A stretch of DNA of 61,002 nt. Origin: a virus. Every line of letters begins with the position of its first letter. Position 1 is the first letter of the stretch. The position numbers were made by a program, and so were the translations under genes. Shown piece after piece: positions 1-61,002 of this stretch. The stretch lies in the IMG/VR virus record IMGVR_UViG_3300028841_000403; one strand, 5' to 3'. Below the pieces are notes generated by a model, which saw only the letters and a program-made list of their open reading frames with translations, was not told the origin of the DNA and ran no database searches.

Positions 1-141
1 AGGCTCTGGCGGCCGCGAACCGTGGACCCATCCGCCAGCGTCTCCCCGTACAGGAAGGCCTGCGCCCTGGCCTGGATTGTCGTCTGAAGAGCCGTCGCGT
101 CCTGGCCAGTGATGGGCACAACATTGACGACGATGGCGTAG
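1..141. repeat. Terminal direct repeat, copy 1 (141 bp, identical to 60862..61002). It is the overlap of a circular or circularly permuted assembly.
   Basis: Bases 1..141 read identically to the last 141 bases of the window. The repeat lies inside one continuous minus-strand ORF (baseplate J), so it is an assembly overlap and not a biological LTR. Unique length is 60,861 bp. Confidence 0.93.
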
Positions 142-971
142 GGCACTTCTGTGGGGGCGGCCACCTCCACCAGGTCGCAGACCGGGCGCACATCATCCGC
201 GCTCAGGGCGGCCTGCACCAGCGCAACCATGGCGGGATCCGGAAGGCCTGTGCTCATGAGTGGATAGACCGAGACCACCCCGGGGGCCGTGCTCTCCACC
301 GCGACATCCACGATGTCTGGGCTCGTGCTCAGCGCGAAGTAGCGGTAGGCCCCCAACGGCCCCGCCACGCTGAAATGATCCGGCGCCTCGAAGATGCGCT
401 GCCGCAGGTGATCATCCGTCTCTGGGTCCATGCCACCCGAGGTCACGGTGATATTCGTGACCGAGGCCACCTCTGGGACAATCGTTATGGGAATCGTGAT
501 GTCTCCGGGCTGGTATCCATTGGTCGCGGTGCCGGTGTTCAAGCACACGGCGTCCACTTCGCCGCTGAGTTGCCCCTTGGGGATAAGCAGCGTCTGGATG
601 GAATTGAAGACGGCTTTTCCATCGTTACTCTGGATGGTGTAGCCGAGCGCGATGGGGAAATCAGCGAGCTGTGCAGCGGATAGGGTGATTCGAAGCCTCG
701 TCGTACTGCCCGACGAACCCAAGCGTGAAACCCCTAGCAGCTGGGCGAGGTTATCGAGGTTGGACCCGGAAGCAAAAGCGACCAGCTGCTGCTCACAGGC
801 GTACTGGATACCGATTCGAACCTGCGTCTCACGGAAGGCTGCCAAATCGATCAGGAGCCGTTCGACCTGAGCCGGCTGAAGGGTCTTCCCCGTTGAGGTC
901 TGGTACAGCGCGACGAGATCCGCGGTGACCTGCGCGGGATCCGTGGAGATAAACTCGGGCGCTGTCGTCAT
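1..971 (-). CDS. J: Baseplate assembly protein J (P2 gpJ / Mu gp47 family), N-terminal part. The ORF continues across the circular junction to the stop at 60699.
   Basis: ATG at 971 with a GAGGAG SD upstream. My own translation, MTTAPEFISTDPAQVTADLVALYQTSTGKTLQPAQVERLLIDLAAFRETQVRIGIQYACEQQLVAFASG..., looks like Baseplate_J. The frame stays open to base 1 and resumes at 60861; 377 aa in total. Confidence 0.88.
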   Translation of the reverse strand, partial: MTTAPEFISTDPAQVTADLVALYQTSTGKTLQPAQVERLLIDLAAFRETQVRIGIQYACEQQLVAFASGSNLDNLAQLLGVSRLGSSGSTTRLRITLSAAQLADFPIALGYTIQSNDGKAVFNSIQTLLIPKGQLSGEVDAVCLNTGTATNGYQPGDITIPITIVPEVASVTNITVTSGGMDPETDDHLRQRIFEAPDHFSVAGPLGAYRYFALSTSPDIVDVAVESTAPGVVSVYPLMSTGLPDPAMVALVQAALSADDVRPVCDLVEVAAPTEVPYAIVVNVVPITGQDATALQTTIQARAQAFLYGETLADGSTVRGRQS

Positions 972-1006
972 GAAGGCTCCTCATTCAACCCGAAGAAAGA
1001 AAAGTT

Positions 1007-1537
1007 TCAGGATGAGATGAAAACAATGTCGTAAAGATCCGCTTCAACAGTAGTTAGATAGTCCGTGCTGTTGATGACACTTCCGCCTTTGGCACCCGTT
1101 TCGCTCACGAGAATCTTGATCGTAGACGGATCAACCGTAAGGGATTTGGTGAGGAGCACATCGAAGGTTCCGTTTCCCGTGTTCCAGCTACAGGTCTGGT
1201 CGAAAGACAGGGACGGCGTGCTCCCATCCGTGGAGTAGTAAACCGATGCTGTGCCATTTGGGCCAACAACGGTACCGTTGCCGTTCGCGATAATGACCTT
1301 AATCCGCACATTCAGCGTCCCGGCGATAGCACTATGGGCCGGGGCACCGGAATAGGTCTGGGTGCCTGCCGTTGAAGCGGACCCCGTTGCGGAGACGCTG
1401 TGCGACGAGGTGTCCACGGCGGCGGCGGTGGTGTCGTAGCCATACGATGGATTCGTAACGGTGAGCCCGGTTGTCGAGATCGTCGTTGGCCGGAAGGCCA
1501 AGACCGACTGAACCCAGTTGGGCATCTGCACGAGCAT
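1007..1537 (-). CDS. Hypothetical fibre-associated protein (candidate distal adhesin or fibre assembly factor)
   Basis: ATG at 1537 overlaps the stop of the upstream fibre gene (ATGA). 176 aa, rich in Ser/Thr/Gly/Asn. Local GC is visibly lower than the flanks. It sits directly 3' of a fibre gene. Confidence 0.55.
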   Translation of the reverse strand: MLVQMPNWVQSVLAFRPTTISTTGLTVTNPSYGYDTTAAAVDTSSHSVSATGSASTAGTQTYSGAPAHSAIAGTLNVRIKVIIANGNGTVVGPNGTASVYYSTDGSTPSLSFDQTCSWNTGNGTFDVLLTKSLTVDPSTIKILVSETGAKGGSVINSTDYLTTVEADLYDIVFISS

Positions 1538-2934
1538 CAGAGCAGGCTCCCCAGCAGCACGGCACCGATGTCCGCGAGGTTGGCGTCCTGGGTGCCGGGG
1601 GCCGTGATGGTGAGGATATCCCCCGGCGCGAAGCTGGTGGCCGTGCAGGTCCAGGTCGGGACCGTTCCGGCGGCCGCAAAGACCATCGTGCCGATGTTGG
1701 TCCCGTTCTTCGCGATGTTGAAGGTCGCCGAGGCAAACGCCGCGGTTCCAGCCTTGCCCTGGGACCCCGAGAGGTTCGTGGGAAGGGAGAAGTTCCGCAC
1801 CGCGGGAAAGCGCAGGATCACCGCCGAGGCAGCTGGCTTGCCGGTGCATCCGAAACCGATGTCATAGGACCCGGGATGCTGGTGATCGGCCCGCGCCGCA
1901 GAGGAGCTGGTTCCCACGGCGCCCGCGCCCTGGGCCACCGGCGCCGTGGAGCTGAGGTTCATGGGCGAGATGGCCTGCCAGTTCGCCAGCGTTGTGGGAT
2001 CGGAGGTCGTGAGGATGAAGCCCTCATTCCCCAAGTCTGTGCGGACCGCCACATCGCCCTGCTGGGCGCTCAGCGCCAGCATCGCCGCCTGGGACGCGAC
2101 CACGAAGGTGTCTGTGATGGCCAAGGCCGGAAGCTGAGAGGACGGAACCTTACCGCCACTGTCCAACGACGCGACACCGCTTGGCTGACCCACAGAACTC
2201 AAGGCCACACGGGAGGAATCCGTGGGGTGAACATGGTCTCCGCGGGAAGCCTGCGAACTACTTCCGGCAGACACGGTTCCATCCATCACCGGCGCCGTGG
2301 AGCTGAGGTTCATGGGCGAGATGGCCTGCCAGTTCGCCAGAGTTGTGGGGTCAGAGGTTGTGAGGATGAATCCCTCGTATCCGAGGTCGCTCCGAATCGC
2401 TACATCCCCCTGCTGGGCGCTCAGGGCCAGCATGGCCGCCTGCGAGGCCACCACGAAAGTGTCCGTGATCGCAAGCGCCGGAAGCTGAAGCGTCGGAACC
2501 TTGCCCCCACCATCAAGGGTGGCAACCCCATTCGGGGCCCCGAGGAAGGCGAACGGAATCCAGGCCCCGCGCATGTCCTCCCACGAAACGACGCCAGCGG
2601 AATCCGTCACCACCTTGAAACTTGGCAGGAGCCCCGCGGTCCAGCCTGTCTGGTTCACGCTCCTCACGCCGGCCAGGGTCCGCTCGATGTAATTGGTGGA
2701 GTTCGCCACCAGCAGCACCGTCCCACCCGCCACGGTCGTCCAAGACGAACCATCCCATCCCTGGCCCCCGAGGTCCCCCCAGGTCAGGCCAGCCGTATGG
2801 TCTTCGTCCTTGCCCCATCCGGCCATCGCCGCGTTTACGGCACCCTGGATGGTGGACAGGATTCCGTCCGCTTCAGCAGGCGTGAGATCCGAGCCCTTGA
2901 GCGCACGGGTGAGAAGAGAGATCGGCCAGGTCAT
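1537..2934 (-). CDS. Tail fibre protein with an internal tandem duplication
   Basis: 465 aa. Two copies of the module GVA(T/S)LDxGGKVPxxQLPALAITDTFVVASQAAMLALSAQQGD..., which is typical of phage fibres. Each copy is followed by an HxH motif (GDHVHP / ADHQHP). The start overlaps the gpW stop (ATGA at 2931..2934). Confidence 0.8.
   Translation of the reverse strand: MTWPISLLTRALKGSDLTPAEADGILSTIQGAVNAAMAGWGKDEDHTAGLTWGDLGGQGWDGSSWTTVAGGTVLLVANSTNYIERTLAGVRSVNQTGWTAGLLPSFKVVTDSAGVVSWEDMRGAWIPFAFLGAPNGVATLDGGGKVPTLQLPALAITDTFVVASQAAMLALSAQQGDVAIRSDLGYEGFILTTSDPTTLANWQAISPMNLSSTAPVMDGTVSAGSSSQASRGDHVHPTDSSRVALSSVGQPSGVASLDSGGKVPSSQLPALAITDTFVVASQAAMLALSAQQGDVAVRTDLGNEGFILTTSDPTTLANWQAISPMNLSSTAPVAQGAGAVGTSSSAARADHQHPGSYDIGFGCTGKPAASAVILRFPAVRNFSLPTNLSGSQGKAGTAAFASATFNIAKNGTNIGTMVFAAAGTVPTWTCTATSFAPGDILTITAPGTQDANLADIGAVLLGSLL
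1880..2530 (-). repeat. Tandem duplication inside the fibre gene (period 351 nt, about 117 aa, 2 copies)
   Basis: caccggcgccgtggagctgaggttcatgggcgagatggcctgccagttcgccag occurs at 1936 and again at 2287. The shadow ORFs 1946..2137 and 2297..2488 translate almost identically. Confidence 0.9.
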
Positions 2935-3383
2935 ACCGTGCCTCCAGAAATCCAGCCATCCTCAACCCAGCCCGTTTCGACCCAACCGTTTCCGCTCGTG
3001 GTAGTCGGATACGATGTGAGATTTACGAGGCTTGTGTAGATCGTCTGGCCCCCAACCAAGCTCCAGAGGATCTGCACCTTCAAGCGCCCCTGCGTCATCT
3101 CAACCAGGCCCACCTGCCTGACCTTGATCCGCGGCTCCCATTGCGCAAGCGCCCGCGTCACCTCTCGCACGATGGCGGGCCGCGCCTGGATCATCGGAGC
3201 GTCCATCAGATCCTGAACCAGGCTGCCGAAAGTCGGCCGTAGCGCGGAAGAGCCCTGCCGCGTGCCGAGGATGATCAGAATGCACTGGGCGATGTCATCC
3301 AGGCCTTCGACCACCTCACCGGGCGCGGAGAGCTTCGGCTGCCAGTACGGCACCGGGGGAATGGCGGCGCTGATCAGGCCCAT
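2931..3383 (-). CDS. W: Baseplate wedge protein W (GPW/gp25 family)
   Basis: 150 aa from the ATG at 3383; the ORF track extends to a TTG at 3422. ...EVVEGLDDIAQCILIILGTRQGSSALRPTFGSLVQDLMDAPM...AIVREVTRALAQWEPRI resembles gp25/gpW. Confidence 0.85.
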   Translation of the reverse strand: MGLISAAIPPVPYWQPKLSAPGEVVEGLDDIAQCILIILGTRQGSSALRPTFGSLVQDLMDAPMIQARPAIVREVTRALAQWEPRIKVRQVGLVEMTQGRLKVQILWSLVGGQTIYTSLVNLTSYPTTTSGNGWVETGWVEDGWISGGTV

Positions 3384-3420
3384 TGATCCAGGTTCCGGCC
3401 CCTTCGGCGCGGAGCCGAGC

Positions 3421-3440
3421 AAAGGGCTTTAGGGGCTTCG
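3421..3440 (-). promoter_or_regulatory. Conserved late-operon motif, copy 1 (minus strand CCCCTAAAGCCCTTTGCT)
   Basis: The core 12-mer aaagggctttag (plus strand, 3421..3432) lies in the 60-bp V-W gap, about 40 nt 5' of the gpW ATG. The same 12-mer occurs at 14906, 27965 and 31251. Confidence 0.6.
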
Positions 3441-3443
3441 CTC

Positions 3444-4064
3444 TCAGGGCACATAGGAGGCCGTCCCGCCCGAGGTAACTGGGTGCGTGTGGTGGGCCGG
3501 GTTCGTGCCGGTGGCATGGAGGTTGGCCGAGGTGCTCAGGTCGCCCGCGAAGGTGCCTTTCCCGGTGCATGTCAAGTCCCCGTCCACCTCCGTGGGGCCC
3601 TCCAGCTTGATCGTCGCGCCCTTCACGAGTGCCTGGCCCCCTGCCTGGACCGTGGCGCCGCCCTGGGCCTCCACGGAGGCGTTGCCCTGGGTGGACACGC
3701 TCACATCGCCCTGGGCCGTCACCTCGACGCTCCCAGCCATGGTGGCGGTCAGCTTCTTCGCGCTCGGATCGTAGCTCAGCGCGGTGCCGTCCTCGAACTC
3801 CTTGTGCCAGACCATGGGATCCGTCACCGGGGCCGGATCGGCCTTGCTGTAGACCCCGCAGAGCACCACCCCGTCCTCGGCGTGCTCGTCCAGCAGCACC
3901 ACCACCTGGGCGTCCTTCCGCGGCATCTGGTACTCGCGGGCCCCGAGCGTGAGGGCCTGCCCCACGGGCAGCCAGTCCGTGACGATGCCGTCCTCGACCA
4001 GCTGGACCCGCACCTTGACGGCCTCCCCGTCCACCTCCGTGACGATGCCGCGCTGCCACCTCAC
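3444..4064 (-). CDS. V: Baseplate spike/assembly protein V (P2 gpV / Mu gp45 family)
   Basis: 206 aa. MRWQRGIVTEVDGEAVKVRVQLVEDGIVTDWLPV... is an OB-fold N-terminus, followed by a repetitive beta-helix-like tail (VEVTAQGDVSVSTQGNASVEAQGGATVQAGG). It sits between D and W. Confidence 0.85.
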   Translation of the reverse strand: MRWQRGIVTEVDGEAVKVRVQLVEDGIVTDWLPVGQALTLGAREYQMPRKDAQVVVLLDEHAEDGVVLCGVYSKADPAPVTDPMVWHKEFEDGTALSYDPSAKKLTATMAGSVEVTAQGDVSVSTQGNASVEAQGGATVQAGGQALVKGATIKLEGPTEVDGDLTCTGKGTFAGDLSTSANLHATGTNPAHHTHPVTSGGTASYVP

Positions 4065-5065
4065 TGGGACACCTGCCGGATGTTGAGCTCCGCCTGGTAG
4101 CCGGTGGACCGGCTCAGGGAGTGCTTCGCCTGCGTGATCTGCCAGAGCCCGTTCAGGGCTCCGAAGTCCAGCAGCTCGATGTTCACCCCGGCGCGGAGCT
4201 TCAGCTTGCCCGGCATCATCAGCGTGACCTCCCGCTCCCAGCCCTTGTGGATGCGGAGGGCCTGGGCGGCGAGCCGCTTGGAGTGGCTATGGTTCTCGAC
4301 GCGCTTACGGATCCGCAGCACATCCCCCGGCTGCTTCCCCTGCCCTTTCAGGGTGTCCGTGATGACCTGCTTCGTCTCCTGGTCGAAGAACGAGGCGTCC
4401 GTCCCGCCGTTGGCCGCGTGCACCTTGTCCCGGAAGTCCCAGCTCGTCAGGTCCGTCATGCGCACCTGGTAGACCGGCGGCCGCTTCTCCAGCTCCTCCA
4501 GGTCGTGGAAGACGAGCTTGGTGCCCTTCACCGTGAAGACGAAGCCCATGTCCCAGGCCACCCGGTTGAGGAAGCCCAGGTCCGTCTCCCGGAACTGCGT
4601 CCGCCGGTGCCAGCGGATCTCCGGCACGGTGCCCACGATGGAGAGGCCCTGCTTGCTGGCGATGGTCTGCGCCAGCTGGCGGAGGCTCATGTCCTCGAAG
4701 GCGCGGCTGTCCTTCGTCCGCAGACCGTTCTGCACGCCCGTGCCCAGGGCGCGGATCACCACCACGCTGGGCGGCCCGCTGACCTCGATCTCGTCCACCT
4801 GGAACTCGCCGCAGTCCATCAGGTCGCCGTCTTCCATGCCCATGGCCGCGGAGATGGTCGTCCCTTTCACCGGATACCAGGCGTCCAGCCAGAGGCCCGC
4901 CCTGTCCTCCAGCTTCACCTCCAGGCCGTCACTCTGGCCCTTCATGTTGTCCGTGTACTCGAGGCTGAGGAGGTGCGGGCTGAAGTCCCCCGTCACATCC
5001 TTGTGGTTCACCCGGATGGTGAAGTCCACGCCCGAGGCCCGCAGCTGATCGGTCACTGGAGCCAT
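4061..5065 (-). CDS. D: Late control protein D-like tail/baseplate hub protein (P2 gpD / Mu gp44 family)
   Basis: 334 aa. Gene order is U-X-D-V. ...SLRQLAQTIASKQGLSIVGTVPEIRWHRRTQFRETDLGFLNRVAWDMGFVF... is typical of Phage_GPD. Confidence 0.85.
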   Translation of the reverse strand: MAPVTDQLRASGVDFTIRVNHKDVTGDFSPHLLSLEYTDNMKGQSDGLEVKLEDRAGLWLDAWYPVKGTTISAAMGMEDGDLMDCGEFQVDEIEVSGPPSVVVIRALGTGVQNGLRTKDSRAFEDMSLRQLAQTIASKQGLSIVGTVPEIRWHRRTQFRETDLGFLNRVAWDMGFVFTVKGTKLVFHDLEELEKRPPVYQVRMTDLTSWDFRDKVHAANGGTDASFFDQETKQVITDTLKGQGKQPGDVLRIRKRVENHSHSKRLAAQALRIHKGWEREVTLMMPGKLKLRAGVNIELLDFGALNGLWQITQAKHSLSRSTGYQAELNIRQVSQ

Positions 5066-5274
5066 GGCGGCATCCCCGCGTCAGGAGGCGTGGCGGGCTC
5101 GTCCAGGATCGGCACCTTCAGCGAGAGGCCGCCGGGCAGCACCGTGAGCGCTATCTGGTCCGGGTTCGCGCGCATGATGGGCTCGAAACGGTTGGCGTCC
5201 CCGTAATAGGTGAAGGCCAGTAGATCCCAGCGCTCGCCGTCCCGCGAAATGTGGGTCAGGTAGTCCTGGCTCAT
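5053..5274 (-). CDS. X: Tail protein X (P2 gpX-like, LysM-like)
   Basis: 73 aa from the ATG at 5274: MSQDYLTHISRDGERWDLLAFTYYGDANRFEPIMRANP.... The longer track ORF (to 5475) is upstream read-through in a GC-rich frame. Confidence 0.8.
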   Translation of the reverse strand: MSQDYLTHISRDGERWDLLAFTYYGDANRFEPIMRANPDQIALTVLPGGLSLKVPILDEPATPPDAGMPPWLQ

Positions 5275-5276
5275 CG

Positions 5277-5804
5277 TCAGCCTCCCCCGCTGGGCACGAT
5301 CTGGCCCTGGTCGTTCCGGGTGTAGGCCTGGGTCGCCGGCGCCGGCGTCCCCGTCTTCTTCGGCCGGATGGCCGGGGGCGGGTTCTGCCGCGCGCTCACC
5401 TGGAGGTTCGCGTCCTCGACCCATTCCTTGAGCGTGAGGCTCATCTCGACCCACTTCAGCGTGCCGTCCGGCCACAGCTCCTGGATCGTCTGGCTCAGGT
5501 CCGTCAGCACATACTCGCCCGCGTAGATCCCGGCGTCCGGGGCGGTCCCCAGGACCAGGCTGAGCACCTGGTGGTCCCGGAGGGCCTGCGTGATGGCCTT
5601 CACCGAGGCCTGCACATCAGCGTTCAGGGTGTAGTGGACCCGGATCTGGAGGGTGAGCTCGTCCAGCTTGTCGCCCACGGCCTGGAGCACCGGCTTCCGC
5701 CCCACGAGGCTCTGCTCGGCGTATTCCACCGACATGCGGGCGCTGAAGTCCGTGGGCCCCGCCAGGGGCTCGAACTGGACGCTTCCCAGGGATCCCCAGC
5801 TCAT
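5277..5804 (-). CDS. U: Tail protein U (P2 gpU family)
   Basis: 175 aa from the ATG at 5804, which overlaps the tape-measure stop (ATGA). MSWGSLGSVQFEPLAGPTDFSARMSVEYAEQSLVGRKPVLQAVGDKLDELTLQIRV.... The 736-aa track ORF is an artefactual extension. Confidence 0.8.
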   Translation of the reverse strand: MSWGSLGSVQFEPLAGPTDFSARMSVEYAEQSLVGRKPVLQAVGDKLDELTLQIRVHYTLNADVQASVKAITQALRDHQVLSLVLGTAPDAGIYAGEYVLTDLSQTIQELWPDGTLKWVEMSLTLKEWVEDANLQVSARQNPPPAIRPKKTGTPAPATQAYTRNDQGQIVPSGGG

Positions 5805-8362
5805 TTGAAGTCCCTCCGCGCACCGCTCGCCTGGCGCCGGGCAAGCGCCTGCTCCAGCTTGGGCAGCAGCTCCATGAGGCCCTGCTCGATGAGCTTCTGG
5901 TCCTGGGCCGTGGCGGTCCCCGTCAGGGTGAAGTTGGCGTGGATCACTACGGCCGGGCCCTGGGGGCGCGCCGCGGCGCTTCCGCCCAGGCCGGCGGCGA
6001 TGGCCAGGGAGGGCGCGCCCGCCGCGAAGGCCGCGCGGGCCATCCCCATGGCGCCGGAGATGCGGGAGATGAGGGCCTGGGGCCGGATGCTCTCGGCGAT
6101 GGTCTCCATGAAGCGCAGGCGGTGCAGGTCCGAAAGCGGGCCCTCCTTCGCCGGGCTGAAGGGCAGGAACTTGCGGACCTTGCCCACCACGGCCTTGATC
6201 GCCTCGATGGGGTGCGAGGCCGCGGCCTTCATGCCGTCCGCCAGCATCCGCACGAGCGTGCCGCCAGCGGCCCGGAACACCGTGTACATGCTCTTCAGCA
6301 GGTTCCAGGTCTTCGTGATGCCGCCCCACAGCCACTTCGGGAAGTCGTAGAAGACGGCCTTGAGGAGCTTGAAGACGCCCACCACGACCACGATGCCCTG
6401 CATGACCTGGAGCGCGAGCACCTTCCCGAAGGCGATGCCGACCTTGATGCCGGTGGCCAGGCCCTTGTTGCTCTCCCCCATGGGCACGAAGAGCTGCTTG
6501 ATCCAGGCCCACACCTTCCCGAGGGCCTCCCACACGGGCTGGAGCGCCACGGCGAACTGGTGGAGCTGCGGCCGCATCGGCTCGATGGCTTCCAGGAAGC
6601 CCTGCTTGATGCCGCGCCAGATTCCCACGAAGAAGTTCCGGATGGGCACCCAAAACTTGTAGATCAGCGCCGCCGCGGCGACGATGATGCCCACCACGAT
6701 CCAGACCGGCGCCGTGATGGCCCCGAAGAAGGCCCCGATGCCCGACAGGATGCCGCCCAGGGCGCCCCACACGGCGGACAGGCCGCCCGTGACGATGCCC
6801 ACCACGCGGCCCATGGCGCCCTTGGCGATGGTCGGCAGCGCCACCACGCCCTCGGAGACGGCTGTGCCGGCGGTCTTGCCCAGCACCTTCGGGAGGCTGG
6901 GGAGCATGATGCCGTTCCCCTTCTCCACCATGTGCATGAGCCGGATCTTCGTGGAGGCCTTCACCGCCTCCTCGCCCAGGCTCTTCACGAGCCCGCGCCC
7001 CGTGCGCCAGGCGCTCCCGATGTCCTTCCAGGTGCTCACGAGCTTGGAGCCGGTCTTCAGCATCAGGCCCAGGGCCAGGGTGGCGCCGCCCAGGGCCACC
7101 AGCAGCACACCCAGCACCGTGGCGCCGGAGAAGAACGCCCGCGTCAGCCGGGGGTGGGCCTCCACGAACTGCTGAACCCGATCCGCGGCCTTGCCCAGCA
7201 GGTCCGCGAGCCACTTCAGCTCCGGCCCCACCGTCTCGGCGATCTTGGCCATGGCCTGGACCACCGTGCCCTTGGCCGCCTCCCACTTGTAGGAGAGGCT
7301 CGCCGTGCGCCGCTCCATCTCCGTCTCGATGCCGGCGCGGTCGTTCATCACGGCCATCTGCTTGTTGAAGCTGGCCGTGTTCATCAGGTTCAGCACCGAC
7401 GCGCCTTCGGTGTTGAAGAGGCTGTTCATGAGGCGCTGGAAGCCCTGCTTGTTCTCGCCGAACTTCGCGCGGGTCTGGTCCACCCACGGCAGCAGGTATT
7501 CGAGCCCCTTGAACCGGCCCTTCTCGTCGTAGAAGTCGAGGTTGATCCCGTACTGCTTCACCAGGTCTTCGGCGCCCTTGATGCGCCAGCCGCGGCCCGA
7601 GGCCAGCTTCGCGCTGATGATCGAGAGGTTCTTGTAGACCTGGGCGAAGCCAGCGCCGGCGCTGGCCGGGTCCTTGCCCTGCTGCACCATCATGGCGGCG
7701 ATGGCCATGTGGTCCTTCATCGCGTCCACGCCGGTCATGCCCATGGCGCGCGCTTCGGGCGCGACATAGCCGCTGAAATACTTGAAGGACTCAACATCCA
7801 CGCCGAGGCCCTGCTTGCCCTTCACGAGGATGTTGGCGAACTTGAGGAAGTCCTTCCCGGAGATGTCCCAGGCGTTGCTCATGGCGGCGCCGAGCTGGCC
7901 CGCGCGCTCCTTGTTCATCTCCAGCAGCACGGCCATGTGCGCCATGGCCTGAAGGCCTCCGCCTTCGATGGTCGCGTCCGCGAGCCCCGTCTCCTTCATG
8001 GCGATCGCCACGCGGGCGTAGTCGTTCATCGTGCCTTCCAGCACGGTGCCGAGGTCCTGGGCCTGCTTCTCGATGGAGTTCAGGAACGGCGAGGACCCAT
8101 GGGCCGTGCTGAACGCGATCCGCAGGTTCGTCTGCGCGCGGTCCAGCTCCTTGTAGGCCTCCACCGGCTTCATGAGCGCGGCCAGGATCGCCACGCCAGC
8201 GGCGGTAGAGCCAGCCCCGAGGCCCACCATGCCGTCCCCGACCCGGCCCACCTTGTCGTTCAGGAGGTCCAGGTCCTTCCGCACCTTCCCAAAGGCGGAC
8301 CGCGCGGTGGAGGACATCTCGTCCACCGCGCGGAGCACCAGGGTGAGGCGCATGCTGTCCAA
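5801..8362 (-). CDS. Tail tape measure protein
   Basis: 853 aa, the largest ORF in the tail module. It lies between the chaperone pair and gpU. Ala/Gly-rich helical sequence with hydrophobic central segments. Start is a TTG at 8362 (GGAGG 8 nt upstream) or an ATG at 8353. Confidence 0.85.
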   Translation of the reverse strand: MDSMRLTLVLRAVDEMSSTARSAFGKVRKDLDLLNDKVGRVGDGMVGLGAGSTAAGVAILAALMKPVEAYKELDRAQTNLRIAFSTAHGSSPFLNSIEKQAQDLGTVLEGTMNDYARVAIAMKETGLADATIEGGGLQAMAHMAVLLEMNKERAGQLGAAMSNAWDISGKDFLKFANILVKGKQGLGVDVESFKYFSGYVAPEARAMGMTGVDAMKDHMAIAAMMVQQGKDPASAGAGFAQVYKNLSIISAKLASGRGWRIKGAEDLVKQYGINLDFYDEKGRFKGLEYLLPWVDQTRAKFGENKQGFQRLMNSLFNTEGASVLNLMNTASFNKQMAVMNDRAGIETEMERRTASLSYKWEAAKGTVVQAMAKIAETVGPELKWLADLLGKAADRVQQFVEAHPRLTRAFFSGATVLGVLLVALGGATLALGLMLKTGSKLVSTWKDIGSAWRTGRGLVKSLGEEAVKASTKIRLMHMVEKGNGIMLPSLPKVLGKTAGTAVSEGVVALPTIAKGAMGRVVGIVTGGLSAVWGALGGILSGIGAFFGAITAPVWIVVGIIVAAAALIYKFWVPIRNFFVGIWRGIKQGFLEAIEPMRPQLHQFAVALQPVWEALGKVWAWIKQLFVPMGESNKGLATGIKVGIAFGKVLALQVMQGIVVVVGVFKLLKAVFYDFPKWLWGGITKTWNLLKSMYTVFRAAGGTLVRMLADGMKAAASHPIEAIKAVVGKVRKFLPFSPAKEGPLSDLHRLRFMETIAESIRPQALISRISGAMGMARAAFAAGAPSLAIAAGLGGSAAARPQGPAVVIHANFTLTGTATAQDQKLIEQGLMELLPKLEQALARRQASGARRDFK

Positions 8363-8365
8363 GGG

Positions 8366-8889
8366 CTACACCTCCGGCGGCGGCGTGTTGATGAGCCGCT
8401 CGAATTCCTCAGCCTGCCAAGCCCACCAGCAGAGGCGCTGGCGGGGCATGGCCATCAGCTCTCCATGCCCGATTCCGTACTTCCCGAGAAGGAGGAAATG
8501 CCCTGCGGAAGGGCACCAGCCGAAGGGAGGTCCCCCGCTTCCGCTTTCGGGGCTTCCAGGGCCTCCGGCGCCGGCAGAGCTGCCGGAGCGGCGGCCGGGG
8601 TCGCCCCCAAGAGGTTTCCCCCGGCGGCCTCCAGTTCGGCGGCCACCTCGGGGTTGGACCAGGCCTCGTGGGCGGCGACGGCCGCCATGAAGTCCTTGGA
8701 GCCCCACATCACGAAGTCCTCGAAGATGACCGGCTTGCCGTCCACCTTCATCTCCACGCAGGCCATGGCGAAGGGCACCTGCTCCTTCTGCTTGGCCATC
8801 TGGATGGCCCGGATGACGCCCAGGCCGTTCGTCTCTTCGAAGGTCACGACCTTGCCAGACGGCAGGGTGACGGTGCTCAGGTCCTTCAT
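8366..8889 (-). CDS. Tail assembly chaperone, -1 frameshift fusion product (E+E-prime analogue). Frames join at 8614..8620.
   Basis: The -1 frame is open from the slippery site to a TAG at 8366..8368. It ends ...LMAMPRQRLCWWAWQAEEFERLINTPPPEV, just before the tape-measure start. Confidence 0.6.
8455..8889 (-). CDS. E: Tail assembly chaperone (P2 gpE / lambda gpG analogue), zero-frame product
   Basis: 144 aa, located between the tube gene and the tape measure. It has a low-complexity Ala/Pro C-terminus. Confidence 0.75.
   Translation of the reverse strand: MKDLSTVTLPSGKVVTFEETNGLGVIRAIQMAKQKEQVPFAMACVEMKVDGKPVIFEDFVMWGSKDFMAAVAAHEAWSNPEVAAELEAAGGNLLGATPAAAPAALPAPEALEAPKAEAGDLPSAGALPQGISSFSGSTESGMES
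8614..8620 (-). other. Candidate -1 programmed ribosomal frameshift heptamer G GGA AAC
   Basis: The minus strand reads GCC GGG GGA AAC in the chaperone zero frame, which fits X XXY YYZ. It is the same type as the lambda G/GT site GGGAAAG. Confidence 0.55.
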
Positions 8890-8913
8890 GGGGGTGCCTC
8901 CTCCAGGCGGGCC

Positions 8914-9429
8914 TTAGATCAGGCCCAGGTTGTCGCGGAACTGGGCGAGCAGGTCCACCCCGCCCACCACATGGATGGAGTTGTCGATGTCCACCTCTTC
9001 CTGGTCCACGCCGTTCACGACGAGGCGGTAGTAGGAGACCTCCATCTTGTATTCGGGCTGGGTGCCGTCGCCCTGCTTGAAGCTGCCGAGCTTGCGGTCG
9101 GAGAAGGTGCCGCGGAGGTAGAGCACCACCGGCACATCCGCCTGCACGCCCGTGCCGTCCATGATCCGCTGGTTGCCGCGGACCTGGAGCGAGATGACGG
9201 CGTTCGGGTTGGCCGTGAGGATGTTGAAGTCCTCGTAGAAGCCGTTCGCCTTGAAGGTGGCCTCCATCGCCTCCAGGGAGGTCGGCACGCGCTTCGTGCC
9301 GATCATGTCCCCGCCCTTGTGCTCGATCATCTTGTGCTTCAGCTCGGGGAAGGTGACTTCCGCGAACTGGCCCAGGAAGCTGTTGCCGTTCCCGTAGACA
9401 TTGCAGTGGGTGAGCTGCTTGATGAGCAT
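8914..9429 (-). CDS. FII: Major tail tube protein (P2 FII family)
   Basis: 171 aa, directly 3' of the sheath gene. MLIKQLTHCNVYGNGNSFLGQFAEVTFPELKHKMIEHKGGDMIG.... Confidence 0.85.
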   Translation of the reverse strand: MLIKQLTHCNVYGNGNSFLGQFAEVTFPELKHKMIEHKGGDMIGTKRVPTSLEAMEATFKANGFYEDFNILTANPNAVISLQVRGNQRIMDGTGVQADVPVVLYLRGTFSDRKLGSFKQGDGTQPEYKMEVSYYRLVVNGVDQEEVDIDNSIHVVGGVDLLAQFRDNLGLI

Positions 9430-9438
9430 GGGCTCTCC

Positions 9439-10701
9439 TTACCGGCTCGCGGCGCTGTTGAGGGTGAGGTCGATGAACGAGTTGTAGGTCAGGCGCTCGA
9501 GCGGCGTGGGGGGCAGGAAGCGGTAGCCCACCGTGAGGTGGCCGTTGTTGAGCTGATCCACGGGGTTCCGGTTCGGGTCGAAGAAGAACTGGCCGCTGTA
9601 GATGGCGCCCTTGCCCTTCAGGGAGCGCATGAAGGCGTTGCCGTCCTCCAGCAGGCTGTCGATGGTCGCCTTGATGACGGGCCGGTCCTGGTAGGCCAGG
9701 CTGGCGGCCTCCATGGAGTCCTCGATCAGGTCCGCCGTCCGGCGCACGCAGATGAAGCTGTTGATGTCGCCCGTGCCATTGTTGAAGCTCGCGCTGCGGT
9801 TGCCCCAGGTCCGGAAGCCCTCGCCGTACACGCTCAGGGCGGTCACGACGCCCGAGTTGTTCAGGAAGTTCACATCCGAGCCCGGATCGTTGATCTCGCA
9901 GGTGAGCGGGACCTCCAGCGACACCACCGTCCGGAAGGGCACATTGGAGGGGCTCCACCAGCAGCCCTTGCCGTCCGCCTGGTCCTGGCGGGCGATCACG
10001 CCCGCGAAGAGCTGGCTGTAGGGGCGCAGCAGCACCGCGCCGGGGGTCGTCGGATCGGCGATGCCCAGCTGCGGGAAGCAGTAGACCGTCCGCTCGCTCG
10101 TGGAGGTGATGGTCAGCGTGCCGGTGCCACCGCGGCCGTCCAGCACATTCTTGACCGTGGAGCCCAGGGGCACATCCACCAGGCAGATGCCCTTGAGCTT
10201 GCCGGCCATGGTGTCGAGGGCCGTCTCCACCGTGTGGTCCGTGGAGAAGCCGGGGGACAGGAGGATCTTCGGCTTGATGCCGAGCGCGCTGGAGCAGGTC
10301 AGGAAGGCCTGGATGCCGGTGTAGACCCCGTTCGTGGCGGCGCCCACGATGTCCGCGGGCAGCACCTTCGTGGGATCCGGGGCGTTGGACACATCCTTGT
10401 GCACCGCGGGGTCGAAGACATTCACCGCGATGACGATGCTGGCGCCCTCCGCGAAGGCGTCCCGGACGGCGCTGGGCAGCGTGTAGCCGGGCGTCTCGTC
10501 GCCCAGGAAGCGCTCGATGTCGCGCTCGCCCCGGATCACGATGGGCACATTGATCTTCGCGTCCCCGACCGCGAGGTCCTGGACGGGGGTGGTGCCGACG
10601 ATGCCGATGATGGCGGTGGGCACCTGGCCGATGGCGGGCTTGCCGACGACCGATTCGATGGTCTCCACGCCGTGGAGGAAGGTAGGCAGCACCGCGACCA
10701 T
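9439..10701 (-). CDS. FI: Contractile tail sheath protein (P2 FI / Mu gpL family)
   Basis: 420 aa. MVAVLPTFLHGVETIESVVGKPAIGQVPTAIIGIVGTTPV... Size and position fit a sheath protein. Confidence 0.88.
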   Translation of the reverse strand: MVAVLPTFLHGVETIESVVGKPAIGQVPTAIIGIVGTTPVQDLAVGDAKINVPIVIRGERDIERFLGDETPGYTLPSAVRDAFAEGASIVIAVNVFDPAVHKDVSNAPDPTKVLPADIVGAATNGVYTGIQAFLTCSSALGIKPKILLSPGFSTDHTVETALDTMAGKLKGICLVDVPLGSTVKNVLDGRGGTGTLTITSTSERTVYCFPQLGIADPTTPGAVLLRPYSQLFAGVIARQDQADGKGCWWSPSNVPFRTVVSLEVPLTCEINDPGSDVNFLNNSGVVTALSVYGEGFRTWGNRSASFNNGTGDINSFICVRRTADLIEDSMEAASLAYQDRPVIKATIDSLLEDGNAFMRSLKGKGAIYSGQFFFDPNRNPVDQLNNGHLTVGYRFLPPTPLERLTYNSFIDLTLNSAASR

Positions 10702-10749
10702 GGGGGACTCCTGCTTGAAGGGGGGTTCGAGGGGTGAGGGGGAGGAGTG

Positions 10750-11232
10750 CTAGGTGGTCCGCTCGAGGGCCAGGTCCTGGAAGTTCGGGCCCTGCTCTTC
10801 GAACTGGAGGGCGCTCACGGACCAGGTGTGGGCGGCGTACATGGCCTCGAAAACCCACTCGCCGTCCTTCTGCGCCGTGAAGTTCTCGTCCAGCGGGTAG
10901 AGGCCCTTGCAGCCTGGGAGGTCCAGCCCCGTGAGGGTCTGGCGGAGGGTCTCGAGGATGTCGTAGGCCCCCAGGTGGTCCCGGAGGTTCCGGCTGAAGA
11001 CCGTGAGCACGAAGGTGGGCGTCCGGTCCTGGACCATGACCTGGCTGGTGTCGTTCGGCTTGCCGAACTTGCCGCCGTGGTAGCGGATCAGGACGGCGCC
11101 GACCTCGTGGATGAAGTTCCAGTGCTGGGGGCGGTCCGGGAAGGGCTCCACCTGCAGGTCAGGCAGCGCCGCGGTCACGGCGTCCACCAGGGCCGTCTCC
11201 CACGCGCGGATGTTGGAGGGCGTCACTGGCAT
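10750..11232 (-). CDS. Mu gp37-like (DUF1834-like) tail completion/neck protein
   Basis: 160 aa, between the DUF1320-like gene and the sheath gene. The N-terminus IRAWETALVDAVTAALPDLQVEPFPDRP resembles the gp37 family. Confidence 0.55.
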   Translation of the reverse strand: MPVTPSNIRAWETALVDAVTAALPDLQVEPFPDRPQHWNFIHEVGAVLIRYHGGKFGKPNDTSQVMVQDRTPTFVLTVFSRNLRDHLGAYDILETLRQTLTGLDLPGCKGLYPLDENFTAQKDGEWVFEAMYAAHTWSVSALQFEEQGPNFQDLALERTT

Positions 11233-11732
11233 CGGTAGCGCTCCAGTGCGTCATCGCTGAAGACCGGGCGCCGGACCGGAAGGCCCAGGCTCGGGTAGAT
11301 GTCCTGGGCCAGCGCGCCGCTCTGCGTGTCCACCGGGGCCTGACCCACGGCGGGCCCGAGCACCAGGCGGCCCATGTTGATCCGCTCCAGGTCGCGCTTG
11401 GCGTCCTCGTAGCGCAGCCGGGCCTGCTCGGTGTCCCCGAGGGGGCGCAGGCTCATCATCCGGTAGAGGGCGATGTCCACCGTGATGCGCGTGAGCACCG
11501 CGGCGGCGGCCTGGGCCACATCCGTGGCGAGCGGGAGCGCGTAGCGGGCCACGAGGTAGCCGTTCACCTCCGCCGACGCATCGTTCAAGGCGCTCTGCAC
11601 CTTGTCGGTGTCGAAGGGCGGATCCCCCTGAGCTGGCGCCCCCGTGAGGGGCGCCAGCTGCTTCATCACGGAGTCCGGGTAGCGGGCCTGGACATCCGCG
11701 ATGGAAGCGTAGGAGGATGCGGCGACAGTCAT
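11223..11732 (-). CDS. Mu gp36-like (DUF1320-like) head-tail connector protein
   Basis: 169 aa. ...SYASIADVQARYPDSVMKQLAP...SALNDASAEVNGYLVARYALPL... resembles the gp36/DUF1320 pattern. Confidence 0.6.
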   Translation of the reverse strand: MTVAASSYASIADVQARYPDSVMKQLAPLTGAPAQGDPPFDTDKVQSALNDASAEVNGYLVARYALPLATDVAQAAAAVLTRITVDIALYRMMSLRPLGDTEQARLRYEDAKRDLERINMGRLVLGPAVGQAPVDTQSGALAQDIYPSLGLPVRRPVFSDDALERYRCQ

Positions 11733-11739
11733 TCAGGGC

Positions 11740-12264
11740 CTACTGGGGGCCAGCGGCAGCGGCTTCCTTCGCCTTGGCGACGATGGCCGAGACGGAGGCG
11801 AGGACCTGGGCGGTGTTGCCGCCCAGGGGACCCTCGTGCTTGTAGTGGTCGCGGGCCAGCTCCAGGAGCTCGTCGCGGGTCATCGCGGCCAGCTCCTCGT
11901 CCGTGTGGAACACGGGCGCGGAATCGCCGGTCTTGTCGTCGCCCGTCTGCTCGCCGCCGGTCTTGTCGCCTTCGGGGGCGCCAGGAGCCGGGGTCTGCGC
12001 GCCCGCCGGGGCGGCAGGTGGCGTGAGCGTGTTGGAGGCGGCGGGGGTCTGAGGAGTCGCGGGGGCAGGCGCGGGAGCGGCCTTGGCAGCGGCTTCCTTC
12101 GCCTTGGCCTCCGCGATGTCCGTCTTCGTGGCTTCGCGCACGGCCTTCTGCGCGATCATCTGACGCGCCTCCTCCTCCTCCATGGAGAGGATGACCGTGC
12201 CGGGCGGCACGACCTTCCCGTCTTTCATGAGGAAGTGGAAGTTGACGACCGGGAGCTTGGCCAT
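11740..12264 (-). CDS. Hypothetical head-associated protein with an Ala/Pro linker and a HeH/SAP-like C-terminus
   Basis: 174 aa. The ATG at 12264 overlaps the capsid stop. The C-terminus EELAAMTRDELLELARDHYKHEG resembles a Rho_N/HeH-type motif. Confidence 0.5.
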   Translation of the reverse strand: MAKLPVVNFHFLMKDGKVVPPGTVILSMEEEEARQMIAQKAVREATKTDIAEAKAKEAAAKAAPAPAPATPQTPAASNTLTPPAAPAGAQTPAPGAPEGDKTGGEQTGDDKTGDSAPVFHTDEELAAMTRDELLELARDHYKHEGPLGGNTAQVLASVSAIVAKAKEAAAAGPQ

Positions 12265-13190
12265 CAGATCACCGACTTGATGAGGAAGCCGGCGCGGTCG
12301 CTGGTGAGCAGCGCGCGCTGCTCCCAGTAGAGGTCGCCCTTCCAGGAGCGCTCGTCGGCGTCCCAGCGCTGCGGGCCGGCGGCCGGGCTGTCCTTGTGGC
12401 GGTAGGTGTAGCCGTAGCTGGGGAGGCGGCGGCTCTTGCCCTCGCGGTTCACATAGGCGAGGAGGCAGTCGCTGTTCCAGACATCGAGGAAGTCGTCGGA
12501 GGTGGGGTCGTACTGGACGGCCTCACCGATGACCACCTTCTCGATCTGGAAGTATTCCGCGACCATATCCAGCGTGATGGACTTCGAGCTGGTGTACTTG
12601 AACTGATCGCGGATGCCCTGGTTCTCCTGCAGGATGTCGAAGGCCTTGGGGCCCAGGACCATCGTGTTGGGCTTCCGGCCGATGCCGGCGCGGATCTGCT
12701 CCTTGCCCAGGCGGATCTGGTCCAGCACATTGGCGGTGCTCTGGTCCCACTTGTCCGTGGAGGTGGGCGTGATGGCGTTGCCCGCGGCGTAGTTCGCGAT
12801 GGTGGTGGCGAGCTGGGACGCCCGGAGCTCTTCGCCCAGGTCCGTCTTCATCGTCACGACCTGCATGGCCTCGGTGATGAGGTCGATGTGCGGCACCTCG
12901 CGGGCCTCGTCCACATCTTCCATGGGCAGCTTCCAGCCCAGGCCATCGTTCAGGAGGTTGTACTCGTCTCCGTCGAAGCCCACGGTGACATAGTTCACCT
13001 TGCCGCCGGGAGCGCGGCTGGTGTTCTCCGGGACGAAGCCCTCCTTGCCGAACTTGATGACCTTGCCCTTCCGGGTGCGCACGGGCACATCGGGGAAGAG
13101 GACCTGGCGGATCATGTTGTTCTGGGAGAACCCGCGAACGATCTCCGTGAGGATCGGTTCGACTACGCGGGCCTGATCGAGATTCAGCAT
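12264..13190 (-). CDS. Major capsid protein (HK97 fold; Mu gpT / capsid-E-like)
   Basis: 308 aa. It follows the protease/scaffold and decoration genes. MLNLDQARVVEPILTEIVRGFSQNNMIRQVLFPDVPV.... Confidence 0.85.
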   Translation of the reverse strand: MLNLDQARVVEPILTEIVRGFSQNNMIRQVLFPDVPVRTRKGKVIKFGKEGFVPENTSRAPGGKVNYVTVGFDGDEYNLLNDGLGWKLPMEDVDEAREVPHIDLITEAMQVVTMKTDLGEELRASQLATTIANYAAGNAITPTSTDKWDQSTANVLDQIRLGKEQIRAGIGRKPNTMVLGPKAFDILQENQGIRDQFKYTSSKSITLDMVAEYFQIEKVVIGEAVQYDPTSDDFLDVWNSDCLLAYVNREGKSRRLPSYGYTYRHKDSPAAGPQRWDADERSWKGDLYWEQRALLTSDRAGFLIKSVI

Positions 13191-13258
13191 GGCGTGGGCT
13201 CCTTAGCTCAGCAGCGGAATGGGTAGACGGGGAGACGGGGCGGGGGTCAGCCGACCGA

Positions 13259-13627
13259 TTAAGTCAGCTGGGGAAGAAGGACAATGGGGATCGGCTGGCC
13301 CACCAGAGACGCGCTCTTCTGGCTGGGGTGGACCCGGCCGCGGACGACGCCCGCGTTGTGCAGCACCGCGTGGCCGTTGGCATCGCTCTCCACGAGGTTG
13401 CCGGCCACCAGGCCAGCCGCGCCCGCGATCACCGCGGCCACGCCCTCCGTGACGACCGTGCAGGTGTCACCGGCGAGCACATCGTAGTCCACCGCGCCCC
13501 AGCCACCAGCGGCAGCCGCGGCCGGGTTGCCCGCGAAGTCCGTGAAGGTGAACTTGGGGATCGCAGCCGCCGCCAGAAGGGGCACATTGAAGCGGTGGTG
13601 AGTCGGGCAAGGAAGGAAGTTCGTCAT
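13259..13627 (-). CDS. DUF2190-like head decoration protein
   Basis: 122 aa, Gly/Ala-rich, with GDTCTVVTEGVAAVIAGAAGLVAGNLVESDANG. It lies between the scaffold and capsid genes. Confidence 0.6.
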   Translation of the reverse strand: MTNFLPCPTHHRFNVPLLAAAAIPKFTFTDFAGNPAAAAAGGWGAVDYDVLAGDTCTVVTEGVAAVIAGAAGLVAGNLVESDANGHAVLHNAGVVRGRVHPSQKSASLVGQPIPIVLLPQLT

Positions 13628-13633
13628 GGCGGC

Positions 13634-14842
13634 TTACCCTTTCTTGGAAGTGACGGCCGTGTAGGCGGTCTGGATGTCGCAGTTGTGGGACTTCTGGTAG
13701 GCCTTCACTTCGGCGAAGAGGGCCACGGATTCGGGGGTGACGGAGGAGCCATCCGGCGCGGCGAAGTTCGCGATGTCCTCGGGCTTGTCGTCCGTCTTCA
13801 CGGATTCGCCGAACTGCACGATGGCGGGGCGCGAGGACAGGAAGTCCTTCAGCCAGGTCAGGCGCGTCTTGGGCTTCTTCTCGATCTTGTCGCCCTCGCC
13901 CTCGCTGAACTCCACCGTCTCGGTGCGGTCCAGCGCCATGGCGAACTCCACGAAGCCGGCCTTCTCTGCGGGCAGCATCTTGCCTTCCTTGATGAGGCCC
14001 TCGGCGTAGTGCGCCAGGTCAGCTTCCTGCAGCTTGTTCTCGCGGGCCTCGAGCTCCTTGGCGCGCTCTTCGGTGGCCTTCTTCTCGGCCTCGAGCTTCG
14101 CCTGGTCCTCGGCCAGCTTCGCGGCCGCGGCCTCATCGGCTTTCTTCTTGTCGGCCTCGGCCTGAGCCTGGGCGGCCTTCTCGGCATCCGTCATGGTGTC
14201 TCCCTTGGGGGTGGCCTCCGTGTAGGAGGGCTGGGCGTCGTCAGGGTCGGGGCGGTTCGCGGCCTGCTGGATCTGCTCGATGGAGTAGTCCGGGAGCACC
14301 TTGTCCGCCGTCTCCTTGCCGTGCTTCTCGATGAAGAAGTCGCGGATGCCGCGGAACAGGTCGCCGATGGTGCGGATGTCCCAGCTCTGGAGGTCGGCGA
14401 AGCAGGTCACTTCCTCGCCGTCCTCGCTGAACTCCGCGAAGCTCGCGCTGGGGCTCTTCAGCCCCTTGAGGGAAGGAGGCACCGCGCCCAGGAAGCCCAC
14501 ATGCTTCGGGTAGAGGTGGCCCGGCTTCGGATTCGCCTTGGCGTCCGGCATGTACCAGGCGGCGGACACCGTGTTGAAGCGCTTGGCCTTCACCAAGTCT
14601 TCGAAGCCGGGGTCCACATCGCTGGGCACCGCGTAGAGGTGGCCGTCATCCGAGAATTCGAGGGCGCCCACGAGGCCGTAGTTCGGATCCTCGACCTTCG
14701 GATGCCCCGCGACGATTGGCGCCGCGTAGAGATCGGGGTCGTAGACCGAAGCCGCGTCCTTGAGCTGCTCCTCGGTGAACTCGATGACTTTGCCGCTCAT
14801 GGCCGTGAACCGGCCAGGGCGGAAGAGCTGGATGCGCTTCAT
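13634..14842 (-). CDS. Mu gpI-like head maturation protease / scaffold
   Basis: 402 aa. The N-terminus is MKRIQLFRPGRFTAMSGKVIEFTEEQLKDAASVYDPDLYAAPIVAGHP.... The C-terminal half is a charged coiled coil (AEKAAQAQAEADKKKADEAAAAKLAEDQAKLEAEKK). Confidence 0.8.
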   Translation of the reverse strand: MKRIQLFRPGRFTAMSGKVIEFTEEQLKDAASVYDPDLYAAPIVAGHPKVEDPNYGLVGALEFSDDGHLYAVPSDVDPGFEDLVKAKRFNTVSAAWYMPDAKANPKPGHLYPKHVGFLGAVPPSLKGLKSPSASFAEFSEDGEEVTCFADLQSWDIRTIGDLFRGIRDFFIEKHGKETADKVLPDYSIEQIQQAANRPDPDDAQPSYTEATPKGDTMTDAEKAAQAQAEADKKKADEAAAAKLAEDQAKLEAEKKATEERAKELEARENKLQEADLAHYAEGLIKEGKMLPAEKAGFVEFAMALDRTETVEFSEGEGDKIEKKPKTRLTWLKDFLSSRPAIVQFGESVKTDDKPEDIANFAAPDGSSVTPESVALFAEVKAYQKSHNCDIQTAYTAVTSKKG

Positions 14843-14898
14843 GATCGGGCGTCCCCTGGATCGCTGAAAGGCCCAGCGTGGGGGGATGGGAGGCCCGG

Positions 14899-14920
14899 TC
14901 TAAGAAAAGGGCTTTAGGGG
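14899..14920 (-). promoter_or_regulatory. Conserved late-operon motif, copy 2 (minus strand CCCCTAAAGCCCTTTTCTTAGA)
   Basis: The core 12-mer is at 14906..14917, in the divergent gap between the gpI-like start (14842) and the SRAP start (14997). Confidence 0.6.
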
Positions 14921-14996
14921 CTACTGGGGCCCCTTGGCGGGGGCATCTTTGCCTGGTGGAGGTGCCTGGGGCGCCCTGCCCTGCCATCCTAAGCCC

Positions 14997-15638
14997 ATGT
15001 GCGGCCGGATCGTCGTCAAGGCGCTCAAGAAGATCCTCCGGGACCACCCCGGCGGCCGCACGATCCAGGACTATGTGGGCGAGATGATCGCCGACCGCTT
15101 CAACATCGGCCCCAAGCAGCTCGTGGTGGTGGTGCAGGACCGGGACGGCGAGCTCGTGCCCCTTGAGCGCCGCTGGGGCTTGAAGGCGCCCACCGGGAAG
15201 CTCAACCCCAACAGCCGCCTGGAGACCCTGGAGGGCAACTCCGGCTACCTGGCCAGCTTCCAGCGGGTGCTGGTGCCCGTCTCTGGCTTCTACGAATGGC
15301 CGGTCCTCTCCGGCCGCAAGCGCCCCTTCTTCATCCACCCGGAGCCGCCGGCGGAGCATTGGTGGATGGCCGGCGTCTGCAAAACGCAGGAGGGCGAGCT
15401 GCGCATGACGATCCTCACGCGCCCGCCCACCCCCTACATGGCCGAGATTCACGACCGCTGGCCCGCCATCCTCACCTCGGAGGCGGCGGGCGCATGGGTA
15501 GACCCGCACACGAAGCCGCGGGACGCCCTCCAGCTCATCCAGCCCTGGCCGGACAAGCTCACGGAGGCCTACGAGGTGGGATCCGCCGTGGGCAGCATCG
15601 CCTCTGAGGGCCCGGATCTCATCAAGCCCGTGGCCTAG
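14997..15638 (+). CDS. SOS-response-associated peptidase (SRAP; YedK/HMCES family)
   Basis: 213 aa from the ATG at 14997, giving the N-terminus MCGR (catalytic Cys2). It also carries ...VPVSGFYEW... and ...MAEIHDRWPAIL... motifs. It is one of the few plus-strand genes. Confidence 0.85.
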   Translation: MCGRIVVKALKKILRDHPGGRTIQDYVGEMIADRFNIGPKQLVVVVQDRDGELVPLERRWGLKAPTGKLNPNSRLETLEGNSGYLASFQRVLVPVSGFYEWPVLSGRKRPFFIHPEPPAEHWWMAGVCKTQEGELRMTILTRPPTPYMAEIHDRWPAILTSEAAGAWVDPHTKPRDALQLIQPWPDKLTEAYEVGSAVGSIASEGPDLIKPVA

Positions 15639-15901
15639 TCGCCGGCGGACTTCATCGGGTCCGCAGGGATTACGCCCAGCTTCACAGCCTGCGTCACAGC
15701 CGCATCCTGAGCCGCGACGAGCAGGCGCAGGCGCTGGTTCTCCTCCTCCGCCTTCTCGGCGCGCGCCTGTAGCTTGGCAGTAAGGATGGTGGCGAAATCA
15801 CGAAGCCGCTGGTCTACGACACTTCTTTCATGCCATAGCAGGCCTTGGTGAAGTTCAAATCCAGCCTCCACCGCTGCATCCTTGATCGCATCTTCGCTCA
15901 T
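15635..15901 (-). CDS. Hypothetical protein (coiled-coil)
   Basis: 88 aa. It is tightly coupled to its upstream neighbour. Its stop overlaps the SRAP stop at the sequence CTAG. Confidence 0.5.
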   Translation of the reverse strand: MSEDAIKDAAVEAGFELHQGLLWHERSVVDQRLRDFATILTAKLQARAEKAEEENQRLRLLVAAQDAAVTQAVKLGVIPADPMKSAGD

Positions 15902-16101
15902 GCCTTCCTCCGCGCGGCCCGCTCCTCGGGGCTGTCTATGGTCATGGTCTCACCGCAGCAGGTGGGCCATCCGTTGGCGAGGGCCCGCGCGCCATCCACG
16001 GAGGCCTCTCGGCCGCAGCGGGCGCACCAGACCTTGCCGCGCCGCACCTGGGGGATGGCGTTCGCCACCTGGTGCATGTCGAAGGGTTCGATGCTCTTCA
16101 T
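15898..16101 (-). CDS. Small Cys-rich (zinc-ribbon-like) protein
   Basis: 67 aa with CARCGRE...CCGETM. Starts and stops overlap those of its neighbours. Confidence 0.5.
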   Translation of the reverse strand: MKSIEPFDMHQVANAIPQVRRGKVWCARCGREASVDGARALANGWPTCCGETMTIDSPEERAARRKA

Positions 16102-16328
16102 GACCGGGATCTCCTTGGCTTGTGGCCGTGCCGCTCGAGCACGGTGTTCAGCAGGGCCAGCACCGCGGGCTTGAAGGGGCCCTTGGGCCAGCGCTCCATC
16201 CAGGCGCGGAAGGTCCGCTCCGAGGTGCCCCCCAGCTCCGCTTCGCAGAAGGCCGGCAGGGTTTCGTAGCCCTGGACGATGCCTGCGAACGGCTCGGGGA
16301 TGGATAGAGGCCGGCCAATGCGCGCCAT
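16098..16328 (-). CDS. Small putative DNA-binding protein
   Basis: 76 aa from the ATG at 16328: MARIGRPLSIPEPFAGIVQGYETLPAFCEAELGGTSERTFRAWMERW.... The longer track ORF is GC-frame read-through. Confidence 0.5.
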   Translation of the reverse strand: MARIGRPLSIPEPFAGIVQGYETLPAFCEAELGGTSERTFRAWMERWPKGPFKPAVLALLNTVLERHGHKPRRSRS

Positions 16329-16372
16329 GTCCGTGGGGTCGCTCCTTCCGGTTGATTCTGCCGGAAGTCTGG

Positions 16373-16552
16373 TCAGCGCGCCTCTGCCACCCGCGTTGTG
16401 TGGAGCTGGCCGGTGCGCACCTTCCGCGCCTCGCCGTCCCGCAGAGCGTCCAGCGCCATCGCGCGGGCCTGCTCCGGGCTCTCCGCCCACACCGACACGG
16501 CCAGCGTGTCCGTGAGTTCCGCCTCGACCTGGAAGGCCTTCAGCTTCGCCAT
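16373..16552 (-). CDS. Small hypothetical protein (59 aa, below the ORF-track cutoff)
   Basis: My own translation is MAKLKAFQVEAELTDTLAVSVWAESPEQARAMALDALRDGEARKVRTGQLHTTRVAEAR. A strong GGAGGA SD lies 5 nt upstream of the ATG. Confidence 0.5.
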   Translation of the reverse strand: MAKLKAFQVEAELTDTLAVSVWAESPEQARAMALDALRDGEARKVRTGQLHTTRVAEAR

Positions 16553-16564
16553 GATCTCCTCCGT

Positions 16565-16918
16565 TCACGGGCGCCCCGCCAGCTCGCCTGTGCCGCCGCA
16601 ATCCTCGCACTTTTCCGCTTGGCCGTCATGCGCAACCTCCCCTTCCCCGTCGCAGGTGCCGCAGGAGCGCTTGTCCTCGCGGATGAGGCGCTGGAGCCGG
16701 TTCAGGTCGTCGTTCCAGTTCGGCGGCGCCGTGAAGAAGTGGCCACCGCAGGCACCGCACTTCCAGCCGTCCAGGTTGCCCTCGAACTCGTGGCAGTCGT
16801 CAGCCGCGATCCAGTCGCCGAACTCGGCGAAGGGGCTAAGGCCCTCTTCGGCCTTGGATTCCAGGGGGAAGGCGCTCAGCCTGCGTCCGCAGTGTGGGCA
16901 GGCCTTGGGCTTGCTCAT
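16565..16918 (-). CDS. Zinc-finger protein with a DnaJ-type CxxCxGxG repeat
   Basis: 117 aa from the ATG at 16918. CPHCGRR..., CGACGGH..., CGTCDGEGEV..., CEDCGGTGE. Confidence 0.55.
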   Translation of the reverse strand: MSKPKACPHCGRRLSAFPLESKAEEGLSPFAEFGDWIAADDCHEFEGNLDGWKCGACGGHFFTAPPNWNDDLNRLQRLIREDKRSCGTCDGEGEVAHDGQAEKCEDCGGTGELAGRP

Positions 16919-17121
16919 GGTGTCGTCTCCTCTTCGCGGCGTGTCCAGCCCGACTTCCGGGCGCAGGTAGAGCCAAGGCCGCGGTCCTGGCTCTCCGGGG
17001 ATCTCAGGGAGCGCCCGCACCGCAGGCAGCTCATGTAGGTGCCGGGCACCCGCTCGTGCTGCACGGGCTCCTCGGGCATGCCCTCGAAGAGCGGCCTCTG
17101 GAAGGCTGATGGGCGCTGCAT
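16915..17121 (-). CDS. DUF6011-like small protein
   Basis: 68 aa. CLRCGRSLRSPESQDRGLGSTCARK matches the CxxCGRxL..S...G.G..C..K pattern I associate with DUF6011. Confidence 0.5.
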   Translation of the reverse strand: MQRPSAFQRPLFEGMPEEPVQHERVPGTYMSCLRCGRSLRSPESQDRGLGSTCARKSGWTRREEETTP

Positions 17122-17124
17122 GGC

Positions 17125-17517
17125 CTACCGATCCCAGCCCTGGGCAGCGCGGGCTGAGTAGTCGAAGCCTACGCCTCGGCAAACAATCAGATAGTCGGAC
17201 AGCGGCACGCCCATCTTCTCCCCGATGGTCCGCATGCGCTCCACGGTGTCCAAGTCGTCCTTCGTGGGCCTCTTCCGGTCGCTCTCGCCTTCGGCTAGGC
17301 GCCGGTAGACCAGCACGCTGCTTCCAGCGAAATCGCAGAGCGCGAAGGGAAGGCGGAACCGATCCTCCTTGTTTTCGATGGGCGCGTCACGCAACAGGTC
17401 GCCCTTCACGCTCAGCACCAGGACGCCCAGGCTGTGCTTCTCCTTGGTCGCATGGAGATAGGCGAACGCCGTCCGGGGCGTCGTGATCCGTTGACTTGCA
17501 TTGGTCTCAGCGCTCAT
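17125..17517 (-). CDS. RadC-like JAB-domain protein with degenerate metal-binding motif
   Basis: 130 aa. ...GSSVLVYRRLAEGESDRKRPTKDDLDTVERMRTIGEKMGVPLSDYLIVCRG... aligns by eye to the RadC motif AaiIlaHNHPSG..PS..D...T.rl...LgI.llDHiIv. The HxH positions read YRR here. Confidence 0.55.
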   Translation of the reverse strand: MSAETNASQRITTPRTAFAYLHATKEKHSLGVLVLSVKGDLLRDAPIENKEDRFRLPFALCDFAGSSVLVYRRLAEGESDRKRPTKDDLDTVERMRTIGEKMGVPLSDYLIVCRGVGFDYSARAAQGWDR

Positions 17518-17731
17518 CGGCCAGCTCCTCCTCGAAGTTCGTCTCGCCGTCGCTGTCCACCTCGTCCCAGTCCAGGCCCTCGACCTCGCAGAGGTGGCGC
17601 AGGTCCGCCAGCAGATCGCCCACGCTCGTGTAGAGTTCCTCGCTACCCTCGTGGCCCACCTCCTTCCGGTAGAGATTCACCAGGCGGCGGGCCCGAGCCG
17701 CGCGGTCCGCGTTCTTCACGAAGTCAGCCAT
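17507..17731 (-). CDS. Hypothetical acidic protein
   Basis: 74 aa. Start and stop overlap both neighbours. Confidence 0.45.
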   Translation of the reverse strand: MADFVKNADRAARARRLVNLYRKEVGHEGSEELYTSVGDLLADLRHLCEVEGLDWDEVDSDGETNFEEELADER

Positions 17732-18521
17732 TGGGATCCTCCTTGGCGGCCGCCAGCACCTGCAGGAGGTCCTGGGCCGCGTGCTCGGCTGCGGTGGTGA
17801 GCTGGCGGACCCAGGCGCCGCGGGTCGGGCTCCACTTGAAGGCGCTGCGCTTCAGGGCCGTGCGGTCCGCCTCGCAGGGCTTGCCGGGGAAGGTGATGAG
17901 CACGCGGTTCTCGGCGGGGTCCATGACGACCGTGACCGATCCAGCCTTCATCTCGCGCGGGGACAGGTCCCGCCGGCGCTGCTCCAGTTCGGCGATCCGC
18001 AGGCGCAGGCGCCGCATCTCGGCGTTGGCGTTGGACAGGGCGTAGGCCGGGAAGCCCACGCGGCCCATGAAGTCGGGCTCCAACAGGCTCTTGGCGGCGT
18101 CCCCTTCGATCCCCAGCGCGCGGAGGGCTTCCAGGGGGTTCTTGGAGCGCACGGCGCGGTTCGCGGCCTTCATGCGCTCCTGTGAGGCCTCCATGGTGGC
18201 CAGCTTCGCCTGGAGCTTCTCGACGGCCGCCGGGTCGTCGCTGGAGATGCCGTTCAAGCCCACGCCCTCGGCGCGGCGGGCCAGGGCGTCCGCCTTGTCC
18301 CGGAGCTGCTTGGCCTTGCCCAGGCGCCGGGCGATGGAGTGGCGGAACCGGCGGTCCCGCCCCTCGCTGTGGTGCCCCACCAGGATGGGCTGGCCCATGG
18401 GGATGAGGCTCGCGTCCTGGAGCGCGGCCGTCGCCAGCCGGTCGCTGGCGCCCTTGAGGACCGTGGCGCGTTGCAGCAGCCGCTCGCGGCGCTCTTCCTG
18501 CTTCTGCTCGTAGGGGTTCAT
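17724..18521 (-). CDS. DUF3560-like protein
   Basis: 265 aa. ...MGQPILVGHHSEGRDRRFR... and a C-terminal ...ALKRSAFKWSPTRGAWVRQ... resemble DUF3560, a family seen on plasmids, ICEs and phages. Confidence 0.55.
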   Translation of the reverse strand: MNPYEQKQEERRERLLQRATVLKGASDRLATAALQDASLIPMGQPILVGHHSEGRDRRFRHSIARRLGKAKQLRDKADALARRAEGVGLNGISSDDPAAVEKLQAKLATMEASQERMKAANRAVRSKNPLEALRALGIEGDAAKSLLEPDFMGRVGFPAYALSNANAEMRRLRLRIAELEQRRRDLSPREMKAGSVTVVMDPAENRVLITFPGKPCEADRTALKRSAFKWSPTRGAWVRQLTTAAEHAAQDLLQVLAAAKEDPNG

Positions 18522-18862
18522 GAGGCCTTCTCCTGCCGCGCGCCGGAGTTCAGCGCGAGGACTCGCAGCTCACCGCGGGCCAGCTGAGCCAGGCACCCGG
18601 CGTTGTGGGTTTCGGTCTTGTGCCAGCGCCCCCTGCCCCAAACCATCTGGCAGTCCGGGCACTGGAACATGCCGGTGGTGGGTCCCCCGTAGGGCCGGGG
18701 CTCGAGGGCCTGGTCCATCAGCTCGACCACATCCACCAGGCGGTGCAGGGTCGCCGCGTCGGCTCGGCAGGCGTTGTGGTCGGCCTCGGAGCCGTAGACC
18801 TTGCGGAGTCGGACCAGCATGGCCGTGGTGGTGCGGGTGCGGACTTTCGGGATGGGCTGCAT
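18518..18862 (-). CDS. Hypothetical protein (CPDC...H...C motif)
   Basis: 114 aa; a coupled ORF in the same operon. Confidence 0.45.
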   Translation of the reverse strand: MQPIPKVRTRTTTAMLVRLRKVYGSEADHNACRADAATLHRLVDVVELMDQALEPRPYGGPTTGMFQCPDCQMVWGRGRWHKTETHNAGCLAQLARGELRVLALNSGARQEKAS

Positions 18863-18863
18863 C

Positions 18864-19070
18864 TCAGGCCTCCCCTTCGACGGGAAGCAGGTCCGAAAGG
18901 CGCCGCCACGCGGTAAACCCTTCCTGGCCCGGTTCGGCGCAGCGCAGCTTGACGGTCTCCTCGTCCAGGTTGTACTCGACGGGATCCGCGTAGAACTTGA
19001 TGCGCCTTCCGTTGTAACCCTCCGGCGCAGTCACGAATCGCGGAGCGGAGATGAGCTTGTTCGCTTCCAT
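18864..19070 (-). CDS. Hypothetical protein
   Basis: 68 aa; tightly packed between neighbours. Confidence 0.4.
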   Translation of the reverse strand: MEANKLISAPRFVTAPEGYNGRRIKFYADPVEYNLDEETVKLRCAEPGQEGFTAWRRLSDLLPVEGEA

Positions 19071-19073
19071 GGC

Positions 19074-19241
19074 TCAGCTCCCCGACTGGGTGAATTCGAT
19101 TTCGCAGACGCGGCCATCCGCCATCGTCACGATGAGGGATCCGTAGTCACCTTCAGGGGTGCAGTCGCTTCCGCGCTCAATGGATTCCATCTCGAAGTCC
19201 GAGTTCTCCAGCGCCTTCTCGATGATCGTGAGAAAGTCCAT
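19074..19241 (-). CDS. Small hypothetical acidic protein (55 aa, below the track cutoff)
   Basis: My own translation is MDFLTIIEKALENSDFEMESIERGSDCTPEGDYGSLIVTMADGRVCEIEFTQSGS. An AAGGAGG SD lies upstream. Confidence 0.45.
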   Translation of the reverse strand: MDFLTIIEKALENSDFEMESIERGSDCTPEGDYGSLIVTMADGRVCEIEFTQSGS

Positions 19242-19244
19242 GGC

Positions 19245-19742
19245 TCAGGCCTCCTTGGCGAAGAAGCCAGCGCCGACCTCGACGGCCGCGGCCTCTCCGA
19301 GCGCCAGCTTCTCGATGCGGGGCATGGCGCGCGCCACCACGAAGGGGCGCAGCGCCTCCAAGCCGACCTCGCGGAAGCCCAACTGCTCGAAGCGGGCGGG
19401 GCTCTTCGGGCAGACGGTGTAGACGCCATCCTTCTGGTGGCGCACCTCGCCGTTGATGAAGTTCGCGGGCTCCTTGGGAGCGCTCTTCTTCGGGCTCTTG
19501 GCGGGGCTGGGAGGGGCCAGGAGCGCGCGGCCCGCCTCGGTGAGGTGGTAGGAGTAGACCACATCCCCGTTGGGCTCTTCGATTTCGGCCTTCACCACGA
19601 GGCCGTCCTTGACGAAGGCCTTCATGTAGCTGCCGAAGGCGAGGGGCGTCATCTCGAATTGCGCGGCCTGGAGCGAGGTGCGGAGGGCGCTGGCGTCGTC
19701 CAGCTCCTTGAGGAAGAAGGCGGTGTTCGTGGTGGCGTTCAT
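19245..19742 (-). CDS. Hypothetical protein
   Basis: 165 aa; the ORF fills the interval and no family was recognised. Confidence 0.45.
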   Translation of the reverse strand: MNATTNTAFFLKELDDASALRTSLQAAQFEMTPLAFGSYMKAFVKDGLVVKAEIEEPNGDVVYSYHLTEAGRALLAPPSPAKSPKKSAPKEPANFINGEVRHQKDGVYTVCPKSPARFEQLGFREVGLEALRPFVVARAMPRIEKLALGEAAAVEVGAGFFAKEA

Positions 19743-19785
19743 GGTGCGTCTCCTTGGATGGGTTGGGATGGGGTGCGGGACCTGC

Positions 19786-20190
19786 TCAGTCCCAGTAGGG
19801 CTGCGGGCGCACGCCAGCGGGCAGGCCGGCGGCGCGGAGGAGGTAGTAGCGGTAGAACTCCGAGGACGAGGGGATGCTGACGCCCTGGCGCGTCACGCTG
19901 CTGCCGAAGATGCCGCGGAGCGTGGCCTCGTCCTCGGCGCTCAGGTAGCCGAACTCGACGCGGTTGCGGGGCTCAGCGTGAATCTTGATCCAGCCCCAGG
20001 CGGAGCCCGTGCTGTTCTTCACGGTCCAGCTCTTGCCGGTGCGCTCGCGGAGGATCTTCCTGAGCAGCTCGATGGTGGGCTTCGTGTCGGGCCGCTCCGG
20101 GATGATGTAGGCGGTCTTCGGCGCCTCGGCGTCCATCCGATCCAGGATGGCGGCCGCGTGGGGGTGGAGGGCTTCGAGGTGGCTGCACAT
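19786..20190 (-). CDS. Hypothetical protein, first gene of the accessory island
   Basis: 134 aa. It is preceded by a 112-bp AT-rich gap (20191..20302) that contains a TTGACT hexamer on the minus strand. Confidence 0.45.
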   Translation of the reverse strand: MCSHLEALHPHAAAILDRMDAEAPKTAYIIPERPDTKPTIELLRKILRERTGKSWTVKNSTGSAWGWIKIHAEPRNRVEFGYLSAEDEATLRGIFGSSVTRQGVSIPSSSEFYRYYLLRAAGLPAGVRPQPYWD

Positions 20191-20302
20191 GGTGGGCTCC
20201 GTGAGGTGGTGGGAATCGCTACATATCTAATTTCGGCCATTTCTGCCGAAAGTCAAGTATGCCGACAAAGAAAAGTGTCTTTATTTCTTCACTTATGCGA
20301 TT

Positions 20303-20863
20303 TCATCTCTCCATGGCCTTCTCGATGGCCCACTGCGCCAGCCGGAGGATCTCCGCGCGGTCCTTCGTGCTCCAGCCGAGGAAGGGCCGCGGGGGCACGC
20401 CGCTGCGGTCGAACTGCCGCTCGTGCTCCTCAACGACCTTGCCCTTCCGCTGCTTCCGGTTCGTGTATTTGTAGCCGGCGACCACGCGCTTGGTCTGCCC
20501 CATCTTCCCCATGCCGAAGGCGGCGCCGCCGAACTGCTGCACCGGGGCGTACTCGACATTCGTGCCCAGGGCCAGCTCGTGGCGGCTCACATGCCAGTTC
20601 AGCGAGTTGAACATCCGCTGGCTCTCGACCAGGATCCGGTCCTTGTTCTGCTTCTTGTGGAGGATCGTGGCCAGCGCCAGCGGCGCCCATGGCTGGCCGT
20701 CCGGCCCGCGCATCTCGTAGAAGCGCTCCTTCGTCTCGTTCAGCTCGTACTGGCCGATCTGCTTCAGCAGCGGCTCGGGATCCTCCCCCAGGTCCGCGAG
20801 CTGCTTGAAGGCCCTCTCCACCTCGGAGGCCCCCTGCAGGCCGATCTGGAGCTTGATGGGCAC
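20303..20863 (-). CDS. Virion morphogenesis protein (Mu gpG family)
   Basis: 186 aa. ...LLKQIGQYELNETKERFYEMRGPDGQPWAPLALATILHKKQNKDRILVESQRMFNSL... matches the Mu gpG / Phage_tail_S pattern. It follows the gpF-like gene. Confidence 0.75.
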   Translation of the reverse strand: MPIKLQIGLQGASEVERAFKQLADLGEDPEPLLKQIGQYELNETKERFYEMRGPDGQPWAPLALATILHKKQNKDRILVESQRMFNSLNWHVSRHELALGTNVEYAPVQQFGGAAFGMGKMGQTKRVVAGYKYTNRKQRKGKVVEEHERQFDRSGVPPRPFLGWSTKDRAEILRLAQWAIEKAMER

Positions 20864-20865
20864 GG

Positions 20866-21621
20866 CTACTCCTGGGCGATCAGCTTCCGCATGGCCGCGG
20901 GCAGGGAGTCCAGGAAGGCCTGGGCCAGCGGCGAGGGCGTGTCCGCGATCTTCCTGCCCATCACATCCGCGAAGCCCTGGCGCCAGGCATCGCCGACATT
21001 GTGGGCCCAGCCCTCGTCTGGCTTGAAGGCGTCCTTCATCGTCTGCGTCAGCTGCGGGAAGCCCGCGGCCTCCGCCTCCGTCAGCGGTTTCACCCAGCAG
21101 TGGCAGCCGTAGCCGTTCGGAGGGTAGATCGTGCTCCAGACCGGATCCGAGGCCGGGGCCACATACCAGTTCATGGCCTCGTGCGGCGGCCGGTGGTGGA
21201 TGGCGAAGCCGATGCGGTACTGCCAGAAGGGCCGGTCCTCGAGGACGGCCGGATCGCGCATCTGCTCCCAGCGCCCCGCGGCATAGGCCGTGTTCAGGTT
21301 CGTCTCGAAGATGATCTGGCTGCGCCAGGCGCGGTCCCCGGTGTAGTCCCAGCCGTACTTCGTGACGATCTGGTCGAAGTCCTTCTGGAAGGCCTCCAGC
21401 GTGGTGCCGTCCTTGATGGCCTTCTCCACCGCGTCGTAGAAGTCCCGCAGCATGTCCATCTTGGCGGCGCCGGCCACCATGAAGGCGTGGGCGTGCGCCT
21501 CGCCCACCATGTCCCGGTAGCTGTTCGTGGGCATGAACACGCCGTCCTTGCCCTTGAAGAACCGGATCGCGTCCTCGAAGGGGAGGTCGAAGCCCTTGGG
21601 CTTGGCCTGCTTAAACACCAC
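20866..21621 (-). CDS. Minor head protein (Mu gpF / SPP1 gp7 family)
   Basis: 251 aa. ...AWRSQIIFETNLNTAYAAGRWEQM...PPNGYGCHCWV... is the Phage_Mu_F signature. It lies 3' of the portal gene. Confidence 0.8.
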   Translation of the reverse strand: MVFKQAKPKGFDLPFEDAIRFFKGKDGVFMPTNSYRDMVGEAHAHAFMVAGAAKMDMLRDFYDAVEKAIKDGTTLEAFQKDFDQIVTKYGWDYTGDRAWRSQIIFETNLNTAYAAGRWEQMRDPAVLEDRPFWQYRIGFAIHHRPPHEAMNWYVAPASDPVWSTIYPPNGYGCHCWVKPLTEAEAAGFPQLTQTMKDAFKPDEGWAHNVGDAWRQGFADVMGRKIADTPSPLAQAFLDSLPAAMRKLIAQE

Positions 21622-21862
21622 GGGGCACCTCCAGCCGCTCCATCAGGAAGCGCCCGCGCAGGAAGGTGCGTGGGGCGCGGTCCACGATCCGGAGCCGGAA
21701 GACGCTCAGGAGCCCGTGGCTCAGGGCCGTCATGGCGTCCGCGGTGCTCGCGGCCATCACCATGAAGGACGGCTTCGCCTTCTCCCCGAGCTCGATGCGC
21801 ACGCCCTGGGGCACCGGCTGGATCTCGTAGTCCATCCAGCAGTAGAGGGGCGCCTTGGCCAT
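21611..21862 (-). CDS. Small hypothetical protein between portal and gpF-like genes
   Basis: 83 aa from the ATG at 21862 (MAKAPLYCWMDYEIQPVPQG...), immediately after the portal stop at 21864. Confidence 0.4.
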   Translation of the reverse strand: MAKAPLYCWMDYEIQPVPQGVRIELGEKAKPSFMVMAASTADAMTALSHGLLSVFRLRIVDRAPRTFLRGRFLMERLEVPRGV

Positions 21863-21863
21863 C

Positions 21864-23471
21864 TCAGGCGCCCTTGGCGACATCGTACCGGCCCGCCAGG
21901 TGCCCCAGCACCATGGCCTTCTGCATGACCTCCGCGAAGGCCGCGGCGTCCAGCTTCGGGAACGCCTCCAGCAGGCTGTCCCGCAGATCCTCGAGGCTCT
22001 TGGCCTTCTTCACGAGGACGCGGACCTCTTCCACCATGCCGTTGACGCTCGGCGCGGCGGCCGCCACCACCTGCTCGACCCAGGGGATGAGCTTGTCCGG
22101 GCCCTCGGCGCCGGGGATGGCCTCCGCGAACTGCCCCGTGGGCCCGCCGTTGTCCCCCTGCGCGCCCCCTTCCCCGCCCTCGCCCGGCTTCACCGCGACC
22201 TGGCCCCGGACCGTGTTGTCTCCGCCGGGGCCCGCCGCGGGCGTCGGCGCCGCCGGGATGGGCTCCCAGTCCTCGCCGAAGACGCGCTTGACCTCCTCGA
22301 TCTTCGGGCGGTAGCCCACGGCCACCATCTCGTTCCAGGCCGTCGCCGTGGAGGCCTGGTCCACCTTGTCCTCGAAGACGCGCTCCACCGTGGGGATGGC
22401 CGCGCCGGGGAAGTTCAGCTCCGTGATCCAGCGGCAGAGGGTCACATTCAGCGCGCCGCACTGGAGGTCGGCGTCGGCCTTCGTCAGCTCCGTCCGGACC
22501 TCGTTGTGGACCATGCCGAGTGCCTGGCCGCTGCCCGCGCCCTTGTGGTTCGTCGTCATGGTCTCGCCCAGGACCGCCTTGCTGATCTCCTCGTCCAGGT
22601 AGCCCATGATCGTGTGGTAGGCGTCCGTGCCGCTGTGCCCGGCCTCCAGGAAGCTCGGGTTCGCGCCATCGGGGAAGGCCGCCGGCGAGCCCTGCGCGAG
22701 CGAGGCCAGCGCGTTGAGGATCTTCTTCCGCTCCAGCTCAGGCGTGCCCGGCGCGTAGGTGGCCACCGGCGTGGGGGAGGCGTAGCGCTCGAGGAACTGG
22801 AGCCAGAAGGTCATGCCCTGCCGCTTGAACCAGACCGGCCAGTAGAGCTTCAGGCCCAGGCCCAGGCCGTAGGGGTTGCCGATCTTCGAGCCGTAGCTGA
22901 AGACGACGAACTTCCGCGGCGGCAGCTGCTCGCCCTCGTAGAGGTTGTCCCGCGTCAGCAGGCGCAGCTCGTAGCCGCCCTGCGGGCCATCCAGCGCCTT
23001 GAAAACGAAGCGCTCCTGGGGCTTCTGCCGGGCCTCGGCGGCGACGATCCGGTTCCCGCGCCGCTCCCACATGATCTCGGAGACGGAGAAGCCCTTCAGG
23101 ATGCCGTCCAGCATGTTGAGGGTCAGGGAGTCGAAGCCCGGCGCCTGGACCACCACCTCCGAGTTCTGGAGGTAGCCGAGGCCCTCCAGCTGGCGCTGGA
23201 CCTCCTCCGCCGCCAGCTTGTCGATCCGGCGCTTGCCGCCGGGGTTCACACGGAAGGGCCGCGCGATGACGGCCATCTTCCGCTTCTGGAGCACAGCGCC
23301 GGCGTGGCAGTCGTTCTCCACCTTGTCGAAGAGCTCGTAGTTCGTGCGCACGCCGTCGCGGGGGGCGATCACCTCCTGCGGGCGCAGGATCCCCATGTAG
23401 ACGAAGTGGTAGGGATCGTTCCCGATGTTGGCGATTTCGGTTGCGAGGGTGCGGAGGTTCAGACGGGCCAT
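21864..23471 (-). CDS. Portal protein (Mu gpH/gp29, DUF935 family)
   Basis: 535 aa, directly 3' of TerL. MARLNLRTLATEIANIGNDPYHFVYMGILRPQEV...DKVENDCHAGAVLQKRK.... Confidence 0.85.
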   Translation of the reverse strand: MARLNLRTLATEIANIGNDPYHFVYMGILRPQEVIAPRDGVRTNYELFDKVENDCHAGAVLQKRKMAVIARPFRVNPGGKRRIDKLAAEEVQRQLEGLGYLQNSEVVVQAPGFDSLTLNMLDGILKGFSVSEIMWERRGNRIVAAEARQKPQERFVFKALDGPQGGYELRLLTRDNLYEGEQLPPRKFVVFSYGSKIGNPYGLGLGLKLYWPVWFKRQGMTFWLQFLERYASPTPVATYAPGTPELERKKILNALASLAQGSPAAFPDGANPSFLEAGHSGTDAYHTIMGYLDEEISKAVLGETMTTNHKGAGSGQALGMVHNEVRTELTKADADLQCGALNVTLCRWITELNFPGAAIPTVERVFEDKVDQASTATAWNEMVAVGYRPKIEEVKRVFGEDWEPIPAAPTPAAGPGGDNTVRGQVAVKPGEGGEGGAQGDNGGPTGQFAEAIPGAEGPDKLIPWVEQVVAAAAPSVNGMVEEVRVLVKKAKSLEDLRDSLLEAFPKLDAAAFAEVMQKAMVLGHLAGRYDVAKGA

Positions 23472-23479
23472 GGAGGCTC

Positions 23480-24976
23480 CTACGACATCTGGCGGAAGCT
23501 GGCGAGGGTGGCGGACACGCGGCGGTTGGGCAGCACTTCGATGACCGTCTGTTCAGGGGCCGTCTCGTGCATGTATTTGAGGGCCTGGGTCTGCGCGTCC
23601 ACCTGGTCGTCGTTCGTGCCGTTCGGGAAGCTGGCGTGCTCCTCCACGAAGGCTTCGATCCAGGGCGCGTGGTGCTTCTCCGGCAGCCAGATGTTCCCGG
23701 CCCGCCAGAGGGGGGTGACGGCGGCGGCGCGCGCCTCCTTGCTGCCGTGGGGCTCCACGGCGATGATGCCGGGCACATGCTCGCGGAGCGTGTCAATGAC
23801 CGCGATGCCGTTGGCCTTGTCCTCCACGAGGATGGCCGTGGCCAGGGGCCACTTCTCCCGCATGGCCAGCAGCGCGTCTATGGCGCCCGTGAAGGTGAGG
23901 CGCGCCCGCACCTGGTCCAGCAGGAAGCGGTTGGCGCCGCGCGCGCCCCACACCTGGCCCACGGCGAAGTCGGCCTTCTTCGTGTCCTTGAAGTTGAAGT
24001 CCCAGCTCTGGATGACCATTTCGCACTGCTTGAGCTTCTCGGCGGGCGTCTCGGCGTAGCGCTTCTCCATCCAGGCACGCTTGAAGGTGCCGCCCTCCGC
24101 CGGGGCCGGCCGCCCCTGATAGAGGCTGTTCCACTCCCGCTCGCCCACGGCGAGGCGGATGCGCTCCAGGCTCTCGATGTCGAAGTAGTGCTCGCTGGTG
24201 GGCGTGACGGGGTGCGGCCAGAGCGCCTCCCCGATCTCGCGGCCCAGGGCGTCGTCCTCCGTGTCGCAGATCGCCGGGAGGTTCAGCACCTCCCAGCCCT
24301 CGTGCGCCATCTCCTTCTGGACGAAGCCGGCCAGGTCGTCCTCATGCCAGCGGGTCTGGACGATGACCACGGCCCCGGTCTTCATGAGGCGGGTGTAGGC
24401 CGTGGATCGGAACCAGGCCTTCAGCTTCTCCCGCACCACCGGGGAGTCCGCCTCCTCCCGGTTCTTGATGGGGTCGTCAATCAGCAGCAGGTGGGCGCCG
24501 CGGCCCGTGATGGGACCGCCCACGCCCACGCCGAAGTAGACGCCGCCCTTGGGCGTGTGGAACCGGGCCGCGGAGCTGGAGTCCGGCCGCACGCCCGAGC
24601 CGGGGAAGAAGGCCCGGAACCGGGGGTCCGCCATGTCGTTTCGGACCTCGCGCCCGAAGTCCGTGGCCAGGTCCTGCGTGTGGCTGCAGGCGATGATGTA
24701 GCGGGTCGGGTTCCGCCCGAGATACCAGGACGCGAAGGCGCGGGACACCAGCCAGCTCTTCCCGTGGCGGGGCGGCATGGAGATGATGAGCCGCTTGATC
24801 TCCCCCCGCTCCACCGCCTCCAGCTTCTGAGCCAGCAGGGCGTGGTGCGGGGCGATCTCGAATCCGGGGATGACCGCCGTGGCGAACGCCAGCAGGCTCG
24901 CCCGCGCGAACGCGACCGCAGCCTTCCAGCCCGTGGCGGCTTTCCCGATGGCCAGCACCTCACCCTCCGCTGTCAT
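23480..24976 (-). CDS. Terminase large subunit
   Basis: 498 aa from the ATG at 24976. It has a Walker-A-like MPPRHGKSW and later ...VVIVQTRWHEDDLAG... and a nuclease half. The track ORF reaches 25183 by upstream read-through. Confidence 0.88.
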   Translation of the reverse strand: MTAEGEVLAIGKAATGWKAAVAFARASLLAFATAVIPGFEIAPHHALLAQKLEAVERGEIKRLIISMPPRHGKSWLVSRAFASWYLGRNPTRYIIACSHTQDLATDFGREVRNDMADPRFRAFFPGSGVRPDSSSAARFHTPKGGVYFGVGVGGPITGRGAHLLLIDDPIKNREEADSPVVREKLKAWFRSTAYTRLMKTGAVVIVQTRWHEDDLAGFVQKEMAHEGWEVLNLPAICDTEDDALGREIGEALWPHPVTPTSEHYFDIESLERIRLAVGEREWNSLYQGRPAPAEGGTFKRAWMEKRYAETPAEKLKQCEMVIQSWDFNFKDTKKADFAVGQVWGARGANRFLLDQVRARLTFTGAIDALLAMREKWPLATAILVEDKANGIAVIDTLREHVPGIIAVEPHGSKEARAAAVTPLWRAGNIWLPEKHHAPWIEAFVEEHASFPNGTNDDQVDAQTQALKYMHETAPEQTVIEVLPNRRVSATLASFRQMS

Positions 24977-25550
24977 CGGGCTTTCCAGCCGGGCGGGAGG
25001 GCATCGGCACCTGGCCGCCCTTGATGAGGGCCTGCGCCATGGCCACGACCAGCTCGTCGGGGAAGAGAGAGGGAGGCGGCTCGGCGGGGGAGCCGTCCGG
25101 GTTCGTGTTGGCCACCTTCGCCGGCGCGTAGAGCCCCAGCAGCTTGGCCCGGTGGTCCATGACCTTGATGGCCTTCTCCACATGGTTCGGGCTGCCCTGG
25201 CGCGCGTGCGGGAACAGGCCCAGGAACATCGCGTCCAGGCGCTCCAGCTCGACCCGCCGGAGCTCGTCCGCGGGCTCCTGGATGGTCTCCTTCATGGCCC
25301 GCTCGATGGCCTTCTGAGCGCCGCTGGGATCCGCGAAGCCCAGGCGGTCCGCGATCACCTGGTAGCTGGCGCCGGCGATGCGCAGGGTCATGGCCTCGGC
25401 GGCCCGCTGCTTCGCCTCCAGGCGCCGCGTGGAGGTCTTGCTCTCGCCGGGGCGCCGCCGGGGCTTCTTCAGGGGTGCCTTGGCCGGCGCCTCCGCCTTG
25501 CCCTTGCGGGAGGGGCTGGGCGGCTTCTTGTCGGGGGTCGGCTTCGTCAT
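24960..25550 (-). CDS. Terminase small subunit (basic N-terminus plus HTH)
   Basis: 196 aa. Lys/Pro-rich N-terminus, then RIAGASYQVIADRLGFADPSGAQKAIERAMKE (sigma70-r4-like HTH). It overlaps the TerL start by 17 nt. Confidence 0.7.
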   Translation of the reverse strand: MTKPTPDKKPPSPSRKGKAEAPAKAPLKKPRRRPGESKTSTRRLEAKQRAAEAMTLRIAGASYQVIADRLGFADPSGAQKAIERAMKETIQEPADELRRVELERLDAMFLGLFPHARQGSPNHVEKAIKVMDHRAKLLGLYAPAKVANTNPDGSPAEPPPSLFPDELVVAMAQALIKGGQVPMPSRPAGKPDDSGG

Positions 25551-25584
25551 TTAGACACGCGGTGATTGGCCAGAAATGGACACT

Positions 25585-26478
25585 TCAGGAGCCTTGGGCC
25601 AGGTAAAGCTCTGCCATTTGGCGTAAGGCTCCCGTCCGGGTGAGGTTCCCCGTCTTGTCCTGCTCCAGCGCGCGCTCGATGGCGCGGTTGAGGATCATGG
25701 CGGAGTGCGCGTCCACCGTCCGGGTGCCGAAGACGGAGGAGAGGGGGGCCTGCTTCTTCGTCCCCTTCCCGGCCTGCCCGTCCTGCTCGGCGTAGAGCTG
25801 CACCAGGTCGGGGAGGCTCGCGCCGAAGACATCCAGCATGATCCGTAGGGCCGTGGCGCTGTTCTTCACCTGGCCGGCCACGCCTGCCTCGCCCAGGGCG
25901 TCCATGAACTCGTCGTAGTCCTTGAACCGGGCGGCGAGCACCTCCCCCTTGGAGGCGGCCTCCACCTCGGCGAAGACGCGCTTGATGTCCTGGGCCTCGT
26001 CCGGCAGGAAGGCCAGGGTGATGTTCGTCCACTCCAGGGCGGCGGACGGCTTCCCCTCCGCGGTGATCTCCGCCAGCAGGCCCAGGGTCTTGTCGTCCAG
26101 GCCGCAGGCCTTCTTCAGGTCCAGGTCCGGGATGGATTCGTAGAGGTCCTTGAGGATGGCGAGGTCGTCCTCCCCCGCGATCGCGTTGTGGGAAAGCTGG
26201 ATGGCCACCTGCTCCCCGTGGGAGAGGGCGTCCCGCGTGACCACGAAGGTGGCGCCCGGCAGGCCGGCGGCCTTGCCCGCCTTGCAGCGGTGGTTCCCCG
26301 AGAGGACCTTCCACTTTCCCGTGGCGGGGTTCCACATGGCGAAGGGGCAGGAGCTGAGGCAGCCGTCCCGGCGGATGTTCTCCACCAGCTGCTGGAACTG
26401 CTCATGCCGCATGAAGCGGGCGTTGTGGTCCAGGAGCTCCAGCTCCTCCCAGGGCAGAAAGAGAGTCTCAACCTTCAT
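25585..26478 (-). CDS. ParB-like nuclease (ParB/Srx N-terminal domain) protein
   Basis: 297 aa. ...LELLDHNARFMRHEQFQQLVENIRRDG...WKVLSGNHRCKA... are ParBc-type motifs. Confidence 0.7.
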   Translation of the reverse strand: MKVETLFLPWEELELLDHNARFMRHEQFQQLVENIRRDGCLSSCPFAMWNPATGKWKVLSGNHRCKAGKAAGLPGATFVVTRDALSHGEQVAIQLSHNAIAGEDDLAILKDLYESIPDLDLKKACGLDDKTLGLLAEITAEGKPSAALEWTNITLAFLPDEAQDIKRVFAEVEAASKGEVLAARFKDYDEFMDALGEAGVAGQVKNSATALRIMLDVFGASLPDLVQLYAEQDGQAGKGTKKQAPLSSVFGTRTVDAHSAMILNRAIERALEQDKTGNLTRTGALRQMAELYLAQGS

Positions 26479-27832
26479 TCTTCAGCGCCTCCCAACGCTT
26501 CAGCACCTCGTCCAGGGAGGCCTCGCCGATGGGGCCCCCGTAGTTCAGGGCGAACTTGAAGCCCACGGCCTGGTCCTCCGGCGAGGCGTCCTTGCGCCCC
26601 AGGAGCCGGAAGACATTGCGGTACTTCATGGACTGGGGCCGCTGGCTGAACGCGGTCGTGACCATGGAGTGGATGCGGCGCTTCGTGACCCGCTCGATGA
26701 GCAGCCGTGCCTCCCGCGAGGTGGCCGCCATGACCACCAGCTTGGCGGCGCGGCGGTGGCCCGCCAGCACGCTGAAGTCCGACATGAGGTAGACCGAGGG
26801 GGGCTCGACCCCCGCCGGCGTGCCCTTCATGGAGGTGCTGATGGCGAAGACGCCCAGCAGCGCGCCGTTGAAGAGCACCGCGTAGGCCGCCGTCACGGAG
26901 CCGGGGCGGATCCGCTCGTTGAGATACATGGAGCGCAGGCCGTTGAACTCCCCGGCGGAGAGGGCCTGAATCGCAAGTCGCCCCCCCCCCTCATTTAGCT
27001 GCTCGGGCTTCACGCGGGGGATCCGCGGGGCGGTCACATTCTGGTGGGGGACCACCACCTGCTTGCGGTCCGTGCCGCCGGCGTAGATGTGGAAGTCGGC
27101 GCCGCGCGCCGTGTTCTGAACCCGGCCCCGGAGGCGGGCGGGGGCGTCCTCACCCGCCAGGGGCCCCTGGGTCACAACGGCCCAGGCTTGCCTGCCCTCC
27201 AGGTTGCGGAGGAGGGAGGCGAGGGAGGGAGCGTCCAGCGGCTCCGGGGAGGGGCGGCCGCGCCAGTCGAACAGGGCGTCCAGGTGCTTCCAGAAGGTGC
27301 CCCCCAGGTCCATGCCCTGGATCCATACGAAGCCGCCCTCCTGGTCCAGCATCCAGCGGGACTGGAAGACGAGCAGGTCTTCCGCGTGGAAGGCCTCGAG
27401 GCGGAGCGTCAGCTTGGCCAGCTTTTCCAGCACCTTCTCGTGGAGGGCCGGGAACTGGGTCTGGTAGGCGCCGGCGAGGCGCGCGTAGAAGCTGTTGCCG
27501 TCCCGCTTGCACCAGGCCTCTGCCATGTCCCCGAGGATCCGGATGGTGGCCACCAGGCCCTCCGGCGTCTCCATGTAGGGCTGGAGCCACGCCAGGCTGT
27601 CCTGGTGCTCGGCGCTGAGGCTGAGGTCCAGCCGCTCGCCGGCGAGGTAGGAACCCAGCGCAGCGCTCAGCAGGCTGGAGTCCTGCGCGAGGTGCGCCAT
27701 CGGCAGGTCCACCAGGGACCTCTGGAGCGCGAACTCCTGCGCGCATCCGTGGTAGAGACGCTTTGCGCCCCATCCCTGGATGATCGGCTTGAGCTGCGAG
27801 ATGACCTCGCGGGGGACGGTGGCGAGGAACAT
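26468..27832 (-). CDS. Large hypothetical protein (454 aa), first gene of a late operon. It contains an in-frame G10 tract.
   Basis: A continuous ORF that overlaps the ParB-like gene by 11 nt. No family was recognised with confidence. The G10 tract encodes ...NEGGGRLAIQ.... Confidence 0.6.
   Translation of the reverse strand: MFLATVPREVISQLKPIIQGWGAKRLYHGCAQEFALQRSLVDLPMAHLAQDSSLLSAALGSYLAGERLDLSLSAEHQDSLAWLQPYMETPEGLVATIRILGDMAEAWCKRDGNSFYARLAGAYQTQFPALHEKVLEKLAKLTLRLEAFHAEDLLVFQSRWMLDQEGGFVWIQGMDLGGTFWKHLDALFDWRGRPSPEPLDAPSLASLLRNLEGRQAWAVVTQGPLAGEDAPARLRGRVQNTARGADFHIYAGGTDRKQVVVPHQNVTAPRIPRVKPEQLNEGGGRLAIQALSAGEFNGLRSMYLNERIRPGSVTAAYAVLFNGALLGVFAISTSMKGTPAGVEPPSVYLMSDFSVLAGHRRAAKLVVMAATSREARLLIERVTKRRIHSMVTTAFSQRPQSMKYRNVFRLLGRKDASPEDQAVGFKFALNYGGPIGEASLDEVLKRWEALKNEG
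26981..26990 (-). repeat. Homopolymer tract: C10 on the plus strand, G10 in the coding strand
   Basis: The plus strand reads tcgcaagtcg cccccccccc tcattt. The tract lies inside the 454-aa ORF and is in frame as assembled. Confidence 0.95.
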
Positions 27833-27908
27833 GGCCGAGTGGAGCGGGCGGCAGGTTTCGAGTCTGCGTTTTCGCGCGGGGAGCGCGATGTCTTGCCCCT
27901 AGACGACG

Positions 27909-27957
27909 CCCGCCAGGGTGACCTCCAGCCATCAGCGTGCTGGAGGACCCTGGCGGG
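27909..27957 (-). other. Strong stem-loop in the leader of the 27832 operon
   Basis: cccgccagggt(ga)cctccagc - 9-nt loop - gctggagg accctggcggg. That gives 11+8 bp of pairing, directly adjacent to late motif copy 3. Confidence 0.7.
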
Positions 27958-27979
27958 TCTAAGAAAAGGGCTTTAGCGG
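27958..27979 (-). promoter_or_regulatory. Conserved late-operon motif, copy 3 (minus strand CCGCTAAAGCCCTTTTCTTAGA)
   Basis: The core 12-mer is at 27965..27976. The extended 19-mer tctaagaaaagggctttag is identical to copy 2. Confidence 0.6.
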
Positions 27980-28021
27980 CTCAGGTGCGAGCGTATGCTC
28001 GTCGCGCGCGATGGGCTCAGC

Positions 28022-28507
28022 CTAGCACTCGAAGAGCGAGGGCTGGTCCCCCTCGCGCCGCGGCTTGGCCTTGGCGGAGGGCTTCGGCGCCGGCTCGATG
28101 CGGCCCTTGGTGACATGGGCGGGCGTCAGCTCCTCGATGAGCTCGCCGGTCTTCTCCAGCCACCAGTCCGCGAAGAGCCGCCGGTGGCAGAACTCGCCAG
28201 GCTTGGGCGCCAGCACATTCTCCCAGCAGAGGAGGGCCACCTTGCCGGTGGGCGCCGCCTTGACCACCCGCGCCAGCTCGCGCTGGATCCGATCCACCCC
28301 CGCGCTCTCCAGCTTGGCCAGGTAGAGCGGCTTGTAGAGGTGGAGCGGGCTGTGCATCCACTTCCGCTCCGGCATTAGCTCAGGGATGGAGCCAATGGGA
28401 ATAAACGGAAGACTGAATCGAGGCGTTCCGAGCGAAATGCTGACCGCTCCGGCCTCAGATCCCAGGATTAGGTTTCCGGCGTTCCACCTGCTCGTGAATA
28501 TCTGCAT
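28022..28507 (-). CDS. DUF488-like protein
   Basis: 161 aa. ...KVALLCWENVLAPKPGEFCHRRLFADWWLEKTG... matches the llC.E.....CHR pattern of DUF488. The 5' third and the upstream gap have conspicuously lower GC. Confidence 0.6.
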   Translation of the reverse strand: MQIFTSRWNAGNLILGSEAGAVSISLGTPRFSLPFIPIGSIPELMPERKWMHSPLHLYKPLYLAKLESAGVDRIQRELARVVKAAPTGKVALLCWENVLAPKPGEFCHRRLFADWWLEKTGELIEELTPAHVTKGRIEPAPKPSAKAKPRREGDQPSLFEC

Positions 28508-28583
28508 TTAAACTTTCTCCCACTATCTATTATGGGAGTTTTCGACTCTTGCGCCAGTATCCACGCGCCTTTTATCGAATTTC

Positions 28584-28994
28584 TTATCCGTTCTTTTTGC
28601 GCTCGCGCATCTCTTCGACCAGCTCGCCCACGCGGCCCACGAGGTTGCGGATGTCGCCCGTCAGCACGCGCACATCGCCCTCCAGGCGCAGGTGGCTGTC
28701 CTCGTTCCGGTCCATCCGCTTGGTGAGGTCCCTGAACTCGCGTTCCTGGCGCCCCTTGATCTCCTTGACCTCTTCCTCGTGCTTCGCGTCCATGGCCTTC
28801 AGCTCCTCTGCGTGAGCTTCCTTGGCGTCCGCCATGTCCTTCTTCACCTGGGCGAGCTGCTGGAGCTTCGCGCCCACATACATGCCGATGGTGACGAGGG
28901 AGCCCGAGAGGCTGAAGACGGCCACCAGGAGGGGGACCAGGCTGAGCTGGATGGATCCCGAGGCGGCCTGCTGGGTGGCTTCCTGAATCGTCAC
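28584..28994 (-). CDS. Membrane-anchored coiled-coil protein, last gene of the lysis cluster
   Basis: 136 aa from the GTG at 28994 (GTGA overlap with the o-spanin stop). It has a TM segment IQLSLVPLLVAVFSLSGSLVTIGMYV followed by a charged helix. Confidence 0.5.
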   Translation of the reverse strand: MTIQEATQQAASGSIQLSLVPLLVAVFSLSGSLVTIGMYVGAKLQQLAQVKKDMADAKEAHAEELKAMDAKHEEEVKEIKGRQEREFRDLTKRMDRNEDSHLRLEGDVRVLTGDIRNLVGRVGELVEEMRERKKNG

Positions 28995-29323
28995 TTCTTC
29001 TCCGAGGGGGCGGGGGTCGTCTTGGCGGGCGCGGGCGCGGCCGGGCGGTAGGCGTCCAGCAGGGTCTCCGCCTCGTCCACGCGGCCCAGGAGGTAGAGGA
29101 TCGTCGCCTTGATGGCGCGGGCCTGCTGGTCCGAGGAGGCGCCGGCGGGCAGGTCCTCCACGGGGAGGTGGAGGGGCTGGCGCGGGGGAGGCGGCGGGCA
29201 GGGCACCGCCACGGGCACCTCCACGCGCTGGATCACCACGCGGGGCTTGCTGCAGCCGACCGCGCAGCCGGAGAAGAGCGTGGTGAGGGCGAGGCCCACC
29301 ACCTGAAAGGTCCCGGTCTTCAT
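28991..29323 (-). CDS. o-spanin-like outer-membrane lipoprotein
   Basis: 110 aa. The signal peptide carries the lipobox LFSGC. The mature part is Pro-rich. It lies directly 3' of the i-spanin-like gene. Confidence 0.7.
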   Translation of the reverse strand: MKTGTFQVVGLALTTLFSGCAVGCSKPRVVIQRVEVPVAVPCPPPPPRQPLHLPVEDLPAGASSDQQARAIKATILYLLGRVDEAETLLDAYRPAAPAPAKTTPAPSEKK

Positions 29324-29733
29324 CGGGCATCCCCCTGGGCCCGGCTGTCCGCCGCGGCCTTCTTCGCCTCGTCCACCAGCCAGCCGAGGGCCTGGTCTCC
29401 CTGGCTCGGGGCCGGGGCCTGGAGCGCGGAGGACACCTGGGCCTGGGTCCGCTGCTCGATGGCGGCCGCCCTGCCCTTGCCGGTGTCCACCGCCTGGGCC
29501 TGGGCTTCGCCCTTGGCTTTCAGGGCCTCCACGGCGCGGTTCTGCTCCTGGAGGGCGGCCGTCGCCTGGGTTAGCTGGGCCTGGACGCCGGCGACGGCGG
29601 CGCGCGCCTCATTGCGCTCTGCCTTGAGGCCGCGGGCCCACAGGAAGAGCCCGCCGCTCAACAGCAGCAGGGCCACGATGATCCAGAGCGCCGCCTGGGC
29701 GAGCCAGGCCTTGATGGTGAGGAGGATGCCCAT
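29320..29733 (-). CDS. i-spanin-like protein (N-terminal TM plus coiled coil)
   Basis: 137 aa. The TM segment is AALWIIVALLLLSGGLFLWA, followed by a long Ala/Gln-rich helix. Confidence 0.7.
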   Translation of the reverse strand: MGILLTIKAWLAQAALWIIVALLLLSGGLFLWARGLKAERNEARAAVAGVQAQLTQATAALQEQNRAVEALKAKGEAQAQAVDTGKGRAAAIEQRTQAQVSSALQAPAPSQGDQALGWLVDEAKKAAADSRAQGDAR

Positions 29734-29740
29734 GGGAACC

Positions 29741-29929
29741 TCAGTCCAGGCAGGCGCGGACGCAGCAGTCCTTGGCCTCGAGCAGCTTCCGGAGGCCCGC
29801 CGACTTCTCGGGGCCGTCCGGGAGCCGCTGGTCCAGGTCCTCTGCCAGCGCTTGGAAGGGGGCGCTCACGGCCGCCAGCTTGGGGGGCAGGTGCTCGCTC
29901 TTGAAGAAGCGGAGAATCGGGGCCGCCAT
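29741..29929 (-). CDS. Small hypothetical protein in the lysis cluster
   Basis: 62 aa, between the endolysin and the i-spanin. Confidence 0.4.
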   Translation of the reverse strand: MAAPILRFFKSEHLPPKLAAVSAPFQALAEDLDQRLPDGPEKSAGLRKLLEAKDCCVRACLD

Positions 29930-29932
29930 GGG

Positions 29933-30520
29933 CTACTCCTGAATGGGCATGCCCTCGCGCTGGCGGATCGCCGCGCGGAAGGCACGGTTGCGGGTGATGT
30001 AGCCGCGCGTCTGCGCCGCGTTCTGCGGGCCGGTCACGCGGTCGAGGACTTTCAGCCAGGCGCTCCCGCTCGGATCGTCTATCCCGAGGGTCGCCGCGAG
30101 GCGCTGCGCCTTGCGGATGGAACCGAGGCCCGCGTTATAGGACCCCAGGGCTGGGTCCAGCGATCCGCCGCAGCGGGCCTCCAGCCAGAGCATGTAAGCG
30201 TGCTGGCCGTGGATTGCGGCGGATGGGTCTTCAGGGGAGGCGCCGCGCGCCACCCACCCCTGATCCTGGGCCCAGGCCCAGGTGGTCGGCATGAACTGCG
30301 TGAGGCCCACCGCGCCGACCGCGCTCCGGGCCTGGGGGTTGAAGTTGCTCTCCGCCCAAGCCTGGGCCGCGCGGTCAACCCAGCGCGGCCCGGCAACAGA
30401 ACGGAAGGTCACTTCATAAGGCACCCCCTGGGAAATCCGGGACGGCGCCGGCGTGGCCGCGAAGGCGCAGGCCAGGATGGCAAGGCCCAGCGCGACCAGC
30501 GCCCAGCGCCGCGCGGACAT
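29933..30520 (-). CDS. Endolysin, lytic transglycosylase (SLT domain), with an N-terminal signal/SAR-like segment
   Basis: 195 aa. ...AWAESNFNPQARSAVGAVGLTQFMPTTWAW... is the SLT catalytic-Glu motif. The hydrophobic N-terminus is WALVALGLAILACAFA. Confidence 0.85.
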   Translation of the reverse strand: MSARRWALVALGLAILACAFAATPAPSRISQGVPYEVTFRSVAGPRWVDRAAQAWAESNFNPQARSAVGAVGLTQFMPTTWAWAQDQGWVARGASPEDPSAAIHGQHAYMLWLEARCGGSLDPALGSYNAGLGSIRKAQRLAATLGIDDPSGSAWLKVLDRVTGPQNAAQTRGYITRNRAFRAAIRQREGMPIQE

Positions 30521-30994
30521 CTACCGGCCGCCGAGACAGGCGGCCGCGAGCAGGCCGAAGACGATGAGCAGGGCCGAGAAGATGACCGCGGCGTTGATCA
30601 CCTTCGCGCTCTCCGTCGCCTCCGTGTCCTTGAGGTCCCAGTGCAGCAGGCGCATGCCCAGGCGCGTGTGGTCCAGGGCGTGGAAGGCCACCAAGGCGCA
30701 GACGATGGCCGCGCCACCGAGGTGCGGCGCCAGCTTCACGCGGAAGAGGATGGCCTTCGCCTGGACCACCTGCTCCCACTTGGAGTCGTCGGCGCCGACG
30801 AGCTGCGCGCCCCACCACACCAGGTCGAAGAGCAGCCAGAGCACGGCGATGACGCCGACGATGGCCAGCGCCTTCACGATCTTGTGGCGCGTGGCGTCGT
30901 CCAGCTTCCAGGCCGGCCGGAAGAACTCCCACCAGCGCTTCGGCGCCTCGATGGGGGTCTGAAGGTTGATCGGGGGGGCGGGCTGCTCTGCCAT
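30521..30994 (-). CDS. Holin-like membrane protein
   Basis: 157 aa from the ATG at 30994 (AAGGAGG SD). It has about three TM segments and lies immediately 5' of the endolysin. Confidence 0.6.
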   Translation of the reverse strand: MAEQPAPPINLQTPIEAPKRWWEFFRPAWKLDDATRHKIVKALAIVGVIAVLWLLFDLVWWGAQLVGADDSKWEQVVQAKAILFRVKLAPHLGGAAIVCALVAFHALDHTRLGMRLLHWDLKDTEATESAKVINAAVIFSALLIVFGLLAAACLGGR

Positions 30995-31026
30995 CGGGGC
31001 CTCCTTGAGCGGCTGGAGGTGCCCCC

Positions 31027-31212
31027 TCAAAGAGCCAGGGCCGGGCGCGCCCCCTGGCGAGGTGCCAGGTTGAGGAGGCGGCAGCCCAGCGGGCTCTCCA
31101 GAGGGCGCACCAGGATGAACGCGAGCGTGAGCGGCCAGCGGAGGACGCGACGGCGGCGACGGAGTGGCACCTCCGAAGCGTCCCCCTTCCAGTCGATTTC
31201 CGCGCGGTTCAT
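31027..31212 (-). CDS. Small basic/hydrophobic ORF (61 aa) heading the lysis operon
   Basis: MNRAEIDWKGDASEVPLRRRRRVLRWPLTLAFILVRPLES.... The ATG is about 35 nt 3' of late motif copy 4. Coding status is uncertain. Confidence 0.35.
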   Translation of the reverse strand: MNRAEIDWKGDASEVPLRRRRRVLRWPLTLAFILVRPLESPLGCRLLNLAPRQGARPALAL

Positions 31213-31244
31213 GACTTCAAGCAGGACAGGGGCGGAGCCGAGCC

Positions 31245-31263
31245 CTAAGCAAAGGGCTTTAGG
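31245..31263 (-). promoter_or_regulatory. Conserved late-operon motif, copy 4 (minus strand CCTAAAGCCCTTTGCTTAG)
   Basis: The core 12-mer is at 31251..31262 and overlaps the stop codon of the Mor-like gene. Its flank ggagccgagc is shared with copy 1. Confidence 0.6.
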
Positions 31264-31843
31264 CGCGCTTCTGGCCCTTCCGCTCCTCCCGCATCCGCCT
31301 CGTCTCCTCGTTGCGGATGGCGTAGAGCCGCTGGGGGGACAGGCCGGTCTCGCGGGCCAGGTCCACCACATTATCGCGGGTGAGCGTCAGCGCGATGCGG
31401 CGATTCCGCAGCGGATCCTGCTTGGGGAAGTAGAGGCTCTGGCCCACGCGCTCGACCTTCTCGCCATCCACCCGCAGCCCGTAGCTCTTCCAGATCGCGT
31501 CCACGAGGGCGTCGGCGGCCGCCTGAGCGTCCGGAACCTGGAAGGCCTCCAGGCAGGTCCTGGCCCAGGTGCCGAGCTCCTCGAGGAATCGGCCCTTCAT
31601 CTTGTGGCCGTAGCCCGGCACATAGGCCGGGATCCCGCCCCAGTTCTTGTGGACCACCTCCGCCAGCTGGAGCGCGGCGCGGTCCGCCGCCTCCTGCGCC
31701 ATGCGCCCCTGCTCGTGGAAGAACTCCCGCATCTGCTCCATGAAGTCCAGCAGCAGGTCGGAGAGGACCTTCGCTTCGGGCGAGGGCGCCTCGAAGGGCT
31801 TGAGGTCGAAGAGCGTGATGACCTTCGTGGACTTGCCTCCCAT
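31259..31843 (-). CDS. mor: Mor/C-family late transcription activator-like protein
   Basis: 194 aa from the ATG at 31843. The C-terminus ...RNRRIALTLTRDNVVDLARETGLSPQRLYAIRNEE... is the Mor-type HTH pattern. Confidence 0.7.
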   Translation of the reverse strand: MGGKSTKVITLFDLKPFEAPSPEAKVLSDLLLDFMEQMREFFHEQGRMAQEAADRAALQLAEVVHKNWGGIPAYVPGYGHKMKGRFLEELGTWARTCLEAFQVPDAQAAADALVDAIWKSYGLRVDGEKVERVGQSLYFPKQDPLRNRRIALTLTRDNVVDLARETGLSPQRLYAIRNEETRRMREERKGQKRA

Positions 31844-31995
31844 GTCGGCTCCGTCCTGGCTGCCAGACCGGGGCCCAGGGGCGCCCGCGCGCGATCCGCC
31901 CGTCCGGCCTGGTGACGGCAGGCTCGATGGGCAGAGCGCCAGCGGACCCGCGGGAGCGGGAGCGGCGGGTTGGGGGGGATGGATGGCGAGGGGGC

Positions 31996-32562
31996 TCATG
32001 CCGCCTGCCCTTCCCGGTGAAGGCGCATCACATGGCGCCGGTTGGCCTCGATGCGCTCCGCGCCGATGACCTCGATGGCGTCCTGGATGGACCACACGGC
32101 GCCCACGATGGCGCCGCGGTTGTGGAGGCGCAGCATGGTGTCCCGCTGCTCCGGCTTCAGGCGGCCGGGCTCGCGGACCTGCTTGCCCTCGATGTCGTAG
32201 TGGCCAGGGGCCTTCACCTCCAGCAGGATGGACTGCCCCGTGGGGGCCAGCGTCATCTGGAGGTCGGGGAGGCCCTGCTCTGCTGAGCCCGGCAGGCGCG
32301 CCAGCACCTTGCCGATGGCCACGGCACGCGCCTTCGCGTCTCGGATGAAGGGCTGGAGGAGCTGGTTCAGAACGCTCTTCAGCGCCCGCCGAATGTGCTT
32401 CCCGCCGGCGTCAATCACCCGGACATCGAAGCCCTCGCGCAGCAGGTGGTCCACGATCTGGCGCTGCACGGCCTCTTCGGAAGGGCCCGCCAGCAGGTAG
32501 GAGCGCTCGTAGCGCTTGGCGTCCCAGCGATGAAGGAAGGGGTAGGACGGTGCCTCCTGCAT
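31996..32562 (-). CDS. VRR-NUC domain nuclease (PD-(D/E)xK)
   Basis: 188 aa from the ATG at 32562. ...GLPDLQMTLAPTGQSILLEVKAPG...LKPEQRDTMLRLHNRGA... is the VRR-NUC pattern. Confidence 0.7.
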   Translation of the reverse strand: MQEAPSYPFLHRWDAKRYERSYLLAGPSEEAVQRQIVDHLLREGFDVRVIDAGGKHIRRALKSVLNQLLQPFIRDAKARAVAIGKVLARLPGSAEQGLPDLQMTLAPTGQSILLEVKAPGHYDIEGKQVREPGRLKPEQRDTMLRLHNRGAIVGAVWSIQDAIEVIGAERIEANRRHVMRLHREGQAA

Positions 32563-32566
32563 GGAC

Positions 32567-32788
32567 CTACCCCTTCCCCGGCCCGGCCGCATGCTGCCGT
32601 GCCGATAGCTGCGAGGCCCGCTTCGCCGAATCGCTCAGCTCGCGGGCCTCTCGCCGAAATTCCAAGGCGCTCCGGTCCTTCGCCGGCAGGGCCTCCATCT
32701 GGTCCAGGGTCGCCTCCAGGCCCTTCCGGTGCCTGCGAAGGTTGTTCAGGACCTGCTCCGCTTGGACGGGGGCGGATGGTGACGGCAT
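32567..32788 (-). CDS. Small hypothetical protein, first gene after the operator pair
   Basis: 73 aa from the ATG at 32788, with a GAGGAGGAGG SD. Confidence 0.45.
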   Translation of the reverse strand: MPSPSAPVQAEQVLNNLRRHRKGLEATLDQMEALPAKDRSALEFRREARELSDSAKRASQLSARQHAAGPGKG

Positions 32789-32825
32789 CGGGCCTCCTCC
32801 TCGCTCCCGATCTTCACCCCCTCGA

Positions 32826-32873
32826 CTTGCGCCACGCAAGCATTTTTAGAAAGTCCTTTGCGTAGCGCATTTC
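32826..32873. promoter_or_regulatory. Operator pair: TTGCG-N3-CGCAA palindromes flanking an AT-rich core
   Basis: cTTGCGccaCGCAAg at 32826..32840 and tTTGCGtagCGCATttc at 32857..32873. The second matches 49004..49020 at 15 of 17 positions. Confidence 0.6.
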
Positions 32874-33241
32874 TACTCCAGCGCCAGCGGGGCCCCCTTG
32901 GCGGCCTCCCGGCGGGCCCGGACCTCCTCCTCGAAGAGCTTGGCCGCCAGCCTGGCGCAGGGCTCCGCCCATTCCCGCTCCAGGGATTGCCTGGGGTGCT
33001 CGAGGATCTTGGCAGCGGCCGCGGCCCAGTCCTGGAGCACCTTCGGCCAGGCGGGGCCGGTGCGGCCCTTGGCGGAGTCCGGCGGCGCGCCCTGCAGGTG
33101 GCAGACCTGGAGCCAGAGGATGGCCAGGGCCCGCGTCAGCGGCCCATCGCCGGGCGTCTGCCGCCGCTTGGCGAAGGCCCTGAGCTCGGCTCCCAGGGCC
33201 TCTCGTTCCTCCTTCGTGAGGGGCTTGAGCGGGACCTTCAC
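32873..33241 (-). CDS. Hypothetical protein
   Basis: 122 aa; a coupled ORF. Confidence 0.45.
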   Translation of the reverse strand: MKVPLKPLTKEEREALGAELRAFAKRRQTPGDGPLTRALAILWLQVCHLQGAPPDSAKGRTGPAWPKVLQDWAAAAAKILEHPRQSLEREWAEPCARLAAKLFEEEVRARREAAKGAPLALE

Positions 33242-33567
33242 GCGGGGGCCACCTCCGGCCGCAGCTTGGCCAGCAGGCGCCGCCAGAGCGACGGCCGCAC
33301 CGCCCTCGCGCGGGCCCGAGACTCCTCCATCCAGTCCACGAGGTAGGCGTGCACGGCTTCGGCTAGGGCCAGCTCCGCCTCCTGCGGCGAGTCGAAGAGC
33401 CGCGGGATGACGGATCCGGGGTAGACCAGCGGATGGCCAACCTCATCGCCGGGCAGCTCTAGGTAGGCGTTCCAGCCCAGCCCGCTCAGGGTCTGCTCGA
33501 CGGACCCGCCGAAACGCAGGTCCAGGGTCTGGCAATAGCTCGTTCGGAAGCGCAGGACCGGCTGCAT
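33238..33567 (-). CDS. Hypothetical protein
   Basis: 109 aa from the ATG at 33567, just after the dUTPase stop. Confidence 0.45.
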   Translation of the reverse strand: MQPVLRFRTSYCQTLDLRFGGSVEQTLSGLGWNAYLELPGDEVGHPLVYPGSVIPRLFDSPQEAELALAEAVHAYLVDWMEESRARARAVRPSLWRRLLAKLRPEVAPA

Positions 33568-33569
33568 GG

Positions 33570-34043
33570 TCAATCCATCCCCGTGGAGCCGAAGCCGCCG
33601 GCGCCGCGCCCGGTCGGCGCCATGGCCACCAGGCCGTCCTCGTTCGTGACCCACACCACCTTGACCGGCATCGGGACCATCGCCAGCTGCCCCACGCGGT
33701 CTCCAGGCTTCACCAGGAAGGGCTCGTCGCTCAGGTTGATGAGGATGACCTTCACCTCGCCCTGGTAGTCGGCGTCTATGGTCCCGAACACCCCGTGGAT
33801 GCCCTTGCTGGAGAGGCCGGAGCGCGGGCGAACCTGGGCCTCGAAGCCATCAGGGATGGCGATTCGCAGCCCCGTCCCGATGAGGGCCTGCTGGCCGGGG
33901 TGGATCCATTCCTCCGTCTGGATGGCGGCCCGCAGGTCCGCGCAGCTCGCCTCCTCTGTGGCGTAGGCCGGAAGCGGAAGATGACCCGCCCCGGCCACCT
34001 GCTCCACCTGCACCTGAAGGTGCGGCCTGTTCCGCCCGCGCAT
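33570..34043 (-). CDS. dut: dUTP diphosphatase (trimeric dUTPase)
   Basis: 157 aa. ...ASCADLRA...VRPRSGLSSKGIHGVFGTIDADYQGEVKVILINLSDEPFLVKPGDRVGQL...GRGAGGFGSTG carries dUTPase motifs 1-5. Confidence 0.9.
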   Translation of the reverse strand: MRGRNRPHLQVQVEQVAGAGHLPLPAYATEEASCADLRAAIQTEEWIHPGQQALIGTGLRIAIPDGFEAQVRPRSGLSSKGIHGVFGTIDADYQGEVKVILINLSDEPFLVKPGDRVGQLAMVPMPVKVVWVTNEDGLVAMAPTGRGAGGFGSTGMD

Positions 34044-34348
34044 CAGGCCTCCGCTCCGGCCATCATCCCGGCCAGGACCTTCTTCAAGTCGTCCTGGCCC
34101 TTCAACCTCATGCGCATGGTGGAGAACTCAATCTCGCCTTGCAGCGCGCCGCTGTTGAAGTGGCCGACCTTGATTTCGCCAGGCAGGCGCACGATGTCGA
34201 ACTGCGCGGAAGGCCGGTGCGTCAGCAAGACCATGAACCCACCGGGCAGCATCGTGCTCGTCTGGTCCTTGTCCGTCCAGAGGATCTTGTCGGCCTTCGT
34301 CAGCTCGATCAGCTCGTCGTGGATGATGTCGATTTCGTCCCTGTGCAT
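34043..34348 (-). CDS. Hypothetical protein
   Basis: 101 aa. ATGA overlap with dut. Confidence 0.45.
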   Translation of the reverse strand: MHRDEIDIIHDELIELTKADKILWTDKDQTSTMLPGGFMVLLTHRPSAQFDIVRLPGEIKVGHFNSGALQGEIEFSTMRMRLKGQDDLKKVLAGMMAGAEA

Positions 34349-34410
34349 TGGATCTCCATGGCGGGGCCGCGCCCCGGTGAGGGTGGTTTAGAAGGCGGTT
34401 CGGCGACGGC

Positions 34411-34983
34411 TCATGCGGCCGCGCCCTTCTCCCCGTCCTCGGGGGTCTCAGGCTGCTGCATGCAGACCTGGATGAGGGCTTCCGCTTCCGCCTCCGGGAA
34501 GGCGCAGCGGATAGCATCCAGGGCGAGGGCCTCGACATTCCGCAGGTGCAGCTGGCCGTTGAAGAGATGGATCAGCCGGGAGGAGATGGCGAGCACCAAG
34601 GCCCACCAGGCCCCTTCGGCGCCCTGCTCTTCTCCTTCGGGGATGGAGGCCACCACGGCCAGGGCCGCGGCTTCCGCGCGCGCCTCCAGTTCCCGCGCCA
34701 CGGCATCCGGCAGCCCGCCGCGCCGCAGCACCTTCCCCAGGTTCTCCAGCGCCCGCTGGCACCGCCGCCGCTGCTGGGAGTCCTCCAGCCGGCGGTAGAC
34801 CTCCTGGAGGGCGTAGAGCTGGGCGCAGACCGAAAGCAGCCAGCGCGTGAACCGGACATAGCGCTCTGGAATCTCGATCTCGAAGGCTGGTATCTCGACC
34901 GGAGGATGTAGCTTGGCGCGCCAGGAACGGGCGCTGGCCTTCGGTTCGATCTGGATGGGGGGAGTGATGGTCTCGATTCTCAT
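34411..34983 (-). CDS. Hypothetical helical protein
   Basis: 190 aa; no family recognised. Confidence 0.45.
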   Translation of the reverse strand: MRIETITPPIQIEPKASARSWRAKLHPPVEIPAFEIEIPERYVRFTRWLLSVCAQLYALQEVYRRLEDSQQRRRCQRALENLGKVLRRGGLPDAVARELEARAEAAALAVVASIPEGEEQGAEGAWWALVLAISSRLIHLFNGQLHLRNVEALALDAIRCAFPEAEAEALIQVCMQQPETPEDGEKGAAA

Positions 34984-35135
34984 GGGAGGCTCTTACCCCC
35001 CTTGTCGAAGGCGAGCATCACCAGCGCCAGCGCGCCCAAGGCCACCGCGAAGACGAGGAAGTTGAGAAGGAAGGTCGCCCAGGCGCTGGGCTCCTTCCCC
35101 CTGCAGGGATGCACCACCTGGGGCTCAGGCCGCAC
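34980..35135 (-). CDS. Putative small membrane protein (51 aa, GTG start)
   Basis: My own translation is ...CRGKEPSAWATFLLNFLVFAVALGALALVMLAFDKGGKSLP. Its stop overlaps the next ATG (ATGA). The start codon is uncertain. Confidence 0.3.
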   Translation of the reverse strand: MRPEPQVVHPCRGKEPSAWATFLLNFLVFAVALGALALVMLAFDKGGKSLP

Positions 35136-35298
35136 GCTTCCTCCTCGGGTTGGACTGCCGCGCCTGGCTCTCCTCCAGCATCTTGGCCATCACCTCTTCC
35201 ATGAGGCGCCGCCGCTGGCGGTAGAAGGCGCCGGCGATGCCTTCCGTGGGGACGGGCTCCGCGAGCTTGCGCTCCAGGTCCTCAGCCAGCGGGTGCAT
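35125..35298 (-). CDS. Small hypothetical protein (57 aa)
   Basis: My own translation is MHPLAEDLERKLAEPVPTEGIAGAFYRQRRRLMEEVMAKMLEESQARQSNPRRKRAA. ATGA overlap with the upstream RHH gene. Confidence 0.35.
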   Translation of the reverse strand: MHPLAEDLERKLAEPVPTEGIAGAFYRQRRRLMEEVMAKMLEESQARQSNPRRKRAA

Positions 35299-35480
35299 CA
35301 GCCCACCTCCTGGGTCTGGCGCAGCTTCGCCAGATAGTCGTCCACGGCGGAGCGCATCACCTCGCTGCGGCTTCGGCCGGTGTCCTTGCAGAAGACTTCG
35401 AGGGCGTCCGCAAGTTCGGGCGTGAGGTGGACCGGGACCGGCACGGTGCTCCGGCGCAGGGGTGGGCAGCGTCCAGGCAT
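35298..35480 (-). CDS. Ribbon-helix-helix (CopG/Arc-like) protein
   Basis: 60 aa from the ATG at 35480. ...VPVHLTPELADALEVFCKDTGRSRSEVMRSAVDDYL is an RHH pattern. Confidence 0.6.
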   Translation of the reverse strand: MPGRCPPLRRSTVPVPVHLTPELADALEVFCKDTGRSRSEVMRSAVDDYLAKLRQTQEVG

Positions 35481-35683
35481 CAGGACTTCTCCTTCAGCTT
35501 TCGGTTGAGGGTGTTGCGGTGCAGGCGCGCCTCGCGCGCCGCCGCGCATTTGTTGCCGCCGTGCTTGGCCACCAGCTCGGCCAGGAAGGCGGTCTCGAAG
35601 GTGCGAAGCGCCTTGTCCAGGGGGATGCCCTCATGGATGGCCTGCTCCGCCATAGAGCGCAGGCCTCGGAGCGCGGCTGTCAT
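35480..35683 (-). CDS. Fis-type HTH DNA-binding protein
   Basis: 67 aa. ...HGGNKCAAAREARLHRNTLNRKLKE matches the HTH_8 (Fis/NtrC C-terminal) pattern. Confidence 0.65.
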   Translation of the reverse strand: MTAALRGLRSMAEQAIHEGIPLDKALRTFETAFLAELVAKHGGNKCAAAREARLHRNTLNRKLKEKS

Positions 35684-36000
35684 GGCGCGGCCTCCAGGTC
35701 CTGCTCTCGGTAGCTGTTCGTCGCGCCGTTTTCCCAGGCCACGAAGTAGGGCCGCGCATCCGCGCCCGGCGAATGCTTCCGGCCGCCGGCCTGGATGATG
35801 GTCCCGAGGGACCCGCCGCCCTGCCCCTTCGGGATGTAGACCGGATCCTCTTCGGGGCCGATAGGGAAGCCGCGGTAGTAGGCGATGGCCTCGCGCGTGA
35901 GCCTCACGCGGGTGCCCTCCGCCAGCAGAGGCGCCGCCGGAAGCTCGAGCGGCTCGAAGGGGTCACAAGGCAGGGAGCCGATGAAGCGGATGACGCTCAT
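35680..36000 (-). CDS. Hypothetical protein
   Basis: 106 aa; coupled ORF. Confidence 0.4.
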   Translation of the reverse strand: MSVIRFIGSLPCDPFEPLELPAAPLLAEGTRVRLTREAIAYYRGFPIGPEEDPVYIPKGQGGGSLGTIIQAGGRKHSPGADARPYFVAWENGATNSYREQDLEAAP

Positions 36001-36260
36001 GGTTCATCTCCATTCCAGAGCGGAACGCCTTGGGCATCGAGCTTGATGCCTTTGGGCGCGCGGCGCGGGTAGAGGCCGGGGATGTAGCGCCGGACCTCTT
36101 CGCACCAGATTTTGTAGGGCCATCGCTCGCGGCGGCCGAAGGGATAGGCCTTCTTCACCAGCGCACGGGCTTCGGTGAGCTTGCCTTTCGCCACCAGGCC
36201 ACGAGCCTCGTTGAGGAGCGGGACCAGCGCTTGCACGGAGCGCGCGCGCCAATTGCTCAC
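35997..36260 (-). CDS. Hypothetical protein
   Basis: 87 aa; coupled ORF. Confidence 0.4.
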   Translation of the reverse strand: MSNWRARSVQALVPLLNEARGLVAKGKLTEARALVKKAYPFGRRERWPYKIWCEEVRRYIPGLYPRRAPKGIKLDAQGVPLWNGDEP

Positions 36261-36583
36261 CGAACCTCCGCCAGCGGAAGCGGCTTCATCCTGATCCCAT
36301 CGCCCACGATAAAGAAGCGGTGGGCGTCACCAAGGGCGACGGCGGCCTTGTTCAACTCCTCCACGAGGCCTTCCATGAACTCCGGCGTGTTGCATCGCTT
36401 TGATTCGGCGGCGTAGGACGCGAGGTCTGTCAAGGCCTTCTCGATGTCGTCCATGCGCCCGATGCGGTGGAGTGGATCATCCTCGTTCACGCATCTCCAG
36501 CCGCTCTCCTTCACCCCTTGAATGGATGGCCACCAGTTCATCAGCTCGTCACAGGTCCGGCAGCGCTGGACATCACTCATCAC
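36257..36583 (-). CDS. Hypothetical protein
   Basis: 108 aa; coupled ORF. Confidence 0.4.
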   Translation of the reverse strand: MMSDVQRCRTCDELMNWWPSIQGVKESGWRCVNEDDPLHRIGRMDDIEKALTDLASYAAESKRCNTPEFMEGLVEELNKAAVALGDAHRFFIVGDGIRMKPLPLAEVR

Positions 36584-36734
36584 GGCTACCTTCCCTGCGG
36601 TCGAAGTCGCGGCGCTCTTCCACCTGCTTCCGGCAGAAGAGGGCCTTCCCCTCCTTGTCCCTGCCCTGGGAGATTGCGCCGCGCTTCACCTGGTAGCCGG
36701 CCGCGCGCCAGTCGTCGTAGGTCTTCATCTTCAT
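36573..36734 (-). CDS. Small protein with an ArdC-N-like motif
   Basis: 53 aa: MKMKTYDDWRAAGYQVKRGAISQGRDKEGKALF.... Its ATG overlaps the true methyltransferase stop (ATGA at 36731..36734). In the ORF track it is fused to the methylase by the frameshift. Confidence 0.45.
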   Translation of the reverse strand: MKMKTYDDWRAAGYQVKRGAISQGRDKEGKALFCRKQVEERRDFDRREGSRDE

Positions 36735-37877
36735 GCCAGCTCCTTGAAGAGGGGCCCGCCCTGCGGGTCGTACTCGTGGATCCGTGCCCGCGCCATGGAG
36801 GCGTATTCCGGGTTCAGCTCGATCCCCACGAACTCGCGGCCCAGCTTGAGGGCCGCGCATCCGGTGGTCCCCGAGCCACAGAAAGGGTCCAGAACTCGCC
36901 CCCCCCCCAGCACTTCCGGCGAGGATGCAGAGTTCGGCCAGCTTGATGGGCATGGTTGCGAAATGCGCGCCCTTGAAGGGCGTGGTGGCCACGGTCCAGA
37001 CGCTGCGCTTGTTCCGGCCATTGGCGGGCGCGGCCTGGTCAAGGCGAAGGGTGTTGTTGGGCTGGCCAGCGCGGTTCACTTCCCCTGAGCGTTCAGCCTT
37101 CCCACCCTGGGCGCGATGAGGGGCAACGCGGGCGAAGGTGGATTCTGCGAGTGGCTCGCGGATCTCCTCCGCGTCGAAGTAGTAGTCGAAGGCGCGCCAC
37201 CTGGGCATGGTGTTTTCGGGATCGTCCTCGGTGGGATCGGGGAGAGTTTCCGACAGATCCGGGTCCGCGCTCCACTCCATCGTGTCCCTGGCGCGCCAGC
37301 GCGTGGGCTTGCCGGACTTGGAGAGGAGGAAGAGATACTCGTGGCTCTTGGTGCAGCGGTCCCGGACGCTTTCCGGCATCGGGTTCGGCTTGTGCCAGAT
37401 GATGTCCTGGCGAAGCCACCAGCCGGCCGCCTGAAGGGCGAAGGCCACGCGCCAGGGGATGCCCACGAGGTCCTTGTGCTTGAGGTCGCCAGCGGCGCGG
37501 TGTTTCACTCCTCCGGCCGCGGCCCGATCACGCCGGAAGCTGCGCAGGGCATGGGAGCTTCGGAACTGCGCGTGAGGGGCAGTCGAGCCCTCAAGGGCAC
37601 TGGATTCCATGGCGGGCCCGTTCGCACGGGTGCAGTAACTGTCGCCGATGTTGAGCCAGAGCGTGCCGTGGGGCTTCAGGATGCGGCGCACCTCTTCCAG
37701 GACTTCCACTAAGGCCTCGGCGAAGGCCTCAGGCGTCTCCTCCAGCCCCATCTGGCCGTCCACGCCGTAGTCCCGCAGGCCCCAGTAGGGCGGCGAAGTG
37801 ACGCAGCAGTCCACCCACTCACTGGGAAGCGTGCGAAGGGTGGCGAGGGCATCGCCCTGGAGGACCTCCCAGCTCAT
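36731..37877 (-). pseudogene. Beta-class DNA methyltransferase (motif IV SPPY, suggesting N4-C or N6-A) with its frame broken at a G10 tract. It is either phase-variable, an assembly error, or a pseudogene.
   Basis: The N-part (frame of 37877) carries ...CCVTSPPYWGLRDY... and ...AHFATMPIKLAELCILAGS. The C-part (frame of 36731..37042) carries ...RVLDPFCGSGTTGCAALKLGREFVGIELNPEY.... The two frames meet exactly at 36899..36908. Removing one G gives a 381-aa intact enzyme. Confidence 0.8.
36899..36908 (-). repeat. Homopolymer tract: C10 on the plus strand, G10 in the coding strand, at the methyltransferase frame break
   Basis: The plus strand reads agaactcgcc ccccccccag. Confidence 0.95.
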
Positions 37878-38407
37878 GCGCCGCCCCCCCGCAGAATCGA
37901 GCCCAGTAGCCCCTTGCGCCGCAGGTAGTCCATCGCGCTGTTGGGAAGCTCGTCCTTCCCCGTGTCGCGCCGGTAGGCCCAGGCGAGCTTGCGCACGAGC
38001 GCGGCAAGGTCGCGGCGCTCGGCCTCGCGGCTCACCACCGCCGGGTCCATCGGAATGAGCATCTGCTGGTAGATCCAGCGCGCTTCCCAGTTCTCGAGGG
38101 GGCTGTTCGGGTCAGGGTCGTGGATGACCTTTTCCCCGTAGGCCACGAGCGGGTGAAGCTCGCCGTCCGCCTTGCGGGCGAGGACGATGGAGTAGCCAGG
38201 GCATCTCCACTCGCTCAATCCAGCAGGGACCGAGAGGCAAGAGAGGCCGAACTCCCCCAGGACCAGCGCCCAGTGGGCCAACCAGCCCTCGTTCGAGACA
38301 TCCCCTTCCGGAATGCGGATCTCGTCCAGGCCGACCTCCAGGAGAGAGGCGAGGCAGGCCGCGTAGGCAAAGGGCATGCCCTTCTGCTTCTGGAACAAGG
38401 CCTTCAT
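37874..38407 (-). CDS. Hypothetical protein between the two methyltransferases (possible Cys/His peptidase-like fold)
   Basis: 177 aa from the ATG at 38407 (ATGA overlap with the C5-MTase stop). Cys in FAYAACLASLL and His/Asp in HPLVAYGEKVIHDPDP are only a weak hint. Confidence 0.4.
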   Translation of the reverse strand: MKALFQKQKGMPFAYAACLASLLEVGLDEIRIPEGDVSNEGWLAHWALVLGEFGLSCLSVPAGLSEWRCPGYSIVLARKADGELHPLVAYGEKVIHDPDPNSPLENWEARWIYQQMLIPMDPAVVSREAERRDLAALVRKLAWAYRRDTGKDELPNSAMDYLRRKGLLGSILRGGGA

Positions 38408-40368
38408 GCCGCCACCCCGAATTCCGCGCGGCGGTCCTCCACGATGGTCCGCACGAGGGCCTGGACCGTGTGGACGGGGCACATGTTGCCGATCATCTTC
38501 ACCTGGTCGCCCTTCTTGAGTTCGGAGCCATCCGGGCGCCTGAAGCTGAAGGTGTCGGGGAGGCCCATGGCGCGGGCCAGCTCGCGCGGCTGGAGCATGC
38601 GAAGCCCGATGTCAGCCAGCACGAACTCCTGGCCCTGGATCGTCACGGTGACGAGGGCGAAGCGGTCCTTGGTGTCCTGGGTCCGCATCGGATCGTCCAG
38701 CGGGTGCGTGTAGAACTCCGGCCGGTCCCCGGCGCCGTAGCGCTGGAGGAAGGCCGCCACCATGGCGTAGTGCTGGCCGTTCGCCGCCAGGGCCCCGATG
38801 GGCTCCGACATGGGGGATCCGGTGCATTCCCCGTTCAGGCGGGCGATGGAGGCCGCCACCACGGCGTGCCGGGCCTTCGTGGTCGCCGTCGAAAGGGGGG
38901 CGTCAGCGGGCCAGATGCTCCGGCTCGATGCCTGGTCAATGCCGACCAAGTGCGCCGCCCCCAGCTTCTCTTCCAGCAGCGCCGCCACGAGGGCGTGCTT
39001 CTGGCCGCAGGCCACCACCGTGCCCAGGGGCTCCTCGATGTTGAGGGCGCGGGGCGCCTGCCCCTCGCGCTCGCCGTAGCCGGTCTGGACCAGCGTGGCG
39101 GCCACCAGGGAGTTGTGGTCCTTGGAGGTGACGGTCGGCATAGGGGTGTCCACGCCCGCGCCTACCACGCCCGTGTAGTGCTTGGCGATGAAGGCCGCCT
39201 CAACCACGGCATGTCCTCCGCCGGTTGAGACGGTCCGAAGGGGCTCCTCTGCGGAGTAGGCGCAGGTCGCGTTGCTCTTGTGCATGTCCGTCCGGACCAT
39301 GGAAACGGCCACCAGGGCGCTGTCCGCCTTCGTGGTCACGGTTCCGATGGGCTGGTCCGCGCCGCGGGGCTCGCTCTGGCCGGCCCGGCCGCCCACGCCC
39401 ACCAGGCAGGGCGCGGCCAGAGCCTTCTCGCCGCGTTGGGCGCCAGTGACGGTCTTCATGGGTTCGTCCAGGGCCTCCACGCGGCCCCCATGCGTGAGGT
39501 TCACGATGAAGGGCTCGCCCGTGAGGACGAAGCGCTCGATGCCCGCCGCGATGCGCTTGAGCGTCTTCTCCGCCAGGGGCTTCTTGCGGTCGAAGATGCT
39601 GGGGCACGGAAGGGTGAAGTCAATGCACTCCGCCGCGGTGCGCCAGGGTGGCAACGCCGCGTCGAAGAGCCCAGCAGGCTTCTTCGGGTTCCGGTGCGTG
39701 GCCTCGGGCCAGCGGATCGGGATGCCGTCCTTCACCGCCTGCAGGAAGAACCGCCTCCGGATGGTGGGATCGCCGTAGTCGGCGGCGCAGAGGACACGGT
39801 GCTCCACCTCGTAGCCCAGGCCGCGAAGCTCCAGGATGAACGCGGCGAAGAACTCGCCTTTGCGCGCCTTGATCGGCTTCTCGAAGTGGCAGCTTTTCAC
39901 GGGGCAACGCTTGGCACCCGCGGGCCGTCCCTTGCAACCTCCTGAGTGGTCCTTGTGCAGCGGGCCCCAGTCCCGGAACTCGGGCACATTCTCCATCAGC
40001 AGCACCTTCACATCCGCCACCTTGAGGAAGCGATCCACCACCTCCTGGGCGTGGGAGCGCTGCTGGTCGCTGACGGGCTTGCCGCCGCGCGCCGTGGAGA
40101 AGTGGACGCAGCTCGGGCTGGCCCACAGCATGTTGATGGTCTGGCCGGCGAGGCCGAAGTCCGCGGCCGTGACCTCTTCGATGGCCTCGCGGCGGCACTC
40201 GATGCCGGGGAAGTTCTGGCGGGCGGTCTGGATCGCTTCGTCCCAGTGGTTCAGCGCGTAGCCGACCGTGCTTTCGGTCTGGATGCCCAGCTCGGCGAAG
40301 GCCTGGAGCTTGCCCTGCATCTCGCCGCCGGCGCCGCAGAAGAGGGACATGGTGACGGGCTTACGCAT
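38404..40368 (-). CDS. dcm: DNA (cytosine-5)-methyltransferase with eight tandem TRD-like units (candidate multispecific enzyme)
   Basis: 654 aa. Motif I is LFCGAGG, motif IV is SPSCVHFS, motif VI is ENVPEF, motif VIII is TIRRRFF, and motif X is GNMCPV. Residues about 300-575 hold 8 units of (D/E)xPxxT(V)T....(H)A(L/V)V spaced 32-44 aa apart. Confidence 0.85.
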   Translation of the reverse strand: MRKPVTMSLFCGAGGEMQGKLQAFAELGIQTESTVGYALNHWDEAIQTARQNFPGIECRREAIEEVTAADFGLAGQTINMLWASPSCVHFSTARGGKPVSDQQRSHAQEVVDRFLKVADVKVLLMENVPEFRDWGPLHKDHSGGCKGRPAGAKRCPVKSCHFEKPIKARKGEFFAAFILELRGLGYEVEHRVLCAADYGDPTIRRRFFLQAVKDGIPIRWPEATHRNPKKPAGLFDAALPPWRTAAECIDFTLPCPSIFDRKKPLAEKTLKRIAAGIERFVLTGEPFIVNLTHGGRVEALDEPMKTVTGAQRGEKALAAPCLVGVGGRAGQSEPRGADQPIGTVTTKADSALVAVSMVRTDMHKSNATCAYSAEEPLRTVSTGGGHAVVEAAFIAKHYTGVVGAGVDTPMPTVTSKDHNSLVAATLVQTGYGEREGQAPRALNIEEPLGTVVACGQKHALVAALLEEKLGAAHLVGIDQASSRSIWPADAPLSTATTKARHAVVAASIARLNGECTGSPMSEPIGALAANGQHYAMVAAFLQRYGAGDRPEFYTHPLDDPMRTQDTKDRFALVTVTIQGQEFVLADIGLRMLQPRELARAMGLPDTFSFRRPDGSELKKGDQVKMIGNMCPVHTVQALVRTIVEDRRAEFGVAA

Positions 40369-40531
40369 GGATCACCTCCTTCCGCTGGCTGGTTCTGCGC
40401 ATCGGCGTCCGGAGCCCGATGCAAGCCGCGATGCGGCGCCGGGATTCGTCCATGCCCGTGTCCCGCTGGACGAACATCGCGGCAAACTCCTTCACCTCGG
40501 CGAGGATCTCCTCTGCTTCCTTCCTGCTCAC
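40361..40531 (-). CDS. Small hypothetical protein (56 aa, GTG start)
   Basis: My own translation is VSRKEAEEILAEVKEFAAMFVQRDTGMDESRRRIAACIGLRTPMRRTSQRKEVIHA. GTGA overlap upstream; its stop overlaps the dcm start. Confidence 0.35.
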   Translation of the reverse strand: MSRKEAEEILAEVKEFAAMFVQRDTGMDESRRRIAACIGLRTPMRRTSQRKEVIHA

Positions 40532-40872
40532 CGCCACAGCTTCTCCTTCAGGACCTCAACGACGCGGCCCACTGGCATGAAGAGCCAGCGGGTGCGCTCG
40601 CTGCGGTGCTCGCGGCGCTCCTGCATCACCGTGACGGCCTTCTCCTTCTGCTTGTGGCCAGGGCATCCGCCGCCGGAGAAGTCGAAGCCGTCGCACGGCT
40701 GGCCGATGGGCAGAACCTCGCGGCCCGCGGCCAGGTGCTTCATCAGCTCCTCCTTGGCCATCCGGGTGCTCATGAAGCGGCCGCTGCCGTCCTTGAACAG
40801 GTTCTCCAAGTCCCGTTCGGGGCCGGCCAGATAGCCGCGTACCGAAAGGCACACATGGAAAGTCGTCGTCAC
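40528..40872 (-). CDS. Hypothetical protein
   Basis: 114 aa; coupled ORF. Confidence 0.4.
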   Translation of the reverse strand: MTTTFHVCLSVRGYLAGPERDLENLFKDGSGRFMSTRMAKEELMKHLAAGREVLPIGQPCDGFDFSGGGCPGHKQKEKAVTVMQERREHRSERTRWLFMPVGRVVEVLKEKLWR

Positions 40873-41357
40873 GCAACCTCCGAAACGGCATCAGCGCCGC
40901 AGGTCGGGCAGTTCTTGGGGGTGGGGGCGTTGTAGAGCGTCCAGTCCGATCGGCACCAGGCGCATTTGAAGTGCTTGGCGTGCTGGAGGGGCTTGGGCTC
41001 CTCCGGTCGGCGCCGCGGTGGCACGAGGTCGTCCATGGCGTTCCGGAGCTTGCTGCCGCGGTCCTGGACCCAGGGCCGGGCCTGGGCGATCCAGTCCTTC
41101 ATGCGCTGGGCGTCCACCGCCGCCTGCTTCCGGCGTTGGACCACATCGGCCGGGTCCGCGATGTCGAAGCTCCCGTCCGCGTTGTAGAACCGGCGGTTCG
41201 CGTCGGCGCGGCGCTGGAGGCGCTCCAACATCTCTTCCAGGGCCGCGCAGGCGAGGGATTCCGAGGCCTCGTTGTAGGCGTGGCCGATGACGATCCCCTT
41301 GACCGTCTCGAAGAGCTCTTCATCCGTCGCGATGGAGAAGGAGTCCGGCGTCCTCAT
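40869..41357 (-). CDS. Hypothetical protein with a C-terminal zinc ribbon
   Basis: 162 aa from the ATG at 41357. The C-terminus is CAWCRSDWTLYNAPTPKNCPTCG. Confidence 0.45.
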   Translation of the reverse strand: MRTPDSFSIATDEELFETVKGIVIGHAYNEASESLACAALEEMLERLQRRADANRRFYNADGSFDIADPADVVQRRKQAAVDAQRMKDWIAQARPWVQDRGSKLRNAMDDLVPPRRRPEEPKPLQHAKHFKCAWCRSDWTLYNAPTPKNCPTCGADAVSEVA

Positions 41358-41923
41358 TTTTCCTCCAGGCCCAGGTATTCCTTGAAGCCGATGCGCTCGC
41401 CGTCCACCAGGAAGCCCCAGTCGTCCTCGCCATCGCCGCGCCGTGTCGGGCGGCCCAGGATGCAGAGGGTCAGGGCCGGGCCCGTCACCGCCGTGATTCG
41501 GTGGAAGGTGCCGCGCTCCACGCGGTAGCTGGAGCCGGAGAAGTGCGTCCGGTAGATGGGCTGCTCGCTCGGCTTCCCATCCACCGTGGGGTGGTGGGCC
41601 TCCGTGTAGGCGCCACGGATGATGAGGGACCGGAATGCCCAGGGGTGATCGTGGGGGTGCCGGTCCTGGTCGGGCCGCAGGATGAGGTGGAACCGGGCCA
41701 CGAAGAACCGGCCAAGCATCCGGTCCAGGGCCCCGCCCTGCCATCCCCGCTTCTCGACCGCGCGGCCGTCGCGCTCGGAGCCGCCCACCAGCCACCAGCG
41801 CTCCATGTAGCCGGGCAGGTGGAAGTAGGGGCGCCGCTTCGCATAGGCCAGCAGCAGGTTCGTCAGCGGTGGGCACATCGAGAGGATGAGGGCCACCAGA
41901 TTCCAGAAGGCGTCAGCCAGCAT
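41354..41923 (-). CDS. Conserved hypothetical protein with an N-terminal TM segment and an HDHPW motif (cupin-like metal site?)
   Basis: 189 aa from the ATG at 41923. ...YMERWWLVGG...ARFHLILRPDQDRHPHDHPWAFRSLIIRGAYTE.... Confidence 0.45.
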   Translation of the reverse strand: MLADAFWNLVALILSMCPPLTNLLLAYAKRRPYFHLPGYMERWWLVGGSERDGRAVEKRGWQGGALDRMLGRFFVARFHLILRPDQDRHPHDHPWAFRSLIIRGAYTEAHHPTVDGKPSEQPIYRTHFSGSSYRVERGTFHRITAVTGPALTLCILGRPTRRGDGEDDWGFLVDGERIGFKEYLGLEEK

Positions 41924-42185
41924 GGTGGGCCTCCTGCCGCGCGGGAATGCGCTCGATGCTGGCCAGCAAGGACTCGACCATCGTTTGCGCCACATGGTCG
42001 GCGTCCAGCCAGATGGGAGGGTGTTCGCAGAAGGCTTCATGGAGCTTGAAGAGAAGGGCCGCCTCCTTGTGCGCGACCCGGACGCCCTGGATGAGGCGCA
42101 TGGCCTCGCTGTTGGACAGCGCGCTGCCGTTGCCGATTCGGGCCTCCATCTCGCCCAGCTCGGAGAGAGGGACCAGCGCGGCCAT
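41913..42185 (-). CDS. Hypothetical protein
   Basis: 90 aa from the ATG at 42185 (overlaps the upstream stop). Confidence 0.4.
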   Translation of the reverse strand: MAALVPLSELGEMEARIGNGSALSNSEAMRLIQGVRVAHKEAALLFKLHEAFCEHPPIWLDADHVAQTMVESLLASIERIPARQEAHHAG

Positions 42186-42733
42186 CAGCCCACCACCTCG
42201 ACGCCCAGGCCGAATCCGCCGTCGCCGGCCAGCCCGCCCTGGATCCAGGTCTTCATCGTCTCCTGCATGGCGTCCGGGTCCTGGGAGCGCTTGTCCAGGA
42301 AGGCCCCGAAGCGGCGCTCCATGTGGCCCAGCCCCTCCTCGATAAGGAACAGGCGCTCCGCCGCGCGGTCCTGCTCGCCCTTGGCGGCGCTCGGCGGGAC
42401 CTTCATCCCGCTCATCTGGAAGGTCGCGGCCTGGAAGGTGAAGACCCATTCCAGGTCTCCGCTCAGGAGGCGGACCTTGGCCTTCACCGGGCGCATGCCG
42501 CGGGCGAGGGCCTCGAAGGCTTCCCGGCTCTCCGCCGGGTTGCCCTTGTTGAGGGACATCTCCTTCACCTCGCCGTGCTCGGCGGCCAGCATCATGGCGT
42601 CGTCCACGAAGCAGGCGCTGTGGTCCCCCTGCTGGCCAGAGGTGCCACCCTCCGCGGTTCCACGCATCCAGAGCCAGAGGAGGAACTCCTCGCCCAGGAA
42701 GCGGCCCTGCTCGATCAGCTCAAGCGGCTTCAT
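42185..42733 (-). CDS. RdgC C-terminal-half-like protein
   Basis: 182 aa from the ATG at 42733. ...FLGEEFLLWLWMRG..., ...VKAKVRLLSGDLEWVFTFQAATFQMSGMKVP... and ...DRAAERLFLIEEGLGHMERRFGAFL align by eye with the last ~150 aa of E. coli RdgC. Confidence 0.45.
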   Translation of the reverse strand: MKPLELIEQGRFLGEEFLLWLWMRGTAEGGTSGQQGDHSACFVDDAMMLAAEHGEVKEMSLNKGNPAESREAFEALARGMRPVKAKVRLLSGDLEWVFTFQAATFQMSGMKVPPSAAKGEQDRAAERLFLIEEGLGHMERRFGAFLDKRSQDPDAMQETMKTWIQGGLAGDGGFGLGVEVVG

Positions 42734-42917
42734 TCGATCTCCGATCAAGGAAGTGGAGGCCTTCAAGGACCGCCAGAAGCAGCGGGAAGGCGATGAGCCA
42801 GAGCAGCAGCTCGGCACGGTTGGGGTTGCCATGGCGCTTCCGCGCCCAGCTCAGCAGCCAGAGGGCCAGCAGCAGATAGGCCGGCAGGCCCAGGTAAAAG
42901 AGGAGGACCGGCAGCAT
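42720..42917 (-). CDS. Small two-TM membrane protein
   Basis: 65 aa: MLPVLLFYLGLPAYLLLALWLLSWARKRHGNPNRAELLLWLIAFPLLLAVLEG.... Confidence 0.45.
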   Translation of the reverse strand: MLPVLLFYLGLPAYLLLALWLLSWARKRHGNPNRAELLLWLIAFPLLLAVLEGLHFLDRRSNEAA

Positions 42918-43399
42918 CACGCCCCCTTCTCTTCCAGCTCGAGGAGCGGCTTGGGCGCGGCATCCGCGGCCATCTGGATGGAGACGAGGATGGGGAGGAC
43001 ATCCGCCCGGCCCTGGCGGACCGTGGCGACCACCTCCTCCTTGTCCGTCCGGAAGAACTCGATGGCCTGGTGGTCCGCGGCGGTGCCGCCCGCCAGCGCG
43101 ATCCAGCGGCATACCGGCTTCCCGTTCTTCAGGCAGGGCATCGTGATCCCGATGCAGTGGCGGCCGTTCATGACGCCCACGCCTTCAACGCCGAAGACAT
43201 AGCCCTCGCGCGCCATGCGCGAAAGCGTCCCTTGGATCGTGAAGGTGCGGGCCGCGGTGTCCGTGAAGGCCTGGGTGTTGGGGCTCTTGGCGCTCTCCAG
43301 CTCCTTGGTCAGGATCTTCACGCGGGCCTGGGCGCTGCTGAGCTGGGCCTCCAGGTGGGAGACGCGCTCGGCAAGCATCTTCCGGGTGGGATTCGGCAT
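42917..43399 (-). CDS. Hypothetical protein (N-terminal coiled coil)
   Basis: 160 aa from the ATG at 43399. Confidence 0.45.
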   Translation of the reverse strand: MPNPTRKMLAERVSHLEAQLSSAQARVKILTKELESAKSPNTQAFTDTAARTFTIQGTLSRMAREGYVFGVEGVGVMNGRHCIGITMPCLKNGKPVCRWIALAGGTAADHQAIEFFRTDKEEVVATVRQGRADVLPILVSIQMAADAAPKPLLELEEKGA

Positions 43400-43407
43400 G
43401 GCCGGCC

Positions 43408-43677
43408 TCACTCCGGGCTGGAGGCGAGGGAGCCGGGCTGACCCTGCTCCTCGACCCACTGCCGCGCGGTGCGGGTGACGAGCTGGCCGTCCTCCCGCAG
43501 GGTGATGGAGCGCCCGGCCGCCACCGGCTTGGCCGACACATCGAACTCGTTGCCCTCGTAGTCCGGGCTCGCCACGAAGTCCTGGAGCGCGGCGGCCAGG
43601 GACTCGGCGATCCAGAAGTAGGAGAGGCCCCCGTGCTGGATGTCGAAAAGCTCGAGGGTGGGCGTGGTGGTGGTCAT
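43408..43677 (-). CDS. Hypothetical protein
   Basis: 89 aa from the ATG at 43677 (ATGA overlap). Confidence 0.4.
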   Translation of the reverse strand: MTTTTPTLELFDIQHGGLSYFWIAESLAAALQDFVASPDYEGNEFDVSAKPVAAGRSITLREDGQLVTRTARQWVEEQGQPGSLASSPE

Positions 43678-44951
43678 CAGGCCTCCGCCGCCTGGAGGTC
43701 CGCCACCACCTCGCCGTCCTCGATCACGATGCCCATGGACTTGGAGGAGTCCACGCGCTCGACCCACACCTGGTAGCCCTGCTCCTCCGCCATCTCGGCG
43801 ACCAGCAGGAGCCCGTTCTCGTCCAGGAGGCTGCCCTCGCGGATGAGGACCACCTTCAGCTTGGGGTTGGCGGCCATGGCCAGGGCGGTGCTCACCCGGA
43901 GCTGCTCGGCGCTGGAGGCCTGCTCCAGGGGAACCCCGTTCAGGAGCACCTGGCCGTCGCCCAGGCTCAGGCCGGCGACCGGGAACTGGGCTTCCGCCAG
44001 GGCCGCGGCCTTGGCCTCGTCCAGGGCCTCCATGCTGGCCGTGAGGTTGTCCGCGAGGCGCTGGGCCTCCGCGGCCTGCACCTCCAGGGAAGCCTTCCGC
44101 TCGCGCAGCTTCACGGCCTCGTTGATGGCCTGGAGGTTGCGGAGGCGCTCCTTGATGGGCTCGATGGCGATGGGCGCGTCCAGGGCCTTCCGGTCCGCCT
44201 GCTCGGCGAGCAGGTTCCGGAGGTCTTCCTCGGCCTGGGCCAGTTCCGAGCGGAGCCGGTCCACGCGGGCCTTCCCCTCCTCCACCTGGCGGTCCTCGGC
44301 GCGGCGCCGGTGCTCCTCCCGCTGGAGCGCCTCGTTGGCGGCCATGGCCTGCTCGACCTGGGCCACCAGCTCCCCGGCATCCACCGGCGTCTCCGGGGTG
44401 TCGTCCGGGATGGTGATGCCTTCGGCTTGGGCCTTGAGGGACCTGGCGTTCCGGTTGTGCTCCGTGCGCTCGTCGTACTGCTGCTGGCGCAGCCGGTCAA
44501 TGCCGTCCAGGTCCGCGCTTACCTTCACCACGGCCTTGAGGGCGTCGAACTGCTCCCGCGGCTTCATCCGCGTGAAGGCCAGCGGATCGAAGGTCAGGGA
44601 GCCCAGCAGGCTGTCCAGGAGCTTCTGCGGCGAGCTCAGCTTGGCGCCGTCCGCGTTCGTGATGGTCAGGGAGGGCGTGCCCGAGGGGGTGAACTTCCGC
44701 GTCACCACCACCTCGCCCAGGTCCAGGCGGATGCTGGCGCTCTGCTCGCCGTGGCGGATCGGATCCACCGGGCAGGCCGCGAGGCCCATCAGCGCGGCGG
44801 AGATGGAGTCCATGACGGACGACTTGCCCTGGGCATTCCGGCCGGCGATCACCACCAGGCCCTTGCCCGGCGTGATGCGCGCGACCTTCACGCGCTTGAA
44901 GTTCTCGACTTCCAGGCTCACCACCTGGAGGTCCTTGGTCTGCTCGCTCAC
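43677..44951 (-). CDS. SMC/RecF/SbcC-like AAA ATPase with a central coiled coil
   Basis: 424 aa from the GTG at 44951 (GTGA overlap). Walker A is GRNAQGKSS, followed by a long coiled coil and a C-terminal ...VVLIREGSLLDENG... (Walker B / D-loop-like). Confidence 0.65.
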   Translation of the reverse strand: MSEQTKDLQVVSLEVENFKRVKVARITPGKGLVVIAGRNAQGKSSVMDSISAALMGLAACPVDPIRHGEQSASIRLDLGEVVVTRKFTPSGTPSLTITNADGAKLSSPQKLLDSLLGSLTFDPLAFTRMKPREQFDALKAVVKVSADLDGIDRLRQQQYDERTEHNRNARSLKAQAEGITIPDDTPETPVDAGELVAQVEQAMAANEALQREEHRRRAEDRQVEEGKARVDRLRSELAQAEEDLRNLLAEQADRKALDAPIAIEPIKERLRNLQAINEAVKLRERKASLEVQAAEAQRLADNLTASMEALDEAKAAALAEAQFPVAGLSLGDGQVLLNGVPLEQASSAEQLRVSTALAMAANPKLKVVLIREGSLLDENGLLLVAEMAEEQGYQVWVERVDSSKSMGIVIEDGEVVADLQAAEA

Positions 44952-45349
44952 GCGGCCTCCGTGTCGGATTTGATGGGTTCCCAGCCCTCGATTTCGATGT
45001 CGCCGTCTTCCCAATCGAAGGAGCTGGCCTTTTCTGCCTCATCGAGCGCCTTCTGCTTGATGTCGCTTTCCGTCTCCGCTTCCACCTCAACTTCGAGGTA
45101 TTGGATCCGCTCCAGGCGCACGGTGTAGCGCTTGGGGCCGCCCTCGAAGACCTCCTCGACCTTCACGGGCATGCCGCTCTTCTTGGCCGTCCAGCCCGTC
45201 AGGTCGTGGCCCTTCGCGGCCAGCGCGGCGCGCGCCTGGTCCTCCGTCATGTCGTAGATGGCGGACACCTTCTTGGGTTGCTGGTCCTTCTCCTTGCCCG
45301 TGGGGTGGAAGAAGGTCCAGACCGTGAGGATGTAGTTCGCCGTGGACAC
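44948..45349 (-). CDS. Hypothetical protein
   Basis: 133 aa from the GTG at 45349 (GGAGG upstream). The track ORF start at 45397 would overlap the upstream gene. Confidence 0.4.
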   Translation of the reverse strand: MSTANYILTVWTFFHPTGKEKDQQPKKVSAIYDMTEDQARAALAAKGHDLTGWTAKKSGMPVKVEEVFEGGPKRYTVRLERIQYLEVEVEAETESDIKQKALDEAEKASSFDWEDGDIEIEGWEPIKSDTEAA

Positions 45350-45350
45350 C

Positions 45351-45959
45351 TCACGCCTCCAGCGCCAGGTCGAAGGGATCCAGCGCGGCCAGGGCATCCG
45401 CGGGAAGGTGCGGGCGCACCTGCCCGGCTAGGATCAGCGGGCCCATCGGCTGCAGCTCGACGCCGAAGCTCTTCATGAAGAGCCGGGTCATGCCCTCCCG
45501 CGCCTTGGCGGAGCCCGCGCCGGCGATGACGATGCCGGCCTTTCGGTCCCAGGCGCACTCGATGGTGGCGGGCGTGGGCATCACCTTCTTGAGCAGCTCG
45601 GCCTTCACCTCGTCCTGCACAGAGAGGCGCGCCTCGCGGCCCACCCGCACCAGGTCCTTCTCGGCCATGAGGCGCCGCAGGCGCAGGTCCACATGGGCCT
45701 TCAGCAGGGAGGACGGCACGCGGCGGGTGTCAATCCGGAGCGTGAAGAGCGCGTAGCGGTCCAGCGTCACCCAGTCGGGCTCGGCAGGGATCAGGAGCGG
45801 GTTGCGCCAGTCCACCCAGCCCGCGCGCTCCTCATCCAGGCCGTCCTCGAAGGGGCGGAAGCGGTCCTGGGCGAGCCCGGCGGCGACCTGCTCGTCCTCC
45901 GGGGCGGGGCCGAGCGCCATGAATCGGGCCAGGGTCACGGATCCGTTGAAAAGGCCCAT
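45351..45959 (-). CDS. RdgC N-terminal/central-part-like recombination-associated protein
   Basis: 202 aa from the ATG at 45959. MGLFNGSVTLARF... and ...SVQDEVKAELLKKVMPTPATIECAWDRKAGIVIAGAGSAKAREGMTRLFMKSFG... parallel the RdgC stretch ...[54 protein letters not shown]. Confidence 0.55.
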   Translation of the reverse strand: MGLFNGSVTLARFMALGPAPEDEQVAAGLAQDRFRPFEDGLDEERAGWVDWRNPLLIPAEPDWVTLDRYALFTLRIDTRRVPSSLLKAHVDLRLRRLMAEKDLVRVGREARLSVQDEVKAELLKKVMPTPATIECAWDRKAGIVIAGAGSAKAREGMTRLFMKSFGVELQPMGPLILAGQVRPHLPADALAALDPFDLALEA

Positions 45960-45961
45960 GG

Positions 45962-46240
45962 TCAGCTCCTCCGCTGCTTCGGGTTCGGGGTCTTGATGGC
46001 TTCCCAGCGCACCGGATGGCCACCCCCGCTGTTCAGCGGGTCCAAGGTCTTGCGGACCTTCCCAGCCACATGCAGGGCCCGCAGGTGCGTCTGGACGCAC
46101 TTGAGGCTGAGGCCCATCGCGCTGGCGAGGTCCGCCGACCTGGTGGGGCTGGAGGCCTCCACCAGGTGGGCGAGGATCTGCTCGGCGTTGTGCGCCTTGA
46201 GGGAGGTGGGGGTATGCCCCCGGCGGCTGGAAGCGCTCAC
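45962..46240 (-). CDS. Winged-helix DNA-binding protein
   Basis: 92 aa. ...ILAHLVEASSPTRSADLASAMGLSLKCVQTHLRALHVAGKVRK... is a MarR/ArsR-type wHTH pattern. Confidence 0.55.
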   Translation of the reverse strand: MSASSRRGHTPTSLKAHNAEQILAHLVEASSPTRSADLASAMGLSLKCVQTHLRALHVAGKVRKTLDPLNSGGGHPVRWEAIKTPNPKQRRS

Positions 46241-47469
46241 TTCGTCGTCTCGTCAAAAGGCAGGCCCTCGCCGGCGGGCGGCACCTGCGGGTAGTAGGGA
46301 TCGAAGACGCCCTTGTCCCCGGCCGTCATGTCCGCGAAGAACTTGCGGCGCGCGGCCTTGTCGGCCTTGTCCATGGCCTCAGCGGCGGCCTTGGCGACCT
46401 CATCCGGCACCCCGAAGTCCTTGGCGTGCTTGAACAGGGAGTCGCGGTGCGTCTGCCCCATGGGCTGCTGCGGCGCCTTGTCCGCGGCGGGTTCAGCAGG
46501 CGCTGGCGCCGCGGCCGGCGCAGGAGTGGGGGGCTCGGCGGCGGGATCCGCGGCAGGCACCGCGGGCTCTGCGGGCGCGGCAGCTTCCGGGGCCTTCGGT
46601 TCCGGTGCCGCAGCTGGCTGCTGCTCGGCGCTCACCTTCGCCTTGAGGCCTTCGATGGTGGTGGGCGGGGGCGCCTGGGGCGCGCCGCCGTTCACCACTG
46701 TGACCTCCGGCGTGATGTCGATGATGGTGTCCTCGACCTCTTCCTTCGACTGGTAGCCCATCAGAAGCTCGGGCGCGTAGGTCTTGCCGAAGAAGGACGC
46801 GGCGCGGTAGCGGAGCATCACCTCTGGCATGGTCTGCCACTTCGAGCCGTTCTTCTGGAGCCAGCCTTCCAGGGCGGCCATCTTGATGCTCACCTCGGCG
46901 GATTCCAGGCGCAGGCCCGTAGCCAGCTCCGTCGCCCAGGCGCGGCAGGTGCGGTTTTTGAATTTCACCTTGCCGGTTTTTTGCTCCTTCTTCTTCAGTG
47001 AGTCGTTCCACTCGGAGTAGTGGAAGGTCACTTCCTCCTCGGGGCCTTCCTCGGAGAGGTCGAAGCGCAGCGGGGAGAAGCGGCCGCACTGGTTGACGGC
47101 GGCGATGATGAACTGGGAGGACCAGCCCGGCTTACCCTCCACGATGTAGAGGTTCTGCATGACCATCAGGGCATCAATGCCCATGCGGTTGGCCATGTTG
47201 AGGGCCACGACGCAGTTGGGGAGCCCGTTCGGGTTCACCTCTTCGCGGGCCTTGTCGCCGTAGCCCTTCGTGATGGAGGACCGGAAGGCGGCCGGCACCA
47301 GAGAGGACGAGCTGAGAAGCTTCGCGGCTCGCTGGAGCGCCTCGAAGCCCTCCATGGTGTCGAAGCCCATGCGCGTGACCTCGTGCTTGTGAGGCGTGGC
47401 CAGCGCGGCCGGAGGAGCGGGAGGCGTGGCGGGGCCAGCCTGCGGCTTGATTGTATCGGTCAGGGTCAT
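46237..47469 (-). CDS. recT: RecT-family single-strand annealing protein with an Ala/Pro-rich C-terminal extension
   Basis: 410 aa. ...LPNCVVALNMANRMGIDALMVMQNLYIVEGKPGWSSQFIIAAVNQCGRF... It is adjacent to the YqaJ-type exonuclease. Confidence 0.75.
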   Translation of the reverse strand: MTLTDTIKPQAGPATPPAPPAALATPHKHEVTRMGFDTMEGFEALQRAAKLLSSSSLVPAAFRSSITKGYGDKAREEVNPNGLPNCVVALNMANRMGIDALMVMQNLYIVEGKPGWSSQFIIAAVNQCGRFSPLRFDLSEEGPEEEVTFHYSEWNDSLKKKEQKTGKVKFKNRTCRAWATELATGLRLESAEVSIKMAALEGWLQKNGSKWQTMPEVMLRYRAASFFGKTYAPELLMGYQSKEEVEDTIIDITPEVTVVNGGAPQAPPPTTIEGLKAKVSAEQQPAAAPEPKAPEAAAPAEPAVPAADPAAEPPTPAPAAAPAPAEPAADKAPQQPMGQTHRDSLFKHAKDFGVPDEVAKAAAEAMDKADKAARRKFFADMTAGDKGVFDPYYPQVPPAGEGLPFDETTK

Positions 47470-47479
47470 GACTTCTCCG

Positions 47480-48586
47480 TTAAGCGACCGCGCCCGTAGC
47501 GGCGGCCAGCTTCTTTTCCAGGGCGGTCATCCAGCCCTGGACATAGGGATTGGGGGTGAACTTCTTCGTGTGCTTCGCGCGCAGCTTCGCAAGCGCCTCG
47601 GCATCCACGCTTGCGCGCGCTGCCAGCTCGGCGATGACGGCTTCCGTGTCCTCGTCTTCCTTCTCCTTGGGCTCGACGGTGCCGAACTGCCAGCCCTGCC
47701 CCTTCAGCCGCTTCACGCCCAGCTGGTTCACGCGGGCGGTGAGCTTGGCCTTGGCGTTCTTCTCGGCCTCCTCCGCCTTCTTGCGTCTGATGACCGTGAG
47801 GGCGTAGGCCGTGGCCGCGATTTCATCTTCAGGGCCAGCGGCAGCCTCATCCTTGAAGCCCTTGGAGCGCAGGCGCAGTAGCTCGGCCTGAGCTTCGCTG
47901 GAGGTCTTCGCGGTGGCCGCGGGCTCGATGTTCGGGACCACATAGCCGATCCAGAATTCCTTGCCCTTCTCCACCATCAGGTCGAAGAGCTCCTGGTCGA
48001 AGCGGATGGTGTAGGTCCGCTCCTCCTCCAGGATGGCGCTCAGAAGTTGGGTGGGCGTCATGCCCAGGTCCTTCAGCTTCTCGGCGCGGTCCCAGTCCAC
48101 GAAGGCGGCGCGCAGCTTGAAGGTGTGGATGCCAGTGAGGCCCATGTACCACTGGACCTGCACCTGGTAGTCCAGGCGGGCCTGCTCGGAGCCGTCCGGC
48201 CCCCATTCATCCGTCCAGAGGGCGCGGTAGGTGACGCACTTGATTTCCAGGCCCTCCGCCGTGGTGTTCAGCGGGAGGAAGTCGGGGTTGCCGCCCAGGA
48301 AGGGGAACTCGGGATGCCGGACCGCCGTGCCCTTCCGCAGCTCCAGGCCGGTCGCGTTCGCGTGGCGCTGGGCGACGGCGGGCTCCAGGAAGTTGCCCAG
48401 CTCGACATAGAAGGCGAGGTCCTTCTCCGGGGCCAGTCCCTTCTTCTCCAGGTAGACATCCAGGGCATCGCCGTACTTCGAGACGCCCATCAGCTTGGCG
48501 AGGTCCGTCCCGCCCAGGTAGGTCTTCCGCTCTTCCAGCCACGCCTGGCGGGCCGGGTCCACGGGCTTCAGCAGCTCGATGCTCAT
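47480..48586 (-). CDS. YqaJ/lambda-Exo-like recombination exonuclease with a C-terminal extension
   Basis: 368 aa from the ATG at 48586. ...WLEERKTYLGGTDLAKLMGVSKYGDALDVY...NPDFL...GLEIKCV... are PD-(D/E)xK YqaJ motifs. Confidence 0.75.
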   Translation of the reverse strand: MSIELLKPVDPARQAWLEERKTYLGGTDLAKLMGVSKYGDALDVYLEKKGLAPEKDLAFYVELGNFLEPAVAQRHANATGLELRKGTAVRHPEFPFLGGNPDFLPLNTTAEGLEIKCVTYRALWTDEWGPDGSEQARLDYQVQVQWYMGLTGIHTFKLRAAFVDWDRAEKLKDLGMTPTQLLSAILEEERTYTIRFDQELFDLMVEKGKEFWIGYVVPNIEPAATAKTSSEAQAELLRLRSKGFKDEAAAGPEDEIAATAYALTVIRRKKAEEAEKNAKAKLTARVNQLGVKRLKGQGWQFGTVEPKEKEDEDTEAVIAELAARASVDAEALAKLRAKHTKKFTPNPYVQGWMTALEKKLAAATGAVA

Positions 48587-48879
48587 GCCACCGCCTTCCG
48601 CGACCGCTTGCAGGTCGGGCAGCAGAGGTCCTGGACCACCTGGCGCACCGTCGCTCCCGGAGCCGCGCTCTGGAAGGGGATCTCGTGACCGCAGGCCAGG
48701 ACCCAAAAGGCGCCGCCGCCTTGGGCGCGGGGGTGGATGACCAGACCGATCCGGCGCCGGCGTGAATCCGGGCTTGATTTGCTGGGGATAGGTGCGGACA
48801 CTGATTGCGTAGCGCATCCCGTTCCACGGGTATTTCCATGCGCTGCGCAACCTAGAGCCGCGCTCGACACGCGATTCAC
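48583..48879 (-). CDS. First early-left gene: small Cys-containing protein (98 aa, GTG start)
   Basis: The GTG at 48879 has a GGGAGG SD 6 nt upstream, about 70 nt downstream of the predicted leftward promoter. The C-terminus is ...ACGHEIPF...CCPTCKRSRK. Confidence 0.45.
   Translation of the reverse strand: MNRVSSAALGCAAHGNTRGTGCATQSVSAPIPSKSSPDSRRRRIGLVIHPRAQGGGAFWVLACGHEIPFQSAAPGATVRQVVQDLCCPTCKRSRKAVA
48805..48817. promoter_or_regulatory. Operator-like site TTGCGtagCGCAT
   Basis: The same 13-mer occurs at 32858..32870. It lies inside the first early-left ORF. Confidence 0.45.
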
Positions 48880-48956
48880 AGTTGCCTCCCTTTGAGAAAT
48901 CCCTTACAGCCAGGCCACAAGGGGCGGATCGGTCGTCACCCCGAATCCACTCATAC

Positions 48957-48985
48957 AGTATCCGTGCGCCACGCAAGTCTGTCAA
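48957..48985 (-). promoter_or_regulatory. Sigma70-type early leftward promoter (-35 TTGACA, 17-bp spacer, -10 GATACT)
   Basis: The minus strand reads CACTTGACA GACTTGCGTGGCGCACG GATACT. The spacer is occupied by an operator site. Confidence 0.65.
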
Positions 48986-49017
48986 GTGGTAAAGAGCAAA
49001 AATCTTGCGTGGCGCAT
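48964..49017. promoter_or_regulatory. Operator pair between the repressor gene and the leftward promoter
   Basis: GTGCGccaCGCAA at 48964..48976 and TTGCGtggCGCAT at 49005..49017 are in inverted orientation. The second lies about 46 nt 5' of the repressor ATG. Confidence 0.6.
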
Positions 49018-49062
49018 TTCATCCCCCTCCATGGACTCGCAGTTGCCACTCCAGGAGCGCCG

Positions 49063-49647
49063 ATGCCCGAGCTGCCCCCTACCCTTCCCGGCTACGAAAA
49101 CCGCCTGATCCAGGCCCGCGAGGCCCTCGGGCTGTCGCCAGCTGAGGCCAGCCGCCGCATCGGCATCGCTCAGAGCACCTGGGGCCGGTGGGAGCGCAAC
49201 GAGTTCGGCAAGCCCCCCGATCGGACGGGCCGCCTCGCCATGGAATACGAGCTGGGCATCCGCGAACGCTGGATCCTCTTCGGCGAAGAGCCCATGGTCC
49301 GGCGCCCGATCCAGCTGGACCGCCTCGCCGACACCGAGCAGGTGCCCTGCCCCGAGGGATGCGGCATGGCCCCGCACCTCCAGTCCGGCGACATCCTGCT
49401 GGTCCACACCCTGGAGCTCGGCCTCGAGTCCCTCGTCCAGGGCCACATCTACCTGCACGCCCCCGAGGGAGGCCGGGCCACCGCCGGCCGCGCCGTGCTC
49501 AACTCCGCTTCACGCCGCTGGTTCCTCTACCACGACGAGGACCGCGAGTTCCCTGGCACCCACATCCCCGAAGCGCTCGCGCCGGACGCCCACCTCCGCG
49601 AGGTCATGGGCGTGATCCGCGTCTTCGAAGGCCTCACCCAGGCCTAG
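49063..49647 (+). CDS. CI/LexA-like repressor: XRE-type HTH plus an S24-like C-terminal domain that appears catalytically inactive
   Basis: 194 aa from the ATG at 49063 (AGGAG SD). The HTH is RLIQAREALGLSPAEASRRIGIAQSTWGRWE. The C-domain has GCGMAPHLQSGDILLV where S24 peptidases have G(D)SM.P...GD, and ATAGRAV where they have the catalytic Lys. Confidence 0.7.
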   Translation: MPELPPTLPGYENRLIQAREALGLSPAEASRRIGIAQSTWGRWERNEFGKPPDRTGRLAMEYELGIRERWILFGEEPMVRRPIQLDRLADTEQVPCPEGCGMAPHLQSGDILLVHTLELGLESLVQGHIYLHAPEGGRATAGRAVLNSASRRWFLYHDEDREFPGTHIPEALAPDAHLREVMGVIRVFEGLTQA

Positions 49648-50852
49648 CACCTGGCCTCCCTGGTCCCCGGCAGCGCCTCCAGCCAGGCCACCCTGGCGAC
49701 GGCATGCGCCCAAAGGGATCCGCGGGCCCGCTCCTGCAACACGGGGCTGCTCGCCAGCTGGCGCAGGCCCTCGTCCACCTCGCGGGCGACGGCGCCCTGC
49801 CCTGCCGGGCTGAGCCCGCGCTCCAGCGCCTTCAGCCGGGCCACCGCCAGGTCCTTGGCCTCCGCGTGAAGCCGCCGCGCCGAATCGGCGTCCGGGAACT
49901 CCGGGCCCGCCAGGAGGTGCAGCCATGGGGGTGCTCCGTCCCCGCGCGTCGTCCGCCTGGGCCGCGGCGGGCCTTGGCGGCGCCGATGGTCTCGACGGGC
50001 ATGCCTGAGCCAGAGCTTCACCCGTTCCCCGAAGCCGCGGCTCCTGGCGGCCGCCATCACGAGCGCGATGGGCCGCTCCACCCAGCCGGGCTCGAAGGCC
50101 AGCAGGTCCATGGCGCGCTTGATGTCCTTCAGCACCTCCCGGCAAGCCTCCTCGTTCGAGACCAGGTTCTGCCGGCGGATCCCGTTCACCACGGAGCGGA
50201 TCCCTGGCTCGTCCGCCCCGACCTTGCGGAGCTGCTCCGCCACCCGCTGTTCGGCTTCGGTTCCCTCCGCAGCAGCCTTCCCCGGCCGCAGGCCGTCATG
50301 GGCCCCCTCCTGGGGGCATGGGGGATTCATGCTTTCCAGACGAAGAGGATTAACAGGCGAAGCCTGTAATCCCTTCGGGGGAGAGGGACATTTTGTCCTT
50401 TGGGCAGGCTTCGCCCCGAAGCAAGGAAGGGCCTCTCCCAGGCGGTAGACCGCGGCGAGGCGCCGCCCATGGCAGGCCGCTTCCACCAGCACCAGGATCC
50501 CGCTGGCCAGGAGCCGGGGAACCTCCCGGTTCACGGATCGGACCGAGCACCCTCCCCTGTCGGCGAGCTGCGCCGCTGTGAAGTCCAGGGCCTTGGCGCC
50601 TCGGGCCTGCCTGGCAACCCAGGCTTCGACCGCCAGGCGCACCGCCCTGCCCACCTCAGCCGCCACCAGGCGTTCGTGGATCCCCTCCACCCAGGAGGCG
50701 GCCCGCTTCTGGTAGGGCACCGGCCTCTGGACAAGGGCCTTCGATTCTTCGCGCCGGCGGATCCTTGAGGCTGCATGAGCCTCCGAGGGCCGGGACAAGG
50801 GGCGCATCTTCCCCTTGGAGGCAAAGCCTCCCTGCTGCGCTTTTTCACGCAT
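49644..50852 (-). CDS. Rep-like protein with an N-terminal winged-helix domain (candidate replication initiator)
   Basis: 402 aa. ...DFTAAQLADRGGCSVRSVNREVPRLLASGILVLVE... is a wHTH pattern. It lies next to palindromes, an AT-rich stretch and iteron-like repeats. Function is inferred from context only. Confidence 0.45.
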   Translation of the reverse strand: MREKAQQGGFASKGKMRPLSRPSEAHAASRIRRREESKALVQRPVPYQKRAASWVEGIHERLVAAEVGRAVRLAVEAWVARQARGAKALDFTAAQLADRGGCSVRSVNREVPRLLASGILVLVEAACHGRRLAAVYRLGEALPCFGAKPAQRTKCPSPPKGLQASPVNPLRLESMNPPCPQEGAHDGLRPGKAAAEGTEAEQRVAEQLRKVGADEPGIRSVVNGIRRQNLVSNEEACREVLKDIKRAMDLLAFEPGWVERPIALVMAAARSRGFGERVKLWLRHARRDHRRRQGPPRPRRTTRGDGAPPWLHLLAGPEFPDADSARRLHAEAKDLAVARLKALERGLSPAGQGAVAREVDEGLRQLASSPVLQERARGSLWAHAVARVAWLEALPGTREARC

Positions 50853-50865
50853 TCGTTTTTTCTCC

Positions 50866-50882
50866 GTTTGGTGACACCAAAC
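50866..50882. promoter_or_regulatory. 17-bp perfect palindrome GTTTGGTGaCACCAAAC, 14 nt 5' of the rep-like start
   Basis: Read directly from the sequence. Half-site-like CCGTTTGG recurs at about 50960 and GTTGGTG at about 51003. Confidence 0.6.
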
Positions 50883-51027
50883 GCTTGCAGGCAGAGGCCT
50901 AGCGCCCTATTCTTAGGGCGTGGTCACCACCGACCCGCGGTTGGCAGTCTTTCCAGTTGTCCGTTTGGATTCGCCGCTGGGTTCCCAGGTCCGTCACAAC
51001 CTGTTGGTGTCTGACCTCCCTTTGAAG

Positions 51028-51056
51028 AGGCCCGGTTCACGCCGGGCCTTCGTTTT
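51028..51056 (+). terminator. Rho-independent terminator (plus-strand orientation) with no upstream plus-strand CDS
   Basis: aggcccgg ttcacg ccgggcct followed by tcgtttt. The T-run is on the plus strand only. Confidence 0.6.
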
Positions 51057-51077
51057 GAGTGAATCCCCACTCTAGGG

Positions 51078-51094
51078 CCTTGCGTCACGCAAGG
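51078..51094. promoter_or_regulatory. 17-bp perfect palindrome CCTTGCGTcACGCAAGG (operator family TTGCG-N3-CGCAA)
   Basis: Read directly from the sequence. It lies between the terminator and the AT-rich/iteron region. Confidence 0.6.
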
Positions 51095-51204
51095 CAAGAG
51101 GGGTTTAGATGGAGCTAGGGCTAGAAGAACTCACCCAGGAAAGATAGAGACTTAAAACGCCGCGAACAAGAGAAAAGCCGCGCCGTTGCTCACTTTCTGC
51201 AAGT

Positions 51205-51415
51205 GCAGTTGCTCAGGTGAGTGCCCGATTACGCGCCCAGGTAGACGCCTGCCCGCCTAGCTACACGCATACTCACCCGCGCGGCTACGCGCTTAGGTGA
51301 GCACCCGCCTAGGTGCTTAGGTAGCCGGGCGAGTGCGTAGCTGGGTGGGTAGTTGCCCAGGCGGGTAAGCGCCCAGGCAGTCGCCCGAGTGGTCGCCCGT
51401 GTAGTCGGGCGACTA
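51205..51415. repeat. Iteron-like array of about 10 degenerate short direct repeats (AGGT[GA]..[GC]CCCG type)
   Basis: caggtgagtgcccg, caggtagacgcctgcccg, ttaggtgagcacccg, ctaggtgcttaggtagccggg, caggcgggtaagcgccc, caggcagtcgcccg, agtggtcgcccg, tgtagtcgggcg. The array is non-coding and sits between rep and parA. Confidence 0.5.
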
Positions 51416-51521
51416 CAATTGTAAGTGCAATTGTACAATTGCACCCGTGTATCCTTGCACAATTGCGCCCGACTACCATACTGAACGGGCAAACTTGTGC
51501 ACTTGTAGCCGGGTGCAATTG
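51416..51521. repeat. Cluster of five CAATTG-centred palindromic sites upstream of parA (centromere/operator candidate)
   Basis: CAATTG at 51416, 51428, 51436, 51460 and 51516, in contexts such as GTGCAATTGTAC, TACAATTGCAC and GGTGCAATTGTAA. Confidence 0.65.
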
Positions 51522-51546
51522 TAAAAGTGCAGTCCTCGGAGAGCGT

Positions 51547-52200
51547 ATGAACGCCAAGAAGAAGACGACTCAACAGGCCCCGCGTGTCTATGTGGTGGCG
51601 AACCTGAAGGGCGGGGTAGGGAAGAGCAGCATCTCCGCGAACCTCGCCTGCCTCCTCGCCGAAACCAAGGAAGTGGTCGCGGTGGACCTCGACGGCCGGC
51701 AGGGGGACCTCAACCGCTTCGCCAAGCTGCGGAACCTCGAATCGCACATCGTCTCCGATGCCGAGGTCCTCGTGGACCTGGTGAACCAGCTCACCCAGGC
51801 CGGGAAGGATGTCGTCATAGACTGCCCGCCGGGTGAGAACCCCACCACGCGCGTGGCCTGCTACATGGCCGACGCCGTGGTCATGCCGGTGCGCCCCGGC
51901 GCGAACGACGCGGCCGCCATCGGGCGCCTCATGGCCATGGTCAAGGAGATCCGCCAGGAGCGCGACGACCTGAAGGTCTTCTCCATCTGCAACTTCTACA
52001 AGAACAGCACCGAGGCCAAGTCCATGGTGACGCTGCTCCAGCAGATGGGCGTGGCCACCTTCGTGGGCAAGCTGTGGGACCGGAAGGACTACTCCTTCGC
52101 CATCGGCAACGGCCAGCCCGTGTGGGAGGTCGCCCCCGGCAAGCCCGCGGCTGAGGAGATGAGGTCCCTGTGCGAGGCCCTCGAAAGGATGGTGGCCTGA
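51547..52200 (+). CDS. parA: ParA partition ATPase (small, type Ib-like, no N-terminal HTH)
   Basis: 217 aa from the ATG at 51547. It has a deviant Walker A (NLKGGVGKSS) and ...DVVIDCPPG.... Confidence 0.85.
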   Translation: MNAKKKTTQQAPRVYVVANLKGGVGKSSISANLACLLAETKEVVAVDLDGRQGDLNRFAKLRNLESHIVSDAEVLVDLVNQLTQAGKDVVIDCPPGENPTTRVACYMADAVVMPVRPGANDAAAIGRLMAMVKEIRQERDDLKVFSICNFYKNSTEAKSMVTLLQQMGVATFVGKLWDRKDYSFAIGNGQPVWEVAPGKPAAEEMRSLCEALERMVA

Positions 52201-52748
52201 TGAATCGATCTCGTGCCCTTTCCAAGGACGATCTTCTCCGGCTGGCGGGGCAGGGGGAGGAGCACCGCGCCACCATGAACAGCTCTCCCGCTCCCGAGCC
52301 GCAGGGCAGGGCAGGGGGCCCAGCGCCGGCGACCGCCGCCCCCGACACCCCGCCAGCCCCGCCGACCCCTCCTTCTTCAGCGCCGCGCGCCGCGGTTGCG
52401 GCGCCGACTCCGCCCGCGCCTCGCGTCCAGGTCCCGCCGCGCCCCGAAGAGCCCGAGCCGTTCCTCGAGGATGAACCGCCAGCGGAGTCTTTCACCTCCG
52501 AGCAGCCCCGCGCGGGCCTGCCGCGCCTTCGTAGGGTAGGCCTCCGCTCGGATCCGAAGTGGACGCAGAAAACCGTCTACCTTCGAAGAATCAACATCGC
52601 CGCCGCCGAAACCATCGCTGACGCCCTCGGAATCGAGTTCAGCGAGCTGATCGACTACGCCCTCACCGTCCAGGTGATGCCCGAGACCCGGAGCGAAGGC
52701 CTGGCCGACATGCTCTCCCGTCTCCGCCAGGAGAAGCCCCGCTTCTGA
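52200..52748 (+). CDS. ParG/ParB-like centromere-binding protein (disordered Pro/Ala N-part, RHH-like C-terminus)
   Basis: 182 aa. Its ATG overlaps the parA stop (TGATG). The C-terminus is ...KTVYLRRINIAAAETIADALGIEFSELIDYALTVQV. Confidence 0.55.
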   Translation: MNRSRALSKDDLLRLAGQGEEHRATMNSSPAPEPQGRAGGPAPATAAPDTPPAPPTPPSSAPRAAVAAPTPPAPRVQVPPRPEEPEPFLEDEPPAESFTSEQPRAGLPRLRRVGLRSDPKWTQKTVYLRRINIAAAETIADALGIEFSELIDYALTVQVMPETRSEGLADMLSRLRQEKPRF

Positions 52749-52755
52749 CCGGGTG

Positions 52756-52785
52756 CAATTGCACACCGGCACCCGTGTGCAATTG
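52756..52785. repeat. Two further CAATTG palindromes immediately downstream of the par operon
   Basis: GTGCAATTGCAC (a perfect 12-mer, 52753..52764) and GTGCAATTGTGG (52777..52788). The flanks ccgggtgcaattg and cacccgtgt also occur in the upstream cluster. Confidence 0.65.
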
Positions 52786-52870
52786 TGGCCGGGCACCAGG
52801 GCAGGGTAGGGGGCTGGCCTTGCGCAAGCCCGCGCCGATAGAATCAGCGCCACGCCATCGAGGAGGCCCA

Positions 52871-53443
52871 GTGGATCCCGTCTCGCCCTCCAGCCAACCC
52901 ATCCAGCGCAAGGGCAGGGGGCTCCTCATCGGAGGCCTTGTCCTCGCCGGCGTCCTCCTGCTCGGAGGCTTCGCCGCCTTCGCCGCGAGCCAGAAGGATG
53001 AGCCGACCCTCCAGGGCCCCGCCCTGCTCCAGGCCTACTCCACCTGGCGCGGCAGCCTGGTGGCGCCGGTCCGCGCCGATGACGACCACTGGCTCACCAT
53101 CCACACCATGCCCGTTGAGCCCAAAGACAGGCTCGAGGCCTCCGCCGATGAGGCGAGGGATCGGCTGAAGGCTCTCCAGGAGCAGCTCGGCGCCGTGAAG
53201 CCGGCCTTCGGTTTCTCCGTGGCCCAGGGCATCCAGCTCGACCAGGCCCAGCAGGCGTTCCAGGACCTCTTCAAGGCGCGCGCCGACTTCTACTTCCACC
53301 TGGCCATGGCCGCGAAGCATTCGGCGAACCCGTACTTCATGGACGAGGTGACCGCGGACGAGGCCAAGGCCAGCAAGGCGCACGACGCCGCCTGGGATCA
53401 GCTCCGGGCCCTGGACCAGCAGTTCGGATTCACAGGGAAGTAG
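52871..53443 (+). CDS. Membrane-anchored hypothetical protein
   Basis: 190 aa from the GTG at 52871 (GGAGGAGG SD). The TM segment is LLIGGLVLAGVLLLGGFAAFAA. Confidence 0.45.
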   Translation: MDPVSPSSQPIQRKGRGLLIGGLVLAGVLLLGGFAAFAASQKDEPTLQGPALLQAYSTWRGSLVAPVRADDDHWLTIHTMPVEPKDRLEASADEARDRLKALQEQLGAVKPAFGFSVAQGIQLDQAQQAFQDLFKARADFYFHLAMAAKHSANPYFMDEVTADEAKASKAHDAAWDQLRALDQQFGFTGK

Positions 53444-53507
53444 GGCTTCCACAAGTCCACGGCTTTCAATATTTAGCTTGCGATAATGGCAGTTTCCGCA
53501 AGCTGAA

Positions 53508-53542
53508 GCCCTCCAGAAGCCCCGTGGCGGGGCCTGGAGGGC
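53508..53542. terminator. GC-rich stem-loop between convergent genes (putative terminator)
   Basis: gccctccag aa gccccg tgg cggggc ctggagggc, giving 9+6 bp of pairing. There is no clear T-run. Confidence 0.4.
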
Positions 53543-53589
53543 TCTCTGGCGCGTCGGCGGCGCTCCCGAGGGTGTCGGGGTGGCCTGGC

Positions 53590-54006
53590 TCAGCGGCCCG
53601 GCTTCCAGTCCTTGGGGAGCCCGCAGGCCTCCAGCACCCGGCCGATGTAGACCTGGGAGACGCTCACCCCGTTCTCGGCCTGCGCCACGCGGGACTGGGT
53701 GATGCCCATGCGCTCGGCCAGGGCCATCTGCGTCAGCCCGGCCTTGGATCGCGCGGCCTTCAGGGAGCGCGCGATGGTGTTCAGCATGAAGGGCTCGGCC
53801 TCAACAACGGGCCGGGCCTTGCGGGCGCCGCCCTTCACGACCTTCACCTCCACGCCGGCGCGCCTGTTCCCGCGCACATTCAGCAGGGACGCCAGCTGCT
53901 CCATCGGCAGCATCACGAAGTCCTGGTTCTTCACTCGGATCACCGATCCGTGGACCTTCTCAAGGTCCTTCTTGCTCAACAGCCCGACCATAGCGGGTCC
54001 TTTCAT
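53590..54006 (-). CDS. higA: HigA-like antitoxin (C-terminal XRE HTH)
   Basis: 138 aa; an alternative ATG at 53991 has a better SD. ...LKAARSKAGLTQMALAERMGITQSRVAQAENG.... It lies 3' of a RelE/HigB-like toxin. Confidence 0.65.
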   Translation of the reverse strand: MKGPAMVGLLSKKDLEKVHGSVIRVKNQDFVMLPMEQLASLLNVRGNRRAGVEVKVVKGGARKARPVVEAEPFMLNTIARSLKAARSKAGLTQMALAERMGITQSRVAQAENGVSVSQVYIGRVLEACGLPKDWKPGR

Positions 54007-54038
54007 AAATTGGATGGTGGTGGTGCTCTGGCCCTGCC

Positions 54039-54293
54039 CTACTCCTCGTAGACCTCCTTGCGGTGCTTGATCCGCACGATGAGGATGTCTGGCTTCTGCT
54101 CTTTGAAAATCACCCGCCAGTCGCCCGTGCGGATGCGGTAGTGCCCTTTCCAGTCGTGGCTCAGGGCCTTCGCGCCTGAGACATTTGGCCAGTTCTTCAA
54201 CTTCTCCACGACCTTGAGCACTCGAGCCTGCATGCCCAGCGGCAGGTCGGAGAAGTCGTCTTGGCCATCGGGGGAGATGAGAACTTTTACCAT
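54039..54293 (-). CDS. higB: RelE/ParE-superfamily toxin in the HigB arrangement (toxin first)
   Basis: 84 aa. ...HDWKGHYRIRTGDWRVIFKEQKPDILIVRIKHRKEVY is a typical RelE-fold C-terminus. Confidence 0.7.
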   Translation of the reverse strand: MVKVLISPDGQDDFSDLPLGMQARVLKVVEKLKNWPNVSGAKALSHDWKGHYRIRTGDWRVIFKEQKPDILIVRIKHRKEVYEE

Positions 54294-54294
54294 G

Positions 54295-54318
54295 CCATAA
54301 TATTACATCATATTATGG
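54295..54318. promoter_or_regulatory. AT-rich inverted repeat abutting the toxin start (toxin-antitoxin operator/promoter candidate)
   Basis: ccataatat - tacatc - atattatgg, with 9-bp perfect arms. It is a local AT island in a GC-rich genome. Confidence 0.55.
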
Positions 54319-54347
54319 CCACACGCAAGGGGAACTTTCCGGGTTCT

Positions 54348-55334
54348 TCAGGCCGGGCGGCGCCGCCGCTTCAGGTCCTCTGAAAGCATGGTGCTCACCT
54401 CCGCCGTCACCGCCTTGCGGTTGTCGTCGTAGCGCTCCACCATGTCGAACTTCTGGTGCCGGCTGAACTTCTTCGCCGTCCGCATGTCCCCGTTCGTGGA
54501 CTCGAGCACCTGTGTGATGGCCGTGTGGCGCAGCCCGTGGGGGCGCGTCCTGAAGCCGAGCTTGTGCCCCAGCTCCCTCACGAGGTCGTAGATGGCGCTT
54601 CCCGAAAGGGGCTCCCGCCAATCGTCCGGACTCGCGTTGTCCAGCCGCACGAAGAGCGCGCCTTCCCAGTCCCCGCGGACGGCGATCCAGGACCTCAGCG
54701 CGTCCGCGGTCCCGCGGCCGATGGGAATGGGCTGCGGCTCGCTTCGCCCTTTCCCTTTGATCCACACCTCGCCGCGTCCTTTCCCATCCACATTCACCTG
54801 GCGCGGGAACTGGATCGCGGCCACCTCGCCGCGGCGAAGGCCGAGGTCGTAGAGCAGGTGCAGGATGGCCGTGTCGCGCGCGGCCTTCGATTCATCCTCC
54901 TGGGCCTGCGCCGCCTCCATCATGCTGGCCACGCGATCCGGGCCAGGCCCCGCGGTGTCCTTGAGCGCGATCACCTTGGGAGGCCTCACCTCCACGGTCC
55001 AGCTGCAGAAGCCCAGGATCCTCGCCACGCGCACGAGGCGCCGAAGGCTGGCGATGCGCCGCGCGACCGTCGCCGGCGCCTTCCCATCCTCCTGCTGCGC
55101 CATCCGGAAGCTGGCGATCATCGCGTTGCCGCCCACCGGCCCCGCCGAGATGAGGCTCGCTGCCGCGGCCCTGATGCTCGGGGCTTTCAGGAAGAGGCGG
55201 AAGGCCTCCGCGTCCCTCGTGTAGGCTTCTCGGCTGGCATCCGCGAGCTCCGACATCACCACCTGCCACAGGCGCTCGATGTCCTGGATAGCTGAGGTCG
55301 CGAGCCCACCGTGCGGCTGGGGATCCATGAGCAT
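54348..55334 (-). CDS. Tyrosine recombinase (phage integrase / XerCD-like)
   Basis: 328 aa from the ATG at 55334; the track ORF reaches 55403. ...LLYDLGLRRGEVAAIQ..., ...HGLRHTAITQVLE... and ...VERYDD indicate the R..HxxR..Y catalytic set. Confidence 0.8.
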   Translation of the reverse strand: MLMDPQPHGGLATSAIQDIERLWQVVMSELADASREAYTRDAEAFRLFLKAPSIRAAAASLISAGPVGGNAMIASFRMAQQEDGKAPATVARRIASLRRLVRVARILGFCSWTVEVRPPKVIALKDTAGPGPDRVASMMEAAQAQEDESKAARDTAILHLLYDLGLRRGEVAAIQFPRQVNVDGKGRGEVWIKGKGRSEPQPIPIGRGTADALRSWIAVRGDWEGALFVRLDNASPDDWREPLSGSAIYDLVRELGHKLGFRTRPHGLRHTAITQVLESTNGDMRTAKKFSRHQKFDMVERYDDNRKAVTAEVSTMLSEDLKRRRRPA

Positions 55335-55359
55335 GATTCTAGGCCCTTTTCTCCAGGGC

Positions 55360-55650
55360 TCAACCGGCCGTGTAGAGGGCGCGTTCCAGCTCTTCCCTTG
55401 CAACGGCGGGCAGATTCTCGTGCACGAGGTCCAGGAAGGCCTGCTCCGTGCCTGACTCGTCTCCCAGCTCGATCCCCTGGAAGAGCAGGCCCCACAAGGG
55501 CCGGATGGCGCTCAGAGGGCTCACGCCCATCATTTCGCTGGCCGCAAGGGCAGCCACCACCTGGTGCCGGACCGGCATCTCAGCCCCACAGATCCTCACG
55601 AAGGCCGAGAGTTTCTCGATCTGAGGGGGCTGAAGGGGCGCGGCCAGCAT
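55360..55650 (-). CDS. Hypothetical protein upstream of the recombinase
   Basis: 96 aa; no family recognised. Confidence 0.4.
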   Translation of the reverse strand: MLAAPLQPPQIEKLSAFVRICGAEMPVRHQVVAALAASEMMGVSPLSAIRPLWGLLFQGIELGDESGTEQAFLDLVHENLPAVAREELERALYTAG

Positions 55651-55776
55651 CGGGGTTTCCTTTGGGCGGGGCGTTCGATTTTATTTCGTGTGGCGGGTAG
55701 TTCCCAGGGGAGATTTCCAAGCGCCTCAACTCTCTAAAACCCTTTGTCGGACAAGGAGTTTTCAGCGCGAAGCGTG

Positions 55777-55805
55777 TTGACTGAGGCTCCCTCGGCTGGT
55801 AGCTT
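55777..55805 (+). promoter_or_regulatory. Candidate sigma70-type promoter (-35 TTGACT, 17 bp, -10 TAGCTT) for the plus-strand moron cassette
   Basis: Read from the sequence. It is followed by the palindrome TGTCGGTcaACCGACA (about 55820..55835). A related TTGTCGGACAA lies at about 55744. Confidence 0.4.
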
Positions 55806-55853
55806 AGGGGTGTCCATTCTGTCGGTCAACCGACATGAACGCAAGGGGTTCAT

Positions 55854-56438
55854 TTGGTCCGCGAGTTCGGAATCGAGGCGATTCAGCCTGTCCGGCTTCT
55901 GGCCATGCTTCGCGTCCGCGGAATGACCGTCGAGCATCTCTCCAGGCTCTCCGGGATCTCGGACCGGACCATCAACCGCATCAACCAGGATCCGAGCTAC
56001 TCGCCGCAGGATGGCACATGGGTGAAGCTCGCCCACATCCTGCGCTGCGACAAAGACTGGCTCTCGAAGGGCGAAGGCGCGCCCATGAACACCCCGGATG
56101 GCCGCGTGGCCCTCATCATGGCCGCGAAGGGATGGGATGCGGAAGACCTGCACCAGGCCATCAAGGGAAGCGTTCCGCTCGAGACTATCCGCGAATTCCT
56201 CGACGGCCACCTGCCTGTGGATGAGCAGACCTCCATCCAGGTCAGCCTCTACGCCAGCGTGCTCGACTCCGATGCGCGCTGGATCCTCTACGGCTCCAGC
56301 CCCAATAGCTCCAGCGCCTCGCGTCCATTCAAGGAAACCGTCCGCCTTGCCGAAGCGGTGAAGGAAGCTCTTCCTGGCGGCGTGGACGCGGACAAGATCG
56401 CCCTCAAGATCGTGGACCTCTACTTCCGGAAGAACTGA
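55854..56438 (+). CDS. XRE-family HTH DNA-binding protein (two HTH-like segments)
   Basis: 194 aa from the TTG at 55854 (AAGGGG upstream). ...LRVRGMTVEHLSRLSGISDRTINRINQD... and a second segment ...MAAKGWDAEDLHQAIKGSVPLETIREFLDG.... Confidence 0.6.
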   Translation: MVREFGIEAIQPVRLLAMLRVRGMTVEHLSRLSGISDRTINRINQDPSYSPQDGTWVKLAHILRCDKDWLSKGEGAPMNTPDGRVALIMAAKGWDAEDLHQAIKGSVPLETIREFLDGHLPVDEQTSIQVSLYASVLDSDARWILYGSSPNSSSASRPFKETVRLAEAVKEALPGGVDADKIALKIVDLYFRKN

Positions 56439-56458
56439 CCCCCTCCCAAAGGAGCGCC

Positions 56459-57094
56459 ATGCGCCGCCTCTTCTTCACCCTCATCTTCATCTTCGGCGCG
56501 GCCTTCGCGCCGGCACAGGCCCAGGACATCAGCGCCCTCGCCGCCCAGGGCCCTGGCCAGAACCTCATCAGCGATGCCGCCGGATCGCAGATGGTGTCCG
56601 CTTGGGGCGCGTCCATCGCCCGCCCCGGCAACATCCGCGGCTCCTACCTCTGGTCCGCCGCCACCATGAAGGCCCTGCTCGCCACGCCGGGCGCCGCGGA
56701 GGTCCGCTTCCACCTGGCGCTGAACTCCTCCTGCGACTTCACCATCCATCCCGAGGTGCTGGACGCCAACGGCAACAGCCTCGCCTGGGGGCCCGTGGAT
56801 GTCGCCTCCGGCATCAGCATCACGGCCGCGACGGCGCAGGCCAACTCCGCCAGCTGGGCCGCGACCAAGATGAAGCCCATCAACGCGCCCAACTCCCTCA
56901 CCTATCCCGCCAGCGCCTTCGCGTGGCTCCTCTCGCTGCCTGGCGCCGCGCAGCTCCGCCTCAGCCCCGGCATCAACAACAGCGGCAACCTCACGCTCGT
57001 CGGCCAGGCCCTCGACGCCTCGGGCACGCCCATCACCACCAGCAACGCAATCGCCACCATTGACGGCGGCACCCCCTGCCCTCCGGCCTGCTGA
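56459..57094 (+). CDS. Secreted protein with an internal two-fold repeat
   Basis: 211 aa. The signal peptide is MRRLFFTLIFIFGAAFAPAQAQD. The repeat ...LLATPGAAEVRFHLALNSSCDFTIHPEVLDANGNSL... matches ...LLSLPGAAQLRLSPGINNSGNLTLVGQALDASGTPI.... Confidence 0.6.
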   Translation: MRRLFFTLIFIFGAAFAPAQAQDISALAAQGPGQNLISDAAGSQMVSAWGASIARPGNIRGSYLWSAATMKALLATPGAAEVRFHLALNSSCDFTIHPEVLDANGNSLAWGPVDVASGISITAATAQANSASWAATKMKPINAPNSLTYPASAFAWLLSLPGAAQLRLSPGINNSGNLTLVGQALDASGTPITTSNAIATIDGGTPCPPAC

Positions 57095-57717
57095 TGCTGG
57101 TTCTCAACCTCGCTGCGTATGCAGCGCTCGTCCTCTCGGCGGTAGGCGCCTTCTTGGGCCTCCGCCGGTGGGCGCAGCTGCGGCCGTCTCAGCGCTGGTT
57201 CAGCCTCTACCTGCTCGGCAGCTTCATCATCGGCCTCGCGCTCGCCATCACAGCCTGCCTGCACATCAAGAACTGGCTGCTGATGAACGCCTGGTCCTGC
57301 TGGATCGCCGTCACGCTCGGCCCAGCCATCTCGGAGCGCCTGCTGTCGCGGGACCGCTACATCGCGCGCGCCCTGTTCACCCTCTGGCTCGTGGCCTGGA
57401 TCTCCGCTCGAGTATTCACGGGGTTCAGCTCGTGGGAGGGCTACCTGCACCCCATCCTCTGCGGCCTGCTCCTCGGGGTGGGCATGTCCGCCTTCGACCA
57501 GATCATCAAGGATGACCTCCCCTTCTGGCGGAACGGCCAGGCCATCCTCGTGGTCGCCGCGTCCCTCATGGCCGCCTGCGATGCGGTCACCTGGGCTTCG
57601 ATGAGGCTCTACACCCCCGCCACCAATGCCGGGTTCGTCTCCGTGTGGACTGCGCGAAACCTCGCCATGCTGCCTGTCTCCGCTCTCTACCTCTTGGCCT
57701 TCCAGGTGTCCGAATGA
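57094..57717 (+). CDS. Polytopic inner-membrane protein (about 6 TM segments)
   Basis: 207 aa and hydrophobic throughout. Its ATG overlaps the upstream stop. Confidence 0.55.
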   Translation: MLVLNLAAYAALVLSAVGAFLGLRRWAQLRPSQRWFSLYLLGSFIIGLALAITACLHIKNWLLMNAWSCWIAVTLGPAISERLLSRDRYIARALFTLWLVAWISARVFTGFSSWEGYLHPILCGLLLGVGMSAFDQIIKDDLPFWRNGQAILVVAASLMAACDAVTWASMRLYTPATNAGFVSVWTARNLAMLPVSALYLLAFQVSE

Positions 57718-58046
57718 CTTTCGACCGCATCATCATCTGCATCCTCCTCCTGGTCACCGCCGCGGCAGCCTTCTTCTGGCGCAAGTGGGAGAAGGCCACA
57801 GCCGAGCGGCGCTCCGTCAACCGCACCCTCATGGGCGTCAGCACCGCTACCAGCGCCAAGGTGTTCCATCTCTCCCTCCGCATCGAGCAGGCGGCTGCCC
57901 AGTCCCCCGAGCCCCTCCGCTCAGAGCTCCTGGACATCTCCTCGAACCTCAAGGACCTCCACTGCGTGGCCCAGGAAGGCGTGAAGAAGGGGCTCGAAGC
58001 CTCGTCGGGATCCCATTCCCTTCTGGAGCTGGCCCCGAAGAGCTGA
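57714..58046 (+). CDS. Single-pass membrane protein
   Basis: 110 aa from the ATG at 57714 (ATGA overlap). The TM segment is IIICILLLVTAAAAFFW. Confidence 0.5.
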   Translation: MTFDRIIICILLLVTAAAAFFWRKWEKATAERRSVNRTLMGVSTATSAKVFHLSLRIEQAAAQSPEPLRSELLDISSNLKDLHCVAQEGVKKGLEASSGSHSLLELAPKS

Positions 58047-58067
58047 GGACCGTTCCACGGCATGAAG

Positions 58068-58091
58068 AAGGGGGCCCTGGCGGGCCCCCTT
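58068..58091. terminator. Perfect 10-bp GC-rich hairpin terminator between convergent genes
   Basis: aagggggccc tggc gggccccctt followed by cgctttcc. It sits between the 58046 (+) and 58117 (-) gene ends. Confidence 0.7.
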
Positions 58092-58116
58092 CGCTTTCCT
58101 CATCGGGCTGTCTGGC

Positions 58117-59868
58117 CTAGGGCGTCATCATCTTGATGTTGTGGGCCACGAGGCCGCCGGCGACGAAGAGATGCCCCTTGTCCAGGCTCAGGTGGTAGAC
58201 CGTCTCCTCGATGCCCGTGGGCTCGATGCTCAGGACCGGCGTCTCCTCGAGCACGCCGGGCGCCGTTTCCCACAGCGTGGTGAGGCCCACCAGCATGGAT
58301 TCCACCGGTGGATAGTTGGCCTGCCAGTAGCCCTTCGGCGCGTCCTTCAGGAAGATGCGGTGATCTCCGCTGCACAGGATGAAGCCGTGCTCCGTGACGA
58401 CCCGGAAGAGCTTCCGGCCCTCGTACACGAAGACTTCCTGCACCGTCGCGTCCACGCGCCCGAAGGTGGCGTCATCGTAGGCCCGGATCACCTGGCCCAC
58501 CTTCACCGTCTCAGCAGGGATGCTGCTCCCATCCGCCAGACCCACCCAGGTGCCCGCGGGGACACAGCCGGGATCGCTCCCGCCACCGCCGCTCGTCGCC
58601 GACATCGTGATGTTCAGAACCTTCTCGACCACCGTTGCGGTGGGCGTGGCCGAATCCGTCAGGCGCACGCGCACCTTGTAAGGACCGGAGTTCGCCTGGG
58701 TGAAGGTCACGCTGCCCGTCACCTGGTCGCTGCTGGTCCCGCCGATGGCCGCGCCGGGAAGCGTGGTGTCCGCGCCGGCGACGATGGACCAGGTGTAGGG
58801 CGTGATGCCCCCGGAGCCCGTGAGCCCGAACTGGACCGCGAAGGGTCCCGCGCCGCTGAAGGCGAAGCTCTTGTCCGTGGAGGTGATGGTGAGGGGCTCA
58901 ACCGCGTAGGGGTTGAGGGTGATGTTCAGCACCTTCTGCGTGGTGCGAGGCGTGGAAGCCTGGTCCACCGCCTGCACCTTCACCTGCCAGGTGTTCGGCA
59001 CGGTCGGGGTGCCGGTGAAGGTCAGCTTCAGCTGGTTCCCGCTCACGATTTCGGCCTTGGGATCCGTGGTCCCGTCCTGCAGCCCCGCGCCTGTCACGAT
59101 GCTCCAGGTCACGGCGCCCACGGCGCTCAGGGCGCCCAATGGCACGAGCACATAGTCCGGGAAGGTCTGCGTGGCGCTCTCCTGGAAGGTCTGGTCCCCG
59201 GTCGTGATCGTCAGCGCATCCAGCGGCGGCTCACCCAGGTATTTGATGGAGCCGCGGATCGTCCCGGCGGGGGCACCGTCGCGCTGGAAGTAGACATAGG
59301 GGTCCACCCAGCTCGGGTCCACGAAGACCATGCCGTAGAGGTCCTCCGAAGGCTCGCTGTCGGAGGTGTCGAGCTGGTTGTCCAGCAGGATCGGCGCCCC
59401 CCCGTCATGCACCAGGAAGGCCTGGATGCTCGAGTTGATGCTGTTGGCTCCGACGCTGAATCCTTCCACCTTGTGGAAGGCGAGGATCTCGTAGAGCCCC
59501 TGTTTCGCCAGCTTGAAAGTGCTCGCGTCCCGCGGCTGGCAGGCGGTCCCGTACCGGGTGGCCGTGTAGCCGGTGATGGTCTGGAAGTTGCCGCCCCCGG
59601 TGTTCGGCGTGCCGGCGCGGAAGCTCAGGGCCTCGATGGCCTTGGTGTCTAGATAGTCGAGGCGGTGCCCCAGGGAGTCGAAGGTGCTGCGCGCGGCATC
59701 AACCTCGCCTTCCACTTCGTCCAGGCCCGCCTTCAGGTAGGCCGTCCGGTTCGCCAGCTGCTTGGCCTGGAGGTTCGACACGCCAGAAGGGCCGCCCTCC
59801 ACGGGATCCGCGGCCGAAAGCTGGTAGATGCTCGGCTCGAAGGTGGGGGTTTCCGGAAGGTTCGCCAT
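58117..59868 (-). CDS. Tail fibre protein with Ig-like repeats and a C-terminal Hint/intein-like (BIL-type) domain
   Basis: 583 aa, 3' of tail protein I. The N-terminus MANLPETPTFEPSIYQLSAADPVEGGPSGVSNLQAKQLANRTAYLK is fibre-typical. Two ...TWSIV(T/A)GA... Ig-like units follow. The last 149 aa run CVPAGTWVGL...SGDHRIFL...VYHLSLDKGHLFVAGGLVAHN-IKMMTP. Confidence 0.8.
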   Translation of the reverse strand: MANLPETPTFEPSIYQLSAADPVEGGPSGVSNLQAKQLANRTAYLKAGLDEVEGEVDAARSTFDSLGHRLDYLDTKAIEALSFRAGTPNTGGGNFQTITGYTATRYGTACQPRDASTFKLAKQGLYEILAFHKVEGFSVGANSINSSIQAFLVHDGGAPILLDNQLDTSDSEPSEDLYGMVFVDPSWVDPYVYFQRDGAPAGTIRGSIKYLGEPPLDALTITTGDQTFQESATQTFPDYVLVPLGALSAVGAVTWSIVTGAGLQDGTTDPKAEIVSGNQLKLTFTGTPTVPNTWQVKVQAVDQASTPRTTQKVLNITLNPYAVEPLTITSTDKSFAFSGAGPFAVQFGLTGSGGITPYTWSIVAGADTTLPGAAIGGTSSDQVTGSVTFTQANSGPYKVRVRLTDSATPTATVVEKVLNITMSATSGGGGSDPGCVPAGTWVGLADGSSIPAETVKVGQVIRAYDDATFGRVDATVQEVFVYEGRKLFRVVTEHGFILCSGDHRIFLKDAPKGYWQANYPPVESMLVGLTTLWETAPGVLEETPVLSIEPTGIEETVYHLSLDKGHLFVAGGLVAHNIKMMTP

Positions 59869-59878
59869 GTGCCTCTCC

Positions 59879-60706
59879 TCAGCTCGGGTTCAGGGTCCAT
59901 TCGCCGACCAGCTGCCAGTCGGAGGTCTTCTCAAGCGCGGCGGAGCGGGTGATGGTGGCCACCACGGCTCCGCCGGCGTCCAGCAGGGTGAACTTCTGGA
60001 AGGTGCTCCCCGCCTCTTCGCCCTGCGTCAGGCCGAAGGTGGCCAGGTAGGAGCCCCCGCCCAGCGCGGTCAGGCCCAGGATGTCCTTCTGGTAGGTGGT
60101 GGTCCCGCCCAGGTTCTCCATTCGGACCTGCGTCACCAGGCCCAGCTTGGAGGTGTCCACGATCCCGCCGGAGAGGGCCAGGCGCATCTTCAGGCCGGCC
60201 AGGTGCCGGGAGACCGGCTTCCAGGCCTCCACCGAGGCGCGGATGAGGGCCACATCGGCGGCCGCCAGGCCGCGGTCCCCCAGGTCGAACTGCACCCGGA
60301 ACATCGCCCACACATTGCCGCCGCCGTAGGGGTAGCTCCCATCGTATTGGATCGCCCCGTTGTAGAAGTGCTGGCCGTCCAGCCGCTCCTCGAGGACGCC
60401 GTTGGGCCAGCCCACCGCGTCCAGGGCCTGCTTGATGGCCCAGGGCGTGCCGGTCTTCCGGTGGAGGGAGATAGCCCGCTTCAGCAGGTCCCGCTTCTGC
60501 GCGTCCGTGGTGGCCAGGCTCCATCCGCGGACACCCAGCACCCGGAGCTGACTCGCCAGGCTATCCAAGGCTGCCGCCGGCGCGAGGTCCATGTTGTAGA
60601 TGGCCAGCAGCCCCGTGGAGAGGGTTGCCTGCCGGTCTATGAGGGCCTGGAAGGCCTGGCTCCGCTCATCGGCAATACTGGAGGGCAGAAGGCGGGCATC
60701 AGGCAT
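59879..60706 (-). CDS. I: Tail protein I (P2 gpI family)
   Basis: 275 aa. MPDARLLPSSIADERSQAFQAL..., ...KRDLLKRAISLHRKTGTPWAIKQALDAVGW... and ...WKPVSRHLAGL parallel P2 gpI. It overlaps the J stop by 8 nt. Confidence 0.85.
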   Translation of the reverse strand: MPDARLLPSSIADERSQAFQALIDRQATLSTGLLAIYNMDLAPAAALDSLASQLRVLGVRGWSLATTDAQKRDLLKRAISLHRKTGTPWAIKQALDAVGWPNGVLEERLDGQHFYNGAIQYDGSYPYGGGNVWAMFRVQFDLGDRGLAAADVALIRASVEAWKPVSRHLAGLKMRLALSGGIVDTSKLGLVTQVRMENLGGTTTYQKDILGLTALGGGSYLATFGLTQGEEAGSTFQKFTLLDAGGAVVATITRSAALEKTSDWQLVGEWTLNPS

Positions 60707-61002
60707 CCGAGGCCCCCAACATCGTGACCGTCACCCCGGTGCAGTTCGCCCACTCCCCCGGGCCCACGATCTGGAAGGTGGGGCTCACCACCTGCAGGTC
60801 GTAGACGCCAGGAACGGTGAGGGCCGCGATGACCTGAGAGGGCACCAGGTCCTGGCCCAGGAGGCTCTGGCGGCCGCGAACCGTGGACCCATCCGCCAGC
60901 GTCTCCCCGTACAGGAAGGCCTGCGCCCTGGCCTGGATTGTCGTCTGAAGAGCCGTCGCGTCCTGGCCAGTGATGGGCACAACATTGACGACGATGGCGT
61001 AG
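60699..61002 (-). CDS. J: Baseplate assembly protein J, C-terminal part (same gene as 1..971; 60862..61002 duplicates 1..141)
   Basis: The frame is open to the window end. The C-terminus is ...VIAALTVPGVYDLQVVSPTFQIVGPGEWANCTGVTVTMLGASDA, with the stop at 60699. Confidence 0.88.
   Translation of the reverse strand, partial: YAIVVNVVPITGQDATALQTTIQARAQAFLYGETLADGSTVRGRQSLLGQDLVPSQVIAALTVPGVYDLQVVSPTFQIVGPGEWANCTGVTVTMLGASDA
60862..61002. repeat. Terminal direct repeat, copy 2 (identical to 1..141)
   Basis: Direct comparison of the two window ends. Confidence 0.93.

Follow-up and report, generated by a model that had tools for sequence, protein, structure and literature searches.

The tail fibre encoded in the viral DNA studied here (IMG/VR virus record IMGVR_UViG_3300028841_000403; the window, i.e. 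the whole stretch analysed, comprises 61,002 nucleotides) ends in a Hint / bacterial-intein-like (BIL) domain, with a similarity to known Hint proteins that is far beyond chance. We estimate a probability of roughly 60% that this module, which has the character of a type A BIL, would act a single time, in cis, and thereby detach itself from the fibre, a reading that builds on the conservation of the sequence motifs. The excision would most likely take place at Gly434/Cys435 and at Asn577 and leave a 45-kDa fibre.

The fibre gene and its genomic context

The fibre gene occupies positions 58117..59868 on the minus strand, exactly as given by the initial annotation, and encodes a protein of 583 amino acids followed by a stop codon; its ATG start and extent are backed by the list of open reading frames and by full-length homologues (P0001–P0014). 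Residues 1–55 (59704..59868, minus strand) constitute an N-terminal baseplate-attachment segment of the P2 gpH type, matching the PHROG tail-fibre families 3100 and 4209 with E-values of 1e-15 to 1e-13, the match being limited to these residues. The same N-terminus was found by tblastn in the fibres of BcepMu, phiE255 and phages of Klebsiella and Pseudomonas. The gene is the final one of the tail operon; adjoining it upstream is the gene for a Tail_P2_I protein (59879..60706; Pfam, 6e-21), upstream of which lies the C-terminal part of baseplate J (60699..60980), and the same synteny is seen in the locus L002. With both the attachment segment and the gene order after baseplate J and gpI present, the fibre N-terminus is a P2 gpH-type adaptor. 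The source phage is temperate.

In the full-length AF2 model, residues 31–72 (59653..59778, minus strand) appear as a long helix (31–62/66–72), probably a coiled-coil neck, in a region of low confidence (pLDDT 36–59). The fibre body that follows (residues 79–424) is modelled as three beta-sandwich/Ig-like domains. The first of them, a beta-sandwich at residues 79–212 (59233..59634, minus strand; pLDDT about 72–94), is the most variable part of the family, its mean pairwise identity of 37.6% dropping to as little as 13–18% in P0013 and P0014, and is a candidate specificity domain. The other two (residues 220–424; 58597..59211, minus strand) are Ig/cadherin-like: Foldseek relates them to strings of protocadherin/cadherin EC domains and to the adhesin SraP, Pfam provides weak matches of the Ig type, and He_PIG is annotated on the homologue P0001. 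Judging from these models, the body looks like a string of cadherin/Ig-like beta-sandwiches and not like a classical trimeric beta-helical fibre. The initial annotation had given the part upstream of the module a conserved N-terminal attachment segment and Ig-like repeats, and both are borne out. The connection to the C-terminal module is made by the Gly-rich linker SGGGGSDPG (residues 426–434; 58567..58593, minus strand), with pLDDT values below 50 at residues 425–432; this linker is poly-Gly in nearly all fibre homologues.

No gene follows the fibre on the same strand in the window or in L002, the downstream gpG/Tfa gene of the P2-type arrangement thus being absent from both, and no fibre chaperone gene of the gpG/Tfa type is found downstream of the fibre in L005 or L006 either. 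Starting 71 nt beyond the fibre stop codon there is a converging four-gene cassette on the plus strand (55854..58046), which encodes an HTH protein (recognized by Pfam matches), a secreted protein of 211 amino acids, a membrane protein of 207 amino acids and a small membrane-anchored protein; the three genes nearest to the fibre are 41–63% identical to their syntenic counterparts in L002. Additional coding sequence past the fibre stop (a readthrough product, a C-extein or a chaperone) was considered and rejected: the minus-strand open reading frame at 57587..58063 is out of frame with the fibre gene and antisense to a conserved plus-strand gene, and is hence no continuation of the fibre. Plus-strand open reading frames that were searched with Pfam in the left part of the window proved to be GC-rich artefacts.

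The C-terminal module is a Hint / bacterial-intein-like domain

The module spans residues 435–577 (58138..58566, minus strand). On checking the sequence, every residue named in the initial annotation, which had assigned the last 149 residues (58120..58566) to a Hint fold, turned out to be in place. Cys435 (58564–58566) opens block A directly after the linker, the Gly434/Cys435 junction lying in DPG-CVPAGTWVGL. The block-B-like motif reads CSGDHRIFL and comprises Ser500-x-Asp-His503 (His503 at 58360–58362). Block F supplies His566 and block G the terminal His576-Asn577 (58138–58143) within VYHLSLDKGHLFVAGGLVAHN, after which there is merely a vestigial flank, IKMMTP (residues 578–583; 58120..58137, minus strand), and the stop codon. 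Ile578 thereby occupies position +1, with Lys next to it at +2.

Profile searches, structure prediction and motifs all bear out the presence of a Hint/BIL domain at this place. When used alone, the window protein stays below the thresholds: its match to Pfam Intein_splicing scores 20.6–25.7 bits against a cut-off of 35.8 and covers blocks F/G only, neither the Pfam Hint models nor NCBIfam produce any above-threshold match (only sub-threshold intein matches), and a single-sequence phmmer search of the PDB reaches E-values of 0.005–0.13, with BIL2 of the Tetrahymena BUBL protein on top. A profile of 14 family modules, in contrast, matches 29 PDB chains at E<=0.01, with whole-domain matches ranging from 1e-16 to 1e-5; these are led by the HINT domain of UmbC1 (1e-16), a BIL from C. 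thermocellum (2lwy; 9e-15) and the Tetrahymena BIL2 (2e-11), with mini-inteins placed lower. The AF2 model of the module (pLDDT 87.1, pTM 0.81) is likewise matched by Foldseek to BIL and mini-intein structures at E-values of 6e-10 to 1e-8 and TM-scores of 0.75–0.84. There are 64 PDB matches at E<=1e-3, and the best 50 of these 64 are all inteins, BILs or Hedgehog proteins (TM-scores up to 0.80–0.87).

The module thus combines the horseshoe beta fold of the Hint superfamily (about 130–150 residues, with pseudo-two-fold symmetry), as seen by AF2 and Foldseek, with a significant similarity of the family profile to its members, and it exhibits all sequence characteristics of a type A BIL: Cys435 together with the block-B His503, the His576-Asn577 pair, and no Cys, Ser or Thr at +1. 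The PT-HINT model (PF07591) does not match the window protein at E<=1; it does recognise three of the 14 modules of the fibre family and, in the set of 57 terminal-class relatives, 33. No match to S74 is present in the fibre in Pfam or PHROGs, the fold being that of Hint.

Occurrence and conservation of the module

Relatives of the module came to light by an exhaustive phmmer/HMMER search, which recovered 609 of them at E<=1e-3; a word-indexed homology search had returned nothing with the module alone and four fragments with the module alignment. The module is the last domain in 86 of the best 150 of these 609 relatives. Internal or tandem modules followed by further sequence are frequent among the close relatives, and poly-Gly-flanked copies also occur inside tail-tip proteins. 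Three kinds of fibre, namely a side fibre of the P2 gpH type, one with a second type of adaptor and a central fibre of the lambda gpJ type, are capped by the module, and the carriers are phages of very different hosts and scaffolds; to judge by this distribution of sequences, the module is apparently portable between fibre types. In the fibre family itself it is kept in 13 of 14 homologues. The exception is P0012, which terminates precisely in this linker; downstream of its stop codon, no frame contains a remnant of a Hint domain.

In a set of 57 divergent terminal-class proteins, Cys1, the block-A Gly, the block-B His, the penultimate His and the terminal Asn never vary and the block-F His hardly does; Cys1, the block-B His and the His-Asn pair show no exception across the 14 fibre-family modules, too. 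This is the picture of catalytic residues under selection. The module is conserved to the same degree as the fibre body, with a mean pairwise identity of 42% against 38–50%. Among homologues with 55–61% protein identity, synonymous sites are saturated.

These patterns bear on the possibility that the Hint domain stays uncleaved as a distal knob of the fibre, with a structural or receptor-binding role, and that its motifs have been conserved by ancestry or by constraints of the fold. It is indeed the most distal folded domain, which is the usual position for receptor binding, it is compact and confidently folded in the AF2 model, and cleavage has so far been deduced from motifs. Such a role is nevertheless improbable given that 57–86 proteins with identities of 20–50% share five to six catalytic positions without exception, and that the surface loops of the domain vary while the catalytic positions are fixed, the opposite of a receptor-binding pattern. 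The presence of the same module on fibres of phages differing so much in host and scaffold, the location of the highest variability of the family in residues 79–212 and not in the Hint domain, and the tethering of the latter by a disordered Gly linker also argue against a retained knob.

Junctions, C-terminal tails and predicted reactions

At the N-terminal junction, 56 of 83 terminal modules have Gly in position -1. At the other end, xHN closes the module in all but one of the 86 terminal-class relatives found among the best 150 of the 609. Position +1 of these 86 is taken by Met, Ile, Leu or Val in 53 cases, by Ser or Thr in eight and by Cys in none, and +2 is Lys in 47; in internal modules, Lys is found at +1 (81 of 125). 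The terminal-class tails have a median length of eight amino acids (range 0–31) and commonly begin with a hydrophobic residue and Lys. A subclade with the signature G-CVPAGT ... AHN-(I/L/M)-K is tied to the terminal position, CVPAGT being present in 37 of 84 terminal modules vs one of 126 internal ones.

A canonical class 1 intein, splicing the fibre to a six-residue C-extein via a branched intermediate, would also display Cys1, the block-B His, the block-F His and the terminal His-Asn, all of which are present, and the fold of the module is closest to mini-inteins as well as to BILs. Yet Ile578 at +1 offers no side-chain nucleophile for trans-esterification and therefore contradicts this interpretation, as does the lack of Cys at this position in all 86 relatives. 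The module has no homing endonuclease, it does not reside in a conserved site of a conserved protein (its C-flank counts six residues and its N-flank is a variable Gly linker, at which P0012 ends), and the family profile matches BIL/PT-HINT chains better than it matches inteins. We thus find canonical splicing hardly credible.

The module could instead be a functionless passenger that is tolerated through its self-removal. It would then be a mini-intein/BIL in decay, or what is left of a polymorphic-toxin-like 'fibre-HINT-toxin' gene after the loss of its toxin. HINT is known as a releasing peptidase that precedes toxin domains, sometimes on stalks of tail-fibre repeats (PMC3482391; UmbC1), the frequency of internal and tandem modules with downstream sequence among the close relatives would fit such an origin, and P0012 does without the module. 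However, 13 of the 14 fibre homologues have kept the catalytic residues intact, as have 85 of the 86 proteins of the terminal class, and since a single stop codon could harmlessly delete a terminal passenger, its neutral persistence with intact residues is unlikely. A useless module positioned last in the gene would be lost to any nonsense mutation; that it has been kept on three fibre types counts for a function. The short tails with their shared hydrophobic-Lys start do not look like random toxin stumps, the CVPAGT subclade is specific for terminal modules, and no immunity-like gene exists on the strand of the fibre in the window or L002. We accordingly give little credence to a passenger.

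The self-removal that we favour is supported, besides the fold and the invariant motifs, by the disordered Gly junction, at which P0012 naturally ends, by the recurrence of the module on unrelated tail fibres and by the lack of a Tfa-type gene downstream; the sub-threshold Pfam matches of the window protein count against it. Starting from a full-length chain of 61.5 kDa, it would proceed as follows. Cys435, helped by the block-B His503, would undergo an N-to-S acyl shift, by which the Gly434-Cys435 bond would become a thioester, and Asn577, helped by His576 and His566, would cyclise and so cut the Asn577-Ile578 bond. If the thioester were then hydrolysed, a fibre of 45.3 kDa with the Gly linker as its end would result; if the amino group of IKMMTP attacked it instead, as in other type A BILs, the outcome would be a 46.0-kDa product made up of the fibre and the tail. 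On either route the 15.5-kDa Hint domain would be discarded and would be absent from the mature fibre. A re-ligation of IKMMTP onto Gly434 is possible because type A BILs without a +1 nucleophile, although yielding predominantly cleavage products, splice at a low yield by aminolysis (PMC4031507). The initial annotation had considered protein splicing unlikely, which is correct for the canonical route, contradicted by Ile578 at +1, but does not extend to this low-yield reaction.

As to the purpose of the self-removal, our best guess, drawn from analogy, is that the module may be a built-in, single-use aid in maturation or assembly; through it the distal fibre end would stay soluble or inactive up to the time of assembly, in a manner comparable to the self-cleaving S74 chaperone domains and the separate Tfa chaperones. 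This proposal is weakened by the appearance of the body, which resembles monomeric Ig/cadherin beads with no obvious need of a C-terminal chaperone and whose difference from a classical trimeric beta-helical fibre makes a simple analogy with an S74-like trimerisation chaperone less fitting. P0012 suggests that a fibre of this family is able to exist without the module, which also speaks against self-removal. Cleavage at the N-terminal junction alone would leave the strictly conserved terminal Asn and the hydrophobic-Lys tail unexplained, hinting at a role for the C-terminal reaction.

A rather unlikely alternative is that the thioester at Gly434 would be attacked by a nucleophile from outside, and the fibre tip would become covalently attached to it; the nucleophile may belong to the host surface, or it may be the amine of a Lys or of the N-terminus in a different fibre chain or virion protein. 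It is consistent with this idea that BIL2 of the Tetrahymena BUBL protein is the top match to the module in the PDB by both structure and single sequence, that the acyl donor would be a flexible, ubiquitin-tail-like Gly run ending in Gly, that Lys is strongly conserved beside the C-terminal junction at the +2 (terminal) or +1 (internal) position, and that the fibre body resembles adhesin-type Ig strings. Simple removal, moreover, would not need a strict retention of both junction chemistries. Precedents are the cholesterol transfer by Hedgehog and the BIL-driven conjugation of ubiquitin-like domains proposed for Tetrahymena BUBL. No acceptor is identifiable, however, no partner gene is located downstream in the window or L002, the Hint domain is followed by no sterol- or substrate-recognition extension but by a tail of 0–31 amino acids only, published type A BILs mostly just cleave (PMC4031507), and a Hint-less homologue exists (P0012). 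In a more specific version, which we regard as a long shot, the module would generate the thioester by itself and so prepare the distal Gly tail for covalent attachment, with the conserved Lys-containing tail taking part; the fibre might in this way be joined to the host surface, to an adjacent fibre chain or to some other component of the virion. If true, this would represent enzyme-free protein ligation in phage assembly or adsorption. In a weaker variant, Asn cyclisation may serve to free the C-terminal peptide, which is short and variable and would have a separate function.

Comparison with known self-processing systems

Type A BIL domains were reportedly described by Amitai et al. (2003) and Dassa et al. 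(2004). Like the representative BIL4 from C. thermocellum (2LWY), the fibre module is a Hint domain of about 140 residues without an endonuclease, equipped with Cys1, the block-B His and His-Asn and devoid of a Cys, Ser or Thr at +1, and it is hosted by a non-conserved extracellular protein and not by a conserved site of an enzyme; the two are matched with a profile E-value of 9e-15 and TM-scores of 0.75/0.84. The chemistry is by analogy expected to be that of type A BILs, with an N-terminal thioester and Asn cyclisation, cleavage dominating and aminolytic splicing being occasional (PMC4031507). Unlike in type A BILs, the C-flank of six residues (0–31 in the relatives) leaves essentially nothing to be released or ligated, the host protein is a virion tail fibre, and there is a dedicated terminal subclade.

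The likeness to PT-HINT domains (PF07591), exemplified by the Streptomyces umbrella toxin UmbC1 (8W20), consists in the top PDB match of the family profile and in the location, which in both cases is the distal tip of an extracellular protein of filamentous shape. In polymorphic toxins, however, a toxin domain comes after PT-HINT and is accompanied by an immunity gene (PMC3482391). Neither is present here: the fibre stops six residues after the Hint domain, and the next genes are those of the conserved converging cassette on the other strand. The fibre is also a structural protein encoded in a P2-like tail operon.

With Hedgehog/Hog proteins (1AT0; fold E-value 9e-6, TM-score 0.73) the fibre shares a functional N-terminal part, a Gly/Cys junction and a C-terminal Hint domain discarded via a thioester, although the discarding is only predicted for the fibre, and the affinity in sequence is much lower than that to BILs. 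Hedgehog lacks the terminal His-Asn with its Asn cyclisation and possesses a sterol-recognition region for cholesterol transfer, whereas the fibre module keeps the invariant His-Asn and has only a tail of six amino acids. The two options put forward initially, a BIL or a Hedgehog-type domain, can thus be narrowed to a type A BIL.

S74 domains, which reportedly (Schwarzer et al. 2007) are intramolecular chaperones, present a functional analogy: in endosialidases, the L-shaped fibre pb1 of T5 and other tail spikes, they are C-terminal precursor domains that remove themselves, and the fibre module takes the place where other fibres have a chaperone encoded separately, no such chaperone being present here. 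The folds are unrelated; S74 employs a Ser-Lys dyad and needs trimerisation, whereas a Cys thioester and Asn cyclisation are predicted for the fibre module. BIL2 of the Tetrahymena BUBL protein (6Y75, 6TMM), the top Foldseek match (6e-10), similarly comes after a flexible segment ending in Gly, but is eukaryotic, flanks ubiquitin-like domains whose conjugation it has been proposed to drive, and has 17% identity to the module.

The routes known to lead to a mature fibre involve separate chaperones (Tfa, gp38/gp57A) or self-cleaving S74 chaperone domains. To these, a Hint/BIL end-module would add a third and chemically different one, and its recurrence on unrelated tail fibres suggests, as far as sequences can tell, that phage fibres can mature in a manner not yet described. 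The biological role of BILs has been unclear since 2003, and a terminal BIL with nothing downstream isolates what the reaction is for. A naturally terminal, poly-Gly-preceded domain that is predicted to form a thioester is furthermore of interest for protein ligation tools and relevant to the engineering of receptor-binding proteins.

The architecture appears to be as uncharacterised as the initial annotation had supposed: no description of it was found for an isolate phage among 50,697 phage records or in a paper of the searchable (open-access and bioRxiv) literature, where the papers retrieved deal with polymorphic toxins or with the classical inteins of terminase, helicase and RNR genes. 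Searching the same 50,697 records by tblastn with three module sequences disclosed no fibre with a close module, the matches being restricted to true inteins (in NTPase and RNR) and to hypothetical proteins of Ruminococcus phages with 27–31% identity. A genome scan gave no match with a single protein, and a tightened module alignment matched two Acidobacteria MAGs only.

The fibre protein ends in a Hint domain

The 583-aa tail fibre is encoded on the minus strand (58117..59868) and its gene is preceded by those for the baseplate J protein (60699..60980, C-terminus) and Tail_P2_I (59879..60706; Pfam, 6e-21). Its residues 1-55 match P2 gpH-type tail-fibre PHROGs (about 1e-15) and the fibre N-termini of BcepMu, phiE255 and other phages, which, together with the Ig-like domains in the AlphaFold2 model, bears out the initial annotation's view of the upstream part as a fibre with a conserved N-terminal attachment segment. 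The residues singled out there were all found in place: the Gly434|Cys435 junction in '...SGGGGSDPG-CVPAGTWVGL', the block-B-like motif 'CSGDHRIFL' with His503, the terminal His576-Asn577 in 'VYHLSLDKGHLFVAGGLVAHN', and the six-residue tail IKMMTP before the stop codon, with Ile578 as the +1 residue.

Taken by itself, the fibre sequence is only weakly recognised as Hint. The Pfam Intein_splicing model scores 20.6-25.7 bits (cut-off 35.8) over blocks F/G only, the NCBIfam intein N- and C-terminal models stay below threshold, and phmmer against PDB retrieves chains of bacterial intein-like (BIL) domains and mini-inteins at E-values of 0.005-0.13, with alignments covering the whole Hint domain. 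A full-length search yielded 14 fibre relatives, 13 of which carry the same C-terminal module. The family profile (A2, an alignment of 14 modules) matches PDB chains over positions 5-151, namely the UmbC1 HINT (8W20; 1e-16), the Clostridium thermocellum BIL domain (2LWY; 9e-15), Tetrahymena BUBL BIL2 (6Y75/6TMM; 2e-11) and the DnaX, RecA and DnaB mini-inteins (1e-9 to 1e-5). An AlphaFold2 model of the module built with the 14-module alignment is confident (pLDDT 87.1, pTM 0.81) and has the Hint fold; its Foldseek neighbours are BIL2, the Ssp/Npu DnaB mini-inteins and 2LWY (E 6e-10 to 1e-8, TM 0.75-0.87), with Hedgehog (1AT0) ranking lower. Given the homologue profile, the model and the Foldseek matches, the assignment of the fibre C-terminus to the Hint domains is secure.

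The module resembles type A BIL domains

Hint and BIL domains and their chemistry are already known. Type A BIL domains are defined by a C-terminal His-Asn, as in inteins, without a +1 nucleophile; they form an N-terminal thioester, Asn cyclisation cuts at the C-terminus, and the outcome is mostly cleavage products plus some spliced product, formed by attack of the freed amino group on the thioester (PMC4031507). Judged by its sequence, the fibre module fits type A in every respect: it has 143 residues without an endonuclease, Cys435, block B as Ser500-x-Asp-His503, His566 in block F, His576-Asn577 in block G, and Ile at +1. It does not fit the related classes. Unlike a canonical intein, it has neither a +1 nucleophile nor a real C-extein; unlike a Hedgehog-type domain, it retains His-Asn and lacks an adduct-recognition region. 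Thus, of the two architectures initially proposed, BIL stands and Hedgehog falls. The accompanying expectation that splicing is unlikely agrees with the missing +1 nucleophile and the mismatch with canonical inteins, but holds for the canonical route only, as type A BIL domains do splice to some extent (PMC4031507). HINT domains are also known as toxin-releasing peptidases, including on stalks with tail-fibre repeats (PMC3482391), and 8W20 comes from the Streptomyces umbrella-toxin particle, where HINT precedes the toxin at the stalk tip. The fibre module, in contrast, comes with neither toxin nor immunity gene, and so does not fit a toxin-releasing polymorphic-toxin HINT either.

Searched exhaustively with residues 425-583 (HMMER), 1.84 billion representative proteins yielded 609 relatives at E<=1e-3 (68 at E<=1e-10). 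Among the best 150 of the 609, the module is the last domain in 86, each of which was re-aligned locally. Of these 86 modules, 85 close with xHN; 53 have Met/Ile/Leu/Val at +1, 10 have Lys, 8 Ser/Thr and none Cys. Lys is at +2 in 47, and 0-31 residues (median 8) follow the module. For comparison with internal modules, those with one uninterrupted match over their full length were used (84 terminal, 126 internal). The motif C-[VTL]-P-A-G-[TA] occurs in 37/84 terminal vs 1/126 internal modules. Internal modules mostly have Lys at +1 (81/125) and only rarely Cys/Ser/Thr (16/125), which argues that the whole clade is BIL-like rather than intein-like. Just before the module, terminal modules have Gly at -1 in 56/83 cases and a poly-Gly run in 43/83. 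An alignment of 57 terminal-class proteins that do not belong to the fibre family is invariant at five columns only: Cys1, a Gly in block A, the His of block B, the penultimate His and the terminal Asn; the block-F His is nearly invariant. In the fibre module, the residues for both junction reactions are all present and under purifying selection.

The terminal module is carried by a heterogeneous set of proteins, many of them from phage tails. One, P0061, is a central fibre of lambda gpJ type (PHROG 31, 2e-238) in a canonical tail-tip module (tape measure, gpM, gpL, gpK, gpI, J, then lysis genes), P0038, P0040, P0056 and P0060 have tail-fibre-like regions, and cadherin, Big, dockerin, PQQ or eCIS-core domains occur as single examples. 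The module is the final element in fibres with at least three types of scaffold, and we class ours with a subclade of type A BIL domains that is terminal and associated with tail fibres.

A tail fibre simply ending in such a module was found neither in 50,697 phage records, where the only matches are true inteins and distant Ruminococcus phage proteins, nor in 185,579 species-representative genomes, only two of which (both Acidobacteria MAGs) have a close module copy. The searchable literature yielded no description of a virion fibre of this kind, in keeping with the initial remark that this is not known to be a characterised architecture. BFVD, however, holds uncultured-phage proteins with the automatic label 'Hint domain containing protein' whose alignments cover Ig and Hint stretches, so the architecture is already in databases, unremarked.

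Several relatives are arranged differently. Tandem Hint modules, spaced by 4-8 residues or by poly-Gly ('...AHNKPCLLAGT', '...THNIKPPPCFVKGT'), are frequent (P0085, P0090, P0116, P0124, P0145, P0146, P0069, P0076, P0167, P0037, P0042, P0066; locus L014), with as many as 5-7 matched stretches in P0042 and P0066. A conserved viral protein of ~441 aa (loci L008, L009, L011, L012, L013, L016) comprises a 120-aa N-domain, poly-Gly, Hint (CFPAGT...VHN), 'GGGGKGGGG' and finally some 190 residues that include a hydrophobic segment and 'GYGRLIIGS' and resemble a lambda tail-assembly/tip protein; in locus L017, a gpJ-like host-specificity protein has a Hint close to its N-terminus, flanked by poly-Gly. 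These Hints have Gly or Ala at +1 and look like self-cleaving linkers within tail-tip polyproteins. Ruminococcus phage NatCom_3870 (PV036417.1, 57540-68260) has three matches to the module (27-31% identity), of which the two located lie in genes for hypothetical proteins (564 and 265 aa) that succeed one another, with a small ORF of ~170 aa after each, a layout that recalls phage-borne polymorphic toxin/immunity cassettes.

Fibre family and possible role of the module

The closest fibre homologue (P0001, 61% identity) is part of a P2-like tail module with synteny to ours (tape measure, gpU, gpX, gp25/W, J, I, fibre); beyond it come four genes in converging orientation and an integrase. Of these four, the three closest to the fibre share 41-63% identity with their counterparts in the window, so the fibre ORF truly ends at its stop codon. 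A separate chaperone gene is absent: none of Tfa type follows the fibre gene in either locus, nor does any chaperone gene lie downstream of the ~710-aa homologues, which have a longer, different N-terminal adaptor, lie in another contractile-tail cluster and come last in the operon. P0012 (locus L004, 6001..7710) ends 'GGGGGGGGGVGGPFLQL' directly after its poly-Gly linker; the stop codon is where a converging gene begins, and what follows has no Hint remnant in any frame. P0012 is either a fibre that works without Hint or the product of a recent recombination, and it makes the module separable exactly at the predicted cleavage junction.

In the full-length AlphaFold2 model (pLDDT 77.6), an N-terminus with a long helix (residues 31-72, low confidence) is followed by a beta-sandwich (79-212; window 59233..59634, minus strand), a pair of Ig-like domains (about 220-424), a flexible Gly junction modelled as disordered (425-432; pLDDT <50) and the C-terminal Hint module. 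Foldseek likens the body to cadherin/protocadherin ectodomain strings and the SraP adhesin. Within the family the module has 42% mean pairwise identity, other domains 38-50%, and the beta-sandwich, the most variable, 37.6%, so host specificity may reside in this proximal domain rather than at the distal end. In P0013 and P0014 the sandwich is 13-18% identical, against 43-53% for the Ig domains.

We propose that a thioester at Gly434-Cys435 and cyclisation of Asn577 would let the module excise itself, giving a 45.3-kDa fibre (46.0 kDa if IKMMTP is re-ligated) and a discarded 15.5-kDa Hint domain. A useless last domain could be removed by one stop codon, yet this one is kept intact almost everywhere, which argues for a function; that it is a mere passenger, or is retained as a knob on the fibre, each seems to us improbable. 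The purpose we favour, and the weakest link, is a single-use role in maturation or assembly, conceivable by analogy with S74 domains and Tfa chaperones. Against this, the Ig-bead body has no obvious need for a C-terminal chaperone, and simple removal does not account for why Asn577 and the hydrophobic-Lys tail are so strictly conserved; both points leave room for ligation, in which an external amine would capture the thioester, a reading we consider unlikely beside single-use maturation.

Genomic context

The window represents a temperate phage genome that is nearly complete, the cut lying within the baseplate module; it has about 67% G+C, and among the species-representative genomes the only relatives are Acidobacteria MAGs. 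All on the minus strand are the integrase (54348..55403), a YqaJ-type recombinase (47480..48985), terminase (23480..25183), portal (21864..23471), head protease (13634..14842), tape measure (5801..8362) and a tail protein (4061..5065). The tail module leaves at the left end and is taken up again at the right one, where J, I and the fibre lie; the window is circularly permuted or cut, and by comparison with the P0001 locus (L002) ~1.2 kb (a 119-aa gene and the J N-terminus) seems to be missing between its ends. A second fibre-like protein (465 aa; 1537..2934, minus strand; PHROGs 7049, 26941, 23595, tail fibre and minor tail protein) has no Hint end, and the phage may have two kinds of fibre or spike.

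Two DNA methyltransferases (38404..40368 and 36573..37877) and a two-domain DAM-like/GNAT phage protein (26468..27832; Pfam 2.5e-42 and 1.6e-37), the latter with tRNA-Gly(CCC) directly upstream (27840..27913), all on the minus strand, are a heavy load of DNA-modification genes for one phage. The four-gene cassette converging on the fibre gene, between it and the integrase (55854..58046, plus strand), is probably a lysogenic-conversion or exclusion module. Its products are a 194-aa HTH protein of XRE type, a 211-aa protein with a signal peptide and the C-terminus GGTPCPPAC, a 207-aa multi-pass membrane protein, and a small protein with a membrane anchor; an HTH protein is likewise encoded at the fourth cassette position in the related prophage L002.
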